The translations under genes and the position numbers were made by a program. This document shows positions 1-64,000 of a DNA stretch of 64,000 nt, one piece after another. The stretch's first letter is position 1; the number at the start of each line of letters is the position of its first letter. The stretch lies in sequence record MK250028.1; one strand, written 5' to 3'. The notes under the pieces are model-generated. The model was not told the origin of the DNA, did not search any database, and worked only from the letters and a program-made list of their open reading frames with translations.

Positions 1-2978
1 CCTGTTACAACAGTCATCACACCTGCAATTGCCGTCATTACTACAGCACCTAATGTAATAAATGGAAGAATAGGCGTCATCGCACCTAATGCAGTCATAA
101 ATGTTCCCATAATAGTTAACAAACCTATCATTGTAGCTGCACCTAAAAATACTGCGCCACCTTTATTTAAATCATCAATTTTCTTTGCTTCCCATGCGAA
201 TAAAACCATTGTTCCTCCAACAATATCCATCACTGCACCAATAGCGGACATAACAATACCACCTATAATAGTATCTGGTAAAAATTTCTCTAATTTAGAA
301 ACACCGTACATTACCAAACCCATTAGACCTAAAACACATGCCATAACAGCAGCACCTAAAAATACTGCACCACCTTCATTTAATTCTAATATTTTCTTAG
401 ATTCTATTGCAAATGCTAAACATGCAGCCCCTGTTACTAACATAACTATTGCAACTGCAGTCATAATAACTGCACCAACTGCTAATTCAACTGCATACTT
501 ATCTGCGAATTTTCCTATAAAGAATAATACAGTTCCAAATATCGCTAATGTTCCTATCACAACACCTGCACCTATTAATGCGTCGTCCCACATTTTACCA
601 ATAGGAATCAATATATCTTTAACAATCAATGATATACCTAATAAAATAAATGCCATTGCCGCTGTTGCAAATATTGCATATGCTGCTTTCTTACCATCTA
701 CTTTAGCCAAGAAATAAGTACCTGCAATAAGAGTAATAATAATGAATAATGTAATACCCATTCCTATACCGGCTTCTTTACCATTCTAACCTATAGGAAT
801 AAGTAAATCTTTTGTAATCAATGCAATACCCATATAAATAATTGCGAGAGTAGCGGTTGCAAGAACACCCCATAAAGCATCTTTACCTTTTACCATATTC
901 AATACATAAACGCCTGCAACTAATCCTGTTATTATAAACATTGTTACTATTGCACCTAAATAAACTTCAGGTGCTTTCTTTCCAATAGGTATTAAAAACG
1001 CAACAGATATAATAGCAACCAATGCAAACACAGCAGATATTTTAATAAGATTATTTACCCCTCTATCTATACGTTTACCATGTTTATCTAATGATTTAAC
1101 TGCAAATATGCCTAATGCTATAATAAAAGATATAACCAACGCACCTTTTGATACATCATCTAATCTCTTGCCAATAGGTGCCAATAATGTTGCTGACACC
1201 AAAGCTATAATTGCAAATACAGCAGAAATCTTTAACATTGCATCTGTAGCGTATGTTAATTTCTTATTACCTATTTTAGACAATTTATTAACAATGAAAA
1301 TAGTTCCAGCAGTAAATAAAGTAAGTATTCCTATAGATGCAAGTATAGTTTCCGTACTATTATTTTTAGCAGTTAACGATAATAATAACATTGATACAGA
1401 TAATGACATAATCATTATTCCAATACCAGTTAAAACACCCTGTACATTTTTAAGACTCTTATCTAATTTCTTCTCTGATAAATCTTCTATCAAACTCTTA
1501 AATCCAGAAACAGCAACTCTCATAACAATTAAACTTGCAATCACTGCAGTTAATCCAACAATCTTAGTTACAATAGATAATCCTATAATAATACCGCCTA
1601 TCATACCTATTGCTGAACTTAAACTTCTTATTATAACCTATGCTCCTTTTACATCTTTAACTTTTAATTTTTTAGCTAAATCTGTAATAGTATTCTTCAT
1701 GAATTTAATCAAATACCTAACTACTAAAACAGATTCAATTATTGTTTTAAAAGATGTTATCTTTATAGTTAAAGCAATGAATACAATACCGTATAATAAT
1801 GTTTTCAATGCATTATTCCATGCATTCATAAAAGATGATAAAACTTTAACTTGTTTTACATCCCATTTTTCTTTTAATATTGTGTTAAAGAAATCTACTA
1901 TTTTCTATGCACGTTTCTGTGTTAATGATTTTACAGCAAACATGAAATTAAGAATCTATATCTTCTTAATATCAAATATTACATTTAATAACTATACCAT
2001 ACTATTAACAGTTTGCGCAACCGTTTTATTGTCTGGTATTTCCGTTGCAAATGCGACAAAGAAACTCGCAAGCATTTTAGCAGTAATAGGATTCAATACC
2101 TTCATTACTTTAAATATAGAAAACTTCTATTCAGGATCTGCTATCTTTACTAACGGATCTAATATACCACCAATATACTTAACATTCTCACTTATTTCTT
2201 TTCCTTTTAAATATTTAGCGATCTATCCTATGAACTAACCTAATTGTCTGCCTAATAACCAACCTCTTATAGGATTAAGACTTATCTACATTTTAAAAAC
2301 ATTTGATGTTACCAATGCGGATAATCCTCCCATCAAGTCTCCAATGGGTTTAATTATTTTTTGAATATCTTTATTTTTTAATTTCGTTTTACTAATAGAC
2401 GAAACTAATGCAGATATAAATTTGCCTAAACGTTGTGCAGTTTTAACGTCAAGCTTTCCAATATTTTCCTATAACTTAATCATATCAAGAGCAACAAGTT
2501 TGGACATTGTTTCAACAACTGCTTTAATTATACCGACACTTCGTCCTACTGATTTAGAATTCTATATTGTTAACCCTTGTATAAAATCAACTATTTTTTT
2601 TGCACCTTCTGCATTTATTTCTGTCATTTTATTAATAGCTTTCAGAAAACTATCAATATTTGTAAATGTATTGTCATCAACTTTAAGACTTGATAAAACT
2701 GTATTTACATTTCCTATAGATGTGGCAACTTTATTCAAAACATCATTGTCAATCTATTCCATGGATACAAGTCCTTTTGACAACTTCTCCAACTATTCTC
2801 CAACAGTTGCTGCTGATTCCTCTTTAGCTGTCTCAACGATACCCTATAACAAACTGACTATAGTAGAATCAGCTTTCTGTTCAATAGTTTCTTTCTTTTT
2901 CTCCTATTGCTGACTTACCATAGTGTCCAAAATATTAAATATACCGTTAAGTGCTTCTTCTGAAGACATTTGTGCCAT
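1..2978 (-). CDS. Tape-measure-like, hydrophobic Ala/Gly/Ile-rich repeat protein (3' end outside window; code 15)
   Basis: ATG at 2978 (MAQMSSEEALNG). Track ORFs 1638..1829 and 786..1604 are in the same frame and join through TAG codons (e.g. 1638-1640, 786-788). The frame stays open in the stretches I translated towards base 1. Repetitive amphipathic/hydrophobic helices. Confidence 0.65.
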
Positions 2979-3001
2979 ATCGTTTTAATGTAATTTAATT
3001 T

Positions 3002-3229
3002 TTACTTAGATGTTGTTTTCTTCTTCTGAACAACATAAACAGATTTATCTTTTAATGATTTTACTGTATATATAATACCGGAGTTTTTATCATATAATGT
3101 TCCATATTCATAAGCCTTATTATTGTCACCATCTTTAATAGATGTTTTTATCCATTTATCATATTGAGGTAATGAATCTGACATAATTAAAGAATCTAAT
3201 TGAGTAGAATTTAATGTATCATTATTCAT
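3002..3229 (-). CDS. Hypothetical protein
   Basis: 75-aa ORF, TAA stop, directly upstream of the tape-measure-like gene. Confidence 0.6.
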   Translation of the reverse strand: MNNDTLNSTQLDSLIMSDSLPQYDKWIKTSIKDGDNNKAYEYGTLYDKNSGIIYTVKSLKDKSVYVVQKKKTTSK

Positions 3230-3409
3230 TGTACGTACGGATGTAATAGCAACTGAATATACAGAATCTTTTACCTAATTATTATTCTTTGTACCACATG
3301 AATTAAATGATACCATAAGGCTCAATAAAGAACCAACTAAAATATACTTTAAACTTTTCATATTTTAAGTTTATTTAACTAAATATTTAATATATTTATT
3401 TTTAGAATA

Positions 3410-3438
3410 TAGACTATATCATTATATTAATATATAAT
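3410..3438 (+). promoter_or_regulatory. Class II promoter TAGACT-N17-TATAAT
   Basis: Exact -35/-10 spacing, 30 nt upstream of the ATG at 3468; same motif recurs elsewhere. Confidence 0.6.
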
Positions 3439-3467
3439 TTATTATAAGTAAAACTATATATTCAAAT

Positions 3468-3977
3468 ATGGCAAGAAAAAAGAAAGACAATGATGAAGAA
3501 GTTGAAAAAATAAAAACTCCTAAAGCTATTGGTCCATATGACATTATATCTATGATGTTTACTAATTTTGAAGGATTCAATAAATTATCTAATACTATAT
3601 TAGATAAGAATTTCTTTATGATTAATAGAGTATTCAGTATTAAATATCCTTTACAAGGTGCATTATTTAATAGATTGAATATTAATACGGCAGGTGTTAT
3701 TAAATCATGGGCAATGTTTATATCTAATAAAGAAGGATATGGGCGTGTGCCTTATTTTGTATATACAAAAGGTGCGAAAAAATCAGCAGTTTCAACATCA
3801 AAAACTGATAAATTAGATAAAGAATTAATTAAAGAATATTGTAAACGTTATAAAATTAATCTAAAAGATTTCGATATGTTAAATTCATTATATCATGATG
3901 AATTAATTAATGATGTTAAACGATATGAAAAATTAATTTCTATTAAAGAACAAGAAAAAAATATTACAAAAAAATAA
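3468..3977 (+). CDS. Hypothetical protein
   Basis: 169-aa ORF, first of a + strand operon. Confidence 0.75.
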   Translation: MARKKKDNDEEVEKIKTPKAIGPYDIISMMFTNFEGFNKLSNTILDKNFFMINRVFSIKYPLQGALFNRLNINTAGVIKSWAMFISNKEGYGRVPYFVYTKGAKKSAVSTSKTDKLDKELIKEYCKRYKINLKDFDMLNSLYHDELINDVKRYEKLISIKEQEKNITKK

Positions 3978-3995
3978 AAATCATAATAAACAAAA

Positions 3996-4625
3996 ATGAT
4001 GAAAATTTATCCACAAGATTTAGTTAAGTCAATTCAAAAAGTAATTGACTCAGGTAAAGTTGAAATTACAACTTTTAAGGATTACAATGAGAATTTTATT
4101 AAAGAAATAAATTCATGTGAGATACATATTAAATTTACTATTGATAGTAATGACAAACGAGATGCAATTATAATTATTAATAATTCAGATATTACATCTC
4201 AATTTATTAATACATGGAGGACATCAGCACCAGGTAAATTTATGGGTCGTGATTTTAAGAAAAATAATAAAGATTTTATTGGAAACACTCTTTATCATGT
4301 AGTTAAGTTTGAACTTAATGGAGAAAAAATGATGATATTGGTTCGACTACTTAATGAGATTACTCAAGATTGTACAGTAGAGGAAACAAAAGAACTTATT
4401 GAAGAATATGGTGACCTTACAATTAGTGGAAAAATCTTTTCCCTTATTAAAATTGTAAGAGATAACAATAGAGATGGATGGAATTCATGGGATCGTTATA
4501 AATCACGTGATAATAATTATCATATGAACCTTTATGAATCTTCATCATACATTGATGAAACAGATAATGACAATGACAATGAAGAAATTTCAGATGATTC
4601 TAGTGAATCTGAACCTTTATTTTAA
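3996..4625 (+). CDS. Hypothetical protein with acidic C-terminus
   Basis: 209-aa ORF; stop overlaps next start. Confidence 0.75.
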   Translation: MMKIYPQDLVKSIQKVIDSGKVEITTFKDYNENFIKEINSCEIHIKFTIDSNDKRDAIIIINNSDITSQFINTWRTSAPGKFMGRDFKKNNKDFIGNTLYHVVKFELNGEKMMILVRLLNEITQDCTVEETKELIEEYGDLTISGKIFSLIKIVRDNNRDGWNSWDRYKSRDNNYHMNLYESSSYIDETDNDNDNEEISDDSSESEPLF

Positions 4626-5674
4626 TGATTAAAGATATATCACAAATAAAGGATAAATCTGTTAGTTTTATAAAGGAATTTATTAATAACTGTACAATAG
4701 AAGAAAAAATAGATGCTCATTATGTCATTGTTGAGATAACATCTAAACAACATATTACTATTAAAAAAGCAAATGGAAAAATAGTTGATAGAGTTGATAT
4801 GATATTAAACAATATGTGGAGTCAATTAGTCACTGATTGGAATTTTATTAAACTTGCTAATCAGGAGTTTTTTAACACACATATTGGATATAATATATCG
4901 ATGTTTTATTTTCCTAATAATAAGCCTTTACTGACAGAATATCCAGATAATATAAAATATCTTATAGATAGAATTACATATAATGACGAATTAATTAATG
5001 TAGATTCATTTGTAAATAAATTGAAATTAAAAGATAAGTTCAATATTCATATTAAACATAATTTAACAAAGAATTTATCAAATGAAATAGATACCATTAA
5101 TAAAATTAACGGTGATAGAAAATCAGATATTAATTATAAGTTATTATTTCAAAATATAATTGATAGATCTACATTATTAGCAAAAGAGCCTGAAGGATTT
5201 ATTTATAAATGGAAAAAGAATCTCTATCAGTTAACATATTATGATAGAGAAAAAATAATTCCAGAAAAAACTCAATATGAATATTTGCTTTGTGATTTTG
5301 TATCTTATTGTAAGTCACATAATTATCAAGATAAGATTCATCATAGTTATGTAAAAACCGTATGTTCTTTATTCAATGATTATATAATTAATTGGGAAGA
5401 GGTAAATCATAATATTGAAAATAATATAGATATAAACAGTATTCAATCACCATCATTAGGAACGACTTTTGATATGGGATATGAATATATACCTGATATT
5501 ATTACAATGAATTTATGCAAATCAAATGAATTATATAAAAGTATATTTAAAGTATTATTAGCGAACCTTCGTAGAGGAAAAGATAATAGTAAATGTATAT
5601 ACATGAATAAGAAACAAGTTGATGATTGGAATATTATAATGAAAAATATTAAGATTAGAACTTTAACTATTTAA
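4625..5674 (+). CDS. Hypothetical protein, weakly ligase/nucleotidyltransferase-like
   Basis: 349 aa. EEKIDA resembles motif I (KxDG) and PEGFIYK resembles motif IV (EGxxxK); other motifs not recognised. Confidence 0.35.
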   Translation: MIKDISQIKDKSVSFIKEFINNCTIEEKIDAHYVIVEITSKQHITIKKANGKIVDRVDMILNNMWSQLVTDWNFIKLANQEFFNTHIGYNISMFYFPNNKPLLTEYPDNIKYLIDRITYNDELINVDSFVNKLKLKDKFNIHIKHNLTKNLSNEIDTINKINGDRKSDINYKLLFQNIIDRSTLLAKEPEGFIYKWKKNLYQLTYYDREKIIPEKTQYEYLLCDFVSYCKSHNYQDKIHHSYVKTVCSLFNDYIINWEEVNHNIENNIDINSIQSPSLGTTFDMGYEYIPDIITMNLCKSNELYKSIFKVLLANLRRGKDNSKCIYMNKKQVDDWNIIMKNIKIRTLTI

Positions 5675-5707
5675 TAAATATATAAAATTAAATATTTTTA
5701 TAGAATT

Positions 5708-5974
5708 ATGACCCATATTCATTATAATATAACAAGTACACATGTTAATCCAGAAATTCCAGGTGATAATATAGAAATTCATGAACCAAAGGAAAAACCG
5801 GTTGAGAAAATACCTGGTTGGATGCATGTAGATCCTATAAGTACATAGATAGATTTAGAATCTGTTGCTTATCAATTATCAGATTATAAATTTACACCAG
5901 GGTTTAAAGTTACGGTAGATGATTTACTTCATCCAAAACCTTTAGATTATGAGGCAACACCTAAATTTAAATAA
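5708..5974 (+). CDS. Hypothetical protein (88 aa, one TAG=Gln)
   Basis: Open in code 15 from ATG 5708 to TAA 5972-5974, followed by a terminator. Confidence 0.55.
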
Positions 5975-5977
5975 ATG

Positions 5978-6009
5978 AAAGAGGAATAACAAGCAAGTTA
6001 TTCCTCTTT
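5978..6009. terminator. Bidirectional intrinsic terminator
   Basis: 13-bp perfect stem aaagaggaataac/gttattcctcttt between convergent genes. Confidence 0.8.
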
Positions 6010-6022
6010 TTATATTCTATAA

Positions 6023-6304
6023 TTAAATAGAATAATTAATATTCATAATATCAAAAAGTTGATTAAGATGATCTGTTGTTTGAACTTCTACAGATGCAAC
6101 AGTATTATGTTCATCATTATCAATAATACATGTCCAATTTCTTCCTACCATATTTGTTTGTAAATTATGAATAGTTATTGTAAATGTATGATTAAGTTCT
6201 CCTACAGTTTTATAAAAGTAATCTGCTTCATCAAAATCTGCAAAACCTTTATCATGATTATATTCAAATTTATGAAATAAAAGTAAATCCTTTGTAATAT
6301 CCAT
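6023..6304 (-). CDS. Hypothetical protein
   Basis: 93-aa ORF, TAG-free. Confidence 0.7.
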   Translation of the reverse strand: MDITKDLLLFHKFEYNHDKGFADFDEADYFYKTVGELNHTFTITIHNLQTNMVGRNWTCIIDNDEHNTVASVEVQTTDHLNQLFDIMNINYSI

Positions 6305-6314
6305 GTTTAATTAT

Positions 6315-7169
6315 TTAATCTTCATCATTTAAATCCTCAAATTCTTCATATGATAATAGTAATTTATCATATTCTTTAATCATTGTAGATAAAATTTGTT
6401 TTTGCTCTGATACATACTGTTTATCAAAATGCCAACATTGTCCTGCATATTTACATGGAATAAACATACCGTTTTGACTTTCTAACATTATACAGAATGA
6501 TGCCCAATTTACAACTGATTCTGAAAGTTCTTTCCAATTTATAGTTGAATTATTATAAAAACTCATAACACCATTCATTTGAGAAAATTGATTCCAACAA
6601 TAATTATATGGCATATAGTCTCTATATTCATCACTATTTAAATCTGTGACAACAAATAGTATACCTCCAGTAAATTCATTAAATACATTATCGCCTACAC
6701 CAATCAATTCCAAACATTTCTTCATCTTTGGAATTTCATATGTCATTGCTTTATATATAGAATATTTCTCATATATAACAGTATATTCATATTTTTCTGA
6801 AGTATGAAATACTGAACACATTTTTGTTATATTTTCAAAAAGTGTTTTAATATTATCTTTTTGTTCTTCATATGAAACATATTTATTATAATCTCTTAAT
6901 ATTGTATATATAATATCATTAAATTTCATATGTAATTTCCCTTCTATCATTCGTGTAGTTTCATCCTCTTCATATTCAAAATCATCACTACCTCCATACT
7001 CATCCATATATCCTATAACAGGAATATGCATAGGTATTAATGGACTTTCTAAATAAGTAGGATTATTTCCAAGTTTATGCTTATTTCTACGACAAATAAT
7101 AGCAATTACTTTCTCTCTATTCCTTATTGGAATTCTTGAATGAAATCCAGATACGCAAAAATCACCCAT
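6315..7169 (-). CDS. Hypothetical protein
   Basis: 284-aa ORF, TAG-free. Confidence 0.75.
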   Translation of the reverse strand: MGDFCVSGFHSRIPIRNREKVIAIICRRNKHKLGNNPTYLESPLIPMHIPVIGYMDEYGGSDDFEYEEDETTRMIEGKLHMKFNDIIYTILRDYNKYVSYEEQKDNIKTLFENITKMCSVFHTSEKYEYTVIYEKYSIYKAMTYEIPKMKKCLELIGVGDNVFNEFTGGILFVVTDLNSDEYRDYMPYNYCWNQFSQMNGVMSFYNNSTINWKELSESVVNWASFCIMLESQNGMFIPCKYAGQCWHFDKQYVSEQKQILSTMIKEYDKLLLSYEEFEDLNDED

Positions 7170-7172
7170 AAC

Positions 7173-7658
7173 TTATTTTAAATTATTAATATAATCAGCC
7201 ATCTTAGTTTTCCAATTGTTTGCCTTTGCAATATGACAAATATAGTTAACTGCATACTCAAAACAATTTTCTAATGTATTCCATGTCATATCAAATGAAT
7301 GTGGATTTTCACCAAGAGTTTGTGCAAACTTACTTGAATATATAATATCAAAATACCAATCTTTATGCTCTCTATTATATCCAGGCTCGATAATAATACC
7401 AAGATGTTTTTCTAACCAATCAACTGCTTCAAATACAGTAGGTGCTGGAATCCAATTAGGCGACGGATATTCAACTTCCCATTCTTTATCGCGTTGACAC
7501 AGATCTCCAGTATGCCATGTACGTTCAGCAACAGTTTCACCATTCTTTGATTTAACACCTTTAATACCAATTGGTGTATTCATATACAAATCTTCTGTAT
7601 ATTCATCGAATCCTAATTTATTAAGAATTTGTGAAGATGCAAAATTAATATGTTTCAT
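7173..7658 (-). CDS. Hypothetical protein
   Basis: 161-aa ORF directly below a class I promoter. Confidence 0.75.
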   Translation of the reverse strand: MKHINFASSQILNKLGFDEYTEDLYMNTPIGIKGVKSKNGETVAERTWHTGDLCQRDKEWEVEYPSPNWIPAPTVFEAVDWLEKHLGIIIEPGYNREHKDWYFDIIYSSKFAQTLGENPHSFDMTWNTLENCFEYAVNYICHIAKANNWKTKMADYINNLK

Positions 7659-7681
7659 AATTATTTTATTTTATATTACAT

Positions 7682-7693
7682 TACAAAGATACA
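7682..7693 (-). promoter_or_regulatory. Class I promoter TGTATCTTTGTA (Bacteroidota sigma-A -7 element TAnnTTTG)
   Basis: Identical 12-mer found 9 times, always upstream of minus-strand units. Confidence 0.75.
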
Positions 7694-7717
7694 TATAATT
7701 TTGGAATATAAAAAATA

Positions 7718-8155
7718 TTACTTATCTTTTTCTTCTGCATCTACATATTTCCAATACTGTTCTATTATCTTATTCCATAATAATTCATATGAAAACCCAT
7801 AATTATTATCAGGTCCAAATACTTTCATTTCATTTGAAGTAACCACATAATTGATTTGATATTTTCCCCTTTTTATTTTAAAAAAATTATCTTCATTTAA
7901 TTCGTCTGAACCAGTATAACTAAATATTCTAATATTATAATGTTTACTTGATGTTATATGAACGCATGCATATAAATATGGTTGATAGTTTATTTTATAT
8001 ACATAATATGTATTTTCACAAATTTTATTAAATAGCCATTGTATACATTGTACATCACAAAAATCCGGTATTTCTTTATTAAATGGTGGAAATACAATAT
8101 TTTCATCCATTACAGGCTTATCTTTTTTCTTAAATATGTTATTAAACAGTTTCAT
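7718..8155 (-). CDS. Hypothetical protein
   Basis: 145-aa ORF. Confidence 0.7.
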   Translation of the reverse strand: MKLFNNIFKKKDKPVMDENIVFPPFNKEIPDFCDVQCIQWLFNKICENTYYVYKINYQPYLYACVHITSSKHYNIRIFSYTGSDELNEDNFFKIKRGKYQINYVVTSNEMKVFGPDNNYGFSYELLWNKIIEQYWKYVDAEEKDK

Positions 8156-8158
8156 TAT

Positions 8159-8827
8159 TCAATCTTTAATAATTTTTAAATCATCTGGTATATAACAATC
8201 ACTACCTAAATATTTAATATATTCTTTAACTGGTTTCTTTACTTTTTTCCAATATAGTAAGTTATTATCTTTGCTTTGATAATATATATAACTATCAAAA
8301 TATGTTATTTCTTCAATATTTCCATTATGTTCAACTTTACATACTTTATAATTATCTTCATCGAAATAACTTGCAAGATCCATCCATACTAATAAATCTT
8401 CTAATATCATTATTGACAACGGTGAAGTGTTATATGTATTAGTTTTTTTCTTTTCATATATAATATTTCCATTATTATCTTTCAATACTGTTAATCCTTT
8501 ATAATCACCTGTAATTTGCCAATTTGGATTATCAATAAAATATTGTAATAAAAATTCTAATGGTTTTCGCTCGTCTTGGTTTATAGAATAATCTATTGAA
8601 AAATTATATTCACTAAACCTTAAATTATCTTCTATACATTGTCGTATGTCTATAGCAAAATGTTGCTTCTAATCATGTGTTAATGTATAATATTCATATT
8701 TAGCAATATTTAATGCATGTTGATGTGCGGCTATTGTATGTCTACCAATTGCATATCTATATGACATCCATACTAAATCTTCATGATAACTTTTATCAAA
8801 TATATTATCCTAATCTTTTTTCTTCAT
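8159..8827 (-). CDS. Hypothetical protein (222 aa, code 15)
   Basis: ATG 8827 (MKKKDQDNIF); two TAG codons read through into track ORF 8159..8485. Confidence 0.65.
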
Positions 8828-8916
8828 ATAAAATAAAAAAGTCTATTTATAATTATATAAAAATATACATAAGTTGTTTATTAATAAATATAATAAATAA
8901 AAATAAACTAATTATC

Positions 8917-9819
8917 ATGAAATTCATTAAATTATTTGATAATAAAGAATAGTTAGATAATTATGCCAATGGAATTTCACATCGAGATGGTGCATTTATA
9001 CTATCTGAAAAAAAAAAAGAGAAACTAAGTATTATTGATGAAAGACATCCAGGTCCAAACTGTATTTATGTATAGGATTTAAATATGTCTCCATTATCAT
9101 TAGAATCAAATTCGTCGAAAGATGTAAAAGTTGGCTCAATATTATATGTAAACACTAATAATAAGTTAACATTAAATAATGAACCTGGTAATATGGCAAT
9201 TGCTATATGTGTATGTCCATCAGTTACAGAAGATTTTGAAGCTGGTAATTCAACAGGTGAAAGTAAAGTAAAAACTGCACGTTTTTGTAGTCTTTACTAT
9301 ATGAATTAGGATATAGTAGGTACTGCTAGTATTAATGATACAACAGTATAGTTTAATATGAAAGGATATACTATAGGAAATACATATGGTAATAGATCTA
9401 GTACTAGTTATATTGGTGGTAAAAAAAATACATAGATATTAGTAGAAAAATCATCATATTATTATGATACTAAAAGATTATTATGTAATATATCATTTTC
9501 TAATAGTTATAATGGTGTTTTTCTTGGCTGTAATGCTGCAGTTTCTGCTGCTGTATATAGTATACGTGGTACAAAAAGAGGTGATTGGTATTTACCATCA
9601 GTGGGAGAATTAAAAGAGATGTATAGTAAAATTTCCATAATCAATCCTATTAGAAAACAACTAGTTAATGAAGAATACAAAATGTAGGGGCATTATTGGA
9701 CAAGTTATGAATATAATGCAGACAATGAATCTGCAATATTATTCACCAATGGTGCTATAACATATGCTGATAAAAAAATGAGTAAAAGAGTAATACCATT
9801 TTTAGCAGTTTCTATATAA
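8917..9819 (+). CDS. Virion/adhesin-like protein with C-terminal DUF1566/C-type-lectin-like domain (300 aa, code 15)
   Basis: Single frame through 6 TAG codons. C-terminus GDWYLPSVGELKEMY...HYWTSYEY...RVIPFLAV matches the WYLPSxxEL/YWSS pattern. Confidence 0.6.
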
Positions 9820-9825
9820 AATATT

Positions 9826-9858
9826 AAGGTGATAATATTTTTGAAATATTATCACCTT
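9826..9858. terminator. Bidirectional intrinsic terminator
   Basis: 15-bp perfect stem between convergent genes. Confidence 0.8.
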
Positions 9859-9865
9859 ATTTAAT

Positions 9866-10546
9866 TTACTTCTTATATAAAATATTATCAATCATTCCTT
9901 TAGAACCATATGATTTTGCTTCTTCTGCTGTCATCCAAAAATCTCTATCTGCATCAGATTTAATTTTTTTCATTGTTTGCCCAGAATGATTTGCAATAAT
10001 ATCATAAAGTTCTGTTTTTAACTTATTTATTTCTTTACATGTAATTTCTATATCACTTGCTTGGGTATGATCTCCAGTAGATGACATAGGTTGGTGAATC
10101 ATTACACGTGAATGTGGTAATGCGTATCTCTTTCCTTCAGTTCCTGCACAAAGTAATATACTAGCCATACTAGCTGCCATACCGGCACATATAGTAGATA
10201 CATCAGACCTTATAAATTGCATTGTATCATATATCTCTAATCCTGAATATACATCACCACCTGGTGAATTAATATAAATAGAAATATCAGTATTATCTAC
10301 ATTATCAAGATATAATAATTGAGATGTAATAATATTAGCACTTTCTGCTGTTACAGGATTACCTAAGAAAATAATTCTATCCATCATCAATCTTGAGAAT
10401 ACATCCATTTGTGATACGTTAAGTTGTCGTTCCTCAAGTATAGTAGGATTTTGATAACCCATATTTATACCATTCATATAATCATGTAAGTAAAGACTAC
10501 TTACATTTCTTGAATTCATAAACTTTTCAAAATCAGTTTTAATCAT
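9866..10546 (-). CDS. clpP: ClpP protease proteolytic subunit
   Basis: MDVFSRLMMDRIIFLG, YINSPGG, GMAASMAS (Ser), VMIHQP (His), DRDFWM (Asp). Confidence 0.95.
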   Translation of the reverse strand: MIKTDFEKFMNSRNVSSLYLHDYMNGINMGYQNPTILEERQLNVSQMDVFSRLMMDRIIFLGNPVTAESANIITSQLLYLDNVDNTDISIYINSPGGDVYSGLEIYDTMQFIRSDVSTICAGMAASMASILLCAGTEGKRYALPHSRVMIHQPMSSTGDHTQASDIEITCKEINKLKTELYDIIANHSGQTMKKIKSDADRDFWMTAEEAKSYGSKGMIDNILYKK

Positions 10547-11039
10547 CTATATTATAGTATTTCTTTCTAAAACATTTTTTTAGTAATGATACAACATGAA
10601 TATTAGGAAATTCACAAGGATTATTAGGATTTGTTTCATTATAAATATCGGGATAACAATCTAATATAAATTTAACAACTCCTTGAGATCTAGATACTCC
10701 AGCTGAACAATGAACATAAATATCTTTTCCTAAATTATTCTCTATAAAATTAAATAATTCATTTGCTTGATTATCTGTTAATCCTTTAATTGAATTTGCA
10801 TATTTAATTTCATCTTCTGTTATATCATCTCCATATGCATATAATAAATTATAATCTGTAATATCATAAAAGTCTAAATTAATAACATTATCTCTTGATT
10901 TAAATATATGATATTCATCTTTTGCATTTGGTTCACATATAGATATTATTGCTATATTATCTGGTAATGTATTGTTATCCCATTTATTTTTATTCATTAA
11001 CGATTTAAATCCGTCAAATCCTGTACACCAAATTTTCAT
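10539..11039 (-). CDS. Protein-tyrosine/dual-specificity phosphatase-like protein
   Basis: YVHCSAGVSRS = HCxxGxxR P-loop. Confidence 0.75.
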   Translation of the reverse strand: MKIWCTGFDGFKSLMNKNKWDNNTLPDNIAIISICEPNAKDEYHIFKSRDNVINLDFYDITDYNLLYAYGDDITEDEIKYANSIKGLTDNQANELFNFIENNLGKDIYVHCSAGVSRSQGVVKFILDCYPDIYNETNPNNPCEFPNIHVVSLLKKCFRKKYYNIDD

Positions 11040-11674
11040 AATTTACTTAATTGAATTTCTAATTCATGTATATGTGATAATTCTTTATCTATCTCATCAT
11101 TTAAATAATCTATTCTATCTTGTGATTTTTTAATTAAACGTTTAAGTTCATCTGATAATATATTATTTTCATCAAAATAATTTGAAATAATTTTTTTAAT
11201 ATTATCTATTCCGTTAACAAATGTTTTAAATTCATCATCTGTTAATTTAAAAGAAATTTGATTATTTAAATTATAAACATATATTTTTTCTTTTAATGAT
11301 TTACATTCTTTTAAAAAGAGTTCTATATTTTCATCTATTATAAAATCTAAATCATAATCAGTAAATTTGACAAAAGTATTAATTTCAAAATTATCATACT
11401 TTGGATTAATAAATACGTCGTTAAATATATAATTTACATAATAGAATAAATCAACTCCATAAATATCATGAAACGAATCTGTATGACATACTATAAAATC
11501 TCCTAATTTCATATTAGAAAAATATCCATAATCGAAATCAAATATTTTTATTGTTCTATTTAATAAATCAATTGGTATATTATCTTTTAAAATTTTAGGA
11601 AAATCATTTTCATCAGGACATTCTAATAATTTATGAATATCCTGATATATGTTTTTTAATTTCTCATATTCCAT
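11036..11674 (-). CDS. Hypothetical protein
   Basis: 212-aa ORF with coiled-coil C-terminus. Confidence 0.7.
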   Translation of the reverse strand: MEYEKLKNIYQDIHKLLECPDENDFPKILKDNIPIDLLNRTIKIFDFDYGYFSNMKLGDFIVCHTDSFHDIYGVDLFYYVNYIFNDVFINPKYDNFEINTFVKFTDYDLDFIIDENIELFLKECKSLKEKIYVYNLNNQISFKLTDDEFKTFVNGIDNIKKIISNYFDENNILSDELKRLIKKSQDRIDYLNDEIDKELSHIHELEIQLSKL

Positions 11675-11676
11675 AT

Positions 11677-12366
11677 TTAAATAAACTTTTTAATATATTT
11701 TAATGTATCATGAATATCTTGAGAAAACTTAAACAATGCTTCCTTTGTTTTAAGATTAATATCTTTATATAGTTGTTCTTTCGTTTCAAACCCTATAGCA
11801 TCATCTGATTTCATCCATGATTTCTGTATAACTGCAGTATGCCTATTACTATCATTAATAGTAATATTATCCCAATTATTACCATATATATTAATTTCTG
11901 TATATACAATAGTTACTCTATTATTAATAATATTTACATCTTCTAACATAATATAAGTATCATTAATATTATAATCAAAACCACATGGTTCTACACCATA
12001 TGTTATATCTTTATAAAAATCATTATCTACTTTTCGCATAACTTTACCAGTATCTAAATAATTATGCTGAATAAAATCACGTAATTCAATATTATATTGA
12101 GATATAAAATTACCGCATGGACATTGTTCAGTCAAAAATATTTGCATATTATATGGTAAATATTTAAAATCTTCATTATTAACATTTAAATAACGACGTT
12201 TTACTAATTTAAATGTATAATCAATATTATTGATATTAATAGTTACTTCTTCCTTTGCACAAAAATCTTGATATGTATGCAACTTATTTAAAAGACGTTT
12301 AAATAATGTAGCAACTCTATCACAACCTAAATCATTTACTGAAATATCATATACTTCAAAATTCAT
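11677..12366 (-). CDS. Hypothetical protein
   Basis: 229-aa ORF below a class I promoter. Confidence 0.7.
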   Translation of the reverse strand: MNFEVYDISVNDLGCDRVATLFKRLLNKLHTYQDFCAKEEVTININNIDYTFKLVKRRYLNVNNEDFKYLPYNMQIFLTEQCPCGNFISQYNIELRDFIQHNYLDTGKVMRKVDNDFYKDITYGVEPCGFDYNINDTYIMLEDVNIINNRVTIVYTEINIYGNNWDNITINDSNRHTAVIQKSWMKSDDAIGFETKEQLYKDINLKTKEALFKFSQDIHDTLKYIKKFI

Positions 12367-12400
12367 AGTTATATTATTTTTTAATTAAACATTCTATTAA

Positions 12401-12412
12401 TACAAAGATACA
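12401..12412 (-). promoter_or_regulatory. Class I promoter TGTATCTTTGTA
   Basis: Identical 12-mer. Confidence 0.75.
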
Positions 12413-12484
12413 TAAAATTATTAAAAATAAAAAATAGTAATTAAGAAAACTAATATTAAATTTCTTAATTACTATATATTTTAA

Positions 12485-12691
12485 TTACTTTGATGACGAG
12501 CTAGATGATGATGGAAATAATAATTTAGCAACTGTCATCAAACACAATGCATGAATATATGTAATTGTTGGTAAACCAAATAAATATGGCATAACATAAT
12601 TCCAACAAATCATAAATATAATTGCACCTAAAATAATAAATATAATTGCAACTAAAATAGTTACAATTGATGTCCATATAAAAGTTTTCAT
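12485..12691 (-). CDS. Small membrane protein
   Basis: 68 aa with two hydrophobic segments. Confidence 0.65.
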   Translation of the reverse strand: MKTFIWTSIVTILVAIIFIILGAIIFMICWNYVMPYLFGLPTITYIHALCLMTVAKLLFPSSSSSSSK

Positions 12692-12787
12692 ATAATTTAT
12701 TTACTTGTAATTAATGCAAATAGAATATTTGATAATACATTAAATCTAAACTTCTTTTTTGCATATCTACCTTTATTTTTTATTTGT

Positions 12788-13012
12788 TCATACTTCATTA
12801 TTTCTATTATTATAATAATTAATCAAATCAACTTTCATTTCTTTATTAAATTGATTATTTCTTTTTCTATTTCTAATAACTCTATCTTCTGCTATTTCAC
12901 AATTATAACGTTTCCATTTATTTAAAATAGAACGTCTATACTTTGGTTTAATTTTATCTTTATTATCATGCATATAATCATATACAGCTTGTTCTTTAAA
13001 ATTATTACTCAT
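12788..13012 (-). CDS. Hypothetical protein
   Basis: 74-aa basic ORF. Confidence 0.6.
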   Translation of the reverse strand: MSNNFKEQAVYDYMHDNKDKIKPKYRRSILNKWKRYNCEIAEDRVIRNRKRNNQFNKEMKVDLINYYNNRNNEV

Positions 13013-13049
13013 AGTATATTTTATAAAGATATTTTATTTTCAAAATAAT

Positions 13050-13890
13050 AAAAAATAAACATCAAAATTGTGGTTCTAAATCTTACTGCTACTTACTAAG
13101 ACTACAATTTTGATGTTTATAAAAGCAATCATTCATTATCCTGCAGCATCCATATTAGTATAAGTTTCATTGCAATAGAACTTTACAACTATAGTGATAA
13201 TCCACTTATACATTCTTTTACTCTAAAGTCTTTTATATAACTTTATCATACATAATATATGTACTGTCCATCAATAAAAGGTTCTTTATTTCATCATGGT
13301 TTTATATCGTATAAACAACCCTCTGTATATCACTGATTCATTTCTTTACATTTAGAAATCAGAGTCTTTAAGCCTCAACGTTTGGCTGTAACTATTATCC
13401 TCAACCATTACCAGATAATGTCATCTTGTTTTTGTGGTGCATCTCACATACCTCCTTTAATCATAAAACAAGCAAAACTACTAAGACAAATAACGTTTCT
13501 TAGAACTTCTACGAATTTACGCTCATATCAAATCATCATCTGATATAGACACCTAAATTAAGTGAATAAAGTTTACGACTCAATATAAAATTTTATATCT
13601 CAACCTTTATCAAAAACGATTCATTAAATTCTTTTAAGGAACTTATTTCTAATTAAATGAAGGATTCATTTAAAATAGGTTCTCCCGAAAACATGCGGTT
13701 TATCCTTACTCATTATAATTATAATAAGCGTTGTTTATAGCACTCATTAGAATTCATTATGTATTATCTAACTCTCATTTATAATATTCATAATTTATAT
13801 GATATTAAAAGCAAAATGTCTAATATCATATTATAAATTATTTGTCTCGTTAGATATTATCAAAATTTCAAAGAACTCTTCATTGTTATT
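13050..13890 (-). ncRNA. Candidate large structured ncRNA A (~0.85 kb, family unassigned)
   Basis: No track ORF lies within it. Own class I promoter (13901-13912), many stem-loops, and a terminal 17-bp helix (13055-13071/13104-13120) followed by a U-run. Confidence 0.55.
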
Positions 13891-13900
13891 TTATTAACAA

Positions 13901-13912
13901 TACAAAGATACA
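13901..13912 (-). promoter_or_regulatory. Class I promoter TGTATCTTTGTA driving candidate ncRNA A
   Basis: Identical 12-mer. Confidence 0.75.
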
Positions 13913-13963
13913 CATTCTTTTTTAATAAAAAAAATATTCTAAGAAAAAATTAAAAATATTTTT

Positions 13964-14764
13964 TTATCTTACAAAACATGTTGCATATCCATGTTCAACC
14001 TTAATAAATAATACTTCACCATTTAACCACAATTTATCAAATGGTGTTTTATCACCATTTTCTTGCATATCTTTATGTTCATCAATAGCATATTTCTCAA
14101 TGTCATCAATACTACCTTTATAATAATTCTTTATGTTATCAGATTCAAGATATGCAATTCGCGACTTACATTCGTCAAGAAGTTCTTCAAATACAGGAAC
14201 AGATTTATTACAAAATCTGTCATACTCATTCTGAAAATTAATATTAGATGAACAAATACCATTTGTAATAATACGAGATACATTTTCAAGTTTCTCTAGA
14301 TTATCAAGGTCTACATAAAAATCATCGCATGTAATATCATTATCTTTATACATCACTATAGTATGAATTTTTGCATTCCATAATTCACACCATTTATTTG
14401 CTCCATCCTCTACAAGTTGTCCAAAATCATTATCATGAAAATCAAACATAATCATGAAATTCTTATCAACTGTAATATCATTGGTTTCATATGGATCACC
14501 TTTATACTTATGTCCATCATAAAGGCCTGTAAGATATGAAGAACGGCTTATCCTTAAAATCTCTTTCAAACAAAAATCCTTAATTTTTTTATATTCTTCG
14601 TCATTTAGATTATCTGTTCCATCAAGTAAATCTAATACTGAGTCATAATATTTTTCTTCATTTTTTACATAGTCATAAGACATATCTACAAATGGCTTGC
14701 CGAACATACGAATTTCAGATTTATTCATATCTTCTTGCATCTTCTTAAGATCTATTTCTTTCAT
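13964..14764 (-). CDS. Hypothetical protein
   Basis: 266-aa ORF. Confidence 0.75.
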   Translation of the reverse strand: MKEIDLKKMQEDMNKSEIRMFGKPFVDMSYDYVKNEEKYYDSVLDLLDGTDNLNDEEYKKIKDFCLKEILRISRSSYLTGLYDGHKYKGDPYETNDITVDKNFMIMFDFHDNDFGQLVEDGANKWCELWNAKIHTIVMYKDNDITCDDFYVDLDNLEKLENVSRIITNGICSSNINFQNEYDRFCNKSVPVFEELLDECKSRIAYLESDNIKNYYKGSIDDIEKYAIDEHKDMQENGDKTPFDKLWLNGEVLFIKVEHGYATCFVR

Positions 14765-14777
14765 ATTTCTTAATTAT

Positions 14778-15713
14778 TTACATTGTTCCATCATTAGGTT
14801 GCAAACACATAATTCCATGCTCTCGCCACATCTTAACCACTTTAGAAGAATCTTCCAATACAAACAATACATTATAATAAGGTTCAATATATTCCTTATA
14901 TAAATTATATTTACAATCTGGACCCTTTGTAAAATTCTTCAAAGGTCTCATTAACACCTTATCAACATTACCAATAAGGTTATTCTTCAACCAATCTTCT
15001 GTTGCATGTCTAATATCGTCTGTATCTTCTCTACCTGTCAATATAATAACATCCACTGATTTATCGGCAATATATGTATTAACAAGTTGGCAAAGTTGCT
15101 TACATGGTTTATCATCCCTCATGCTATCAGCAGCACCATTACCATAAAATGGCCGACCTTGAAGATTAAAACAAAGTGTAGCATCCATATCTACAAGAAT
15201 ACAATTCTTCTTCGTTTCATCAAACTTCTTAAAGCTATTATATTGCTTATTATTAAGTTGTGTAGCAATAAAGTTTCTATATCGCCTATAAGTAGATTTG
15301 ATAACGGATTCACCTATAGGATTAGATCTAAATGAATCTCTTCTAATACATTCCTCTACCGATACATCAAAGAAATCCTTAAATTCCAATGTATAATGAT
15401 ACTCATTATGTGTCTCATTATACTTATCAATTCTATCTTGCATTTCTTTCCATCCCTTTGGATTCAGGTTCATATTATCCATAATGATATTCCAACCTTT
15501 TTTCATAGGTGATTTAAAAAATGCATCTGTCATATCTTTAATAACAGAAAGTTTCTCACGTGATTCTACCCAATACTCACCGAACATGTTTCTAAGAGAA
15601 TCCCAATTAATTCTAATTCTCTCAGTTGGTTTTTCCTTTACCCAATGTTCAGCGAATGTAGACTTACCAGACGCTTGAATACCTCTTGTCAATATAATTA
15701 CCCTTTCTTTCAT
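14778..15713 (-). CDS. pseT: Polynucleotide 5'-kinase/3'-phosphatase (T4 PseT-like)
   Basis: N-terminal P-loop GIQASGKST and DSLR; C-terminal HAD motif LVDMDATL, LTGRE, FVLED. Confidence 0.9.
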   Translation of the reverse strand: MKERVIILTRGIQASGKSTFAEHWVKEKPTERIRINWDSLRNMFGEYWVESREKLSVIKDMTDAFFKSPMKKGWNIIMDNMNLNPKGWKEMQDRIDKYNETHNEYHYTLEFKDFFDVSVEECIRRDSFRSNPIGESVIKSTYRRYRNFIATQLNNKQYNSFKKFDETKKNCILVDMDATLCFNLQGRPFYGNGAADSMRDDKPCKQLCQLVNTYIADKSVDVIILTGREDTDDIRHATEDWLKNNLIGNVDKVLMRPLKNFTKGPDCKYNLYKEYIEPYYNVLFVLEDSSKVVKMWREHGIMCLQPNDGTM

Positions 15714-15731
15714 TATTACTAATTAATATAA

Positions 15732-16268
15732 TTAAAATTCTATTCCAATACCTGCATACCAACTATATCTTGTTGCTGTCACTTGAATATTAAAATGTTT
15801 CATATTAAATACAACTGCTCCACCATAATCAAAATCTTTAATTTGATCATCAACATTAAATTTATTATGAATACCATTACTATCTGTATGCCAATTATAT
15901 CCATCTGTTGTACCAGTTGCATCATATGCATAACCAACCATAGGAATAACTCGCAACCATTTTGTTATAGGTACCTGATAACCAACATGAAATGTTAACG
16001 CTTTATCATCATCCCATGTATCTACTCTAACATCACTTCCATGTGAACTTGGCCAACCACCAAAATCTGCATATACACCATAGATCGTAGTAGACATTAA
16101 TATTTGTTGAAGTCCTAAATCATCTGAACATCCAATTCCACCAAAATGAAATCCAAAATTAATTTTTGTATTTGTTTCTTTGAAAATTTCTTTATAATTA
16201 TTAGCATTTACAGTATTAATACTCATAAATGTAAACATCATAATTAGTGTAAAAATAATTTTCTTCAT
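15732..16268 (-). CDS. Outer-membrane beta-barrel-like protein
   Basis: Signal peptide (MKKIIFTLIMM...VNA), alternating beta-strand pattern, terminal YAGIGIEF (BAM-type terminal Phe). Confidence 0.65.
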   Translation of the reverse strand: MKKIIFTLIMMFTFMSINTVNANNYKEIFKETNTKINFGFHFGGIGCSDDLGLQQILMSTTIYGVYADFGGWPSSHGSDVRVDTWDDDKALTFHVGYQVPITKWLRVIPMVGYAYDATGTTDGYNWHTDSNGIHNKFNVDDQIKDFDYGGAVVFNMKHFNIQVTATRYSWYAGIGIEF

Positions 16269-16311
16269 AATTTATATCTTTTAATTGTTTATTATTCTAT
16301 TTAATTAACAA

Positions 16312-16323
16312 TACAAAGATACA
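16312..16323 (-). promoter_or_regulatory. Class I promoter TGTATCTTTGTA
   Basis: Identical 12-mer. Confidence 0.75.
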
Positions 16324-16463
16324 TAATTTTTAGGAAAATAAAAAATTAATTATTATCAAATACTATATTTTCAACAAAATTAAGTTTCTTATAATTTCTA
16401 TTCTTTGAATACTTATCGATTATTTTTAAAAAATCGACCATAAATCTATAATCAAATTCTGGT

Positions 16464-16682
16464 TTATTCATCTTTTAACATCATTGCAAGAATAACAGAT
16501 TTCATACATGTCATATATCCTTTAAGATACATATCTTTCAACATCAACCAAATTCTTTCAAATTCATCTGGTATCTTTTCACTTGTATCATCAGATATAT
16601 TAGAGACACCGACAATAGTTTTAAGTTCTCGACGTGCTTGATAATCCGCCATTGCATTTAATTTATTCTTATTAAATTCCAT
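16464..16682 (-). CDS. Hypothetical protein
   Basis: 72-aa ORF. Confidence 0.6.
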   Translation of the reverse strand: MEFNKNKLNAMADYQARRELKTIVGVSNISDDTSEKIPDEFERIWLMLKDMYLKGYMTCMKSVILAMMLKDE

Positions 16683-16685
16683 ATT

Positions 16686-17315
16686 TTATTTGGATTTTAG
16701 TCCCAAACAATATTCTTTATTAATTTTATCAATAAAAGAATTAATTCTAATTCTTAGTAATTCTGATTCTTCTTCAAATTCCTTAATTTTATCAATGTCT
16801 TTTTTAATATCATCTATATTATGATTTAACAAATATTCATACGTATTAGGTTTAGATACTTTAAAATAATAAATATCTTCATTCATAATATTATTATGAT
16901 TTAAAGCGCATGATAAATGATAAGATTCCTCATTTGCAGATGAACCATGATAACCATATCCATCACTTTCAAAATATATACATAATGGTCCATAACTATA
17001 ATGTCCACCTGGATATACAGTTGTTCTTAATGAGTTAATATGAAATGATTTACATATATTATATTTCTTATCTAAATAATCATTCAATAACTTATTAATA
17101 CTCATCATTTGAAGGTCTAATAATCTATCTAAATTTATATCATTATTCTTACTTATATATACACTGGAAACTTCTTTTACAACTGAGTCAATATCTAATT
17201 CATAATTCTCGTCTGTATATAAATGAAGAATACAAAGAAATAATCTATGTATATATTCTTTCTTATCGTAATTTATATATGCAGTTTTTAATTTTTCTAC
17301 ATAATCATCTGTCAC
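16686..17315 (-). CDS. Hypothetical protein
   Basis: 209-aa ORF. Confidence 0.65.
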   Translation of the reverse strand: MTDDYVEKLKTAYINYDKKEYIHRLFLCILHLYTDENYELDIDSVVKEVSSVYISKNNDINLDRLLDLQMMSINKLLNDYLDKKYNICKSFHINSLRTTVYPGGHYSYGPLCIYFESDGYGYHGSSANEESYHLSCALNHNNIMNEDIYYFKVSKPNTYEYLLNHNIDDIKKDIDKIKEFEEESELLRIRINSFIDKINKEYCLGLKSK

Positions 17316-17377
17316 CTTCTTATTGATGTTATATTCGATATTCTTTATAAATTCTTTTTGCTCATTCTATGTCATAA

Positions 17378-17575
17378 TCATTGCTCTTTTATTTTTCTTA
17401 AAATAAATTTAGGTTCTTGATAATAAAAATAATCTATTGTTTTATCATCTATAATGTTCAAATTATATAATGCTTGTGAAAACCTAATATCCTTATATGT
17501 CGTAAGATACTTCTTTAATATATCTAATATTTCCATATTAGCATTGTATCTCTCAAATGTTTCTTTAGCTTCCAT
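17378..17575 (-). CDS. Hypothetical protein
   Basis: 65-aa ORF coupled to the upstream gene. Confidence 0.6.
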   Translation of the reverse strand: MEAKETFERYNANMEILDILKKYLTTYKDIRFSQALYNLNIIDDKTIDYFYYQEPKFILRKIKEQ

Positions 17576-17973
17576 TAGAATAACGGATTAATTTTTATCT
17601 CGTTTGTTTTACTATATTCTTGTACATCTAAATTCAATGTTTCATTTAGCCAATCAGCAATTAAATGTCTGTGACAAAATTCATCTGGTTTTTCAAAACA
17701 ACATAAAGCACAATCTTTATTACCTGTTATAAACTTTAATCTATCTATAAATAAAGTTGGTTCTTTAAATATAGATAAAACTTCAGCTTTATATCGTTTT
17801 CTAAACTCTTGATGATTGCTTCTACAATTATTCAATATATCTGGTGTAGGTGCGATACTTGCTAAGTTAACCCCTTTGAAATCATTTGGCGGATAACAAC
17901 ACACACCTATAGGAATAATATTATTCTTTATAAGATTATTAATATTACCAAAATAGCTTGTATATATTTTCAT
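17575..17973 (-). CDS. DUF488-like protein
   Basis: KIYTSYFG, LAP-like IAPT and ALCCFEKPDEFCHRHLIADWL motifs. Confidence 0.7.
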   Translation of the reverse strand: MKIYTSYFGNINNLIKNNIIPIGVCCYPPNDFKGVNLASIAPTPDILNNCRSNHQEFRKRYKAEVLSIFKEPTLFIDRLKFITGNKDCALCCFEKPDEFCHRHLIADWLNETLNLDVQEYSKTNEIKINPLF

Positions 17974-18182
17974 ACACGAAATAAACTATATATTTCATTA
18001 TAAGTTTCTTTTGATATTGGATATGATACTATATTACAATATTCTCCGAAATTCTGATCAACATCTACCATATAACCTTGTTTATATGTATCATAATAGC
18101 ATCTTACTATATGTGAAACATTAACTAAACCTGAAGATGTATCAATAAATTTATTATAATTTTTATTTTTTAACTTAATCAT
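17970..18182 (-). CDS. Hypothetical protein (70 aa)
   Basis: Likely start MIKLKNK at 18182. The longer track ORF runs antisense to the T5orf172-like gene. Confidence 0.5.
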   Translation of the reverse strand: MIKLKNKNYNKFIDTSSGLVNVSHIVRCYYDTYKQGYMVDVDQNFGEYCNIVSYPISKETYNEIYSLFRV

Positions 18183-18241
18183 AATACTAAAACTATATAA
18201 CTTAATGTTTATATAATATATAAATGTTTTTGTTTTATTTA

Positions 18242-18565
18242 ATGGGAGGTTTTGTTTATTTAATTTGCGATCCTGAATAGAATTGTTATAAAATAGGTGT
18301 AACAAGGAATATAGCATAGAATAGATTAAAGTAGTTATAGACTGGTAACTCATCAAAATTACATATGGTTTCAAATATATATTGTGAATATCCTTTTAGA
18401 CTTGAAACAATGTTACATAATAAATTCAATCATAAACGTGCAAATGGTGAATGGTTCTATTTAGAATAGGAAGATATAAGTAATTTTAAAACTATATGTG
18501 AAGAAACAATATAGATGATTAATGTAATGAAAGATAATCCATTCTTTAGTAAAGATTTAAAATGA
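18242..18565 (+). CDS. T5orf172/MUG113-like GIY-YIG-superfamily protein (107 aa, code 15)
   Basis: FVYLI...YKIGVT...RLKQLQTGN...LETMLH...NGEWF. Six TAG codons, including both Gln of KQLQTGN. Missed by the track. Confidence 0.8.
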
Positions 18566-18567
18566 AT

Positions 18568-18605
18568 AAAGGTGATATAAGAATAATAAAACTTATATCG
18601 CCTTT
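18568..18605. terminator. Bidirectional intrinsic terminator
   Basis: 14-bp stem between convergent genes. Confidence 0.75.
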
Positions 18606-18609
18606 ATTT

Positions 18610-18885
18610 TTAATTATCTTTCTTTTCTAATTCCTTATTAATATAATCCATATCTTCATCTGTTAAATCGCCAAATAATGTGAATAAATCTTTATTAATA
18701 AGTCCATATCTCATAAGATATGCTAATGTCATTCTTACAGCATAATCTGCAATATCATAAGTTGTTGTAACTTCTAAATTTTGTAAATCTGGATTATTAC
18801 CAACTACATTAGAAACTTTATCAACAATCTTATCACATGTTTTTTTCATTGAATTTAATTCATTATTTGTTAATTTGGTACTCAT
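18610..18885 (-). CDS. Hypothetical protein (91 aa)
   Basis: Likely start MSTKLTNNE at 18885; the track's upstream extension overlaps a terminator. Confidence 0.6.
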   Translation of the reverse strand: MSTKLTNNELNSMKKTCDKIVDKVSNVVGNNPDLQNLEVTTTYDIADYAVRMTLAYLMRYGLINKDLFTLFGDLTDEDMDYINKELEKKDN

Positions 18886-18942
18886 AATATCATTAAATAA
18901 TTTAATTATTATATTACAACGATATGCATAAAGTTTAGAAAT

Positions 18943-18983
18943 AAAAAATGAGTTATTAGACTTATGCACAATCTAATAACTCA
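18943..18983 (-). terminator. Intrinsic terminator closing candidate ncRNA B
   Basis: 12-bp perfect stem tgagttattaga/tctaataactca followed by T6 on the minus strand. Confidence 0.75.
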
Positions 18984-20050
18984 CAAACACTTTATTCTAA
19001 ATTTATTATATTTACATCTTATTTAAAGATGTCCCTCATGTTGTTATTTGTACGAACATAAGTTTCTGCCTCTTATGATTCACTTTAACGTTTGCCCGTT
19101 ATATAATGAATGTTCATACTGAACTTCGTTATGTCCATAAGGACAAATGGCTGAGAACTTGACCAACACCGACTCTCAATGCTGTAACGTTGGAGTTACA
19201 TGTTCACACAACTCTTATTTCTAAGAGGTTGAGAGCATACCCACGACTTTTGTAAAAAATCGTAAACTCTTACTTGATAGGTTTCATAGAAATTCATTTC
19301 ATACCAACTTCCTTGGAAGGATTCAATGTGTCCCCACATTTAGCACGATACTACTCTTACTATTCTCATGTCTTTCCTTGCGGTACTCGAATCATGTCTA
19401 CATATTACAGTAGAATAAGGGTATTTTAACCACCAAGTGTCGCACACTTTTGCTTATACATAATTATATGTTAAATAAAATAATTTCCAATATTATTATT
19501 CTTATTATATATTCTTTAGACTTGAAAGACGAGGTGCGACCAATAGCATTTCTTCCTTTTGAGAAGAACCCACTAAATCGCCTTTCTGAAATTTCGTTAC
19601 ACCAATGTAACCATATTTCTACTCTTATAACTTACCTATTGTTTTTCAATAGTAATCTTACCATTTCTGAAACAAGTTACCAGCTTGTATAAATTATTTG
19701 GTTTATAATTTATATAAGATTCATTATAACAATTAATATTAGCACTGGGAATTGGTATTCCGATCACTAAATATCCATAAACTTAAACTCCTATTGTATT
19801 ACTACTCACATCAGTTGTCTATCAAACTTCCAATGTATATAAACTTCATCTCAGGAATTATCCCATCAATTTCCCATTTATACAAGCACTTACTAAGTTT
19901 GGTTTTCTGTAGAATGCTCATTATTCATAAACATCGATAAACATGTCTACTGTTTACCTTTATCACATCACTGCTTTATCCTTACCCCACCGAAACCATG
20001 GGTTTATATTTCAAAGAACTCATCTTGAATAAAATAAATTCATTCAAATT
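18984..20050 (-). ncRNA. Candidate large structured ncRNA B (~1.1 kb, family unassigned)
   Basis: Own promoter (20059-20087) and terminator. No credible ORF. About 37% GC over 19021-19440 by hand count, visibly above the flanks. Dense hairpins and long-range helices. Confidence 0.7.
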
Positions 20051-20058
20051 TTATACTT

Positions 20059-20087
20059 ATTATATAATCAATAATTTAAAAAGTCTA
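20059..20087 (-). promoter_or_regulatory. Class II promoter TAGACT-N17-TATAAT driving candidate ncRNA B
   Basis: Exact consensus and spacing. Confidence 0.65.
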
Positions 20088-20407
20088 TATTTTAATAGAT
20101 ATATTTCAAAATTTTTATTGTTAACTGTTATTAAAAATATTAAATATTAAAATCTTTTTAAACTTGATTCTAAATTTATATATTAAATTAAATAGAAAGT
20201 CTATATTTCAATACAATATTTTTAAAAAATTATTTTAAACAATATTCTAAATCAAATATAAAGTCGCCTAATAGTTCAATCTTTTTCCTAATAAGTTCTG
20301 ATTCTAAATCAAATTTATGATCTATACAAAAATTTAATTCAATATATAACTTATCTCTATTAGATTTCCATTTATCTATTAATTCTTTCTTTGTTAATTT
20401 TTCCATC

Positions 20408-20908
20408 TTAAAAATTCATTATATTTACACCAGCAATAGAAAGAAATTTTATATTCTTAATAATTTCACATGCTTTATCTTCTGGAAATATAATTTTAAA
20501 ATCATCATAAACATCCATCACTTCTTGCCATTTACATTCATCTCTTGGTGCTTCCATAGAAGTATATATTTTAGCAATAAGCATTCTTTTTTTAAATTGA
20601 TTATAAAACGTACTTCTTGGATACATCCCATGTTCATATCCTCCATTTGGATGATGTCCCATCCAATCAGGTTCAATATAATGACTCCATTTTACTCCTT
20701 CAAAATATAAAGTCTTATCTGGTTTTACACTAATAGAAATACTTTTATTTTTATCTTTTTGATATTCTATAAATTCAAGAAAATTATTTAATGCATCAAG
20801 ATATTTCTCTGCATATTCTGCTTCTTCTTTTTTATCAAAAATATAACTAAAACCAAAAGTATTATCTACAACTTCATATTTTACTTTTGTCTCAATCTTA
20901 TTAATCAT
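20408..20908 (-). CDS. Hypothetical protein (166 aa)
   Basis: Likely start MINKIETK at 20908. Confidence 0.65.
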   Translation of the reverse strand: MINKIETKVKYEVVDNTFGFSYIFDKKEEAEYAEKYLDALNNFLEFIEYQKDKNKSISISVKPDKTLYFEGVKWSHYIEPDWMGHHPNGGYEHGMYPRSTFYNQFKKRMLIAKIYTSMEAPRDECKWQEVMDVYDDFKIIFPEDKACEIIKNIKFLSIAGVNIMNF

Positions 20909-20924
20909 ATTATTATTTTTATAA

Positions 20925-21077
20925 TTAATCATTTTCTCCCCATGGTAATTCACTATCTGGATCTATTACATCACCACCATGATTACCATCTACATTAAAA
21001 CCTGATTGAAAATTACTCATAATATTCATGTCAACAGGAATAACATTAATATTTGGTTTTATATAATTCTTTTTCAT
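20925..21077 (-). CDS. 50-aa Bacteroidota-type MKKxYxKP small peptide
   Basis: MKKNYIKPNINVIPVDMNIMSNFQSGFNVDGNHGGDVIDPDSELPWGEND; below the track length cut-off. Confidence 0.65.
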   Translation of the reverse strand: MKKNYIKPNINVIPVDMNIMSNFQSGFNVDGNHGGDVIDPDSELPWGEND

Positions 21078-21120
21078 ATTAAAATTCTTCAACTCGTTAT
21101 TCAAATAATGTTTTCTAAAA

Positions 21121-21399
21121 TTATTTAACTGTTACTTTAATTTTAGATTCTGTTACCTTTCCATTAACTACAGTATTTATAGTATCAATAGAAATAGAAT
21201 CCAAACTCTTAATGAATACATTAGGAATTTTTTCTATAGTAATTAAACTATCTCTATATTGAATAGAATCTTTACTCAAATTAATTGTATCATGTATAGG
21301 TTCTTGATTCAAACTAGGAATATGTTTATTAATCCAAAAATATTGAACAGCAATACCAATAATAATTCCAATAATAAATGTCCAAAAAATATGTTTCAT
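21121..21399 (-). CDS. Small membrane-anchored protein
   Basis: N-terminal transmembrane helix. Confidence 0.6.
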   Translation of the reverse strand: MKHIFWTFIIGIIIGIAVQYFWINKHIPSLNQEPIHDTINLSKDSIQYRDSLITIEKIPNVFIKSLDSISIDTINTVVNGKVTESKIKVTVK

Positions 21400-21423
21400 T
21401 TTTCTATATTATTTAAAATAAAA

Positions 21424-21630
21424 TTAAACTTTTAAATTAACTAAATCTTTATACTTTATTTCTTTATACTTTGTTTTATTAATAGATATAAAAATAGGCT
21501 TATCAGTATAACTTTTATAATAATTTAACGATTCGTCTTTACTAATAAACCACTTTGTTTCTTTATCTAAAATTTTTCCAGATAAACTTCTTCCTAATCC
21601 TATCCGAATAATAATATTATTTTTCAACAT
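21424..21630 (-). CDS. Hypothetical protein
   Basis: 68-aa ORF. Confidence 0.5.
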   Translation of the reverse strand: MLKNNIIIRIGLGRSLSGKILDKETKWFISKDESLNYYKSYTDKPIFISINKTKYKEIKYKDLVNLKV

Positions 21631-21672
21631 AATTAAAAATAATTTTTCAAAAAGAAATTTATAAATTAATTA

Positions 21673-22106
21673 NNNNNNNNNNNNNNNNNNNNNNNNNNNN
21701 NNNNNNNNNNNNNNNNNNNNNNNNNNNNNNNNNNNNNNNNNNNNNNNNNNNNNNNNNNNNNNNNNNNNNNNNNNNNNNNNNNNNNNNNNNNNNNNNNNNN
21801 NNNNNNNNNNNNNNNNNNNNNNNNNNNNNNNNNNNNNNNNNNNNNNNNNNNNNNNNNNNNNNNNNNNNNNNNNNNNNNNNNNNNNNNNNNNNNNNNNNNN
21901 NNNNNNNNNNNNNNNNNNNNNNNNNNNNNNNNNNNNNNNNNNNNNNNNNNNNNNNNNNNNNNNNNNNNNNNNNNNNNNNNNNNNNNNNNNNNNNNNNNNN
22001 NNNNNNNNNNNNNNNNNNNNNNNNNNNNNNNNNNNNNNNNNNNNNNNNNNNNNNNNNNNNNNNNNNNNNNNNNNNNNNNNNNNNNNNNNNNNNNNNNNNN
22101 NNNNNN
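21673..22106. other. Assembly gap (N run)
   Basis: 434 N. Confidence 1.
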
Positions 22107-22124
22107 TTTATAATTTGTTGTAAA

Positions 22125-22847
22125 TCAATTCTTTAACTTATTTACTGTATTATTAAATACATTATTAAACTCTTCTTCTGTTATATAAGACATCTTTTCA
22201 TCTAAACGTTCATCCAATACGTCTTTAATATCGACTGATTCTCTTTTAATCATGAAATAATCAGTTCCGTCTAACCATGATTTTACTAATACTCTTGTAA
22301 TATCTAAATTACCTTGATAATCTTTATCTATACCATGAATCTTTACATACTCATATACAGGTATAAATTTATCTGATATTTTTTCATCTTTTTCTTTATC
22401 AGATAAATTTTGTGTTTCTAAATCATCAATGAATTTAGTGAATAATGTTTTATTAAATTCTATACGAGTTGTTCTGTTCTTTAAATATGATACAGGTAAA
22501 ATAGGCACTTCTGTTGTAATGGGGAAATCATCACTTAAAGGACATATTTGTTCTACAACCCAAACGATATATTCATTATTAACATTGAATTTATTTAGAT
22601 TATATGTTTGTCGTTTATCATGACTTAAATTCCACACTTTATCAGAATAAGGAATGACTGCAATATATGTTTCATTAAAAATATCTTTTCCTAATTGTTC
22701 AGATGTAACTTTACATTTATTTGATTCATCATCTCTATGATAATTGATACAATATAATTTTACTCCATCAGGAATTAAGATTTTATTTTCACATGATTCA
22801 TACGCAAATCTCCAAATCTTATATTCTTTATATTTTGCTTTACTCAT
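22125..22847 (-). CDS. Hypothetical protein
   Basis: 240-aa ORF. Confidence 0.7.
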   Translation of the reverse strand: MSKAKYKEYKIWRFAYESCENKILIPDGVKLYCINYHRDDESNKCKVTSEQLGKDIFNETYIAVIPYSDKVWNLSHDKRQTYNLNKFNVNNEYIVWVVEQICPLSDDFPITTEVPILPVSYLKNRTTRIEFNKTLFTKFIDDLETQNLSDKEKDEKISDKFIPVYEYVKIHGIDKDYQGNLDITRVLVKSWLDGTDYFMIKRESVDIKDVLDERLDEKMSYITEEEFNNVFNNTVNKLKN

Positions 22848-22864
22848 TATTTACTTATATTATT

Positions 22865-23173
22865 TTATCTTCCTATACAATCATCATCTCCCCATCGGTT
22901 TTTAATTACTAATCCATTATCATCTATAAAACAATTACATTTCATTCCAAGTTGAATATATAATGATTTTTCATAATTTATTGTTATAGGAAGTTCACCA
23001 TATATAGTGTATGTGTTATCTTTATTCATAATACATATATTACCATATGTTTCAGGATATTTTGGATATGATCTATTGCGTTCTGCAAAAGCAATATTTA
23101 ATTTTAAGATATGAATTTTTATATAATTTGGTATTTCATCCATATCTTTTTGTTGAATAGTTTCGTTTTTCAT
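22865..23173 (-). CDS. Hypothetical protein
   Basis: 102-aa ORF. Confidence 0.6.
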   Translation of the reverse strand: MKNETIQQKDMDEIPNYIKIHILKLNIAFAERNRSYPKYPETYGNICIMNKDNTYTIYGELPITINYEKSLYIQLGMKCNCFIDDNGLVIKNRWGDDDCIGR

Positions 23174-23327
23174 ATATTTAAAATAAAACTTAAGAAAAAC
23201 TTAAGAAAATGATTAAATTCTCTATGTTTTTCTTAAGTTTTTCTAAGAAATTTTGATGTATTTTTCAAACGAGTATACTCCTACTGTAAATTCAAAAATA
23301 CTCGTTTTAGATACTTAAAACAGTACA

Positions 23328-23978
23328 TTATTTTTGATTAACACTTGAGTTATATTCAGCTCTAACTTTCTCAATTGCATCACACATATTTACAGACTTT
23401 CCTGTATTCTTATCAATCGTATTACAATCATCTTCTGGATCACCGACAAGTTCTTTGTATACTTCATATGCCTCTGGAAATTCATCCTTCAACTTATTAA
23501 CAGTAGTAATATTATTCAATACACAAAGAACAGACTTTCCCCATTTTGCAATATCAAACATTTTCATAAGAATCTGTTTGCATTCATTAAACAAATCAGG
23601 ATGATTACTCTTAAGATATTTAAGAACATTCTCTGAATTATATCCTGAATTCTTTGTATCATTAAACATCTTTAAAAATACATTATGAATTTCAAAATCA
23701 GGATAATAAAAGCAATTCAAGCATTCACAACGTTTTGGCTCTTCTCCTTTCTCAAAGAAATAATGTCCATAAATGCGAACAGTATTCATATCCATAAATT
23801 TTTCGTGGTCCTTAATAAAATCACGAACATCCTTTGGTACTTGATTAAACAAAAATCTAGAAATCTCTTCAGACTTCTCCTTAATTTGTGGAGTAATTTC
23901 CTTTGCACAACGATTACGATACATGCGATTTGCAATATGTTCTCTTACTTCTTTAGTTAACTTCTTATATGCTACCAT
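23328..23978 (-). CDS. Nmad5-like phage protein
   Basis: N-terminal KLTKEVREHIANRM and C-terminal ITTVNKLKDEFPEAY resemble the nucleotide-modification-associated domain 5 pattern. Confidence 0.45.
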   Translation of the reverse strand: MVAYKKLTKEVREHIANRMYRNRCAKEITPQIKEKSEEISRFLFNQVPKDVRDFIKDHEKFMDMNTVRIYGHYFFEKGEEPKRCECLNCFYYPDFEIHNVFLKMFNDTKNSGYNSENVLKYLKSNHPDLFNECKQILMKMFDIAKWGKSVLCVLNNITTVNKLKDEFPEAYEVYKELVGDPEDDCNTIDKNTGKSVNMCDAIEKVRAEYNSSVNQK

Positions 23979-24010
23979 TTTTTACTAATAATTAAAATGT
24001 TAAATATATT

Positions 24011-24568
24011 TTATTTTTTTCTCTTTACTTTAGTATATGGATCATTCCATACGCCTTCAATAATCAATTTACCATGTGGAATATTAAATTTTGTTTCAAT
24101 ATCCTCTATAGTTACCGTATATTTTTTTGAATTCTCTTTATCTGAATTAATCTTATTTCTTAATTCTTTTTCTTTTTGCTTACGATATTCATTGCATTCA
24201 ATAGGATTATCAAATAATGCAATATCCCATTTATTAGGATTAACATTCCGAGATACCTGATGAATACCTAAATTATAAGGGATCATAGATTTTACTTTTG
24301 TATATGATAATTTATTTTCACGAACAATTTTATCTATTAATGATTCTACTGCAGGTGAATATGGAGTAAAGAAAGCATACTTATTTTTATGTTCATCTAA
24401 TTTTACAATTACAGGAACAATAAAATTAAAAGATACTTTCCCCTTATTCAATATAATAGGGCATGCCCATATTAACTTATTAAAATCTTTACTTAAAAAA
24501 TCAACATAAGGTGTAAAATCATTAGGCATCAATAAGTTATCTAATGATTTAATATTAATAATTCTCAT
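24011..24568 (-). CDS. Hypothetical protein
   Basis: 185-aa ORF. Confidence 0.7.
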   Translation of the reverse strand: MRIINIKSLDNLLMPNDFTPYVDFLSKDFNKLIWACPIILNKGKVSFNFIVPVIVKLDEHKNKYAFFTPYSPAVESLIDKIVRENKLSYTKVKSMIPYNLGIHQVSRNVNPNKWDIALFDNPIECNEYRKQKEKELRNKINSDKENSKKYTVTIEDIETKFNIPHGKLIIEGVWNDPYTKVKRKK

Positions 24569-24637
24569 ATTTTCTTATTTTGTTAAAATAATATAAACAT
24601 TTTTAGTATATTTTAATATAATAATTGTTAACTGTTA

Positions 24638-25327
24638 TTAATATAAATCTCGATGAAGAGATGAATCAAATAAACAATTCATAGATTCATATGAATCAAC
24701 AATTATAAGTTCATCTGGTTTAATACCTAATAAATTTGTAATATCTGTAATTGTATATACATGATGTCCATCTGTTTGTTTCTTTAACATTTTATAGTAA
24801 TTCTCAAATGCTTTACGATAACCTTCAGCATCTTCGTATGAAGCAAAAATTTTTGCATTCTTTGCAGAATTCTCTAAAAATGTTAATTTTGATTCATTAT
24901 CTTTTTCATATACATTCAATGTAATCCAATCATAACGAACATTAAAAGTTAAATCGATCTTTTTCTTATTAAGTTCCTTTGCGGATATTGAAGTGATACC
25001 TAAGGTTGTACTAAATTTATTAATAAGATTATATGTACTAATTCCTATAAGTGAGTAATTTTCACGATTGAGATATACAGAATGATCAATATTATTCTTA
25101 CGAATAAATGCAGGAATAATTTTATTGTTATAAATTCTATCATTCCTATATTGAATAGTACAAACCCATACAATACGATATGGAATATTACAAGTAACTG
25201 GATTATTCATTACTTTCTTAATATTCTCATCTGATGTGATATAATTGTCAAGTTCTTTTGTTGTATCAATAAAGAACTTATTATATGAATTTAATTCATC
25301 ACGCAATTCATTTAAAGACTTTTTCAT
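24638..25327 (-). CDS. Hypothetical protein
   Basis: 229-aa ORF below a class I promoter. Confidence 0.7.
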   Translation of the reverse strand: MKKSLNELRDELNSYNKFFIDTTKELDNYITSDENIKKVMNNPVTCNIPYRIVWVCTIQYRNDRIYNNKIIPAFIRKNNIDHSVYLNRENYSLIGISTYNLINKFSTTLGITSISAKELNKKKIDLTFNVRYDWITLNVYEKDNESKLTFLENSAKNAKIFASYEDAEGYRKAFENYYKMLKKQTDGHHVYTITDITNLLGIKPDELIIVDSYESMNCLFDSSLHRDLY

Positions 25328-25355
25328 TATCTATTGTTTTTTAATTATTCATTAT

Positions 25356-25367
25356 TACAAAGATACA
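25356..25367 (-). promoter_or_regulatory. Class I promoter TGTATCTTTGTA
   Basis: Identical 12-mer. Confidence 0.75.
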
Positions 25368-25441
25368 TAAATTATATGTAAAATAAAAAAGTCTGACTAA
25401 ATATTTCTATTTAATCAGACATTATTAACAATATTTAATTT

Positions 25442-26608
25442 TTATGCATATAAATATATTTTTTTCATTTCTTTACCAGAAGGTGTTGTAAATGTTATAA
25501 CTGCATATTTTCTTTCAAATCCATCCCATTCGCATTCCATATCTTCACCTCTGCCATTATAACGGTCCGCATCATCAAGGTCTCGTTTTAAATCAAGCTT
25601 TGCTTTCCAATTAGGCTTCTTTGTTGATTGAATTAATTTTTTATATTCAATACATTTTTTTGAATTATGTGCAAGCAATCTTAAATCAAACCTATCAAAT
25701 ATGCGAGATCGTTTTCCTGACACTCTTTCATCTGAAATATTCATTATATCTAATGGTTTACATTTCAATGTATTCTGAATATATTTATTCAATGATAGGA
25801 ATTCTTTACATGGTTTAGAAATATACTTAATGGAATCAACCCATGGTTTATCATCATTATTACTTAGCCAACTACTATATGGTTTATGAATACCATCAAT
25901 ACGTGTGTAGTTAGGTAAATCTATTTTATACAATTTATATGTATAAATATCTTCCATTAATCCATCAATATCACCATTTGGATAATATTTTTCTAATATA
26001 TTTTCATTATCATAATAAAAATTATTAATATTAATATCGATAATAGGAAACTTTTCAGTTTTTTTATTTGCTATATATTTCTTTAATAGTTTTGAAATAA
26101 CTTCTTGCTTATTATTTGATGATGATGAAGTATTTCTTGAAGATGATGTACCTCTTAATGTTCCAGATAATACACGTTCACTTGCATTTACACCAAACTC
26201 TTGTAATGTAATATTTGAACCAATAAGTTTATTAATCCATCTAACAATTTCATTCGCTGATATAGGATTTACTCTAAATACTTTTGTAAATGCTTCTATT
26301 GTAGCATCTGTACGCTTTGGTATTTTTGCTTCTGTTTCACCTACAAATGTATAAATCAATTTTGGATTTCCAAAAGACATAAGCTTACATTTTCTTCCTT
26401 GTTTAATAATACGAAGAACATAAGATTGATTTGTTGGTGTATATACCATATACAAATAATATACAGGATAACCTGTGGTTCCATTTGATTTTAATTTTAC
26501 AAGATTACATCTATAATATGCTCCATCAGCAGAAGCAATATTTTCAAATGCAAATTTAACTGCTTGCTTTTCTGTTGTATCTAAAGATTCAAATAATTTA
26601 TTAATCAT
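25442..26608 (-). CDS. Hypothetical protein, possible virion internal protein
   Basis: 388 aa; starts MINKLFES; TATAAATA upstream. Confidence 0.7.
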   Translation of the reverse strand: MINKLFESLDTTEKQAVKFAFENIASADGAYYRCNLVKLKSNGTTGYPVYYLYMVYTPTNQSYVLRIIKQGRKCKLMSFGNPKLIYTFVGETEAKIPKRTDATIEAFTKVFRVNPISANEIVRWINKLIGSNITLQEFGVNASERVLSGTLRGTSSSRNTSSSSNNKQEVISKLLKKYIANKKTEKFPIIDININNFYYDNENILEKYYPNGDIDGLMEDIYTYKLYKIDLPNYTRIDGIHKPYSSWLSNNDDKPWVDSIKYISKPCKEFLSLNKYIQNTLKCKPLDIMNISDERVSGKRSRIFDRFDLRLLAHNSKKCIEYKKLIQSTKKPNWKAKLDLKRDLDDADRYNGRGEDMECEWDGFERKYAVITFTTPSGKEMKKIYLYA

Positions 26609-26642
26609 TATATTATTAAAATTATTTAAGTTTAATATAATA

Positions 26643-26650
26643 TATTTATA
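26643..26650 (-). promoter_or_regulatory. Possible T4-like late promoter TATAAATA
   Basis: Exact T4 late consensus 35 nt upstream of 26608; low specificity in AT-rich DNA. Confidence 0.35.
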
Positions 26651-26659
26651 TCTAATTAA

Positions 26660-27820
26660 TTACCATCTATGATAACGTTTTCTATATGAATAATTACCAG
26701 ATGGATTATTTTCTGTATAATCATTTGTAATTACCCAATATGAAATTCCAACATTATATAGTAACATAATAATAAGAATAGCAATATACCATCCTGTACT
26801 TAATTCTATATTAATATAATTAAAATCAGAAAATTCTTTCCTATTCCAATTTGTATCAATTTGTGTATCTAACCATTCAGCATATTCTTTAAAATTAATG
26901 GTAGGATGATTAATGAAATAATCACGTGTTTTTACTTCAAGCAAAGGTTTATCACACCATGAAAATGGATTACACCAAATAATTTTATTATTCTTTATAC
27001 CAAGACATACAATAAACTCGTTCTTATTTCCACCTTGCCAATATGCCTTTTGCATTTCTGATATTTCTATGTTAGATGTATTGTAACAACATATCAATAC
27101 ATGAATTTGATTCTTTGGACCTCTGTAGCCATTCAAATACCTAACAGCGTCAATATCAGATTCATTTGCGTTATATCCAATTATTGGATTCTGATCATAT
27201 AACTTAGTTTCAGGATATTCATATAAACCATTTTCTTTTGCATCTTCTTTACTTATATTAGAATATTTAAAGATAGAATATGAAGATGCTTTTACTTTAT
27301 TCTGATACATATGTGTCCATGTTACAGGATATGAATTCTCTCTTGTTCTATTCCAATATGTAATATATGCATCTCCATCTTCTAAATGATAATTTCTATG
27401 CATATCTTTAAATACTGGTTGCGTATTTAATTTTTTACATATATACTGATAATCTTTTTTAGATATTGATTCTTTATCTCCATGTATTGTTTCATAAATA
27501 TATTCAGCAGGATGGTATCTTCGTTCAGGTACTGTATATGTTACGGTTCGTGTTTTACCGTTACCACATGAAACAGTTCTAGTATGTGTTACCATAACTA
27601 TTTCATCCCATGGTTCATAATATGTTACTTTACTTATTAAATCACTTAAATATTCTGTGTCTAATGATGATATATATACAAATGAATATTTAAGGCCAAG
27701 AAATAATAATAATGATGGTACAGCTACAATAAAATATTCCCATATTGCAGTTTGCTTACGAAATTTCCATGCTAATATTATTATTGTAATAATAGGTATT
27801 AAAAAAATTATTATTTCCAT
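26660..27820 (-). CDS. Membrane protein
   Basis: 386 aa; two N-terminal and one C-terminal hydrophobic segments. Confidence 0.75.
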   Translation of the reverse strand: MEIIIFLIPIITIIILAWKFRKQTAIWEYFIVAVPSLLLFLGLKYSFVYISSLDTEYLSDLISKVTYYEPWDEIVMVTHTRTVSCGNGKTRTVTYTVPERRYHPAEYIYETIHGDKESISKKDYQYICKKLNTQPVFKDMHRNYHLEDGDAYITYWNRTRENSYPVTWTHMYQNKVKASSYSIFKYSNISKEDAKENGLYEYPETKLYDQNPIIGYNANESDIDAVRYLNGYRGPKNQIHVLICCYNTSNIEISEMQKAYWQGGNKNEFIVCLGIKNNKIIWCNPFSWCDKPLLEVKTRDYFINHPTINFKEYAEWLDTQIDTNWNRKEFSDFNYINIELSTGWYIAILIIMLLYNVGISYWVITNDYTENNPSGNYSYRKRYHRW

Positions 27821-27854
27821 ATATTATTATTTTATTTAAAATTAAAAATTATGT

Positions 27855-27866
27855 TACAAAGATACA
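27855..27866 (-). promoter_or_regulatory. Class I promoter TGTATCTTTGTA
   Basis: Identical 12-mer. Confidence 0.75.
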
Positions 27867-27938
27867 TATAATTTATAAAATAAAAAATCTTATAGATAAA
27901 AACTAATTTACCTATAAGATTTAAATAAGTGTTGTTAT

Positions 27939-28472
27939 TTAATAGATTCTTTTAAAGTTTTCATAAAAATCTTTCGCATGCTTTACAAAATACGGACCAT
28001 CAGGACAATCATTATATACTGCTTTATATAAAACTAAATCTTCATTTTTTCTCCAGTAATAATTTGGGTGTTCTAAATATTCATCATCAAAATATTCAGG
28101 ATCTAAATCAATATCTTTAAATAATAGATGTTCTTGAACTAATTCATATTCTCTATGTTCAAAATCTTTTGCATTTTTATAGATATATCTTCCAATACCT
28201 TTATTCTCTATATTCCATTCTGTTTGATACCAATATTCACTTAAGCTTCTATCATGTTCATCAGGAAATTTATCTTGATTCATATATTCCTTATTAACAT
28301 GAAGATAATGAAACGTATCTTGAACATATCCACCAAACCAACAAATTCCTAATATAAGTTCTTTTTGTGTATCATGAATTTCGACAACTCTCATACCTTG
28401 AGTCATTTTAGGAAATTCTTTACAACAATGAAATATATAATCTCCTTCTTTTATATCTTTTAGCTTTTTCAT
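27939..28472 (-). CDS. Hypothetical protein with DUF1653-like C-terminus
   Basis: LVLYKAVY...YFVKHAKDFYENF resembles the DUF1653 VVYRALY..WVRP..MF pattern. Confidence 0.45.
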   Translation of the reverse strand: MKKLKDIKEGDYIFHCCKEFPKMTQGMRVVEIHDTQKELILGICWFGGYVQDTFHYLHVNKEYMNQDKFPDEHDRSLSEYWYQTEWNIENKGIGRYIYKNAKDFEHREYELVQEHLLFKDIDLDPEYFDDEYLEHPNYYWRKNEDLVLYKAVYNDCPDGPYFVKHAKDFYENFKRIY

Positions 28473-28783
28473 TTCTTTCTAATTAAGTTTTTAATTGTAT
28501 AAAAATATAAAAATTTAGTTTATTAAATATTGTTAATTAAAATATTTTTATTAATTTTTTCCCCAATATTATTATGGTATTTTTTAATATAATAATTAAA
28601 ATTATTATTTTTAACTATGAATGAAACTAATGTGAAAGAACCTAAACGTATAAAGCAATATATAGATACACATATATGGTTAAGTTTTTGTAAATTATTA
28701 AAAGCTTATGTTTTAATAAGTAATAATTTATATATTTATTTGCTTTATAAAAATTAAAATTTTATGAACGCATACATAAATTG

Positions 28784-29467
28784 TTATTTGTTTGTAATAT
28801 TAAATAATAATTCTACTTCTTCTAATAAACTTACTTTATTTTCTTCTATTATTTTCTTTGAATATGATAATTTCATATTCTTCCATGTTTCTAATAGAAA
28901 CTTTATATGTTCTGCTAAGAATTTATTCCAATCATGAATTCTCATCTCGTCTTTCAAACCACATGCACATTGTGTGAAATAATCAGATGAAAATGAAACT
29001 AATATATCACATTCTCTTAATATCCGTTGATATAAATTTAAATCATCATCATTAATCATATAAGGATAACATGTTGCATCTATATTATCTCCTATAATTT
29101 TAATCAAATGATTACATGATTCATCATCATTAATAAATTCAGTTCTAATATAATTCTTCATTACATCTTTTGCGATATTGATATTTGTAATATCATCATA
29201 TTTTCCTGCGCTATGATTAAAATCATGAAATATTGCAGACATTAAAAGAATATATAAGCCTTCATTATCTAATTTAAATTCATAATTATCAGTTTGACTT
29301 TCTTCATATATACAACATATATGATACATCATCGCAAATGTATGGTTTATATTATGATATGGATTTGTAAGAGATATACAATTATTAATATAATATGTAA
29401 ATAATTTCTTTAAATCTTCATTTGCATTTATATATGTTAAAACTTTTACTTGATCTGTATTAATCAT
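28784..29467 (-). CDS. HD-domain phosphohydrolase
   Basis: NPYHNINHT ... SAIFHDFNH ... RECDIL. Confidence 0.8.
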   Translation of the reverse strand: MINTDQVKVLTYINANEDLKKLFTYYINNCISLTNPYHNINHTFAMMYHICCIYEESQTDNYEFKLDNEGLYILLMSAIFHDFNHSAGKYDDITNINIAKDVMKNYIRTEFINDDESCNHLIKIIGDNIDATCYPYMINDDDLNLYQRILRECDILVSFSSDYFTQCACGLKDEMRIHDWNKFLAEHIKFLLETWKNMKLSYSKKIIEENKVSLLEEVELLFNITNK

Positions 29468-29623
29468 ATTTAATAAATTTAATTCAAATTTTATATAATA
29501 GTTTAAATAAAAAGACTTATTAAATAATGTAATTAAAATAAAAATCCAGATAATAATCTTATCAATTAAGAGAATTATCTGGATAAAATAATATATTTAA
29601 TTTATGATTTATGATTCAATATA

Positions 29624-31369
29624 TTAGAAATTATCATATGTTTGTTCAAGCATCTTAACATAATCCATATGATAACCAAGAGGATGTTCTGATTCATTTA
29701 CAGGTTTCATAATAGGTTTTTGAGAAACTTTATAACGTTTAACAAATTCTTCATTCATTATACGTTGTGCTTCTCTATTTCTAAGACCAGTTTTCTCCCA
29801 GAACTCATCAACATCTTGTTTAGTTTCAAGAACCCAATAACGTGCCATATTCTCAATAGCATCTTGCTCTTGAAGAGAAGCATGTGTGTAAAGTTCAATA
29901 TCTTTAGGATCAGCCAATCTCAACCAATTCTTAAGGATACGTTTCTCTGCAAGAAGTGGAACATTCCATTGATTGTTAATATCATCAATCTTATAGATAT
30001 TATGTTCTACTACATATTTCATACATTTTTTCTTCTATGTAGGTTTAAGAGCCGCAAATTTCGCGAAGTTATCTGGTGATAATGAAACAGAGAATGGATA
30101 ACGTGAAATAATCTGTTCTTTAATTGCTTCCTTTTTTTCAAGATTATCAAGAAGATCTTGGAATTCCTCCATGTCTTTATCAGTTTCAGCTGCAATTCTT
30201 TCTGCTTTTTCTGTAGATGTTTTTGAATCTTCGTCAGCTGGTGTGGAATCTTCTGCATCATCATTAGTTGTATCTGTATCAGAAACGTCTTCATCTTTTG
30301 AGTTATCATCTGAATCTGCATCACCATCATCAGCTTTATCCTCATCAGACTATCCTTCTACATCAAGAATATCTGCACGTTTTTCGGCTTTCTCATCATC
30401 GTCTGTATTTTCATCGGAATCACTATCAGCATCTTCTGATGTAATATCGAGGATTAATGCGCGTTTCTTTTCTTTCTCATCATCTGTAGGTTCTGATTTT
30501 GAATCTTCACTCTTATTATCTTTTGTATCATTATTTTCATCTTTATTATCAGATGAATTATCTGAACCACTACCATCTGGTGTTACGTCTGCTTCTGGTA
30601 ATTTGAATTCTTCTTCATCTTCTTCAAGTAATGGTTTTGATAAATCTTTCAAATTAACCGGTTTGTTTTTCATTTCCATACATTTTTCATTTATTGGAGC
30701 ATCTTGCTCAAGTTCATTGACTGTAACACCTTCCATAAGAACCTTATATTTCTTATTAGTTGATTCTTTCTCTGATTTTTGAGCTGATACTGATTCATTG
30801 AGATATGACATAGTATTAACTCCCAAAGATTCATTAACTCTATCAAGTTTTGCTTCAGCGAAACCAGGTGTGCAAACAATATCATATGTAAAAATCTATG
30901 CTATTTCTACTTCATGTGTTTTCTCATCTACATCACCTGCAGCTCGAGAAGAAACAAACAATGGATAACCTGCTTCTACCAATTCCTATGCGATTTTACC
31001 ATTAGGTGTGTCGAGAATTTCAAGTTTACCCATTACATTATGATTTTCCTAATCATACCAGAGGTCTGTGATCTTATGTGACGCTTCTTTTAACTGAATA
31101 TCAAAACGACCTTCTGGATGATCCAACTCACCAAGAATTGAACCACTTTCTTTAATCATCTCACGTAAATACCCAAGGTGACGTAAAACTTCTTTTTCTG
31201 GATAACTTCTATTATTACGGTTAATTACAACATGACCTGGAACAGAACATGCAGTAAATACCCCGGAGAATATATATTTCTTATTATTTGGTGTACTGTC
31301 AAGAGACTCGTTAAGCGTAAGAGGCTACAATGACTTACTTTTTATCATTAACTTATTACTTTTTGTCAT
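29624..31369 (-). CDS. Prohead core protease (T4 gp21-like) fused to an acidic linker and a C-terminal domain (581 aa, code 15)
   Basis: NRNNRSYP, GELDHP, ASHKI, ILDTPNGKI, VSSRAAG, YDIVCTPGF. In frame through TAG with track ORFs 30350..30826 and 29624..30022. Confidence 0.85.
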
Positions 31370-31416
31370 AAAACAAAATAAATCTTATTTTTATTATTTA
31401 TTCAATATATTTTATA

Positions 31417-32436
31417 TTATTTCTTAAATAATGAGTCTCTATAATATTCATCAAATTTTTTTTCTTTTAACGCATAATTTATTGATTTAGATAATTTATT
31501 AAAATATATATTAAAAAAATGATTAATATTATATTTTACTTTATTTGCATTTATTTTATCAATAGATGTATATTTTTTATTCTTTAACATTTTTTTAATC
31601 GAAGAACCTTTTATATCATTTTTTAATACATTCTACATATGACAATAATATCCAATAAGATTTAACAATAATACATAATCGTAGTCATTTTTAATAATAT
31701 TTTTTTCAGTTAACATAGTATAGTCTAGTAAATATTTATCATATAAATTTATATCTTTAAAATATTTTATTAATGACCCTGTAGTATCATTATCCTAAAT
31801 TATATTATCTATTTCTTCATTTGATAAATCTAATATTAATCTATATTGCTAATTAATTCTTGCTTGTATTTCTGTTGGTGATAGCAAATATAATATATCT
31901 TTTACTGTATTAAGAAATTCTGGTAAAATATTAAATGTGTTTTTAATATTATCACTCATATTTTTATTATTAAGTATAATATTTTTATCTTTAAATTTAT
32001 ACATATGATTTACATGTATAAATTCATGATGGAAAATAGATTTTATTGTTTTAATATTAAAGCCTTTTACAACATTTGCATTTATTTTAACGATATGATC
32101 ATTTATATCTATATCAATTCCACGAATATCTGCTGTTGCATTTGCATTATTATTCCAATTTGTTTCCCATAATACATATATAGAATATAATTCATTATTT
32201 TCTTTTTCATTACATTTAATACATTCCGACGTTTCTATATTTAATTTCCAACCAGTATATATTAATCCATATAATCGTCCTCTTGACTATATAAATTTAT
32301 CATATATATCATCAACTACATCATCAAATGTTCGTAATATATGAAATTCTTCTAACAATGTATTAGATATTGTTTCTATTATACTTTCATATAATCTCTA
32401 TTTTAAATTTCTTGGTATTGTATTGTATACACTCAT
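31417..32436 (-). CDS. Zincin-like metallopeptidase (339 aa, code 15)
   Basis: SIFHHEFIHVNH (HExxH) and downstream LSPTEIQAR; 5 TAG codons; missed by the track. Confidence 0.65.
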
Positions 32437-32460
32437 ATTTACTAATTAAATATTTTACAT

Positions 32461-32468
32461 TATTTATA
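32461..32468 (-). promoter_or_regulatory. Possible T4-like late promoter TATAAATA
   Basis: Exact consensus 25 nt upstream of 32436. Confidence 0.35.
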
Positions 32469-32548
32469 ATAATTAATAGTTATATCTATAGTAACAATTA
32501 AATTAGATTAAATATATAAATGAAATTTATTACTAATAAATTTCATAA

Positions 32549-33940
32549 TTAACATATATTTAATATAAATGCACTCATATTATTTTTATTTATAATATCT
32601 AAAGTATTATTTTTAATTATTTTATTATTTTTATTTTTTCGTTGTCCAGATAAGTAATTAAAATTTTTAATACCATTTTTATCAACCTATGAAGGAAATA
32701 CATAAATTTGATTTATAATAATATTATTTTTATTAAATGAATAAACTAATATAATACCAATATCTACATTATTTCTTATATTACTATTCATAATTGTATT
32801 TTTATCTAAATTTTTCTAATTTATACATTTAATCTAAATATGCTATGTAATATTATTGTTTTCGTCTGTTAGCGAAAAGTCTTTAGTAGGCTAACCATTT
32901 TTATCGTTTGTTACTTTCATATGTGAAACTGTATACTCATCTTTAATTATTTCTATCACTGCATTTTCTATTGTTAAACCAGTAATCCATCCTACATTTT
33001 TTGTTAAATTTACTGTTATATTATGATTTGTAATATTATTATAACCAGTAATATAAACTTTTGATAAAAATATATTATCTTTAATTTTATTAAATTGATT
33101 ATGTAATATATTTAATAAATTTAACTAAAAAATTGTTATATTTTTAGATTTATATAAAATTGATGAAGCCTCATCAACATATTCATTATCAGTAATACTT
33201 TCATATATCATCTTAATATCATTACTAGATATTCTATGATATGATTCTTTTACAGATATAGGTTCAACTCTACTCGTAAAATCTTCGATACATTTCTTTG
33301 TATCAAATTCTATATTTCGTCCTAAACCTCTTAATTTATCTTTATCTTTTTCTTTATCTAATATTCCTTCTTTTACCAATTCATTGAATGCATACTTATC
33401 ATCAGATACATATGTTGTTCCATTCTTTTTCCATTCATCTGTATATGTTTCAGTTTTACTATCATAACTAGCATCACAATTACCAAATAATCTTTTTGTA
33501 TCTTTCCTGTATGCATTTCCTTTCTCTGGTATATAGCATCTGAATTGCTTTCCATCATAATAAATCATTACACATAATGGGCATTCCCAATCACCTCCAA
33601 CCATCATTACAATATACGGACATCCTTTAACTGCTCGTAATCCACCGGTAATATCATAATTTTCTCAATCAGGTTGAATTCCTTTAAAATCTTTCTTAAT
33701 GATAGTTTCACCTTTCTTATCATTATAATATATTGTTCTTATAGCTCTTGGTAATGATGATATAATTTTGGAAGTAGAATTAGTTTTATTCATTTTATCG
33801 GTAGTCCAACTATCATCTTTACATGTATCAAGAATAAATTTCTTTGCTTTCTCTCCAAACTATTTCTCTGATAATTTAGCAATCTTTCTACCACCTTTTC
33901 TTAATTTTACATCATTATATAATGAATAATATTTTCCCAT
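32549..33940 (-). pseudogene. Hypothetical protein with one in-frame TGA (GGDWExP-motif protein)
   Basis: One continuous frame from ATG 33940 in code 15, except TGA at 33665-33667 (QPD*ENY). Includes track ORF 33125..33607. Confidence 0.45.
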
Positions 33941-33942
33941 TG

Positions 33943-35418
33943 TTAACTATATTTTATTTTATATTTTTTAATTTCAGATGGAACAGTATATAAGAATTTT
34001 ATAAATTCATCTAACGTCCATTCTGCATATGAATCAAATTCGTCTTCATTAATATCCAAACTTAATAATTCTCTATTAACATAATAATCAATATTTGATT
34101 TATCTATTATTAAATTATCATTTAACCATAAATCATTAATAACTTTATTCTTTATTAATAATTTTATATTTGGATAATTTTTACCTTTATTATCTGTATC
34201 ATTCATTGTAACACTATCGCATACTTCATATAATAATTCAAATTCTCTGAATGTTAATACATCAATAGACATACAATCATCATTATCATATGTGTCACTA
34301 TCTTGACCATCCAAATATATAACATCTTCTAATGGGAAATAATAATCATTATCATTTAAATTATATATTTCATCATCAACAATAACATTATAAATTTTTG
34401 CATAATTTCCATTTGGATCACCATAACCATAATCAAATTCACCAACATCAAATGTTAATGTTCCTCTATCATATCCTAATTTTAGAAAATCCCATGAATT
34501 TAATAATCTTCCAGAATTTCCCTTATTACTCATAGGTGTACCTTTATCAAAAAATGCAATATTATTCATGTTATATTTTCTTAAATCTATACATGAAAAA
34601 TCCTAATCAAATGAACCACATAGAAATAACATATTCTTAAATGATTTTACACTATTCATATTCCATTTCTATATAGGTTGATTAAACTTCTTACATAAAC
34701 TAAACATGTTATCCATACATTCTACTTTTGATACATCCCAATTACTAATATCCTAATTAAATAGTTCACAGTTATTAAACATATCGGTCATGTCAAGAGC
34801 ATTCTCAGTATTCCATTTAGTTATATCACCATTAAATTTCCTACATGTATCAAACATACCTATAAAAAATTCAACATTATGAACGTCCCAATTACTTATA
34901 CCATTATTACCATCATATTCTTTACAGTAAATAAACATGTTTGTCATTGTACATACATTAGATGTATTCCATTTACTAAGATCACATATCTATATCTAAT
35001 TGCCAAATACTTGTTTCATTCTTGTTACATGTGCAGTATTCCAATCCTCTACATGCCAAAATATAGGATACTTATCTCCCATCTATGGTTTGAACTAAAG
35101 TAAATAATCCAATTTCTTTACATTACGTATATCAATCCAATTAAGATTAAATTCATGTATATCATCTTTAAATAACTAAGGTTTAATCTTATTATAAATT
35201 AAATCATGTAATTCATTATAATCCGCAACTTTATATTGAAACTATGGTGTTAATACTAATTCTAGATCATCATCAGATACAGTAAAACCATTCTTTAACT
35301 TATTTAATATATTATCGACATCTCGACCTATTAATATATCACTATGATCAATTTCATTATCAAATATATCGTCATCATCAAATAATGATTCCATTAAATT
35401 ATATATATATTTCTTCAT
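33943..35418 (-). CDS. DUF285/BspA-type repeat protein (491 aa, code 15)
   Basis: LNWIDIRNV followed by repeats such as DLSKWNTSNV, FNGDITKWNT, FNQDISNWDVSKV (Q=TAG), FNQPIQKWN. Confidence 0.8.
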
Positions 35419-35447
35419 ATATTAATATAAATATTATTTTAATAAAA

Positions 35448-35774
35448 TTACCAATGATAACCTAATTCTGCACCCATTGCGGCTAATACTAATTTAGATG
35501 TTAAAAGATTTCCTAAAGTTCCTTTTTCATCAATGCCTAAACACTTACAAATAGCTTTCATTATACTTTGTCCAATAGTTGATGAAACTGCACTTCCTAA
35601 TAATGCAGTAAATAAACCTTCATCTACTACATCTTCCAGCGGTACACCTTCTTTTTTCGCAATTTCATTTGCTTCAACTATATAATCATATACTTTCTTA
35701 CTATCCATTATCTATTTAGGCGTATAACCACTTAAATCAATGCCTTCAAATAAATTATTATATTTTTCACTCAT
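35448..35774 (-). CDS. Hypothetical protein (108 aa, one TAG)
   Basis: MSEKYNNLFEGID... reads through TAG into track ORF 35448..35708. Confidence 0.6.
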
Positions 35775-35895
35775 TATATTATTAAAATCAATTCTTTAAG
35801 ATATTTATTTTATATATAAATAATCTGAATAAATATCTAAAAGATAATAATGAATTATCTTATAAATGTAAAAAATAATTATCGATAATTATAAT

Positions 35896-37149
35896 ATGAA
35901 AAAACAAATGAAAACAGTTAATAAAGTTAATTCAAAGAAAGAACTTTATAACTCTATTATGGAATCTGTTGTTCCTTAGATTGCAAAAGCATTGAGTGAA
36001 GCAGAAGATGAAGATAAAGATGTAGATTCTGCTGAAGATGATGTAAAGGATGCAGAGAAAAATGAGTGTGATAATGTAGATGAAGCGGCACTTAACGAGT
36101 TATTCGGTTTTGGTTCATCAGTGAAGAAACCTGAGAAAGCATTATCTCTTGAAAATTCTGATGAAGAGAATGCAGATTTATTTATTGCATGGTCAGCATA
36201 CTATATGTCTAAATGTAGCAATGATGCAAAGAAAGGTATGGAGATGTTCTTGAAAGAATCGGGTGAGATTATTTCAAAAGCACCTATGATGATTGTTAAG
36301 GGTATTCTTCGTTTAATGTCTGGTGCAATTAAAGGTGCAGTATTTGGTGTTGGTACAGTTGCTGCTGTTGTTCTTGGAGGTATTTCTATGTTGGTTCGTA
36401 TGGCAGTAAACGGTGTAGAGAAAGCAAAAGAAGCACTTGCTGAATTATATAAAACTATTAAACAAGGTATTTCAACATTCTATAAGAATTTTACATCTGG
36501 CACTGATAAGATGGTTAATGATTCAAAAGATAAGTTAACTGTATGGCTTGGTGTTCTTTCAGGTGCACTTATGGCATGTGCAAATAAAATTCAAGGAGCT
36601 GCTGAAGCAATGGGTGATTTCTTCAAACAAGTTCTTGCAGACGCTAAAGAGAAGAAAGATGCAGCTGTTCTTATCGTAAAGACTTGGTTACAGGCAAAAT
36701 CAGAAGCAGTTAAATCTTGGATTACAGAAACTGGTGGAGAAATTCGCAAAACTGTAATTGAAGCATGGAATGCAATGGATAAAAAAGTCCGTAATACTTA
36801 TGATAAGGTAGCTAAAGCACTTGAATCATGGATGAATGATATTAAGGAGCTTGTTCAAGCAGTTTCACAGAAAGTATCAGATGCAGCAGATAAAGCTAAA
36901 GATGTTGTAATTGATAAGAAAGATAAAGCACTTGTATGGGGTATTTAGAAAGGTGTTAAAGGTCTTTCAAAGAATTATACAGAAGATCAAGTTGTAGCCC
37001 TTGTTCGTAAATGTTATAATGAGTCTGTAGTTCCTAATAAGAGAACTGGTAATATCATTATCAATGAAGCATATATGCATGCTAAAGGAACAAGAACACG
37101 TATGCTTTATGAAAAGAGATTAGTACGTAAAGCTAGATTATTGAAGTAA
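35896..37149 (+). CDS. Amphipathic-helix (apolipoprotein-like) protein with a hydrophobic segment (417 aa, code 15)
   Basis: Track ORF 35992..36948 extends both ways through TAG to ATG 35896 and TAA 37149; terminator follows. Confidence 0.7.
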
Positions 37150-37176
37150 TTTAATTTTACAATCATATAATGAATT

Positions 37177-37205
37177 AAGGGATAAATCTTAATGATTTAT
37201 CCCTT
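37177..37205. terminator. Bidirectional intrinsic terminator
   Basis: 12-bp perfect stem aagggataaatc/gatttatccctt. Confidence 0.8.
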
Positions 37206-37210
37206 CTTTT

Positions 37211-37438
37211 TTATAATGAAAAATTTGAATATTGTTGAATTGCATCAACTGTTTGTTGTGCAACCGGTATTTTATATTTAATTAACAGTTCAATTAATTG
37301 TCTTTGAGTTAATTCAATTTTATCTGATTTAACATATACATATTTTGTTTGAACACCAACTTTACTTAAATCGATAGGCTTACATTTTCTATCTTCTGTA
37401 TCAATTGGTTTAATCTTATCAAAATTAAAAGATTTCAT
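37211..37438 (-). CDS. Hypothetical protein
   Basis: 75-aa ORF. Confidence 0.6.
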   Translation of the reverse strand: MKSFNFDKIKPIDTEDRKCKPIDLSKVGVQTKYVYVKSDKIELTQRQLIELLIKYKIPVAQQTVDAIQQYSNFSL

Positions 37439-37468
37439 TTATTCTATAAAATAATTTTATTATTTATT

Positions 37469-37762
37469 TTAAATATATGTTGTCTCTCTTTTATGATCAA
37501 AGATTGTCATATCTATTTTTTCTGTAAATCTATGTAACTTTCTTAAAGATGCGGGCGAACTAGAAATTGATAAATCATGTATAAATATTTTTAATTTATT
37601 ATTTCTTATTTCTTTTTCTCTGCGTTTATTAAGATTATTTTCTCTCTTAATACTTGCATGAACAATACCATTATATTGATGTTTACTTTTAAATATTGGT
37701 CGTTCATCATCTATACGATTTCGTTTATTATTAATAATACGTCTATTAAATTTTTTTATCAT
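37469..37762 (-). CDS. Hypothetical basic protein
   Basis: 97-aa ORF. Confidence 0.55.
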   Translation of the reverse strand: MIKKFNRRIINNKRNRIDDERPIFKSKHQYNGIVHASIKRENNLNKRREKEIRNNKLKIFIHDLSISSSPASLRKLHRFTEKIDMTIFDHKRETTYI

Positions 37763-37765
37763 ATA

Positions 37766-37978
37766 TTATAGTATTTTATTAAGGTCATTCATAATTTTTG
37801 TTAATGAATTTGCATTCATATATGGATTAAAATTTTGTAATTTGGACTTTAATAATTCTTGTATTTGTTGTTGTTCTTTTTTTCGTGTATATTCATTATA
37901 TGAATCATTTAAAATTTTATATACAAGATTTATTAATTCATCTAAATTATTCGTATGCTTATTTTTAAACTTTATCAT
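37766..37978 (-). CDS. Hypothetical protein
   Basis: 70-aa ORF coupled to the upstream gene. Confidence 0.55.
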   Translation of the reverse strand: MIKFKNKHTNNLDELINLVYKILNDSYNEYTRKKEQQQIQELLKSKLQNFNPYMNANSLTKIMNDLNKIL

Positions 37979-38547
37979 TATTTAAAAATTTTAAATATTC
38001 CTAAAAATTTCTTTTTTTTCATATCTTCAATCTGTTGTTTAAGATCTGTATTTTCATTTTCAAGAATCTTATTTTTCTTTTTAATATCAATATAGAGATT
38101 TTCTATTTGTTCAAGGTCTTGTTTGTAATAATTAAACGCATTTTCTCTTTCTTCGTTATTACAGTGATTAAGGCATTTAATAAACATTTCAATGATTAAT
38201 AGAGATGATTCTTTTTGCATATCCTCAATCATTTCTGAATGCTTATCTGGATCTGAATCTAATCCATCTTTTTCATATTCTATTGTTTTCTTTGCCAATG
38301 TAGATGTAGCTCTTATTTGATATTCATTAAATAAATCTTGAATAAATTTACGTGTTCTCTTAATGAATTCAATATCTTCTTTTGATTTACCTTCAAGTTC
38401 TTTATCATCCCATGCAATCTGGGTACAAATATTATCAGGATTTACATTTTCTTTCTGAAGTATTTCATATTCTTCTTTCAAATCACTCAAATTATTTTGA
38501 AATACTTCGTTTATTAATTTATCTCGCCTTGTAACTAAACTTTCCAT
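37978..38547 (-). CDS. Coiled-coil hypothetical protein
   Basis: 189 aa, E/K/Q-rich. Confidence 0.7.
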   Translation of the reverse strand: MESLVTRRDKLINEVFQNNLSDLKEEYEILQKENVNPDNICTQIAWDDKELEGKSKEDIEFIKRTRKFIQDLFNEYQIRATSTLAKKTIEYEKDGLDSDPDKHSEMIEDMQKESSLLIIEMFIKCLNHCNNEERENAFNYYKQDLEQIENLYIDIKKKNKILENENTDLKQQIEDMKKKKFLGIFKIFK

Positions 38548-38614
38548 TCTAACTAATTATTCTTTTATTATAATTTATATAATACAATTAAATAAATGTC
38601 TTATTTATAAAAAT

Positions 38615-38648
38615 AAAAGTGATATATATTGGTTTATATATCACTTTT
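38615..38648 (-). terminator. Intrinsic terminator
   Basis: 12-bp stem aaaagtgatata/tatatcactttt. Confidence 0.65.
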
Positions 38649-38793
38649 ATATATTATTTACATGTAGACCATCGTTGTTTCATACACATATCTACATATT
38701 CTTCTTCTAATGCATCACCAATAAAATTATTGATTGCTTCTTTGAATCTCTTTAAAAAATTTTTCATATAATAATTAATTTTAAATGTTATAA

Positions 38794-38805
38794 TACAAAG
38801 ATACA
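38794..38805 (-). promoter_or_regulatory. Class I promoter TGTATCTTTGTA
   Basis: Identical 12-mer. Confidence 0.75.
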
Positions 38806-38827
38806 TTAATTATTTTATATGAAAAAA

Positions 38828-39217
38828 TTAATTTATTAATTCATAATAAGTTAATACTTTACAATATCCTGAATCCCAAGAATCATAATAAAAACCATTT
38901 ATAGATGCGACCACATGTCCTCTTAAATTCAATAAAAAATATCCTTTATCATATTTTTTTACAAATTCACTAACAGTTAATCTATGTTGTCCTTTAGTCA
39001 TTCGGCCAAATGAACGTTTAACATAATTATGTTCTTTTAACCATAATTCAATTATCTTCCATTCATTAGGCATTCGTTTTTTCTTCCTACCTAATGCACA
39101 TAATTCATCATAACATGTATACCAATCTCTATGAGTTAATTTCATCATAGCCCTTATGGCACAATCATCTGCGTTCTTTTTCTGGGATACAAATTTAATA
39201 TATCTATCATTGATCAT
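38828..39217 (-). CDS. Hypothetical protein (DCAIRA...GHVVA...D motifs)
   Basis: 129 aa; Cys-His-Asp arrangement suggestive of a papain-like fold (unverified). Confidence 0.65.
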   Translation of the reverse strand: MINDRYIKFVSQKKNADDCAIRAMMKLTHRDWYTCYDELCALGRKKKRMPNEWKIIELWLKEHNYVKRSFGRMTKGQHRLTVSEFVKKYDKGYFLLNLRGHVVASINGFYYDSWDSGYCKVLTYYELIN

Positions 39218-39302
39218 AATTAATAAAATTAATTTATATAATAAAATATTAATCTATTTCTTTAAACAAAAAAATCTGGAAATTATAAACTTCCAGATTT
39301 TC

Positions 39303-40274
39303 TTACATATCATATTCATGTTTTTTATCTAATTCAGAATCGATTATCTTATAGAAGTCATATATATATTGATTAAAGTAATCATTAAAGAAATTATATA
39401 CGTTCTTTGCAATTTGCTTATCTCTTCTTGTTAACTTATAATCGAGTTTCTTAATATTTTCAATGTATTCTTTATCAATACCAAAATTATTTATATTTAA
39501 TTCCGTTAAATAATATCCTAAATAAAATACTGGTCTCATTTCATTTGGGTCCTCATCCATAAAATGGAATAAGAAAAAATAAAATAAATTATAATAACTA
39601 GTATTAATAAAATAATTTATTAAACAACATATACGTTTAAATCCATGATTACCATAACAAATTAAATTTACGTCGTCTTGAGATAATTTATCAATATTTT
39701 CTTTAATATGTTTTTCTCTATTTATTTTTTCTGAAGGTGATAGCAAAGAAATCATTCTTGTTATGAATAAAAATTCAGATGAAGATATATTTATATCATT
39801 TTTTAAGTTATGAACATATGTTATACTATCTTCAATTTTAATTCTATTAGTCAAACAGAATTCCAAATAAAATAGTTGTGTTCTTAATTGATGTTCATAT
39901 TTATTAATATCAGAACTTACATAATGTAAGTTCAAAAATATAAACATTCCTTCATCATTTAATTTAATATCTGTAAATTGATAATCATCATCGTCATAAT
40001 AATGAACATATATAGATACTCCTCCACCATAAGGTGTAAGCATATTCATAAATTCATATACACTATCTGCACTTAATGGATATTCACGAGATAACTTAAG
40101 TTCTATTTCAAAATTATTTTCTATTGATTTTGTAATAGCTTCATGTGCAATATCCTTATGTAATTTAGCACATCTATCATAGAATTCTTTAATTGCTGTA
40201 TATCTGTATGTTGGTATAATATCTCTTATCTTATTTACAATATTCTTATTTAACATCTTTTTACTCAATGCCAT
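39303..40274 (-). CDS. Hypothetical protein, possible degenerate zincin paralogue
   Basis: LLSPSEKINR resembles LLSPTEIQAR of 31417..32436, but there is no HExxH. Confidence 0.6.
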   Translation of the reverse strand: MALSKKMLNKNIVNKIRDIIPTYRYTAIKEFYDRCAKLHKDIAHEAITKSIENNFEIELKLSREYPLSADSVYEFMNMLTPYGGGVSIYVHYYDDDDYQFTDIKLNDEGMFIFLNLHYVSSDINKYEHQLRTQLFYLEFCLTNRIKIEDSITYVHNLKNDINISSSEFLFITRMISLLSPSEKINREKHIKENIDKLSQDDVNLICYGNHGFKRICCLINYFINTSYYNLFYFFLFHFMDEDPNEMRPVFYLGYYLTELNINNFGIDKEYIENIKKLDYKLTRRDKQIAKNVYNFFNDYFNQYIYDFYKIIDSELDKKHEYDM

Positions 40275-40286
40275 TTAATATATTTA

Positions 40287-40505
40287 TTATTTATAACGAT
40301 ATGAAATACGACCCTTTGTAAGATCATATGGTGACATTTCAACTTTTACCTTATCCCCTGTAATAAGTTTAATATAATTCATTCTAAGTTTACCAGCAAG
40401 AACACAGTTAATTTCAAATCCATTTTCAAGTTCAACCTTAAATCTTGTGCTAGGTAGACATTCGGTAATAACACCATTCATTTCCAATGCTTTTTCTTTC
40501 GCCAT
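40287..40505 (-). CDS. infA: Translation initiation factor IF-1
   Basis: [29 protein letters not shown]...[35 protein letters not shown]. Confidence 0.95.
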
Positions 40506-40529
40506 TATTAAATTATTAGTTTTATAAAA

Positions 40530-40724
40530 TTATTCATATGAGACATAAACATTATGTGTTTTATATTCATCATTCTCATCGAACACGCATATATTTATCT
40601 TATATCCTGATATTTTCTTTATGAAAATATTCCATATATCTTTAAATGTTAATTCAACACCTTCTATATAAGGTCCTTTTTCTTGAATTCTTTTTTCTAC
40701 AATTTTTTTATTTAATAAATCCAT
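40530..40724 (-). CDS. Hypothetical protein
   Basis: 64-aa ORF. Confidence 0.55.
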   Translation of the reverse strand: MDLLNKKIVEKRIQEKGPYIEGVELTFKDIWNIFIKKISGYKINICVFDENDEYKTHNVYVSYE

Positions 40725-40878
40725 AATTTATCTAATTAACATTTCTTCAAATTCTAAATCAGTTGGATATACATTAACTGATAATAAATTTATTTGTTTT
40801 TTAATATTTCTTATTTCTAATTTTAAATAATTAAAATCGGAAACTACTTTTTTAAAATTATTATTTTTATTTCTAAAT

Positions 40879-41103
40879 TTAATCATTACAATATGACATG
40901 TGAATTGTTGGTGTATATGTTTTATATGTATATTGCGAACCTTTACTATGTTGATGATTATTAAATGTGTTAACCATATCATTTTGATGACATTCTAAAT
41001 TCTTAAGGTGTTGTTCCATTATAGATATAGAGTCTCTTAAAAATATAATTTTATCATTTAATGCTTTTATTTGAGTCTTCTTAGATTCTTTAAACTTAAT
41101 CAT
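40879..41103 (-). CDS. Hypothetical protein
   Basis: 74-aa ORF, ATGA-coupled; ends FNNHQH..Y..KTY, like its neighbour. Confidence 0.55.
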   Translation of the reverse strand: MIKFKESKKTQIKALNDKIIFLRDSISIMEQHLKNLECHQNDMVNTFNNHQHSKGSQYTYKTYTPTIHMSYCND

Positions 41104-41300
41104 TTTATTAATTGCATCGGTATATCAGTTTCAAATGTTTTACTATAACCATTATAACCTGTTTGAACATGTATATGATCATTAAATATTTTTGCATTTT
41201 CTTTCATTACATATTTAATATTATCTATATCATTTTTTGTATTTGCTTTTAGTGATCTTAATTCACTTTCCAGTTGCTGTATTCTATTACGTAATTCCAT
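41100..41300 (-). CDS. Hypothetical protein
   Basis: 66-aa ORF. Confidence 0.55.
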   Translation of the reverse strand: MELRNRIQQLESELRSLKANTKNDIDNIKYVMKENAKIFNDHIHVQTGYNGYSKTFETDIPMQLIK

Positions 41301-41369
41301 ATTGTTCCAACCAAGTTCATTAAGACGACAAGTAATATTACGTTTATTATAAGGTTTCTTTTTATTATA

Positions 41370-41873
41370 TTATCTTGTAATAGAAATATTCATATCATCA
41401 AATACATTTTGATCTGCAAGTAATATCCATCGTCCATTATCATTAATACAGCATCGCCCTATAATCATATTATCATTCATATAGATATAATAATAATTTT
41501 CACCGATACCCCTTGAACCATATTGATGATTCCAATCTGTATTTTTAATAATATTATCTATATCAAATTGTTTCTTTACATTTTCATTAGTATTACCAAA
41601 TATACAATACCAGTTATAATCATCATATTTCTCATGTATCACTTCCAAATTATTTTCCTTAATAACTTTACATATTTCAGAAAAAAGTGTCTTAGAAACA
41701 AAATCTGATGCCTTATATGAAGGATATTTATTAACTAATATACCATCATTAAATGATTCAACAAATTTCTTCCAATTAACAGGATTTAAACAAACTTTTG
41801 CTTGTTCCTTTCTCTTATTTTTATTTGTTGATTCAAATAATATATTCATTGTATCTCTTATATTCTTATTCAT
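41370..41873 (-). CDS. Hypothetical protein
   Basis: 167 aa; NILFES near the N-terminus. Confidence 0.7.
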   Translation of the reverse strand: MNKNIRDTMNILFESTNKNKRKEQAKVCLNPVNWKKFVESFNDGILVNKYPSYKASDFVSKTLFSEICKVIKENNLEVIHEKYDDYNWYCIFGNTNENVKKQFDIDNIIKNTDWNHQYGSRGIGENYYYIYMNDNMIIGRCCINDNGRWILLADQNVFDDMNISITR

Positions 41874-41897
41874 ATTTTTACCTTATTATAATTAACT

Positions 41898-41926
41898 ATT
41901 ATAATAATTAAAAATAAAAAAGTCTA
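41898..41926 (-). promoter_or_regulatory. Class II promoter TAGACT-N17-TATAAT
   Basis: Exact consensus and spacing. Confidence 0.6.
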
Positions 41927-41962
41927 TAACCGTATAAAAGTTATAGACCTATATATAATATT

Positions 41963-42889
41963 TTACTTATCGTATAATTTTGAAAGTAATGTTAATACTG
42001 TAATACTTTTTGGACCATAAGATTCATTTAAAATTTCACATGCACGTTTAATAGTCTGACCTCTACTAATAGTATCATCAATTAAAAGTATATTTTGACC
42101 ATTTATAATTTTAGAATATCTTGCATACTTATCAGGTGTAATTTTTAAGGTGTCTAATAAAGTGTCTCTCATTAAATTATCAGTAACAAGATGACAAGAA
42201 AACATACCATTTCGTTCTTCATTCATTTTATCAAAATATAAATGTAACTGATCATATGCTTCATCAAATTCTTCTTTATATACTTTTCTAAAATAAGAAT
42301 CCTTTCTCATTACAATTTCATCAACCTCCTCTACTGTTAATTTACATATTACCCCTTCAATTAATTTTGCATCTTTACTTTTTGACATTACAATATCCGC
42401 AATATGCTTATTTAATGAATTACCACTTGGTATAATAACAGTAACACCTATAGGATATAATTTCGCAAATTTTTCTGCAATTAAATCAAATTGTTTTTCT
42501 ATTAATTCTTTATCTTTTTCTGATTTGAATTTCCAATCACGTTCACTTTTTAATGCATATATTAATGGATTTCCATCACCAGCAGTTCCTCTCTTTCTTT
42601 TAAATATAGACCATACATTAACATTAGGTACTAAGTTATTATCTAATGATGGATTATTATCAAATGATGTATCTACATTATTTTCATGTTCAGAATTATA
42701 AGAAACAAATTTATGAATTCGGTCTATATCTATTCCTTCTATTAATTGTTTACTATTATTAATTTCTTCAAATAATAATTTCATTACATCTTTTATATTT
42801 CTATTCATTACTACAGTATCATTTATTTTAAAAATATCCATAATTAAAATATTTAAATTATTTATATATAATGTATTACAAAGATACAT
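41963..42889 (-). CDS. Phosphoribosyltransferase-fold protein (true start probably downstream of 42889)
   Basis: NILLIDDTISRGQTI PRPP-binding motif; VLTLL terminal strand. The track start overlaps the promoter. Confidence 0.75.
   Translation of the reverse strand: MYLCNTLYINNLNILIMDIFKINDTVVMNRNIKDVMKLLFEEINNSKQLIEGIDIDRIHKFVSYNSEHENNVDTSFDNNPSLDNNLVPNVNVWSIFKRKRGTAGDGNPLIYALKSERDWKFKSEKDKELIEKQFDLIAEKFAKLYPIGVTVIIPSGNSLNKHIADIVMSKSKDAKLIEGVICKLTVEEVDEIVMRKDSYFRKVYKEEFDEAYDQLHLYFDKMNEERNGMFSCHLVTDNLMRDTLLDTLKITPDKYARYSKIINGQNILLIDDTISRGQTIKRACEILNESYGPKSITVLTLLSKLYDK
42877..42888 (-). promoter_or_regulatory. Class I promoter TGTATCTTTGTA
   Basis: Identical 12-mer. Confidence 0.7.
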
Positions 42890-43018
42890 ATATTTAATAA
42901 AATAAAAAAGTTTATAACATGTAGTTGCAAATTTACCTGTAATTAAAAAAGATACAGGTTTACCACATATTTTACATGTTGGATGAATGTCAATATTATT
43001 ATATATATGATATTTATC

Positions 43019-43055
43019 AATAAAGGCAAATCTATTCCTTAGATTTGCCTTTATT
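43019..43055 (-). terminator. Intrinsic terminator
   Basis: 16-bp perfect stem below the polymerase exonuclease gene. Confidence 0.8.
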
Positions 43056-43069
43056 CTGCTATTTAATAA

Positions 43070-44620
43070 TTATGTAATTTCTTTTCGTTTTTCAAGTATA
43101 TGTTTTAATTTTTCATATTCTGTATTCGCTATTTTCTTATCCATTTTTGCTGCTTTACGCAATGCAAAATAATGTGTAAGAATCGCAGGAACAACAGCAT
43201 TTGGATCTTTTTTATAAACTGCACCAGAACATGTTTTAATCTCATCAGATTTTGGGATATAATTCTTATCTTTGAATAAGAATGATTCAGGAGAAATTTG
43301 AAATTGTCTCATTATAGATGGATATAGTGACGCGAAATCTAATCCACCTATATATTTAAATATTCCTGGTCTAGTTGGCCACACAAAAGCTCCAACATAT
43401 TGATTATCAGTTAGTTCTGTGTTTTTGTTAAATGGTTTTTCTGGTATCACCTTATAATTTGGGTACACAAAGTTACACATAACAACATGTGTTGGTTGAA
43501 TTGTAGAGAATGCGACATTTAGTTCAAGCCTCAATTCACATGCGAGCATATACCAAATTTCAGCAGTCTTTAAGAATCTGTCTATATGTTCAACCAATAT
43601 GGTATCGATGCAGTTATAGAAAACATATTCTTTGAAATGTTCTTCGAAGAATTCTTTGAATCCCCACGGGTGATTTACCTTCTTGATACCTAACGCTTTT
43701 TCTGCGACAAAATCAAGTGTATTATTTTCTTTTGGTTGGATAGTCATGTCCCATGTTTTATAAACCAATAAGTAGTCATAAATTATTTTATGCATAGGGA
43801 CTTTCACATTGATTGTTTTACCACCGGATCTTGGAGTAATCTTAAAGTTTGTGAATGTTCTTGTAGGAGAAATTCTTTCAATATCAATATTATTGATTTT
43901 ACATCTATTATAGATATATAACCAGTCGAATCCTAGAAAATTCCATCCAGACATTGCAGGAATTGGTTCGATGAATGTTATATAGTCTTCAAGCATTTCC
44001 CGTTCTGTTGGGAAAAATCTGAATTCGAATTTATATCCTTTTGTAATATCTGAACCATTGTTTTCATTTGAATACTTATCAATTTGTTCTTGAACCCATT
44101 GTTGTTCTTCTAAAGTTAAGTCTTTACGTGACCAAATGATAGTTCTAGGAAATTGAGTCATTGATATAGTATTGATACGAGTTGACGCTTCTTCTGGATC
44201 TGGAAATCCTTCATCTGAAACTTCTGTCTCAATATCACACCACCATGTTGGAGGAATATTCATTTCAAACAGAGGATCAACTGCATGTCCAAATGAATTA
44301 AGAATTTCATTTATTCTTAATTCAGGAAGTTTATCAACAGGATGTCTACGAACCCATTTATTATCATAAGACTTCCATTGGTGCATAACAGGTGAACCGT
44401 CTGGATTAAACTTATAACATTTGTTTACAAAATCATATTCTTGAAATAGAGGATCTGCATTTTGTCTGTTTGTATATTTCCATTCGAACATTGATTCTTT
44501 AGGAACAGGATATTGAAGGAATTTAACTTGTCCTTGTTTATCTATATATGATACTATTAATTTCTTTGTCGGTGTGCCATCAGGCAATAAATAATCTACC
44601 TATTCTTTATTAATTATCAT
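43070..44620 (-). CDS. Family B DNA polymerase, N-terminal piece (3'-5' exonuclease plus palm motif A; ends in the fingers)
   Basis: WWCDIETE (ExoI), GWNFLGFDW (ExoII), YNCID (ExoIII), DFASLYPSIM (motif A), ILTHYFALRK. Start MIINKEQ with Q=TAG at codon 7. Confidence 0.9.
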
Positions 44621-44651
44621 AAATGTATAATTATAATGATATATTTTCTGA

Positions 44652-45260
44652 TTAAATTATTTTAGATATTATCTTTAATTTAAGAGCTTCTTCTGAAGTA
44701 AGAATCCAATCTTTCTTTCTTGAATAATTATCCTCAAGTTCTTTTCTTGTTATTGCTGTTTCTTCAATGATTAATTTATATATCATTTCAGTAAGTCTCT
44801 TCGCTTCTTTAACATCATCTTCTAAATCTGCTGTTTTCCCGATTGCAACAGAAGATGCTTGATGAATTAAGAATGTTGTATTCTTGGTCGCGAATCTTTG
44901 TTCATAAGGAACAGAAAGAAGAATACAAATACCTGCAGACATACATGCGCCAGTTGCAGTGATATTTGTCTTGCAATGATTATTAAGCATTATTAACATA
45001 TCATGAATTGCATAACCTTGATAACATGTTCCTCCATATGTGTCTAACCATACATTAACATCTGGTATTTTAATTTCTTCTTTTATATTATGACCGAAAA
45101 ATTCTTTTAATGCTTTTTTATTCTCATCAATTATATTATTATCCCCTGTAATTAAATTAGTTACCCATTTAATAATATCATCTGATGTTTTTTCATCAAT
45201 ATCTTCTGTAATATATAAATTTCTCTTTGTTACATCAAATGTCTACAATTTATTTTCCAT
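44652..45260 (-). CDS. clpP: Second, divergent ClpP-family protease (202 aa, TAG at codon 6)
   Basis: WLDTYGG, GACMSAG (Ser), FLIHQ (His), KKDWILTSEEALKLKII. Confidence 0.75.
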
Positions 45261-45296
45261 ATATTAAAATTTATTAAATATAATTTTAGTTTAAAT

Positions 45297-45325
45297 ATTA
45301 TAGTGAGAAAATAGCGATTTGTTTA
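45297..45325 (-). promoter_or_regulatory. Class II promoter TAAACA-N17-TATAAT (clpP2-pol operon)
   Basis: 17-nt spacer, exact -10. Confidence 0.6.
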
Positions 45326-45335
45326 TATATAAAAA

Positions 45336-45371
45336 AGAGATAATAGAATTAAAATAAACTCTATTATCTCT
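45336..45371 (-). terminator. Intrinsic terminator
   Basis: 11-bp stem agagataatag/ctattatctct. Confidence 0.65.
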
Positions 45372-45405
45372 AAAAATATATTTTCATTATTATGAAAAAA
45401 GATTG

Positions 45406-46047
45406 TTATCTTCTACCACCGAAATGTCCACCACCATTAAAATTACCAGGTCTTCCTTGAGTAACTCTTGTTGAACTTCTATTTGAACCAAATCCTTGTG
45501 GTCTTCTTTGTTGATTACCAAAATTAGGTCTACCATAATTCATTGGTGGACGTTGCATATTAGTTGGTTTATTAGGTCGCTGTCCATTTCCAAATGATGG
45601 TCTATTATTTGGTCTACCATAATTCATTGGTGGACGATTTGGTTTCATAGGGGGATTTCTAAAATCATTTGGTCTACTAGGACGCATAGGTGGTTTTCTA
45701 AATTCATAACCTCGTGGTGCAGGCCTCATAAAATGCCTATAACCCGGTTGATAATGATATATAAATCCTCTTTGTCTCATATATGGAGATGGGTAAAAAT
45801 ACCAATAATTATTATACCTATATGGATAATAATAGATTCCTCTATATAAGTAATAACTTAAAATATTATTTATATAATATGGTGTTCCATACATAACAAC
45901 TGTAGAAAAATCTACTGTAGTTGAAACAGTTGTATATGTATCGTCATCATACTGTTGTGTAGATGCGAATGTTGTTGAACATGCTGAAAATGAAATAACA
46001 GCAAATAACATAATCAAAAAATATTTAATCTTTTTCATAATCAACAC
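45406..46047 (-). CDS. Lipoprotein with Tyr-rich core and Pro/Arg/Gly/Asn low-complexity tail
   Basis: Lipobox FSAC; repeats RPPMNYGRPN. Confidence 0.7.
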   Translation of the reverse strand: MLIMKKIKYFLIMLFAVISFSACSTTFASTQQYDDDTYTTVSTTVDFSTVVMYGTPYYINNILSYYLYRGIYYYPYRYNNYWYFYPSPYMRQRGFIYHYQPGYRHFMRPAPRGYEFRKPPMRPSRPNDFRNPPMKPNRPPMNYGRPNNRPSFGNGQRPNKPTNMQRPPMNYGRPNFGNQQRRPQGFGSNRSSTRVTQGRPGNFNGGGHFGGRR

Positions 46048-46122
46048 ACTTTTTATTATTTATATGATTTAATACATAATTTCTCTACAGTAAATTCATA
46101 TTTGTTAGTATGAAAATTCATA

Positions 46123-46587
46123 TTACTTAATACCAAGATGTCTGTCTATCTCATCTTGCGTCTTTACATTATAAACCATTTCATTGATACCGAAATCTTC
46201 ACTACCAAATACAATACCATCTTCATCTACACTGTAATTAGAGACAGACTTCATATATTCAAGTTTCTTTTTATCTGATGGCATTGTTTTCGCTCTCTTA
46301 TGATCATCAAAATATTGATCTTTATAAAACATCCAATAATCAAGAATATCTTTATCTGATTGTTTTTTGATTGCATCAAATGCTTCATCTTTTGTTTTAT
46401 ATGGACCTCCAAGTTTCCAGCCCACACGATATGCATGAATTTCATCTTGTGTCATATCACCTGTATAAACATCTTCCATGTTAGAATACCATGTGAAGTA
46501 TTCCTCTACATTCTTTGATTCATTAACAGATGTTGAATTACTATTCATTACAGCATTGTAAAATTCATTCTTTTGCTTTGTATTCAT
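46123..46587 (-). CDS. Hypothetical protein
   Basis: 154-aa ORF below a class I promoter. Confidence 0.7.
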   Translation of the reverse strand: MNTKQKNEFYNAVMNSNSTSVNESKNVEEYFTWYSNMEDVYTGDMTQDEIHAYRVGWKLGGPYKTKDEAFDAIKKQSDKDILDYWMFYKDQYFDDHKRAKTMPSDKKKLEYMKSVSNYSVDEDGIVFGSEDFGINEMVYNVKTQDEIDRHLGIK

Positions 46588-46620
46588 AATTTCAAATATT
46601 TTAATATGTTTAACTTACAA

Positions 46621-46632
46621 TACAAAGATACA
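46621..46632 (-). promoter_or_regulatory. Class I promoter TGTATCTTTGTA
   Basis: Identical 12-mer. Confidence 0.75.
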
Positions 46633-46654
46633 TAAAATATTTGATATTAAAAAA

Positions 46655-47314
46655 TTATTGTATTGTAATATTATATGTCCAACCATCTTTATTATAATAT
46701 ATAGAGTCACTGGGAAAATAAACTACTCCAGCGTTTGGTATATCATATGTTCTAGTTTGATATTTTGAGGACGATTCTCCTATATTCATTGTTAGACTTA
46801 CTACAGTTTCAGAAGAAGTATATCTTATAACCATATCTACAACAATAGTATTTCCTACTGGTGAATTATTTTTATAAAAATAATTTTTTACTAAATATGC
46901 ACCATAAATCATTTTTGAACTATTCTGCATATTATACACAAACATTATATCTGCTTTTCTTTCATACACAGTAACAGTTTGCTAAACTTGGAATAATATA
47001 TTTCCATTATACTTAAAAGTAATAAGGCGTGAAGATGTTGTTTCTGAGATATTATAGTATATTGACCGACCTGTTGTTTTATCTTCACTACTAGCTGCGT
47101 CACTGACTCTCGCAGAGCATCCAGATGTATCGCATGTTAATGAAAAAGTATCATTTCCTAATTTATTATTAAAATTACCATCAATATCCTATAAACCAAA
47201 AAATACCTATCTTGTTGGTAGAACACCAAAAGCACTTGTATCTAACATGCCACTTTTTGCATCCTAATTTATTTGCATAATATTTGTACCTGTATATTTC
47301 TAAAAAGTTGACAT
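46655..47314 (-). CDS. Beta-rich virion-like protein, possibly BACON-like (219 aa, code 15)
   Basis: Reads through 5 TAG codons into track ORF 46655..46969; YNISETTSSRLITFKYNG..FQVQQT. Confidence 0.5.
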
Positions 47315-47386
47315 AAAATAAAAAGTATTTTTATATCTACACCCCAATATGAAATACTATAACTTATTTTACATAACTAATAAATA

Positions 47387-47602
47387 ATGAAAATTAATTA
47401 TTCAGTCCAAATGAATTCTAAATAGATAGGAAAATTAATATATAATTTAGATTTGGGAAAATTCAATTATAAAACAAAATTATTTGAATCTAATAATAAA
47501 GATAATTGGTGGAGAAATGAAGAATCATATAATACAATAAAATATCATCCATTAAATTCAAATACAAATAATCTATTATATAAAGAAATAAGGTTATCAT
47601 AA
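47387..47602 (+). CDS. Hypothetical protein (71 aa, one TAG)
   Basis: Open in code 15; stop lies inside a bidirectional terminator. Confidence 0.45.
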
Positions 47603-47620
47603 ATACTGATAACCTTATTT
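47586..47620. terminator. Bidirectional intrinsic terminator
   Basis: 14-bp perfect stem. Confidence 0.75.
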
Positions 47621-47626
47621 TTATAT

Positions 47627-48277
47627 TTAATAAATTCTACATTCAACTGATTGATCAACTTCTCTCTCCATACAATAACTTGCAAAGAAATCAGCTTGCA
47701 TAATCAACACTGACAAAGGAACTTTCTGATATGACTGTTGCATAGAAGGTTTTTGATAATTACTCATCCATGCTCCAATATCACTCATACCCATATGCCA
47801 CATTATAGCACACAATTCTTCACCACTCAACTTAATAAATGATTGCGCAATGAAAATAGACTTCGGTGCATGTCCAAGTGGAAGTTTCTCGTCTATCTTA
47901 TATGAATAATACTTAATCCATTGGTTAGACTCATCTTTCTTAAACTTTTCATACATTACATAATTATTTGCTTTACACAAATCATGTAACAATGCGCAAA
48001 TAATTAATGAATCTTCAGAAATACTATCAATGTTTTTCTCTGGAAGTGTCAACTTTTTATATGTCTCTAAAAATCCTTTGGCCGCATAATATACATTCAA
48101 TGAATGCTGACATAATCCTCCCGGATAATTACAATGATAAATCGTAGAAGACGGTGCTTCAAAGAAATCTGATTTCTCTGAAAGCCAACTAATCAAATTC
48201 TCAATACCTTCACGCTTTGTACTTCTAAGTAACTCAATAAATTCTTGTTTATTCTTCTCTTTTACTATTTGATCCAT
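47627..48277 (-). CDS. HD-domain protein
   Basis: YHCNYPGGLCQHSLNVY, ALLHDLCK, IMWHMG, QADFFAS. Confidence 0.85.
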   Translation of the reverse strand: MDQIVKEKNKQEFIELLRSTKREGIENLISWLSEKSDFFEAPSSTIYHCNYPGGLCQHSLNVYYAAKGFLETYKKLTLPEKNIDSISEDSLIICALLHDLCKANNYVMYEKFKKDESNQWIKYYSYKIDEKLPLGHAPKSIFIAQSFIKLSGEELCAIMWHMGMSDIGAWMSNYQKPSMQQSYQKVPLSVLIMQADFFASYCMEREVDQSVECRIY

Positions 48278-48429
48278 AAATTTATTATGTTTAAAAATTA
48301 ATAATTATATTCATTATATAATTATACTTTATAAAAGTTTATATAAACAATTCATATTATTTTTATATAATAATTAAATTATAATTTTTACAATTAATAT
48401 AAATAGTATAAATTAAATAATTTAGATAA

Positions 48430-49035
48430 ATGAAATACGTTACTGCAAAAGAAGCAAAGAAATATTTTTAGATTTCAGGGTAGACACTAAAAACGTGGAA
48501 AGATTCTAATAAAATCTTAACGAAACAATTTTCATACAAGAAGATTTTGTATGATATTGATTCTGTAAATAATGATAATGTTAATTTAAATAATAGAAAA
48601 AACGTAATATATGCACGAGTTTCATGTAGTAATTAGAAATAGTCATTAGATAATCAGATAGAATTAATTAAATCATATATGATTTCTAATGGTATTAAAG
48701 TGGATGATATATATTCAGAAATTGCTTCTGGACTAAATGAAAATAGGAAAGAATTATCTAGATTAATTCATGATATAGATAATGAATAGATTAATACTGT
48801 ATATATATCATTTAAAGATAGACTAACTAGATTTGGATTTAATTATTTTAAATCAATGTTTGAAAATCATGGAACTAAAATAATTATATTAGACGAAAAT
48901 GAAGAAACAAATAAAGATTATAAAACAGAATTAGTTGAAGATTTAATATCTATTATACATCATTATTCTACTAAATTATATTCAAATAGAAGGAAAGAAT
49001 TGAAAGAAATAGAAAAAATTATAAAAAATGAATAA
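48430..49035 (+). CDS. tnpA: IS607 TnpA serine recombinase (201 aa, 5 TAG)
   Basis: N-terminal HTH; YARVSCSNQKQSLDNQ, SEIASGLNENRK, KDRLTRFG, ELVEDLISIIHHYSTKLYSNR. Missed by the track. Confidence 0.9.
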
Positions 49036-49084
49036 TTTTTAAAATAATTTAGATAAATATTATAAAGATTATAAAAGTTATAAA

Positions 49085-50434
49085 ATGCAAGTATTGAAGA
49101 TTAAATATCAAACAGATGATTAGTCATTAGATATTATACAGAATTATATGAGACAATATAGTTCTGTATAGCATTTTGTATATAATAGAAATCAAGAAGG
49201 TAAATCATAGAAAGATATAAAATAGCAACTTAAATCTTTAAATAATGTAGATTTATTAGATAGTTGGTTTATTCAATGTTCTTTCTATGATATTCCAAAT
49301 AAAAATAATGTAATATTTGGTGGAAAGAAAAATTACTTTTAGAGATTAAAGAATAATATTACTAAAGAACAATTTAAATAGAAACGATTATCAGCTATAT
49401 ATTCAATAGGTGAAGTAGTTAATAAATCAGTTAAAGGAAACAGAAAATTTCATATAGAACAAGATTTAGAAAATATTACTTTCAAACCTAATAAATCTAC
49501 TAAAATAAATTTACAACTTATAGGACTAAATAAACGTAAATAGATTCTATCAAAACTTTATTAGAAACAAGAACAAAAAGAAATAAAGATAGCTTATAAG
49601 TTAGACTTAGAATATGTTTATATAATATTTGATGAAACTAATATTTATAATTATAAAACTAAATTTATAAAGAATAGAGTTCTCTCATTGGATTTGAATC
49701 CTAATTATATAGGATGGAGTATTGTTAATTGGAAATCAGAATCAGAATTTGATGTAGTTAAATCTGGTATTTATTCTATTAAAAAGTTAAATGATAAAGA
49801 TTTTAATTTAAAGAATAAAGGGTATAGTTCTGAATCTAATGAAAGAAAATATATAAGTAATAAACGTAATTTTGAGACTATATAGATAGTAAAGAATTTA
49901 ATTAATAAAGCAATATATTATAAATGTCAATTAATTTCTATTGAAGATTTAAATATTAAATCAAGTGATAAAGTGTTTGGTAAGAGATTTAACAAGTTAG
50001 TTAATAATTCATGGTGTAGGAATACATTTGTAAATAATTTAATTAAACGATGTAATATATTCAATATAAAGTTATTAAAAGTTAAACCGGAATATAGCTC
50101 ATTTATTGGTAACTTTTTATACCGTTCATTAAATTTACCTGATATGGTATTAGCGTCAATAGAAATTGGACGTAGAGGATATGAGTTTTATAATCAATAT
50201 ATAAGTAAAACTAAAGAGATAAAAAAGAATATAATTCAACCTGATTTAAATATGTATCAAAGGTTGTACCTTAAGTCATTGGAAGAATTTAAGTTACAAC
50301 CTACATACAAGGATTTGATTGGACTATATTACTTCTTCAAAAAGTCGAAACTTAAATATCGACTTTCTACAGATTAGTTTAATCTGTAGTTTTACAGATT
50401 TTATTCAAATGTAAGTTTAATTACATTTATATAA
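49085..50434 (+). CDS. tnpB: TnpB-like RuvC nuclease without zinc finger (449 aa, 11 TAG)
   Basis: RuvC-I LSLDLNPNYIGWSIV, RuvC-II ISIEDL, VKPEYSSFIGN, RuvC-III LPDMVLASIEIGRR. Confidence 0.8.
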
Positions 50435-50518
50435 ATTATAAATGTTATAATTTAATACAATAAAATTATTTAAATATATGAAAACTAAATAAAAACATAA
50501 GATAAAATAAATTTAATT

Positions 50519-52024
50519 ATGAAAACTAAATTATTGATTTTTTTAATGTGTGCATTCAGTTTTATAGGATTTACTGGATGTTCTACAGAAGTAGAGAACA
50601 ACAACACTATCATTATTCCAGGTTATAATGGAACTGAGGTGGTGAAGACAGGTTCTAACTTACTTGTCAATGTTGGAGAAAATAAGTATGGTGAGAAAAC
50701 ACAAGCATTATCAAGAGTAAAAGCAATAACACGTGCATCCGTTGATAAATCAACTATTTCGATTACAACAGATGATCAAATCAATACACCTACAATTGGT
50801 TTGTATTCAAACTATGCATGGAATACTTACACTAATGGTCAGCAAATCTATGTTGGTGCAAGCAATGGTTATCTTTTTGCAACAACATCATTGACAACAC
50901 CTTACAAAACCGAATGGAATGTTAATAATACCATAAGTAATGGTGTACTTACATTGACATCACAGATGTTGGATGACAAATATGCTAAGCCTGTTCCTGT
51001 GACATTCTGGGGTAATCATTCATTAGTAACATCAAGTGTAGAAAAAACAATCTTTGATCCTAATGATAATGATTGGAAGAATATGGCAGTGACAAGTACA
51101 ACAAAGTCTGTTGCTATCTCAAAGTCTATTGAATACGCAAATTCAGCTGTTAGAATGAATTTGACATTAGGAACAGAAGGTGTTCTTTGTTGGTATGACA
51201 AGTATGATACATCAAAAGATGAAGCTGATGTTACAACAGTAAAGATAACAGAAGATAATATCAATACTATGCCAACTTCTGAGACAAAGACTTATGAAGT
51301 AAATGGTAAACAATATAAAATTATCAATATTGATAATATTGGTAGCAAGACCGTAGGAAATTACTTGCATTACAAAGCAGGTTATGCTATAAAGATTGCA
51401 CAAACGGACAAAGGTACAGGAAACTGGCACTTCATTGGTCCTAATGAATCAGATGACATCAACTATGAAGTTCTTGAAGCACGCATTGTTTCATCTAAAT
51501 CTTGTACTTATAAGAATGAATATCAATATGAACCAAGTTCAGATGAAGTTACTTATAAGTATGAGTTGAATGAATCACTTCAATCAGGTGAGAATGCAGT
51601 ATTCTCTATTATGCCAACATCAGAAAAATCATCTGTTGTCGTTTTGAAATGTAAAATCACAAAATTCCCAACGCAAGATCATGATAGATTCCTTTGGTAT
51701 ATCAAAGAATCAATAAAAGATAATTCACCTTACATAAAAGTTGGTGATAACTCTACATTCTATATCATTGGAAAGATTTCAACATCTGACAAGACAATAC
51801 CTACAGGTTCACCTTACTCAACAACATGGAACAAAGGTATTTATTGTCCTGATGTAATAACTAATGTAAATGTACATATTGATGATCTCACGGTAAATGG
51901 TTCCGTTGTAGTTGATCCAGATGGTTCAGATGAAACAGATATTAATAAGATACATTATAATTTCGATTATGAATATGGTACTATGGATGGTGTTTGGACA
52001 ACAGGAAATACAACAAAACATTAA
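50519..52024 (+). CDS. Large beta-rich lipoprotein (Bacteroidota surface/fimbrial-like)
   Basis: Lipobox FTGC; 501 aa, Thr/Ser/Asn-rich; TAG-free. Confidence 0.7.
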   Translation: MKTKLLIFLMCAFSFIGFTGCSTEVENNNTIIIPGYNGTEVVKTGSNLLVNVGENKYGEKTQALSRVKAITRASVDKSTISITTDDQINTPTIGLYSNYAWNTYTNGQQIYVGASNGYLFATTSLTTPYKTEWNVNNTISNGVLTLTSQMLDDKYAKPVPVTFWGNHSLVTSSVEKTIFDPNDNDWKNMAVTSTTKSVAISKSIEYANSAVRMNLTLGTEGVLCWYDKYDTSKDEADVTTVKITEDNINTMPTSETKTYEVNGKQYKIINIDNIGSKTVGNYLHYKAGYAIKIAQTDKGTGNWHFIGPNESDDINYEVLEARIVSSKSCTYKNEYQYEPSSDEVTYKYELNESLQSGENAVFSIMPTSEKSSVVVLKCKITKFPTQDHDRFLWYIKESIKDNSPYIKVGDNSTFYIIGKISTSDKTIPTGSPYSTTWNKGIYCPDVITNVNVHIDDLTVNGSVVVDPDGSDETDINKIHYNFDYEYGTMDGVWTTGNTTKH

Positions 52025-52046
52025 TTATTAAGTTATTATAAAATTA

Positions 52047-52080
52047 AAAGGAATATAAACAACTAAGTTTATATTCCTTT
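52047..52080. terminator. Bidirectional intrinsic terminator
   Basis: 14-bp perfect stem. Confidence 0.8.
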
Positions 52081-52086
52081 ATTTTT

Positions 52087-52347
52087 TTACTTATGACTTT
52101 CAATTTCTTTATTAATATCATCAATAGAAACAAGTCCCACCCATTTCTTTAATTCTTCACCATTATCACCTTCCAATACAATAACAGGAACATTTCTGAT
52201 ATTATACTTATCAATAACTGCAGATGTTTCATCATCTTCATCATCTACATCATATTTCTTTAATTCACATGTATTAAAGTTTTCCAACCTCTTATCCATT
52301 ACATTACATGGACCACACCATGTAGCACCTACTTTAATTAATCTCAT
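52087..52347 (-). CDS. Thioredoxin
   Basis: ATWCGPC; IRNVPVIV. Confidence 0.9.
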   Translation of the reverse strand: MRLIKVGATWCGPCNVMDKRLENFNTCELKKYDVDDEDDETSAVIDKYNIRNVPVIVLEGDNGEELKKWVGLVSIDDINKEIESHK

Positions 52348-52365
52348 ATTATTTAAAAATTATTT

Positions 52366-52794
52366 TTACCAACATTCATAATCTGTAATATCTTCAGAAT
52401 CACCATTTTTGTTACATACAATACGTATACAGCTACCAATACCAGTTCCTCCTTCAATAAACGAAAATGGAAGCTTATATTTACTTTTTACATTCCAATT
52501 ATCTTTATTGTAATTCGTAACATCTTCAGATTCATTACATGTTTCACATACATATGTATGGCTAAAACCACAATTCCACATATCAATTAAATATACAGAA
52601 CCTCTACCACCATTGCACACTGCTTTATGCTTTACATAAAAATTATGTGCATTCTTTTTCTCTATATCATCCATTTCAGTAAATCCATGATTATCTTTCA
52701 ATAATGCAATAGATGTGATACAAGACTGTGTACCAACATCATTCTCATGTTTATTAATAAATGATATAGACATTTCTAATTCTTTATCTGTCAT
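52366..52794 (-). CDS. Hypothetical protein (possible zinc binding)
   Basis: Cys/His pattern incl. CETC; C-terminal EDITDYECW. Confidence 0.65.
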   Translation of the reverse strand: MTDKELEMSISFINKHENDVGTQSCITSIALLKDNHGFTEMDDIEKKNAHNFYVKHKAVCNGGRGSVYLIDMWNCGFSHTYVCETCNESEDVTNYNKDNWNVKSKYKLPFSFIEGGTGIGSCIRIVCNKNGDSEDITDYECW

Positions 52795-52821
52795 CTTATT
52801 AAAATTAATTCAATATTTTAT

Positions 52822-52850
52822 ATTATATGAAAAAAGGTAAGATTTGTTTC
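52822..52850 (-). promoter_or_regulatory. Class II promoter variant GAAACA-N17-TATAAT, overlapping the pol terminator hairpin
   Basis: 17-nt spacer; hairpin aaaggtaagatt/aatcttaccttt. Confidence 0.5.
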
Positions 52851-52882
52851 TTAATCTTACCTTTATATTTTATTTACTATTA

Positions 52883-53857
52883 TTACCAAAGTGCGGCTGT
52901 ATAACATAAGTTAGATGTTAATGTAGTATAACCAATAATAGATATAATTCTATTACAAGGTTCAAGAATCATTTTTTCAAATTGTTTATCATAATCTATT
53001 TCAGGTGCATATTCTATTGGATAAGCGCCAGGTAAAAATGCAAAACAATCATAATTTCTATCCTTTGCATAATACCACTTAACTTTATCTGCTGTCTTAA
53101 TAGGATTATACTTTACCTTATATTTCTTATTCTTTGGTTGATTCAAAATAAAGTTAGCAATTCCTGAAGCCTTAACCTGAATAGGACAATGTTCTCCGAA
53201 TACCAACTTATTCTTATCATCAAGAACGAACTTTTGATAATTTCCTATTGAACTACCTTTTGAAATCTCTGATGGATCTTTAAACATAAACTGTTGTTTA
53301 TATCCCTTTATTTTCGCAATAATATCTTCATATGGTGGTCTTTCCTTATGTTCCTGATACCAATGCAACATATAACATGTAAAGTCTTTTTGACATTCTC
53401 TTGCAAATGGTGGTGTAGAACCTTGAACGATCTCAAGTCCCTTATAAACGACTTCTTCCATTTGCTCCAAGAAAATATTAGGTTCCTTAAAACACTCTGC
53501 CATTGCATAATGTTTCTTTGAAGTCAAGATAGTTGTATCTGCAATTTTCTCTAACTCAAGATTCTGAATATTTACATCACAATTATATTTCTTTGCATAT
53601 TCCTCATATTTCTGTTGCATATATGGTCCACAACCATAATTCCAAAGATCAACAACAAATTGTGCACATTTAGACTCTGGAATATCAAGCTGTTGACAAA
53701 TTCTTCCAAATTCTACATATATTGAGTTGTGAGCCAGTATCTCATTTGCGAAGAATGTATGAGTATCATCTACCTCAATATCATATACATACTCATCATT
53801 AAAATCTTCAAGTTGCTCTATTACATCAATATCCTCTACTTGTATATTGTAATTCAT
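52883..53857 (-). CDS. Split-intein C part (44 aa) plus family B DNA polymerase C-terminal piece
   Basis: VYDIEVDDTHTFFANEILAHN|SIYVEFG; LELEK, KKHYA, YKGLEIVQGSTPPF. Confidence 0.9.
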   Translation of the reverse strand: MNYNIQVEDIDVIEQLEDFNDEYVYDIEVDDTHTFFANEILAHNSIYVEFGRICQQLDIPESKCAQFVVDLWNYGCGPYMQQKYEEYAKKYNCDVNIQNLELEKIADTTILTSKKHYAMAECFKEPNIFLEQMEEVVYKGLEIVQGSTPPFARECQKDFTCYMLHWYQEHKERPPYEDIIAKIKGYKQQFMFKDPSEISKGSSIGNYQKFVLDDKNKLVFGEHCPIQVKASGIANFILNQPKNKKYKVKYNPIKTADKVKWYYAKDRNYDCFAFLPGAYPIEYAPEIDYDKQFEKMILEPCNRIISIIGYTTLTSNLCYTAALW

Positions 53858-53896
53858 CTTTTTTCTCCTATTATTAATTGTGTATTTTCAACATTA

Positions 53897-54433
53897 TTAA
53901 AATGTTCTAATATATAATTATATAAATAATTTTTTATATTGTTTTTAATATCTTCTCTATCTTTATGTGTTTTATAGAATATCCAGTTATCAATAAAATA
54001 TGGATAAATGAATAACATATTTAATTTATTATTTTTTACATCTTCCCATTTTTGAATATCAGTTTCTGCCCATGTATGAATTAATCCATCATAATTATTT
54101 TTCGTATTTGTTTTAGAACATTTACTTAAAAAATAATTATACTTATCTTTATCTAATTCTTTATTATATAAACATTTATTATGCCAAAATGATCCTTGAT
54201 ACTCTATATATAAATTATACTGTTTTATATAAAAATCGCAATTATGATTATATTCTTTTGTTTTATAACATCTTATAACATCTTATAACATCATCACCAT
54301 ATAATTCATTTAAAAAAACATATAAAATTTCTTCTTCAATAGATGTTTTATATGATTTATGCTTATTATAAGATTCTGTGACTTTATCTTGTATTTCTGA
54401 TAACTATGAAATATAATCATCATCTATTACCAT
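53897..54433 (-). pseudogene. Frameshifted Vsr-like/PD-(D/E)xK endonuclease
   Basis: SIEEEILY...DDVIRCY then CDFYIKQYNLYIEYQGSFWH. The frame is broken by an extra 10-bp unit at 54263-54292. Confidence 0.6.
54263..54292. repeat. 10-bp tandem repeat x3 (ttataacatc)
   Basis: Seen directly. Confidence 0.9.
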
Positions 54434-54732
54434 ACTAAATTATTATGTTCATTTTCATAATTCTTTTCATTATAACAACACTCATCGAATTTTTTCACTT
54501 TTTCTATATATTCATCTATAATATCAATACCTAAATATTTTGCATATATTATTTTTGCATCTGATATATCACATTTATCATTCATTGTAATACAATTAAC
54601 ATTATTATTCAATGCAAAGTATATATCTTTATATGTTGATATTATTTGTTTTAGAAAATATTTTAATAACGTATTATGTTTCTTAAACATATTATTCCTT
54701 ATAATCCTTATTTTTGAACGATAATATATCAT
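54427..54732 (-). CDS. Hypothetical protein or endonuclease fragment
   Basis: 101 aa, ATGA-coupled to the upstream endonuclease. Confidence 0.45.
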   Translation of the reverse strand: MIYYRSKIRIIRNNMFKKHNTLLKYFLKQIISTYKDIYFALNNNVNCITMNDKCDISDAKIIYAKYLGIDIIDEYIEKVKKFDECCYNEKNYENEHNNLVW

Positions 54733-55847
54733 ATTTCAGTTATATCATTTAATTGATCTTTATTATTAATCATCTATATAAGTGATTTTATAGTTCCTTT
54801 CTTATCATTTTTATATGTAGATTCCCAAACTATTATAACCTTGCAATTCAATGTCTGTTGAATATCTTCAATTCTTTCTCTATCATGATTCCATTTATCT
54901 TTAACTGAACGTCCGTTTCTTAATATAAAATAATTTGTTTCATTAGCATTATATTTCTTTGGATTAAAATGATAAAAATCTCCATAAAATTCTATAACAA
55001 TATTTAATGATTTATCGTAATAATCTACATGATAAAAATTATTATTTAATAACTTAACTGTATATTCTATATAAGTATCATTATCTTTATAATATTCTTT
55101 TAAATGAGAAAATAACTCTAATGATATATTTGACTTATTACCTATTAAATAATATTGTTCTGAACGTTTTTCTACAAATTCATTATATTTTTGTGTTCCA
55201 TCTTCTTTACCGTATTCTTCGATAAAATAATCTAATGTACATGTATATCTCTGACGTTCGATATAAGCATTCCATATTTTTAAACCATCTATTTCACCAT
55301 GTCTTTTAATAAGATTTTCCTTTGTTACCGCTCTAGATTTATTGTATTCATCAAATTTATCTTGAGACATACCATATTTTTCATGTTTATATTCATATGT
55401 ATTTGTAACTGATTGTTTATTACAATATGAATTCCATTTTTCTAATCCTATATCTTTTCCATATCGTTTAATCATTTTTTCTTTGGTAACACATTGTCTT
55501 TCTTTTGCTACAGGGTTGAAATCCTTATCAGGTACTCCAAATCCATACTACGTATATTTTGCAGCTTTATGCGCAAATTTAAATTTTACATCTTTAAAAT
55601 TTGGAAATTTCTTGCATACACAATCATAACACCTACATAAATGATATTCATTACCATTATAATTTCTAGTACTTAAAAATGATAACTTATTATTATCACA
55701 TACTATTTTATGTGTTTTTGAGTTTATATGAAATGTACCATTATCATATATAAGAAATTTACCACATTCTTTACAATAACATATTGATGGATCTATATTA
55801 TTATCTTTACAATATTGAACTACGTTCTATTCACTTAAATATTTCAT
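54729..55847 (-). CDS. Free-standing homing endonuclease, Vsr-like/DUF559-type C-terminus (372 aa, code 15)
   Basis: TAATG overlap with the pol-IntN stop. Cys-rich N-terminus, KRYG/KYG repeats, YHVDYY...VIEFYGDFYH...IIVWES. Confidence 0.75.
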
Positions 55848-56659
55848 TATCTATCTAATGTTATAATTTTATCAGATTTTTTTATTTCTCTTGCAGGAAC
55901 AGATATTAATTCATTATTTCGTATAACCATTATACTATGATCACCTGTAACTATAAGCTCTTTACCGGATTTAGTTTTTAACCTAAACTTATCTTTAGTT
56001 ACTTTATGTCTCATTATATAATTAATCGGTCGTGTAATAGTTTTATAATCATGATCCTTATATGATAATGTATCGTGATTATGTACAGGAATGACTTCAG
56101 ACCCATTTTGTAATTTTATAACAACATCGTCATTTTCATATTTTGCTTTAGTAAAAAAGCCTTCCATTGAAAATACTTTATTATCTATAACTACTTGAGT
56201 ATCAGCAGTTTGCGAATCCGTATCCCCCGCTACAGTTAGTGATTGGTTTCCATCAAGATACGAAAACTCGGGTCCGTCCAACGTACCTGTTTCAGTTGTC
56301 TTACCTTTTGCGATACTTACTCGTTTTGCTTTCTCCGAATCAATACCAAGTTTCTTATGCAATTCTGTATCATTCTGAAATATACCACTGAAATACGCGT
56401 TAACAGAATTCTCAGAATAATGGTTCAAATCCTGACCCTGAAGAGTAATAGACTCTGCAACTGCTGTGTTATGCGCAATGAAATACTTGCTCGCAGTTGC
56501 TCCATAAACACTATTGATAAATTTCTTTAACGCTAACTGTTTAGTCTCATAAAAATCCCCTAAATTTTTTAATCTTTCTACTTCTTTTTCAAGTTCTTCA
56601 ATACTGCAATTCTCAGGGTCTACTTGGCAAAATTTATAATTCTTATGTTGTTCTTCCAT
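55847..56659 (-). CDS. Family B DNA polymerase middle piece (motif B) plus split-intein N part (122 aa)
   Basis: KQLALKKFINSVYGA; VAGDTD|SQTADTQV; intein block B LIVTGDHSIM; true TAA stop. Confidence 0.9.
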   Translation of the reverse strand: MEEQHKNYKFCQVDPENCSIEELEKEVERLKNLGDFYETKQLALKKFINSVYGATASKYFIAHNTAVAESITLQGQDLNHYSENSVNAYFSGIFQNDTELHKKLGIDSEKAKRVSIAKGKTTETGTLDGPEFSYLDGNQSLTVAGDTDSQTADTQVVIDNKVFSMEGFFTKAKYENDDVVIKLQNGSEVIPVHNHDTLSYKDHDYKTITRPINYIMRHKVTKDKFRLKTKSGKELIVTGDHSIMVIRNNELISVPAREIKKSDKIITLDR

Positions 56660-56683
56660 TTTATTCTAATTAACGATTTAATT

Positions 56684-56712
56684 ATTATACAAATAAAAAT
56701 TCTATTTGTTTA
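56684..56712 (-). promoter_or_regulatory. Class II promoter TAAACA-N17-TATAAT (pol middle piece)
   Basis: 17-nt spacer, exact -10. Confidence 0.6.
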
Positions 56713-56748
56713 TTAAAAACATTATTAACAATATTTAATATAAGATAT

Positions 56749-58407
56749 ATGGAAATTACAGATCAAATTATAATAGATAAGTTAACAGTATTTAGACATA
56801 ATAAAATACAATTAAATACATGTAGAATAAAAGAAACATGGTTAAAAGATCATGGTTTATATGAGTATTTAATTAATAGATTTAAAACCATAGATAATAT
56901 TCAAGAAATTATATATAGGATATATTATAAATTACCGGATAATTTACAGTTACATTGTAATACTTGTGGTAATGAAATACCTTTACAATTTAGAGGATTC
57001 TTATATGGATATAATCAATATTGTTCTTATAAATGTTCTTTAAATGATCCAAATAAAATACATAAATTAACAAATGTAAAACAAAAAGATGATATAGATG
57101 ATAATTATGTATTGAATTTAATGATTAAAGACAATAGATTAGTTTCAGAATATTGTAAGAATAAAAAACTTAAGCAATTTGGTATATATGATTATATGAT
57201 GAATAGATATGACGATTTACAGAAAAATAAATCTATTATTCAAGAAATTATATATAGAATGAAATATCATATAGATAAATCTCCTCGATGTCCAACATGT
57301 GGGAAATATGTTAACTTTTATAGATTTAGTGAAGGATTCAGGCATTATTGTTCAAATGAATGTGCAAATAAGAATGAAAATAATGTTAACATAAAATTAA
57401 ATAATAAGCATAAAACTATAGAAAATAAATGGTTAAACCGTGGATATAAAATTAAATATACAGAAAATAAAAATGAATTTCTTGTATATAATCAATGTAA
57501 TTTACATAATCCATTTAAAATTAAAAAATATACATTCTTTAATAGACAAGGAAAAGATATAATTATGTGTCCTATTTGTAATCCTGAAAAAAATATGGAG
57601 ACTTCTATAGAATATAAAATTAGGTTAATATTAGAGAAACATAATATAAAATTTACGCAACATGTTAGGTATATAATATCACCAAGGGAATTAGACTTTT
57701 ATTTACCTGCTTATAAAGTAGCAATAGAATGTAATGGGATTTATTGGCATTCAGGGATAAACGGTAAAAATAGATTTAAAGTTAAATATGAACTATTATC
57801 CAAAACTGATATATAGATGTTAACTTTTTGGGAAGACGATATTCATTATAACATTGATAAGATAGAAAATATCATATTAAGAAGTTGCAATTTAGAAAAG
57901 AAATTATTTTCAAATGATACTGTTATTAGAGAAATAGATATTGATATATGTAAGTCATTTATTAATAATAACTCAATTAAAAAATATATTATATCTAATA
58001 TAAATTTAGGTTTATTTAAGGATGATAAATTATTATTTGTTATGACATTTTCAAATAATAATGATAATAATTATACATTAAATCAAATATGTTATAAAGA
58101 TAATTTATATGTTATAAATTCTGAAAAATTATTATTATATTATTTTTTTAATAATTATAAATTTAATAAATTGATAACATATTGTGATTTAGAAATTGAA
58201 AATAATAAATTATATGAAAAATTAGGATTCAAATTAAATAGTGATAAATTAAAATTTAATCTGAATTATTATAATTATAGAACAACTGAACATAGAATTA
58301 ATAAGAAAGAAGTTAATCAATTATTGAAATTAGATGATTCTGATTCATTAGAAGATTATATGAAATGTTATTCAGGATATTTAATATATGAGAAAGAGAA
58401 TGTATAA
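56749..58407 (+). CDS. Hef-like/Vsr-like homing endonuclease (552 aa; two track ORFs joined by TAG)
   Basis: CxxC..F..GF..YCS repeats, ELDFYLP..KVAIECNGIYWHS, TFWEDD, TYCD...LYEKLGF. Confidence 0.75.
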
Positions 58408-58431
58408 TTTAAATTTATATACATTCTCTTT
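58393..58431. terminator. Bidirectional intrinsic terminator
   Basis: 14-bp stem between convergent endonuclease genes. Confidence 0.7.
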
Positions 58432-58448
58432 TATTATTTTCTAAATAT

Positions 58449-59635
58449 TCATTTATTATAGTTTTTATTATTTCTATCTTATTGCTCCATATAGGAAGAT
58501 AATTCAGATTATTCATTTTCGCAGTTTGACATTTAAAAGGATCAATGATTGACCAAACATTTACAGCAGATTTATATTGTTTTGATATTTCTGCTTTTTG
58601 TTTCCACTTATTTAATAAATCAATATCATCTTTATTATCTTCATCAAATAAATGTTTCCCATGTGTCCAAAATGCGTTTATCTCTATAAATAAATCTAAT
58701 GGTTTTATATAGAAATCTACATGGAATGGATAACGCTCATCAACATTTACATTAAACTATATATCATCTTTATCAAATATTGTTTGTAAATATTCATATG
58801 TTTGATATTCTGGTTTTGACATACCAAAATTATCTTTATATTTTTTCTTTATTGTTTTTACATATTGATCAAACTAATATTGATGAAAATTTTCTAATGA
58901 ACCATATTTTTTAATAACAGTTTCTTTTGTCTTTTCTTTATTATTAAATGTTGGATCCCCATATAATTCTAATTTTGTTTCTTTAATTTTGTTTTTTATT
59001 TCTTCATTTTTTGCAGGGTTATCAACGCCATATTTTTTAATAACAGTTTCTCTTGATTTTTCTTTATTATTATCTGACTAAAAACTATATTTACACCCAT
59101 ATTTTTTTAAACATGTATTAATTGATTTCTATTTAACTTCTTCATTCTATCCTGAAAATTCTACANNNNNNNNNNNNNNNNNNNNNNNNNNTGTCTTCTA
59201 TAAATATTCCGATGTTTTTGTATATGATGAAACTCCATATTTTTCTAAACATGTTTGTTTTATTTTATCTTTAACTGATTTTAACTACATTTGATGTTCA
59301 ACACCATATCGTTCTTTTAATGTATTTTTTATTTTATTCTATACATTAACTGAATTCATTACACATCGTGAATTTGAACAAAATTTACGAAATCCTCTAC
59401 TATAACAATTAAATCTCACAGGTTTCCCACATGTTTCACATACTGGTCTTATTTCTATTTTATTTACAATACGGTATATTGTCTCCTATATAGATTCGCT
59501 ATCATTATATCTATTAATTAAATAATCATAAATATCTTGATGTTTATTTAACCAAGATAATCTTGTATAATTTTTTGCTAACTAATTCTTTTTTGTTATA
59601 AATTTTTCTTTTATGTAGTCATCATTAATAATCAT
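58449..59635 (-). CDS. Homing endonuclease with KYG repeats and a Vsr-like domain (interrupted by N gap; code 15)
   Basis: RPVCETCG..GFRKFCS, TxxxKYGV repeats, RYPFHVDFYIKPLDLFIEINAFWTHG. Missed by the track. Confidence 0.7.
59166..59191. other. Assembly gap (N run)
   Basis: 26 N. Confidence 1.
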
Positions 59636-59674
59636 ATCTAATAATAAATTATTATTATTTTTAATTATATAAAA

Positions 59675-59720
59675 AATGAGGTAAATAGTTTTTAACAGAA
59701 TTAAAACTATTTACCTCATT
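59675..59720 (-). terminator. Intrinsic terminator below the recA C piece
   Basis: 18-bp perfect stem. Confidence 0.75.
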
Positions 59721-59726
59721 AATATA

Positions 59727-60464
59727 TTAATTAATACTTGCTTCTTTTATAGGATCTTCATCATTATCATTTTCATCTGAAATACCCATTGTTTCCTCCA
59801 AATCTTTAACATCATCAAATGCAGATTGATCTGGTAATTGGAACATTGGGTGAATAACATGCTCATTTATATAATCAAGATATTCTGGTGTAAATACCTT
59901 ATCAGACCAAAATTCAGTAAAAGGAACTTGTTCATTAAGATGTTTTACTACAATATACCTTGCTGTATCTTTCGGTAAACAATAATGTGTTTCACCATCA
60001 TCTGTTGTCCATGTATATACTTTCTTTTTATCTGAATCTGATAATTTATCATATTCTTTTTGCGTAAGTAAATTTCCTCTACAAACACCTGAATTGTCCC
60101 ATGTCATAAATTGTTCCAAACCAACATATGGGTTAGGTTTTTTAAAATATGGAATTTGAAATTTCACTTTAATTGGTCTGCAAAAACGAGACTTAACTGG
60201 TTTTGCTGTAACTAAAACACCATTCTTTGTACCTGCATCAGAACCTTGTCTTGATTTTGCAGCTGAATCATTCTCTTTATCTTCCAGTTTAGCAGCACTT
60301 AATTCAATTGTAATTGATGCATTATATACAATACCTGAATTATGATTTATAATACCATTTGCAGAAACATAATTATGTGTGTCTTTAACTGTTAAATCTA
60401 TTACATCCTCACTTAATTCTGACTATATCTTCTTTACAATCTTTAACTTTCTATATTTCATCAT
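59727..60464 (-). CDS. recA: Split-intein C part (42 aa) plus RecA/UvsX C-terminal piece (TAG at codon 14)
   Basis: VIDLTVKDTHNYVSANGIINHN|SGIVYNASITIEL; KSRFCRP. Confidence 0.85.
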
Positions 60465-61800
60465 TTATATATTGCGTTATTTTTTTATATTCTAAATATT
60501 TAAAAACTGTTTCTGAAATTCTAACAATACCTAATACATTATTATCTATTAATAAAATATCATTATCTCTTTGCTTATCCAATTCTTCCTAATGAAATAC
60601 ACCTTGTCCACCATCATATTCAAATATAATTATTTTACCTTTATATTCTAAATACCCATCACATGCATAAAATATTTTATTTCGTGTTTTATCTGATATT
60701 TCATCTGGAATTATTACTATATATGGTTTATGAATGATTTTCTTATCGATATATTTTTGTAAAAATTCAAAACATCTATTTTCTGATTCTGATATATTTG
60801 TCATCCAGCCACCTTTTATTTTACATAAAAAGTTATCACTATGTTTCCAATTTTTCCAAATATTTTTTGCTAAATTTGATTGTAATTCTTTTTTCTTTAA
60901 ATAATCTTCATATGATTTATAACCTTTATATTCCTCACATGATGGATTAATTTCATGCACTTTTAATTTAGCTTCATCATCAGAATATCCTAACTTCTTC
61001 CAATAATTAAACGTCCATACACTATGTTCTTTTGCATAATATGAAGCTTTCTTTTTTGCATCCTCTATAGTTAGCCCTAAATTTAACCAATATTTTGTTG
61101 TGCTTTTAGAACATGTTGAATTATTCTATTGAACTTTACTTACTTCTATTTTTGCGTCTTCTAATGTATAACCTTTATTTAACCAATATTCAACACAACG
61201 CGGTGATCTATTTTTATTTGATTCTCGTATAATTGATTCTGCTTCAGTATCACTATATCCTCGTGCTAAATAAAACGATTTACTACTTTTAATATATCCT
61301 TTATTCTACTTATCAGGATAATATTGTTTACACCAAATCATTAACTAATCATTAATATCTCGTTCTGTTATAAAATCAGAAAATGTTATGAAATTTATAA
61401 ATCTTTTAATAAAAGAAATATTATTCAAATTAAATGAATATTTATTATCTTTAATGAATGAATTAAATATATCATCTTTATTAAAATATACAACTGTCTT
61501 TTTATACTTATTTAATATAATTTTTTTATATTCATCAAATGAATATCCTCTAACATCCCAATATAAAAATGTTGTATTTTTATGTTTATTTGTAATATTC
61601 TTTAAATAATTTAATAATATATCTATTATTTCTTGAGAGCCATATACTTTATTTTCACTAAATAACTATTGTAACTTATTAATATACTATGTATTATTTG
61701 TATTAATATTAAAATTATAAAACTTATTATATTTGTTTATAAACTATATAAACTCATTTATATCAAATACATTTATTTCTACTTTTTTCATATTAAACAT
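60409..61800 (-). CDS. Free-standing homing endonuclease with YWxxxG repeats (463 aa, code 15)
   Basis: YWLNKGYTLEDA / YWLNLGLTIEDA / YWKKLGYSDDEA repeats; YACDGY..IIFEYDG. Lies between the recA halves. Confidence 0.7.
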
Positions 61801-61885
61801 TTCAAATTTTTGATTATTTTATACCTTATAATATTTATTCATATATAAAGTAAAAATAATCAAAATTAAAAAATATTTTATGGTA

Positions 61886-62860
61886 TTATTCAGAAATTGC
61901 ATAAATTTCATCATTTTCATTTAATTCTGAAACTATTTTCCATGAGCTATCCAACTCTGGTTTATCAGGATTAATAAGAAATCTATGTGTATTTGAACAT
62001 GTAATAGTCTCTCCATTATCAAATGTAAATGTATATGTCGGTTTTTTAAAATGCCAAAGTTTCTCTACATCATGATATTCACCATCATGTGACAATACTT
62101 TATCTCCAACAACAACATCTTTCATTTGTTTAATTCCATTATTTGTAATAATTTTTTCATCTGGTCGTAAACAACCCATTGCTTGTATATTCTGAGGAAT
62201 AAATGACATAGATTGATATACATGGTTCACTACAATCCAAGGAATTTGCAATTTTGCAATTGGAGTAGCACAAACTCTAAACATTGCTTTAGTATCTTTT
62301 GCTTTTGTAAAATCTGCTTTTTGTGAACCTGACAATGTATCTTCACGTTCCTTTTCAGATGTTAAATTTCCGAGAGAATCCAATACAATAATAACTTTAT
62401 CATGTTGACCATACTTATCTTGTTGTTCTTGCAATTTATCACATAAATTTGCAATAAATTGGCTTGTCTCCATAATTGTATTAACTTTTTTAATAATTAA
62501 TTTAGATGGATCTACTCCAAGACGCCTAACAAAATCAGAATCTATTGCACCTTCAGAATCAAGATAAATTGGAATATAACCTAATTTTTGAGCTTCCCTA
62601 CAACATGAACATGCTAAAAAAGATTTACCAGAACCAGATGTTCCTGAAAATGTTATAATACGACCAGTCGGAATAGCTTTATATATGTCACCACTCATAC
62701 ATGCATTTAAAATATAATTACCTGTTGAAATCCATTCTTTTATATTTGAATACGCTGAATCTGCAATAATTTCAGCTTGATCATCTATACTACTTACCAT
62801 TGACATTAATGAACCAATACCACCTTCAAAATCTTCGCTTGACTACTTTTTCTTTGCCAT
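61886..62860 (-). CDS. recA: RecA/UvsX N-terminal piece plus split-intein N part (95 aa; TAG at codon 6)
   Basis: ISTG, GTSGSGKS (Walker A), YLDSEGA, VLDSLGNL, VNHVY; AMG|CLRPDEKI; block B TCSNTHRF; TAA stop. Confidence 0.9.
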
Positions 62861-62892
62861 AATATTAAATTACGTTAATTTTTATTTTATAT

Positions 62893-62921
62893 ATTATATA
62901 TGTTTTTTATTAATTTGTTTA
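62893..62921 (-). promoter_or_regulatory. Class II promoter TAAACA-N17-TATAAT (recA)
   Basis: 17-nt spacer, exact -10. Confidence 0.6.
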
Positions 62922-62987
62922 GAAAATAATAGCATCTAAAATTAATTTCTAATCTTAGATGCTATCTTATATTTAAGCTATAATAAA

Positions 62988-64000
62988 TTACATAATACCT
63001 CCAAGAACATCATCAAGACTCATTCCTGCTGCTGGATTTGTAGGAGCTGATGGAGCTGGTGCACCTGCATTCAAAATAGAATCAAGTTCTCCTGTACCTA
63101 CACCAGGAATATTAGCAGCATTAAAACCACCAGGAGTTGTCTGATTCATTGATGTAGCATCACTACCCATTTCAAGACCTGTTGCTGGTGCAGATGGAAT
63201 AGGATTTGCCGGAATTCCTGGACTTACCTGCGGTTGCATAGCTGGTTGCATATAAGGATTTGCTGTAGACATTGCTGCTGGTTGCATACCGGTTGCAGCT
63301 TGCATTGAAGCCTGAGGATTTGTATAAATCTTAATACATGAATTAACAAAATTAGTTGTTTCCTGTGTCCATGCATGATACTCATAAGGTTCAAGTGAAG
63401 GACAATTCTCCTTAAGATATGTAAGAATTGTAGGTTTAATATCTGGATTTGATTCAATTACTTGCTGAGTAATTGGTTGCCATGTCTCCTGACCTTGTGC
63501 ATTCTTAACCTGAATACGAAGAGCGCCATCTGCTGGTTGAAGATCAATAAACTGTGAATCATCAAAGTTATTGAAATTAGACACCAACTTACACTTTACA
63601 TAAAATGGACGTCCAACAAACATATTAAATGGATTTCTTGGAGTTCCCATAGGTGGATTCATCTCATTGTAAATCTTCTCATGAATCTTGATACCATAAC
63701 GCCATACAAGAATCTTACCTACCAACTGAGGTTCTGACTTACATGAAAGAATCTGTACAAGTGAAGCATAACGCTGACGACGTGAAAAATGCTTTGAATT
63801 TTCTTTAAGAACAGGATTCTCACTATTACGAAGTGCAAAGAATGTATCCTGTAGAATATCTGGTTGACCAATTGTAGATGGACAATCAACTTCCATCTGT
63901 GCATTTGTCAAAGGATTCTTAAGGAATACTGTATTCTTAGAAACGATAGATTTATTTGAAGGATCCTCTGGATTTGGAATAAAGCGAATTACTGCATCAT
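62988..64000 (-). CDS. Single-stranded DNA-binding protein (T4 gp32-like; 5' end outside window)
   Basis: DAVIRFIP, RYASLVQI, GKILVWRYGIKI; low-complexity tail ending LDDVLGGIM. Confidence 0.8.
   Translation of the reverse strand, partial: DAVIRFIPNPEDPSNKSIVSKNTVFLKNPLTNAQMEVDCPSTIGQPDILQDTFFALRNSENPVLKENSKHFSRRQRYASLVQILSCKSEPQLVGKILVWRYGIKIHEKIYNEMNPPMGTPRNPFNMFVGRPFYVKCKLVSNFNNFDDSQFIDLQPADGALRIQVKNAQGQETWQPITQQVIESNPDIKPTILTYLKENCPSLEPYEYHAWTQETTNFVNSCIKIYTNPQASMQAATGMQPAAMSTANPYMQPAMQPQVSPGIPANPIPSAPATGLEMGSDATSMNQTTPGGFNAANIPGVGTGELDSILNAGAPAPSAPTNPAAGMSLDDVLGGIM

What the first reader, a model, noticed from the sequence alone, without database searches (positions are those of the whole stretch)
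18943..20087. ~1.1-kb promoter-to-terminator unit with no ORF: candidate new large structured phage RNA (B)
Seen: a TAGACT-N17-TATAAT promoter (20059-20087) and a perfect terminator with U-tract (18943-18983) bracket about 1.07 kb. The longest minus-strand ORF I found is 47 aa. GC is about 37% over 19021-19440 (hand count), higher than the flanks. Local hairpins are dense (ttccttggaa, aatgtgtccccacatt, caactcttatttctaagaggttg, tgtaacgttggagttaca, gttacaccaatgtaac). Long-range complements include a perfect 12-bp pair 19683-19694/19876-19887, tgggaattg/caatttccca (about 19746/19867) and gtcgcac/gtgcgac (about 19438/19535). The last competes with a local hairpin, suggesting a pseudoknot or switch. 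Known: phages of gut and rumen bacteria carry giant ornate RNAs (GOLLD, ROOL) of unknown function. Inference: this is a large ncRNA of that kind; I cannot assign it to a family.
Basis: partly seen in the sequence, partly recalled or inferred. Interest (0 to 1): 0.88.

Follow-up and report, generated by a model that had tools for sequence, protein, structure and literature searches.

The report
New 1-kb structured RNA of Lak megaphages
The gene-free stretch is a real, separately transcribed, about 1,000-base folded RNA gene found only in Lak megaphages of gut Prevotella; it belongs to no described RNA family, is better conserved than the protein genes beside it, and its function is unknown.

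Summary
The window is a Prevotella Lak-B megaphage. Window 18943-20087 (minus strand) is a non-coding RNA gene: conserved promoter, boxA-like leader motif, about 985-nt conserved core (20023-19040), variable trailer and covarying intrinsic terminator.

No frame is open under any stop-codon recoding, and only 1 of 31 indels is a multiple of three. Nineteen homologues (84-99.9% identical) support about 290 base pairs. There are 37 compensatory pairs against 0-4 in shifted controls, plus two covariation-supported pseudoknot helices.

Against the A/C clade the 3' domain is 97% identical and the 5' domain 89%. The AT-rich linker is 70%, and flanking genes are 70-80%.

In four RNA-seq studies one 926-1020-nt contig covers just this core and neither flanking gene.

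Rfam 15 gives nothing. GOLLD, ROOL, OLE, introns, RNase P and tmRNA are not matched. No homologue was found in 185,579 species genomes, 151 host-family genomes or another 673-kb phage.

Its interpretation holds too. Devoto et al. had already noted large, highly expressed Lak intergenic regions, but no structure or family.

Most likely it is a trans-acting stable RNA with GOLLD-like layout; what it does remains inferred.

The parts
20175..20203 (-). Upstream second copy of the promoter-like module (TAGACT-N17-TATAAA)
   Evidence: Sequence read. AATATAGACTTT occurs twice on this strand, at 20196-20207 and 20080-20091. One RNA-run contig (X17) reaches 20096 plus 8 more letters, so some transcripts may start upstream of the main promoter.
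20059..20087 (-). Promoter-like module TAGACT-N17-TATAAT; predicted start near 20052
   Evidence: It is conserved in 17 of 19 homologues. ATAGACTTT-N12-18-TATAA occurs 8 times against 0 for the control in the 554-kb Lak genome G002, including inside a tRNA island. The start site itself is inferred, not mapped.
20008..20021 (-). Leader motif GAGTTCTTTGAAAT (boxA-like)
   Evidence: Exact copies lie at the 5' end of this unit and of unit A at 13865-13878. With 0-1 mismatch it also occurs in tRNA clusters of Lak genomes. GTTCTTTGAAA occurs only 4 times in G002. The rrn leaders of two host-family genomes carry AGCGAT(C/A)TTTGAAA about 200 nt before the 16S gene. The antitermination role is inferred.
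19524..20023 (-). 5' domain, about 500 nt, multi-branched, rich in covariation
   Evidence: Alignment A2 columns 90-592. It is 88.9% identical between the window and the A/C clade. Helices with 2-3 compensatory pairs each lie at columns 157-163/173-179, 180-188/194-202, 231-239/271-279, 401-410/418-427 and 548-554/560-566.
19534..19540 (-). Pseudoknot PK1, 5' strand GUCGCAC
   Evidence: It pairs with 19439-19445. All 19 sequences are canonical, and L012 has GUCACGC/GCGUGAC, which is 2 compensatory pairs. It lies inside the loop of helix columns 530-538/584-592, which has its own compensatory change in L012.
19453..19516 (-). Variable AT-rich linker (11.8% GC over 19453-19520), prone to indels
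   Evidence: Columns 600-690. It is 70% identical to the A/C clade and carries indels of 4-26 nt.
19439..19445 (-). Pseudoknot PK1, 3' strand GUGCGAC
19048..19445 (-). 3' domain, about 400 nt, nearly invariant (37.7% GC)
   Evidence: It is 97.3% identical between the window and the A/C clade, where flanking genes are 70-80%. The 195-nt sub-domain A4 has 97% mean column identity. It holds a GCAA and a GAAA tetraloop and a candidate second pseudoknot helix, columns 705-713/865-873, in which L012 changes GC to AU and GU to AU.
19049..19058 (-). 10-nt palindrome UUYGUACRAA at the 3' end of the conserved core
   Evidence: It is a perfect palindrome in L004 and L013 (UUCGUACGAA) and in the A clade (UUUGUACAAA). 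The window has one C.A mismatch. The ends of the RNA-run contigs fall just inside it. A role as processing or dimerisation site is speculative.
18984..19047 (-). Non-conserved 3' trailer, probably trimmed from the stable RNA
   Evidence: It is 49% identical to the A/C clade. None of the four RNA-run contigs covers it.
18943..18983 (-). Intrinsic terminator: 13-15 bp hairpin plus T-run
   Evidence: Four compensatory and two one-sided changes keep the stem, and the T-run is conserved.

Best explanation
Window 18943-20087 (minus strand) is a stand-alone gene for a roughly 1.0-kb highly structured non-coding RNA. It is specific to Lak megaphages, is single-copy, and is the largest non-coding unit of the genome.

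Shown. Transcription signals are conserved: a promoter module that recurs elsewhere in the phage, including a tRNA island, and a covarying intrinsic terminator. The RNA that accumulates in gut and wastewater metatranscriptomes is a discrete piece of about 0.93-1.02 kb that matches the conserved core (about 20050-19045) and not the flanking genes. The core folds into a covarying 5' domain and a nearly invariant 3' domain. A variable AT-rich linker joins the two, and a pseudoknot helix closes it.

Inferred. The leader motif GAGUUCUUUGAAAU is shared with the phage's tRNA operons and a second large RNA (unit A), and it resembles the host-family rrn leader element. It probably acts like boxA, giving Nus-factor antitermination so that a long untranslated transcript escapes Rho. 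The 3' trailer is probably trimmed.

The RNA acts in trans as a stable RNA. My best guess for how, at about 0.3, is the GOLLD/ROOL way: it would be an RNA-only or RNA-dominated higher-order assembly or scaffold, tied to the phage's tRNA and translation take-over. The extreme conservation of the 3' domain would then reflect dense tertiary or intermolecular contacts. The confidence given below is for the identity as a novel structured stable ncRNA gene, not for that function.
For: Identity of the genome: 100% match to Lak-B5/B9.

Non-coding; only 1 of 31 distinct indels is a multiple of 3; the short 5' ORF is lost or frameshifted in other clades.

Structure: RNAalifold gives 294 pairs with 99.5% canonical cells and 37 compensatory pairs, against 0-4 in slid controls. 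As a non-circular test, the MFE of the window sequence alone was scored on the 17 other sequences. That gave 91.8% canonical cells (slid 39-44%), 40 compensatory pairs (slid 4-9) and an MFE z-score of -4.3.

Strand: the sense fold is -191 kcal/mol against -117 for the antisense, and 12% of paired cells are G.U.

Conservation: 3' domain 97.3%, 5' domain 88.9%, linker 70% and trailer 49%, against flanking genes at 70-80% nucleotide identity and the adjacent 91-aa protein at 45-48% amino-acid identity.

Expression: one contig of 926-1020 nt in each of 4 RNA runs from 4 studies lies on 19064-20096 only. Devoto et al. report intergenic regions among the most highly expressed parts of Lak genomes.

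Promoter and leader recurrence; host rrn leaders.

GOLLD-like layout (conserved 3', less conserved 5', variable linker, phage-borne, tRNA connection): one search compared.
Against: No experiment or strand-specific read set was available. Logan contigs cannot show true 5' and 3' ends, strand or abundance.

Covariation rests on about 6 independent lineages, all at least 84% identical. Most of the 3' domain never varies, so its fold there is predicted rather than tested.

The function is unsupported by any direct evidence, and no oligomerisation signal could be tested.

No tRNA lies in the 64-kb window, unlike typical GOLLD/ROOL loci.

The boxA reading rests on a roughly 9-nt similarity in two host-family genomes. 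The related 12-mer is enriched in the family (18 against 4), but in G010 it is not at rrn.

One RNA contig runs through the proposed promoter.
Confidence: 0.85

Rival explanations
1. It is a structured decoy or sponge RNA. On this reading the phage makes an abundant RNA that titrates a host factor, such as a defence nuclease, an RNA-binding protein or a ribosome-associated factor, rather than forming an assembly of its own.
For: It is abundant and discrete in metatranscriptomes. The near-invariant 3' domain fits a conserved host partner. It sits in a block with a polynucleotide kinase-phosphatase and a DUF488 protein, which points to an RNA-repair or counter-defence context.
Against: It has no sequence similarity to host-family 23S rRNA beyond shuffles. 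There are no tRNA-like or tmRNA-like elements. Model R1 found no credible host homologue in 151 host-family genomes. One kilobase is large for a simple decoy.
Confidence: 0.15
2. It is a very divergent member of the GOLLD family (or ROOL), beyond the reach of the Rfam models.
For: The overall layout matches what is described for GOLLD: a conserved 3' region, a less conserved 5' region and a variable linker. It is phage-encoded and shares expression signals with tRNA genes.
Against: cmscan of 18600-20400 against all 4227 Rfam 15 families at E up to 10 gave only five chance hits. None was to GOLLD, ROOL or OLE, and the whole window at gathering score gave none. No tRNA is adjacent.
Confidence: 0.06
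3. It is a long cis-acting leader or regulatory element for the downstream 91-aa gene (18610-18885), or an antisense regulator, and not a trans-acting RNA.
For: The 91-aa gene follows the unit in every lineage examined. The trailer between core and terminator could allow regulated read-through.
Against: A strong, covarying terminator separates them. RNA-run contigs stop at about 19064-19102 and do not include the downstream gene. The RNA is about 90% conserved where the protein is only 45-48% identical. Nothing is encoded on the opposite strand.
Confidence: 0.04
4. It is protein-coding after all (alternative code, small ORFs, frameshifting), or it is a decaying pseudogene or intron remnant.
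For: The phage recodes TAG in a subset of genes. A plus-strand ORF of 80-104 aa and a 47-aa minus-strand ORF exist.
Against: All six frames hold at least 10 TAA stops. Thirty of 31 indels are not multiples of 3, including a 1-nt difference between strains 99.6% identical. Substitutions are compensatory in helices. The unit is conserved above the level of neighbouring genes, which is the opposite of decay. There is no group I or II intron match and no split flanking gene.
Confidence: 0.02

Closest known systems
GOLLD RNA (Rfam RF01998)
   Same: It is a large (over 800 nt) ornate RNA carried by phages and prophages and linked to tRNA genes. It has a universally conserved 3' region, a less conserved 5' region and a variable linker. 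It is abundant during infection and its function is unknown. The Lak RNA has the same three-part conservation pattern and shares its promoter and leader with the phage's tRNA operons.
   Different: There is no covariance-model match even at E up to 10. No tRNA is adjacent or nested. The host clade and phage type differ. Multimer formation is untested.
ROOL RNA (Rfam RF03087)
   Same: It is a phage or prophage RNA from gut and rumen habitats, about 600 nt long, with multiple pseudoknots and no known protein partner. It can be as abundant as rRNA.
   Different: There is no model match. The Lak RNA is about 1.6 times longer and has a two-domain layout with an AT-rich linker.
Large, highly expressed intergenic regions of Lak phages (Devoto et al. 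2019)
   Same: This is the same object class, and this locus is very probably among them. The paper describes gene-free regions of up to about 1.5 kb, some among the most highly expressed parts of the genome. In the complete genome G002 this locus is the largest such gap, at 1561 nt.
   Different: The paper gives no boundaries, structure, covariation, family assignment or comparison. Those are supplied here.
rrn boxA antitermination leaders (E. coli rrn and lambda nut boxA; from established knowledge)
   Same: A short U-rich motif sits early in long untranslated transcripts. The phage motif GUUCUUUGAAA resembles the AGCGAU(C/A)UUUGAAA element found in the rrn leaders of two host-family genomes.
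   Different: This concerns only the leader motif, not the RNA body. Binding of NusB/NusE has not been tested.

Membership tests
GOLLD (RF01998) | Match to the family covariance model | tested here: not met
   There were no hits at gathering score in the window. No GOLLD hit appeared at E up to 10 with lax filters on 18600-20400.
GOLLD (RF01998) | Conserved 3' region, less conserved 5' region, variable linker | tested here: met
   Identity to the A/C clade is 97.3% for the 3' domain, 88.9% for the 5' domain and 70% for the linker, which also carries indels. This is a resemblance of layout, not homology.
GOLLD / ROOL | Encoded in phages or prophages, usually beside tRNA islands | tested here: inconclusive
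   It is phage-encoded. No tRNA lies in the 64-kb window. The promoter and leader module is, however, shared with tRNA clusters elsewhere in Lak genomes.
GOLLD / ROOL | RNA-only homo-oligomeric nanocage | not testable with these tools
   This needs cryo-EM, SEC-MALS or mass photometry of the transcript. The only lead is a 10-nt palindrome at 19049-19058.
ROOL (RF03087) | Match to the family covariance model | tested here: not met
OLE (RF00110 class) | Match to the family model; Firmicutes extremophile context with oapA/B/C genes | tested here: not met
   There is no model hit. The neighbours are phage genes of unknown function, DUF488 and PNKP.
Group I / group II introns | Match to intron models; insertion within a host gene with flanking exons | tested here: not met
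   There is no model hit. The unit has its own promoter and terminator. The flanking 58-aa and 91-aa ORFs are complete and separate in all lineages.
RNase P RNA / tmRNA | Match to family models; tRNA-like domain and tag ORF for tmRNA | tested here: not met
   Rfam gave nothing, and ARAGORN found no tRNA or tmRNA in the window.
Ribosomal RNA fragment or mimic | Sequence similarity to host rRNA | tested here: not met
   The best local alignment to a host-family rrn locus scored 20.6 bits, within the range of 30 shuffles (20.6-26.9). There were no SSU or LSU hits.

The most novel reading that the evidence does not exclude
The Lak RNA would be a third, unrelated class of phage RNA that builds a large RNA-only (or RNA-dominated) particle or machine. 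The near-invariant 400-nt 3' domain would be its assembly or catalytic core. It would be expressed under rRNA-like antitermination together with the megaphage's tRNA set, as part of its take-over of host translation. Unit A, 6 kb away, would be a second such RNA.
Probability: 0.2. Interest if true: 0.9.

Novelty: new variant of a known kind. Interest (0 to 1): 0.72.

Why it matters
Very few natural RNAs of this size are known outside rRNA and introns. The three best-known large ornate RNAs (GOLLD, ROOL, OLE) were recently shown to form RNA-only quaternary structures, and the function of all three remains poorly understood.

A fourth, unrelated RNA of about 1 kb has several attractions. It comes from phages that are among the largest known in the human and animal gut. 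It is abundant in metatranscriptomes from several studies. Its 400-nt domain is more conserved than any neighbouring protein gene. That makes it a ready target for cryo-EM and chemical probing.

It also gives a concrete handle on the unexplained 'highly expressed intergenic regions' of Lak phages. The boundaries, fold and alignment produced here are enough to define an Rfam-type family and to synthesise the transcript.

The shared leader motif also suggests how a phage protects long untranslated transcripts in a Bacteroidota host.

Tried and rejected
1. Alternative genetic codes: TAG recoding raises coding coverage of the window from 71% to 85%, but every frame of the unit has at least 10 TAA stops.

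2. Known RNA families: none matched at gathering score or at E up to 10.

3. rRNA mimicry: this was prompted by GAGUACCGCAAGGAAAG resembling a 23S segment recalled from memory. The alignment to a host-family rrn locus is no better than shuffles.

4. Homologues outside Lak:
- An invariant 22-mer is absent from 185,579 species genomes.
- The metagenome pattern scan returned only Lak contigs.
- nhmmer on 80 DUF488-anchored viral loci gave only the four Lak loci.
- BLAST and model R1 found nothing in the 673-kb phage G003.
- R1 found nothing credible in 151 host-family genomes, best E 0.2.

5. Paralogy of units A and B: they share only the 14-nt leader motif and an 11-mer.

7. Adjacent 91-aa protein as an RNA partner: the AlphaFold model has pLDDT 65 and is all-helical, so it is uninformative and was not searched further. 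The Atlas gave no hit.

8. The 12-mer GATCTTTGAAAG as a host rrn marker: it is enriched 18 against 4, but in G010 it is not at rrn, and the two MAGs with hits at contig ends have no 16S assembled. Only the looser motif is supported, by direct reading of two rrn leaders.

9. The count of structure pairs was not used. Typing a 1255-character structure risked the text check, so the same counts and slid controls were computed in Python.

Full report
WHAT THE WINDOW IS. The stretch 18943-20087 is 100% identical to Prevotella phage Lak-B5 and Lak-B9, and 89-90% identical to Lak-A1, A2 and C1. The window has 25% GC. A subset of its genes is open only if TAG is read as a sense codon, as published for Lak phages.

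CHECK OF THE OBSERVATION. The longest minus-strand ORF is 47 aa. GC of 19021-19440 is 36.7%, against 21-23% in the flanks. All five hairpin strings are present.

HOMOLOGUES. I used the downstream 91-aa protein as a synteny anchor. This gave contigs from ENA and Logan assemblies in which a gene-free gap of about 1.3 kb always precedes the anchor. Together with IMG/VR and GenBank copies, they yield 19 distinct sequences in about six lineages, 84-99.9% identical to the window.

The conserved core runs from window 20023 to 19040. The promoter region, an AT-rich linker (19516-19453), the 3' trailer (19047-18984) and the terminator are much more variable. Identities between the window and the A/C clade are as follows:

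| Region | Identity to A/C clade |
|---|---|
| 5' domain | 88.9% |
| Linker | 70% |
| 3' domain | 97.3% |
| Trailer | 49% |
| Downstream 91-aa gene | 70% (nucleotide) |
| DUF488 gene | 80% (nucleotide) |

The 91-aa protein is only 45-48% identical at the amino-acid level. The non-coding core is therefore under stronger constraint than the genes around it.

NOT CODING. Only 1 of 31 distinct indels inside the core is a multiple of three. One 1-nt indel separates strains that are 99.6% identical, and it falls inside the plus-strand ORF. The 13-codon ORF at the 5' end is frameshifted in the A clade and loses its ATG in L012.

STRUCTURE. RNAalifold on the 19 sequences gives 294 pairs. Of the paired cells, 99.5% are canonical. 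Thirty-seven pairs change on both sides, against 0-4 when the 3' partners are slid by 1-3 columns. Of 39 pairs in which both columns vary, 31 stay canonical in every sequence.

RNAalifold uses covariation, so I also folded the window sequence alone. The MFE is -268 kcal/mol, z = -4.3 against shuffles. I scored those 363 pairs on the other 17 sequences. That gave 91.8% canonical cells (slid 39-44%) and 40 compensatory pairs (slid 4-9).

The minus strand is the RNA strand. The consensus fold is -191 kcal/mol, against -117 for the antisense, and 12% of paired cells are G.U.

An exhaustive search for conserved stacks found two long-range helices that RNAalifold missed:
- PK1 is GUCGCAC/GUGCGAC (19540-19534 with 19445-19439). 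L012 carries two compensatory changes. It crosses helix columns 530-538/584-592, so it is a pseudoknot that closes the variable linker.
- The second candidate is ACUUGGUGG/CUAUCAAGU (columns 705-713/865-873). L012 changes GC to AU and GU to AU.

They compete with local helices that do covary.

The 3' domain varies too little for its fold to be tested. It holds a GCAA and a GAAA tetraloop, and a GUAA and a further GAAA loop lie in the 5' domain.

EXPRESSION. Devoto et al. reported gene-free regions of up to about 1.5 kb in Lak genomes, some among the most highly expressed parts of the genome. They assigned no structure. In the complete A-type genome G002 this locus is the largest gap free of ATG-started ORFs of 60 aa or more, at 1561 nt.

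Nine runs on record as RNA, from four studies, hold part of the sequence. I laid four of these runs, one from each study (two gut, pig gut, wastewater). Each has a single Logan contig of 926-1020 nt. The contigs lie on 19064-20034, 19102-20096, 19102-20037 and 19102-19984. Nothing lies on the flanking genes.

These contigs are of A-clade type and stop 100-140 nt short of the terminator, at the end of the conserved core. That suggests 3' trimming. One contig runs past the proposed start into the promoter, which may reflect the second promoter copy at 20203-20175. Contigs cannot prove ends, strand or level.

SIGNALS SHARED WITH tRNA OPERONS. The 14-mer GAGTTCTTTGAAAT at 20021-20008 also begins a second gene-free unit (A) at 13878-13865. 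With 0-1 mismatch it also sits in tRNA clusters of Lak genomes. In one of them it follows the same ATAGACTTT-N17-TATAAT module. That module occurs 8 times in G002, against 0 for the control.

The rrn leaders of two host-family genomes carry AGCGAT(C/A)TTTGAAA about 200 nt before the 16S gene. This resembles the classical boxA antitermination element, which I cite from my own knowledge. I therefore infer that the motif recruits Nus factors so that long untranslated transcripts escape Rho. This has not been tested. A stricter 12-mer gave mixed results.

WHAT IT IS NOT. Rfam 15 gives no hit in the window at gathering score. At E up to 10 on the locus it gives only five chance hits. GOLLD, ROOL, OLE, group I and II introns, RNase P and tmRNA are therefore not matched. 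ARAGORN finds nothing. Similarity to host-family 23S rRNA is at shuffle level.

I found no homologue in any of the following:
- 185,579 species genomes, searched with an invariant 22-mer;
- JGI metagenomes, apart from Lak contigs;
- 76 other phages carrying DUF488, or the 673-kb phage G003;
- 151 genomes of the host family, searched with a covariance model of the 3' domain.

The RNA is single-copy in Lak genomes.

HOW IT PROBABLY WORKS. It is shown to be an independently transcribed, discrete, structured, non-coding RNA. How it acts is inferred. Its three-part conservation pattern, phage origin, abundance and link to tRNA expression parallel what is described for GOLLD and ROOL, which form RNA-only nanocages of unknown function.

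I rate a GOLLD/ROOL-like assembly or scaffold role at about 0.3 and a decoy or sponge role at about 0.15. A cis-regulatory role and a coding role each rate below 0.05. A 10-nt palindrome at the very end of the core (19058-19049) is perfect in three lineages. It is a lead for dimerisation or processing, and nothing more.

NOVELTY. The locus belongs to a class already flagged as expressed (Devoto et al.). No paper in the searched library links Lak phages to structured RNAs, and the family is absent from Rfam. It is a new RNA family of the 'large ornate phage RNA' kind.

Noticed in passing
window 13045-13912 (minus strand): Unit A is a second gene-free unit of about 850 nt. It has a Bacteroidota-type promoter (TGTATCTTTGTATTG, i.e. 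TAnnTTTG, 13898-13912). It carries the same leader motif (13865-13878) and a strong terminator (arms 13104-13120 / 13055-13071 plus T-run). It is 78-80% conserved in A-clade Lak genomes, in the same position about 6 kb downstream of unit B. Visible compensatory changes are present. Its body is not similar to unit B. Eight RNA runs hold a small share of its words.
   Followed up: partly
window 18224-18565 (plus strand): This is a GIY-YIG / T5orf172 / MUG113 homing-endonuclease-like gene that is open only with TAG=Q (6 TAG codons). It lies on the opposite strand between the 91-aa gene and DUF488. It is full-length in some lineages (L013-L015, L019, L024, L025), truncated in L011 and L012, and absent in L020, L023, L026 and L027. 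It therefore looks mobile.
   Followed up: partly
window 14778-15713 and 17575-17973 (minus strand): A T4-like polynucleotide kinase-phosphatase (AAA_33 plus HAD_PNKP) and a DUF488-N3a protein lie between the two large RNAs. This block is syntenic in all Lak lineages seen. The 266-aa gene next to PNKP (13964-14764) has no Pfam match and was not tested for an RNA-ligase fold.
   Followed up: partly
window 3-2978, 29624-35418, 49085-50434, 58415-61800: TAG is used as a sense codon (5-15 per gene) in a subset of long genes only. The genes around the RNA units have none or one. This is consistent with the published split of Lak genomes into regions that use TAG and regions that do not.
   Followed up: no
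window 9866-10546 (minus strand): The phage ClpP protease has its nearest genomic relatives (60-72% identity) in Bacteroidales, including Prevotellaceae and Alloprevotella. This fits the Prevotella host assignment.
   Followed up: partly
L030 (G002:36800-39800) about 1936-2270: A tRNA-like gene in the Lak tRNA island is interrupted by about 250 nt after the anticodon region. This is probably one of the 'enigmatic' tRNA introns reported by Devoto et al. ARAGORN did not call it.
   Followed up: no
window 21673-22106 and 59166-59191: These are runs of N (434 and 26 bases).
   Followed up: no
G002 gaps 84649-85350, 125415-126154, 284813-285478, 458301-458929: Several further ORF-free stretches of 600-750 nt in the complete Lak genome have only 13-18% GC and no tRNA. 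They look unlike the two structured units and were not examined. They could be origins, promoter arrays or spacers.
   Followed up: no

Follow-up and report, generated by a model that had tools for sequence, protein, structure and literature searches.

Split polymerases and fractured genes in other systems

A non-covalent break of a T4-type family B polymerase (PolB) is known from Aeromonas phages 44RR and 25, whose gp43A and gp43B are separate polypeptides, the N-terminal one of ~500 aa (Petrov and Karam, cited in PMC2677866); the 44RR pieces are adjacent and have no intein. In fractured genes, a split intein has a free-standing, often Vsr-like endonuclease gene between its halves, where the endonuclease domain of an intein would be (Dassa et al., 2009; PMC2677866); the cases described there are single fractures, recovered from short reads of marine metagenomes.

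Both breaks are found in one enzyme in the T4-like phages Aes508, Aes123, Aes516 and AS-gz of Aeromonas salmonicida: gp43A, gp43B-1 ending in IntN, a Vsr-like ORF, and gp43B-2 beginning with IntC. The Aes508 record (JN377894) annotates this layout. The Aes123 PolB1 intein (PDB 9HTH) is a characterised cysteine-less split intein; it and the PolB16 intein trans-splice in vitro (PMC11923092, PMC10189870), the native Aes123 intein with an efficiency of only ~30% (PMC11923092). In the jumbo phages PTm1 and PTm5 of Tenacibaculum (Bacteroidota), four ORFs are homologous to the parts described below. In PTm1 these are ORF-236 (497 aa, piece 1), ORF-239 ('intein-containing split DNA polymerase precursor'), ORF-240 ('VSR endonuclease') and ORF-241 (IntC and C-extein). 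Iyer et al. place the Tenacibaculum phage in jumbo-phage group 2.2, together with Lak-B8 (PMC7824862).

The three pieces of the Lak-B9 polymerase

The window, a stretch of 64,000 nucleotides from MK250028.1, belongs to the gut megaphage Prevotella megaphage Lak-B9 (100% identity to MK250028), in which TAG is decoded as glutamine. A re-reading of the minus-strand ORFs returned the coordinates that an earlier note had given for three polymerase pieces:

43070..44620, minus strand: piece 1 (gp43A-like, 516 aa with TAG read as Q); N-terminal domain, 3'-5' exonuclease, palm motif A, first fingers helix
55847-56659, minus strand: piece 2 (270 aa); motif B, AGDTD, then IntN to TAA
56216..56659, minus strand: N-extein of piece 2 (residues 1-148); second fingers helix with motif B (KKFINSVYG), palm up to motif C (AGDTD)
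52883-53857, minus strand: piece 3 (324 aa); 44-aa IntC, then C-extein
52883..53725, minus strand: C-extein of piece 3 (residues 45-324, beginning SIYVEF); remaining palm and thumb

Piece 1 contains Exo I (DIETE), Exo II (NFLGFD), Exo III (YNCID) and motif A (DFASLYPS). Its codon 7 is a TAG, read as Q, and the N-terminus MII[NH]KEQ is kept in relatives, one of which translates under table 11. It aligns with residues 114-493 of RB69 gp43 (E 3e-30) and matches phrog_2062 (E 1e-67) and positions 115-500 of the 856 of phrog_262. The C-terminus falls near RB69 residue 510, within the fingertip loop, at the alignment position where Aes508 gp43A also ends. In the unsplit relatives P0225 and P0233 the loop is continuous between the end of piece 1 and the start of piece 2, with no sequence lost.

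The N-extein of piece 2 matches phrog_1918 and positions 497-569 of phrog_262, and the C-extein of piece 3 matches phrog_262 at positions 581-840 (E 5e-30) and also phrog_1918. Against RB69, the motif B region of piece 2 aligned marginally by phmmer (residues 553-614, E 0.035-0.16) and phmmer gave no match for the piece 3 extein, so the extein identity of these pieces is taken from the PHROG profiles. Lak matches end to end both phrog_2062 (502 positions) and phrog_1918 (382 positions), which are gp43A/gp43B-type pieces. When the complete genomes of Lak-B1, A1, A2 and C1 were searched with phrog_262, a full-length gp43 profile, these three pieces were the only matches, without a second polB or other T4-type PolB. 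They tile the profile at positions 113-503, 475/497-569 and 580-840 (piece 3 of Lak-B1 being taken from a separate search).

Motif A and one of the two fingers helices lie on piece 1, and motifs B and C on pieces 2 and 3; the polymerase active site is incomplete both in piece 1 and in pieces 2 and 3 by themselves. Motifs A and C must sit in one common active site. The gp43A and gp43B of 44RR reportedly form an active complex. The separately encoded piece 1 would join non-covalently, through pairing of its fingers helix and its palm strand with motif A to the spliced chain; the shared split site, the 44RR work and the sharing of one active site by motifs A and C all suggest this association.

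The split intein

Both intein halves are free of cysteine:

55847..56215, minus strand: IntN (piece 2 residues 149-270, 122 aa) and its TAA (55847-55849); Ser1, NX motif R217-H218, block B T238-x-x-H241
53726..53857, minus strand: IntC (piece 3 residues 1-44); block F VYDIEVDDTHTF, block G ILAHN

The earlier note had described a 122-aa IntN and a 44-aa IntC ending in AHN before SIYVEF, and both the coordinates and the homology to 9HTH agree. IntN matches 9HTH (phmmer E 6.6e-12) from the same junction after DTD, IntC matches 9HTH and the PolB16 intein 8CPN, and the homologues of IntN match Pfam PF14890. The NX motif R217-H218, which is specific to Ser1 inteins, is invariant, as are H218, T238 and H241 among homologues; the residue after DTD is Ser in 115 of 120 clusters, and 118 of the 120 have T-x-D-H. 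On the IntC side, D26, H33, H43, N44 and Ser+1 are invariant (20 clusters), and the block G junction HN-S is found in all 86 IntC-bearing clusters. All catalytic residues of the Lak intein are retained.

Complex prediction with IntN (piece 2 residues 141-270) and IntC (piece 3 residues 1-56) gave an ipSAE of 0.87, the best control reaching 0.00. In the ipSAE benchmark the mark was attained by 58 of 80 solved complexes as against 2 of 110 mismatched pairs, counts that are only rough here because our own alignments were used for the complex prediction. Runs shared at least 91% of contacts, partner pLDDT was at least 76, and piece 2 residues 147-152 were predicted to touch piece 3 residues 34-45. 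The halves are thus predicted to bind each other, a prediction that could also succeed via memorised solved homologous inteins.

Pieces 2 and 3 would be co-transcribed with a Vsr-like homing endonuclease gene in between. After translation, IntN and IntC would form one class 1 intein relying solely on oxyester chemistry (Ser1, NX-motif Arg-His, block B Thr-x-x-His, terminal His-Asn, Ser+1). Its self-excision would ligate the exteins into a ~428-aa gp43B-like chain with motif C intact (AGDTD-SIYVEF). That trans-splicing rebuilds GDTD-S had been proposed earlier, and by sequence comparison the intein-free relatives carry the predicted junction, AGDTDSIYVEF: the allele P0261 (425 aa, 81% identical, table 11) reads ...AGDTDSIYVEFGR..., as predicted for the ligated product, and so do ~30 further intein-free clusters.

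The spacer and the transcription units

The region between the intein halves and the hairpins that bound the two units are as follows:

54729..55847, minus strand: free-standing Vsr-like homing endonuclease gene, 372 aa, three in-frame TAG; its ATG overlaps the piece 2 stop (TAATG)
54427..54732, minus strand: small conserved ORF, 101 aa (80 aa in Lak-A and Lak-C); start overlaps the endonuclease stop
53854..54433, minus strand: degraded second endonuclease gene, Lak-B-specific; two frames sharing DVIRCYK across a GATGTTATAA repeat
52833..52864, minus strand: terminator-like hairpin, 12-bp stem then T run, directly after piece 3
43019..43055, no strand assigned: hairpin, 16-bp stem, just past the piece 1 stop

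The endonuclease genes that the earlier note saw between IntN and IntC are thus the 372-aa gene and a degraded remnant. The former has homologues at the same position in other phages (Aes508_035, E 3e-31; CP21_248, E 4e-34; PTm1 ORF-240, E 8e-19). It matches phrog_22677 (E 3e-48), and profile comparison with Vsr gave E 0.02. When an AF2 model (pLDDT 93.8) was compared with the PDB, the best matches were to E. coli Vsr (Foldseek E ~6e-3, probability 1.00, TM 0.61-0.64 by target length), and in this model the protein has a Vsr-like fold; we infer that it would be active on a homing target. The 142-aa frame of the degraded gene weakly matches the homing endonuclease family phrog_3339 (E 2.3e-4). 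The small ORF is found in Lak-A1, A2, C1 and B, with a dN/dS of 0.18, and is retained in Lak-A2 despite loss of the endonuclease; family and profile searches gave no family match for it. Spacer lengths are 1992 nt (Lak-B), 1451 nt (A1) and 367 nt (A2).

The hairpin at 52833..52864 closes a unit of piece 2, endonuclease, small ORF and piece 3, and the hairpin scan of the region found no terminator-like site between pieces 2 and 3 (9 such sites in the region vs 2.7 +/- 1.5 in shuffles). The start of piece 1 lies 8263 nt downstream of where piece 3 ends, and the interval holds an IS607 element, genes on the plus strand and terminator-like hairpins. Piece 1 forms a separate unit with a ClpP-like gene (44652-45260) between the hairpins at 43019..43055 and 45336-45371; its earlier assignment to another operon about 8 kb downstream stands.

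Comparison with the known systems

The three-piece layout is already annotated in Aes508, PTm1 and PTm5, and the earlier view that an intein split and a fingers split in one enzyme are unusual was too strong. The same pattern is detected by tblastn in the unannotated huge phage LR756500. Lak and the Aes phages share the fingertip split point, the insertion site DTD-S, Ser1, Ser+1, the absence of cysteine, and homologous IntN, IntC and intervening endonuclease; the Aes123 intein is the closest characterised homologue of Lak's. In Aes508 the three genes stand side by side in the collinear order A, B-1, B-2, with a Seg-like GIY-YIG endonuclease where the first split lies and a group I intron within gp43B-1. 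Lak has the order B-1, B-2, then A, no intron was found, and its endonuclease has recoded TAG codons. PTm1 and PTm5 differ from Lak in their collinear genes, two unknown ORFs separating pieces 1 and 2, and the standard code.

The Pseudomonas jumbo MIJ3/PA5oct group and Salicola SCTP-2 have a PolB intein at the Lak site (blocks S-x-x-G/D-S/T, TEDHSIMV, ILVHN-S), split in MIJ3 and contiguous in SCTP-2; the spacer endonuclease of MIJ3, unlike that of Lak, is HNH, and no fingers split is reported there. Nanoarchaeum equitans PolB (Neq Pol) likewise has a naturally split cysteine-less intein and two genes at separate loci, but it is archaeal and thermophilic, lacks an intervening endonuclease, and comes in two pieces rather than three. 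Specific to Lak are the variable distance of piece 1 and the alleles of its relatives, which are intein-free, contiguous-intein, endonuclease-less or fingers-unsplit. The arrangement of pieces 2 and 3 is precisely that of a fractured gene, and the Vsr-like family and all stages of the fractured-gene model (PMC2677866) occur among the Lak relatives: the intein-free state, the contiguous mini-intein, and the split form both with and without an endonuclease.

Alternative readings

The intein halves might not splice but merely clamp pieces 2 and 3 tightly together, the enzyme then being a three-subunit complex with an unligated backbone. Interaction domains derived from mobile elements can reportedly assemble split gene products (PMC3045599), and IntN evolves faster than the exteins, particularly in Lak-A2 (57% identity). 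Against Lak-A and Lak-C, dN/dS is 0.04-0.05 for the extein of piece 2, 0.04 for that of piece 3, 0.08 for IntC and 0.12-0.29 for IntN. However, every residue required for the chemistry, as opposed to binding, is kept in over 100 clusters (Ser1, the Arg-His of NX, Thr and His of block B, terminal Asn, Ser+1), and the closest characterised homologue does splice. Moreover, the junction lies inside motif C beside the catalytic aspartates, where a 166-aa domain left in place would hardly be tolerated. We consider a clamp very improbable. Hardly more credible, and if anything slightly less so, is that piece 1 acts alone, for example as a stand-alone proofreading exonuclease, unassembled with the spliced chain. 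Its genomic position is not tied to that of pieces 2 and 3: the distance is 8 kb in Lak-B but ~220 kb in Lak-A and Lak-C, where piece 1 also lies on the other strand. It is co-oriented with the ClpP-like gene rather than with replication genes. The division of the polymerase motifs argues against this, as do the loop that is continuous in P0225 and P0233 and the same split point annotated as gp43A/gp43B in Aes508.

That the fragmentation is an assembly error at the TAA, or marks a dying gene functionally replaced by another replicase, is largely refuted and the least probable of these readings. The genome is a metagenome assembly, with read support from low-depth contigs, and group 2.2 jumbo phages also have a split minimal Pol III alpha-like enzyme (PMC7824862). 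Yet the architecture, including the TAA and the length of the piece 2 ORF, is identical in 15 independently assembled Lak genomes from various hosts and countries. It recurs in hundreds of metagenomic clusters, the same stop and ORF length are present in at least 115 metagenomic protein clusters, and the TAA that the earlier note took as genuine thus holds. Positions 55643-55919 are also covered, with no mismatch, by an independent contig from a different sample of that study (at low depth, and weak alone). The extein dN/dS of 0.04, the lack of frame disruptions within the pieces and the absence of another PolB from the complete genomes also speak against decay.

The favored structural reading, one non-covalent fingertip break and one split intein at GDTD-S with endonuclease genes between its halves, has homology, conservation, the intein-free alleles and the complex prediction in its favor. 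We put at roughly 0.85 the probability that the only family B (T4 gp43-type) DNA polymerase of Lak-B9 is made as three polypeptides, two joined by the intein and piece 1 held non-covalently. Its fragmentation would then be a trace left by selfish elements, a free-standing homing endonuclease having invaded an intein, and not a designed feature.

Three genes for one DNA polymerase

The three genes that make up the family B DNA polymerase lie on the minus strand. When sequence and open reading frames (ORFs) were re-read, the boundaries proposed in the earlier note held for all of them:

43070-44620, minus strand: piece 1, 516 aa, with Exo I-III and motif A
55847-56659, minus strand: piece 2, 270 aa, with motif B and AGDTD, then 122 residues (IntN) up to a TAA stop
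52883-53857, minus strand: piece 3, 324 aa, whose first 44 residues (IntC) end in AHN and are followed by SIYVEF

The polymerase is of the T4 gp43 type, with Exo I-III and motifs A (DxxSLYPS), B (KxxxNSxYG) and C (DTDS). The pieces tile the full-length gp43 profile, phrog_262, without duplication (113-503, 497-569 and 580-840). Piece 1 aligns with RB69 gp43 over residues 114-493 (E 3e-30), and a phmmer search of the PDB with the extein part of piece 3 matched no polymerase. In the complete Lak-B1, A1, A2 and C1 records, which were checked for a second family B polymerase, phrog_262 has no further match, and the three pieces are thus the only such polymerase of the phage. Over 43000-57000 the sequence matches Prevotella phage Lak-B9 (MK250028) at 100% identity and other Lak-B genomes at 99%; all of these are deposited without any annotation. 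Neither the 2019 Nature Microbiology description of the Lak phages nor the 2024 taxonomy paper mentions the polymerase or inteins.

The break between pieces 1 and 2 is at the tip of the fingers. Piece 1 ends at about residue 510 of RB69 gp43 and piece 2 starts at about residue 516, so that the fingertip loop is interrupted and both halves are kept as ORFs, as in the gp43A/gp43B split. The loop is continuous in two related metagenomic protein clusters, P0233 (789 aa) and P0225 (757 aa), in which piece 1, piece 2 and IntN form one ORF. The Lak pieces match these proteins residue for residue across the break. In P0233, a 410-aa gene and then a 320-aa gene bearing IntC follow. The gp43A of Aes508 ends at the same alignment position as piece 1; the tail of PTm1 ORF-236 is similar, helical and basic, and its alignment to the reference ends earlier. 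Because motif A is on one side of the break and motifs B and C are on the other, neither side has a complete active site, and piece 1 would have to assemble with the chain made from pieces 2 and 3 for activity.

In a subgroup of Lak-like phages (P0078, P0083, P0120, P0306 and similar clusters), about 80 aa (…YYQWVHYD…CDWF…) are inserted into the piece 2 palm, after the motif B helix. The insertion is found in both intein-bearing and intein-free alleles.

A cysteine-less split intein in motif C

The second interruption has the features of a class 1 (HINT) intein: S149 as the block A nucleophile, T238/H241 in block B, D26 and H33 of IntC in block F, and the block G junction H43-N44|S45, all invariant or nearly so across the family. 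Pfam PF14890 is found on homologues. Positions 1 and +1 are both Ser, and there is no Cys anywhere in IntN or IntC. Upstream of block B is an invariant R217-H218, which corresponds to the [R/K]-H NX motif; the Arg-His form is a signature of Ser1 inteins (Pasch et al.; PMC10189870). IntN matches PDB entry 9HTH (E 6.6e-12) with the alignment starting at the same DTD| junction, and IntC matches it (E 2e-4) through HN|S-x-Y. The entry holds the Aes123 PolB1 intein, which T4-like Aeromonas salmonicida phages carry; this intein is cysteine-less and split, and trans-splices (PMC11923092). IntC also matches the PolB16 intein, a second of this kind, from a sheep-gut metagenome (PMC10189870). Among the best 120 clusters homologous to piece 2, 115 have Ser after DTD and 118 have T-x-D-H; HN|S is read in each of the 86 piece 3 clusters that bear IntC. 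Both halves are under purifying selection (dN/dS 0.12-0.29 for IntN and 0.08 for IntC).

Position 1 of the intein is Thr instead of Ser in three clusters, P0004, P0006 and P0041 (AGDTD|TSAKDT...), the first of which is on a 525-kb contig, and Cys in P0037. Thr is not known as the position 1 nucleophile of a natural intein.

IntN and IntC are on separate ORFs, as in a naturally split intein: the TAA stop after IntN, a true one according to the earlier note, is present in all Lak genomes. It is also bridged by one contig from short, low-depth assemblies of DNA runs; the read data found comprised four such runs, from a single study, and no RNA runs. Complex prediction, which the earlier note had proposed, was run on IntN (residues 141-270) and IntC (1-56) and gave an ipSAE of 0.87 against 0.00 for the best control. 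Of 80 solved complexes 58 reach this mark, as do 2 of 110 mismatched pairs. At least 91% of contacts are common to the runs, partner pLDDT is at least 76, and the two splice junctions touch each other. The alignments were made for this analysis and homologous inteins have already been solved, so this result may reflect likeness to them and not binding of the Lak copy itself; the halves are predicted to associate. Trans-splicing of the Lak intein is likewise a prediction, by analogy with Aes123 PolB1 and PolB16, where it has been demonstrated (PMC11923092; PMC10189870), with indirect support from the intein-free alleles.

Genes between the intein halves

As the earlier note had it, endonuclease genes lie between IntN and IntC; one is whole and the other is a broken remnant:

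54729-55847, minus strand: Vsr-like endonuclease ORF, 372 aa, its start overlapping the piece 2 stop (TAATG)
54427-54732, minus strand (2310-2552 in record L006): small ORF, 80-101 aa
53854-54433, minus strand: remnant of a second homing endonuclease, broken, with a weak phrog_3339 match

A free-standing endonuclease gene on the same strand, between the ORFs that bear IntN and IntC, is the arrangement of a fractured gene. It is also found in Lak-A1, Lak-C1, P0233, Aes508, PTm1 and CP21. The 372-aa ORF is homologous to those in the same position in Aes508 (annotated as similar to VSR endonuclease domain), Campylobacter phage CP21 and PTm1 (VSR endonuclease), and its family comprises 2835 representative clusters at E <= 1e-3. 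Sequence support for the Vsr assignment is marginal: Vsr in the PDB is matched at E 0.5 with the single sequence, 0.02 with a six-sequence profile and 0.3 with a 50-sequence profile. In the six-sequence profile search Vsr ranks first, and D275, H293 and D322 align with the DF, WH and D regions of Vsr. As these searches are not significant alone, fold comparison was needed. The top two PDB matches of the AF2 model (pLDDT 93.8) are E. coli Vsr, 1vsr and 1cw0, with probability 1.00, TM 0.61-0.64 by target length and a Foldseek E of about 6e-3, none reaching E <= 0.001.

The endonuclease is under purifying selection (dN/dS 0.18-0.30). This, its absence from Lak-A2 and the existence of intein-free relatives are indirect signs of putative homing, in which the enzyme would cleave the intein-free or endonuclease-free allele. 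The DNA at the junction gives no homing-site signal: identity to the intein-free allele is 29/36 and 26/36, no higher than the gene average of 77.6%. The small ORF is present in every Lak lineage, under purifying selection (dN/dS 0.18), and is kept even after loss of the endonuclease; searches of PHROGs, NCBIfam and the ESM Atlas gave no match for its 101-aa product. The remnant, which Lak-A and Lak-C lack and the longer Lak-B spacer contains, consists of two reading frames with DVIRCYK in common across a GATGTTATAA repeat.

Alleles with and without the intein

Comparison with intein-less alleles, suggested in the earlier note, bears directly on the predicted product. Contiguous gp43B-like genes without intein are present among close relatives. 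The P0261 protein (425 aa, table 11, from a 78-kb contig) is 81% identical to piece 3 by BLASTP and, like about 30 further clusters, reads ...SLTVAGDTDSIYVEFGRIC... across the intein site. The intein-free alleles thus have the sequence of the predicted ligation product. Contiguous mini-inteins at the same site are found in the more distant relatives P0360 and P0362 (table 11 translation was checked for P0362), and Lak-A2 has kept the split intein and lost the endonuclease gene, its 367-nt spacer holding the small ORF only. With intein-free, mini-intein and split alleles, the last with or without endonuclease, the clade includes all the stages of the fractured-gene model as outlined in Dassa et al., 2009 (PMC2677866).

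The earlier note considered it unusual to have a non-covalent split and a split intein in one enzyme; that does not stand, as the combination is already in GenBank. The Aes508 record (JN377894) is annotated with gp43A, a Seg-like endonuclease, gp43B-1 (with a group I intron and N-intein), a VSR-like ORF and gp43B-2 (C-intein). The PTm1 annotation gives a DNA polymerase, two unknown ORFs, an intein-containing split DNA polymerase precursor, a VSR endonuclease and a DNA polymerase. In CP21 the endonuclease is in the same position as in Lak, and the annotation of this phage is fragmented. The Lak polymerase is distinct in the dispersal and reordering of its pieces, in its recoded endonuclease, and in the unusually complete series of alleles in its relatives. 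Overall, the observation of a three-piece polymerase with a split intein is confirmed and its interpretation supported.

Dispersal of the pieces

On the minus strand of Lak-B, piece 2 is followed by the endonuclease, the small ORF, piece 3 and a terminator-like hairpin (52833-52864). The next 8.3 kb hold a Cys-rich ORF, a thioredoxin-like ORF, a plus-strand lipoprotein-like ORF, an IS607 element, an HD phosphohydrolase and others, followed by a hairpin, a ClpP-like gene, piece 1 and a second hairpin (43019-43055). Piece 1 had been placed about 8 kb downstream in another transcription unit; the measured 8.3 kb and the hairpins after piece 3 and around piece 1 in Lak-B agree with this. The hairpins were used in place of a sigma-70 scan, whose model is unsuited to a Bacteroidota phage (126 matches, 142 in shuffles). 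In Lak-A1, A2 and C1, piece 1 is on the opposite strand, 222-228 kb from pieces 2 and 3. Synteny mapping indicates that the block of pieces 2 and 3 (423.6-430.1 kb in Lak-A1) adjoins the piece 1 block only in Lak-B. The polymerase pieces are 100-280 kb apart in the huge phages LR745206, LR756502 and LR756504 and about 620 kb apart, in record coordinates, in LR756501; in LR756500, which has a three-piece layout, the distance from piece 1 to piece 2 is 10 kb.

Between Lak-A and Lak-B the block is circularly permuted as well as relocated (window 47590-58402 versus Lak-A1 423628-430056). It contains the HD phosphohydrolase gene, pieces 2 and 3 and a 552-aa endonuclease, with the HD gene at the opposite end in Lak-A1. 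LR756500 has, between pieces 1 and 2, a second IntC-like segment (9883-10008; 43% identical to Lak IntC) and a homologue of the Vsr-like endonuclease (10095-11147), which points to a further fractured gene near the polymerase, its intein being related.

Other mobile elements and endonuclease-like genes lie nearby:

48414-50425, plus strand: IS607-family element, with a serine recombinase and a TnpB-like ORF
48430-49035, plus strand: IS607 serine recombinase, five TAG codons, NF033518 match of 171.7 bits
49085-50434, plus strand: TnpB-like ORF, eleven TAG codons
56749-58407, plus strand: large free-standing endonuclease-like gene, zinc-ribbon N-terminus, matches to phrog_3339 and phrog_559 (E 1e-43), weak Vsr match
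58415-59635, minus strand: large free-standing endonuclease-like gene, zinc-ribbon N-terminus, containing an N run

The IS607 element is present in Lak-B9 and precisely missing from Lak-B1 (B1, B3, B5 and B6 share 86% coverage); this IS has moved recently, and its own genes use code 15. A repeat search around it for the element ends returned AT-rich noise only. The gene at 56749-58407 is divergent from the piece 2 start, and the polymerase neighborhood as a whole is crowded with selfish nucleases, all with TAG codons.

TAG codons and expression of the polymerase

Lak phages are reported to read TAG as Gln (code 15; PMC6784885), and this is visible in the window itself from three ORFs. The IS607-family transposase ORF (48430-49035) stays open only if TAG is Gln, and it then matches positions 1-185 of the 187 of NF033518 with 171.7 bits (cutoff 110). 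Residues 2-372 of the endonuclease align to a 378-aa homologue only with three TAG codons read through. Piece 1 begins MIINKEQ, where Q7 is TAG, and relatives, of which at least one uses table 11, keep MII[NH]KEQ. TAG was translated as Gln where needed; pieces 2 and 3 have no TAG. Codon 7 of piece 1 is TAG by sequence in Lak-B9 (44600-44602) and Lak-A1 (13592-13594 of its record), and the lengths of the open frames indicate it for Lak-B1, A2 and C1 as well. Full-length piece 1 therefore needs TAG suppression. A TAG here is odd, in a replication gene of a phage said to exclude TAG from large parts of its genome. In Lak-C1, codon 2 of the intein is TAG (GDTDS-Q...; about 1841-1843 of its record), and in the standard code its piece 2 would stop right after GDTDS, a 150-aa frame versus 271-273 aa in other genomes.

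The endonuclease between the intein halves has 3-4 TAG codons. Were TAG a stop until a phage suppressor tRNA builds up, production of full-length piece 1, and so of an assembled polymerase, and of the homing endonuclease would have to await the switch. We regard it as very improbable that fragmentation of the polymerase is linked to the Lak code switch, with stop-codon recoding timing replication and homing. Rfam and ARAGORN found no RNA genes in the window, which accordingly has no group I intron, unlike Aes508, and no suppressor tRNA.

Significance

Trees or PCR markers built from the Lak DNA polymerase must allow for three genes and an intein. Cysteine-less split inteins active at ambient temperature are described as very rare (PMC10189870), and this family offers about 100 natural gut-temperature variants for protein engineering, among them the three clusters whose intein starts with Thr. 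Closely related genomes of the Lak-like clade show every fractured-gene stage for one site. Together with fingers-split and fingers-unsplit alleles, and with piece 1 from 8 to about 220 kb away, the clade provides a natural series of how essential genes break and disperse.
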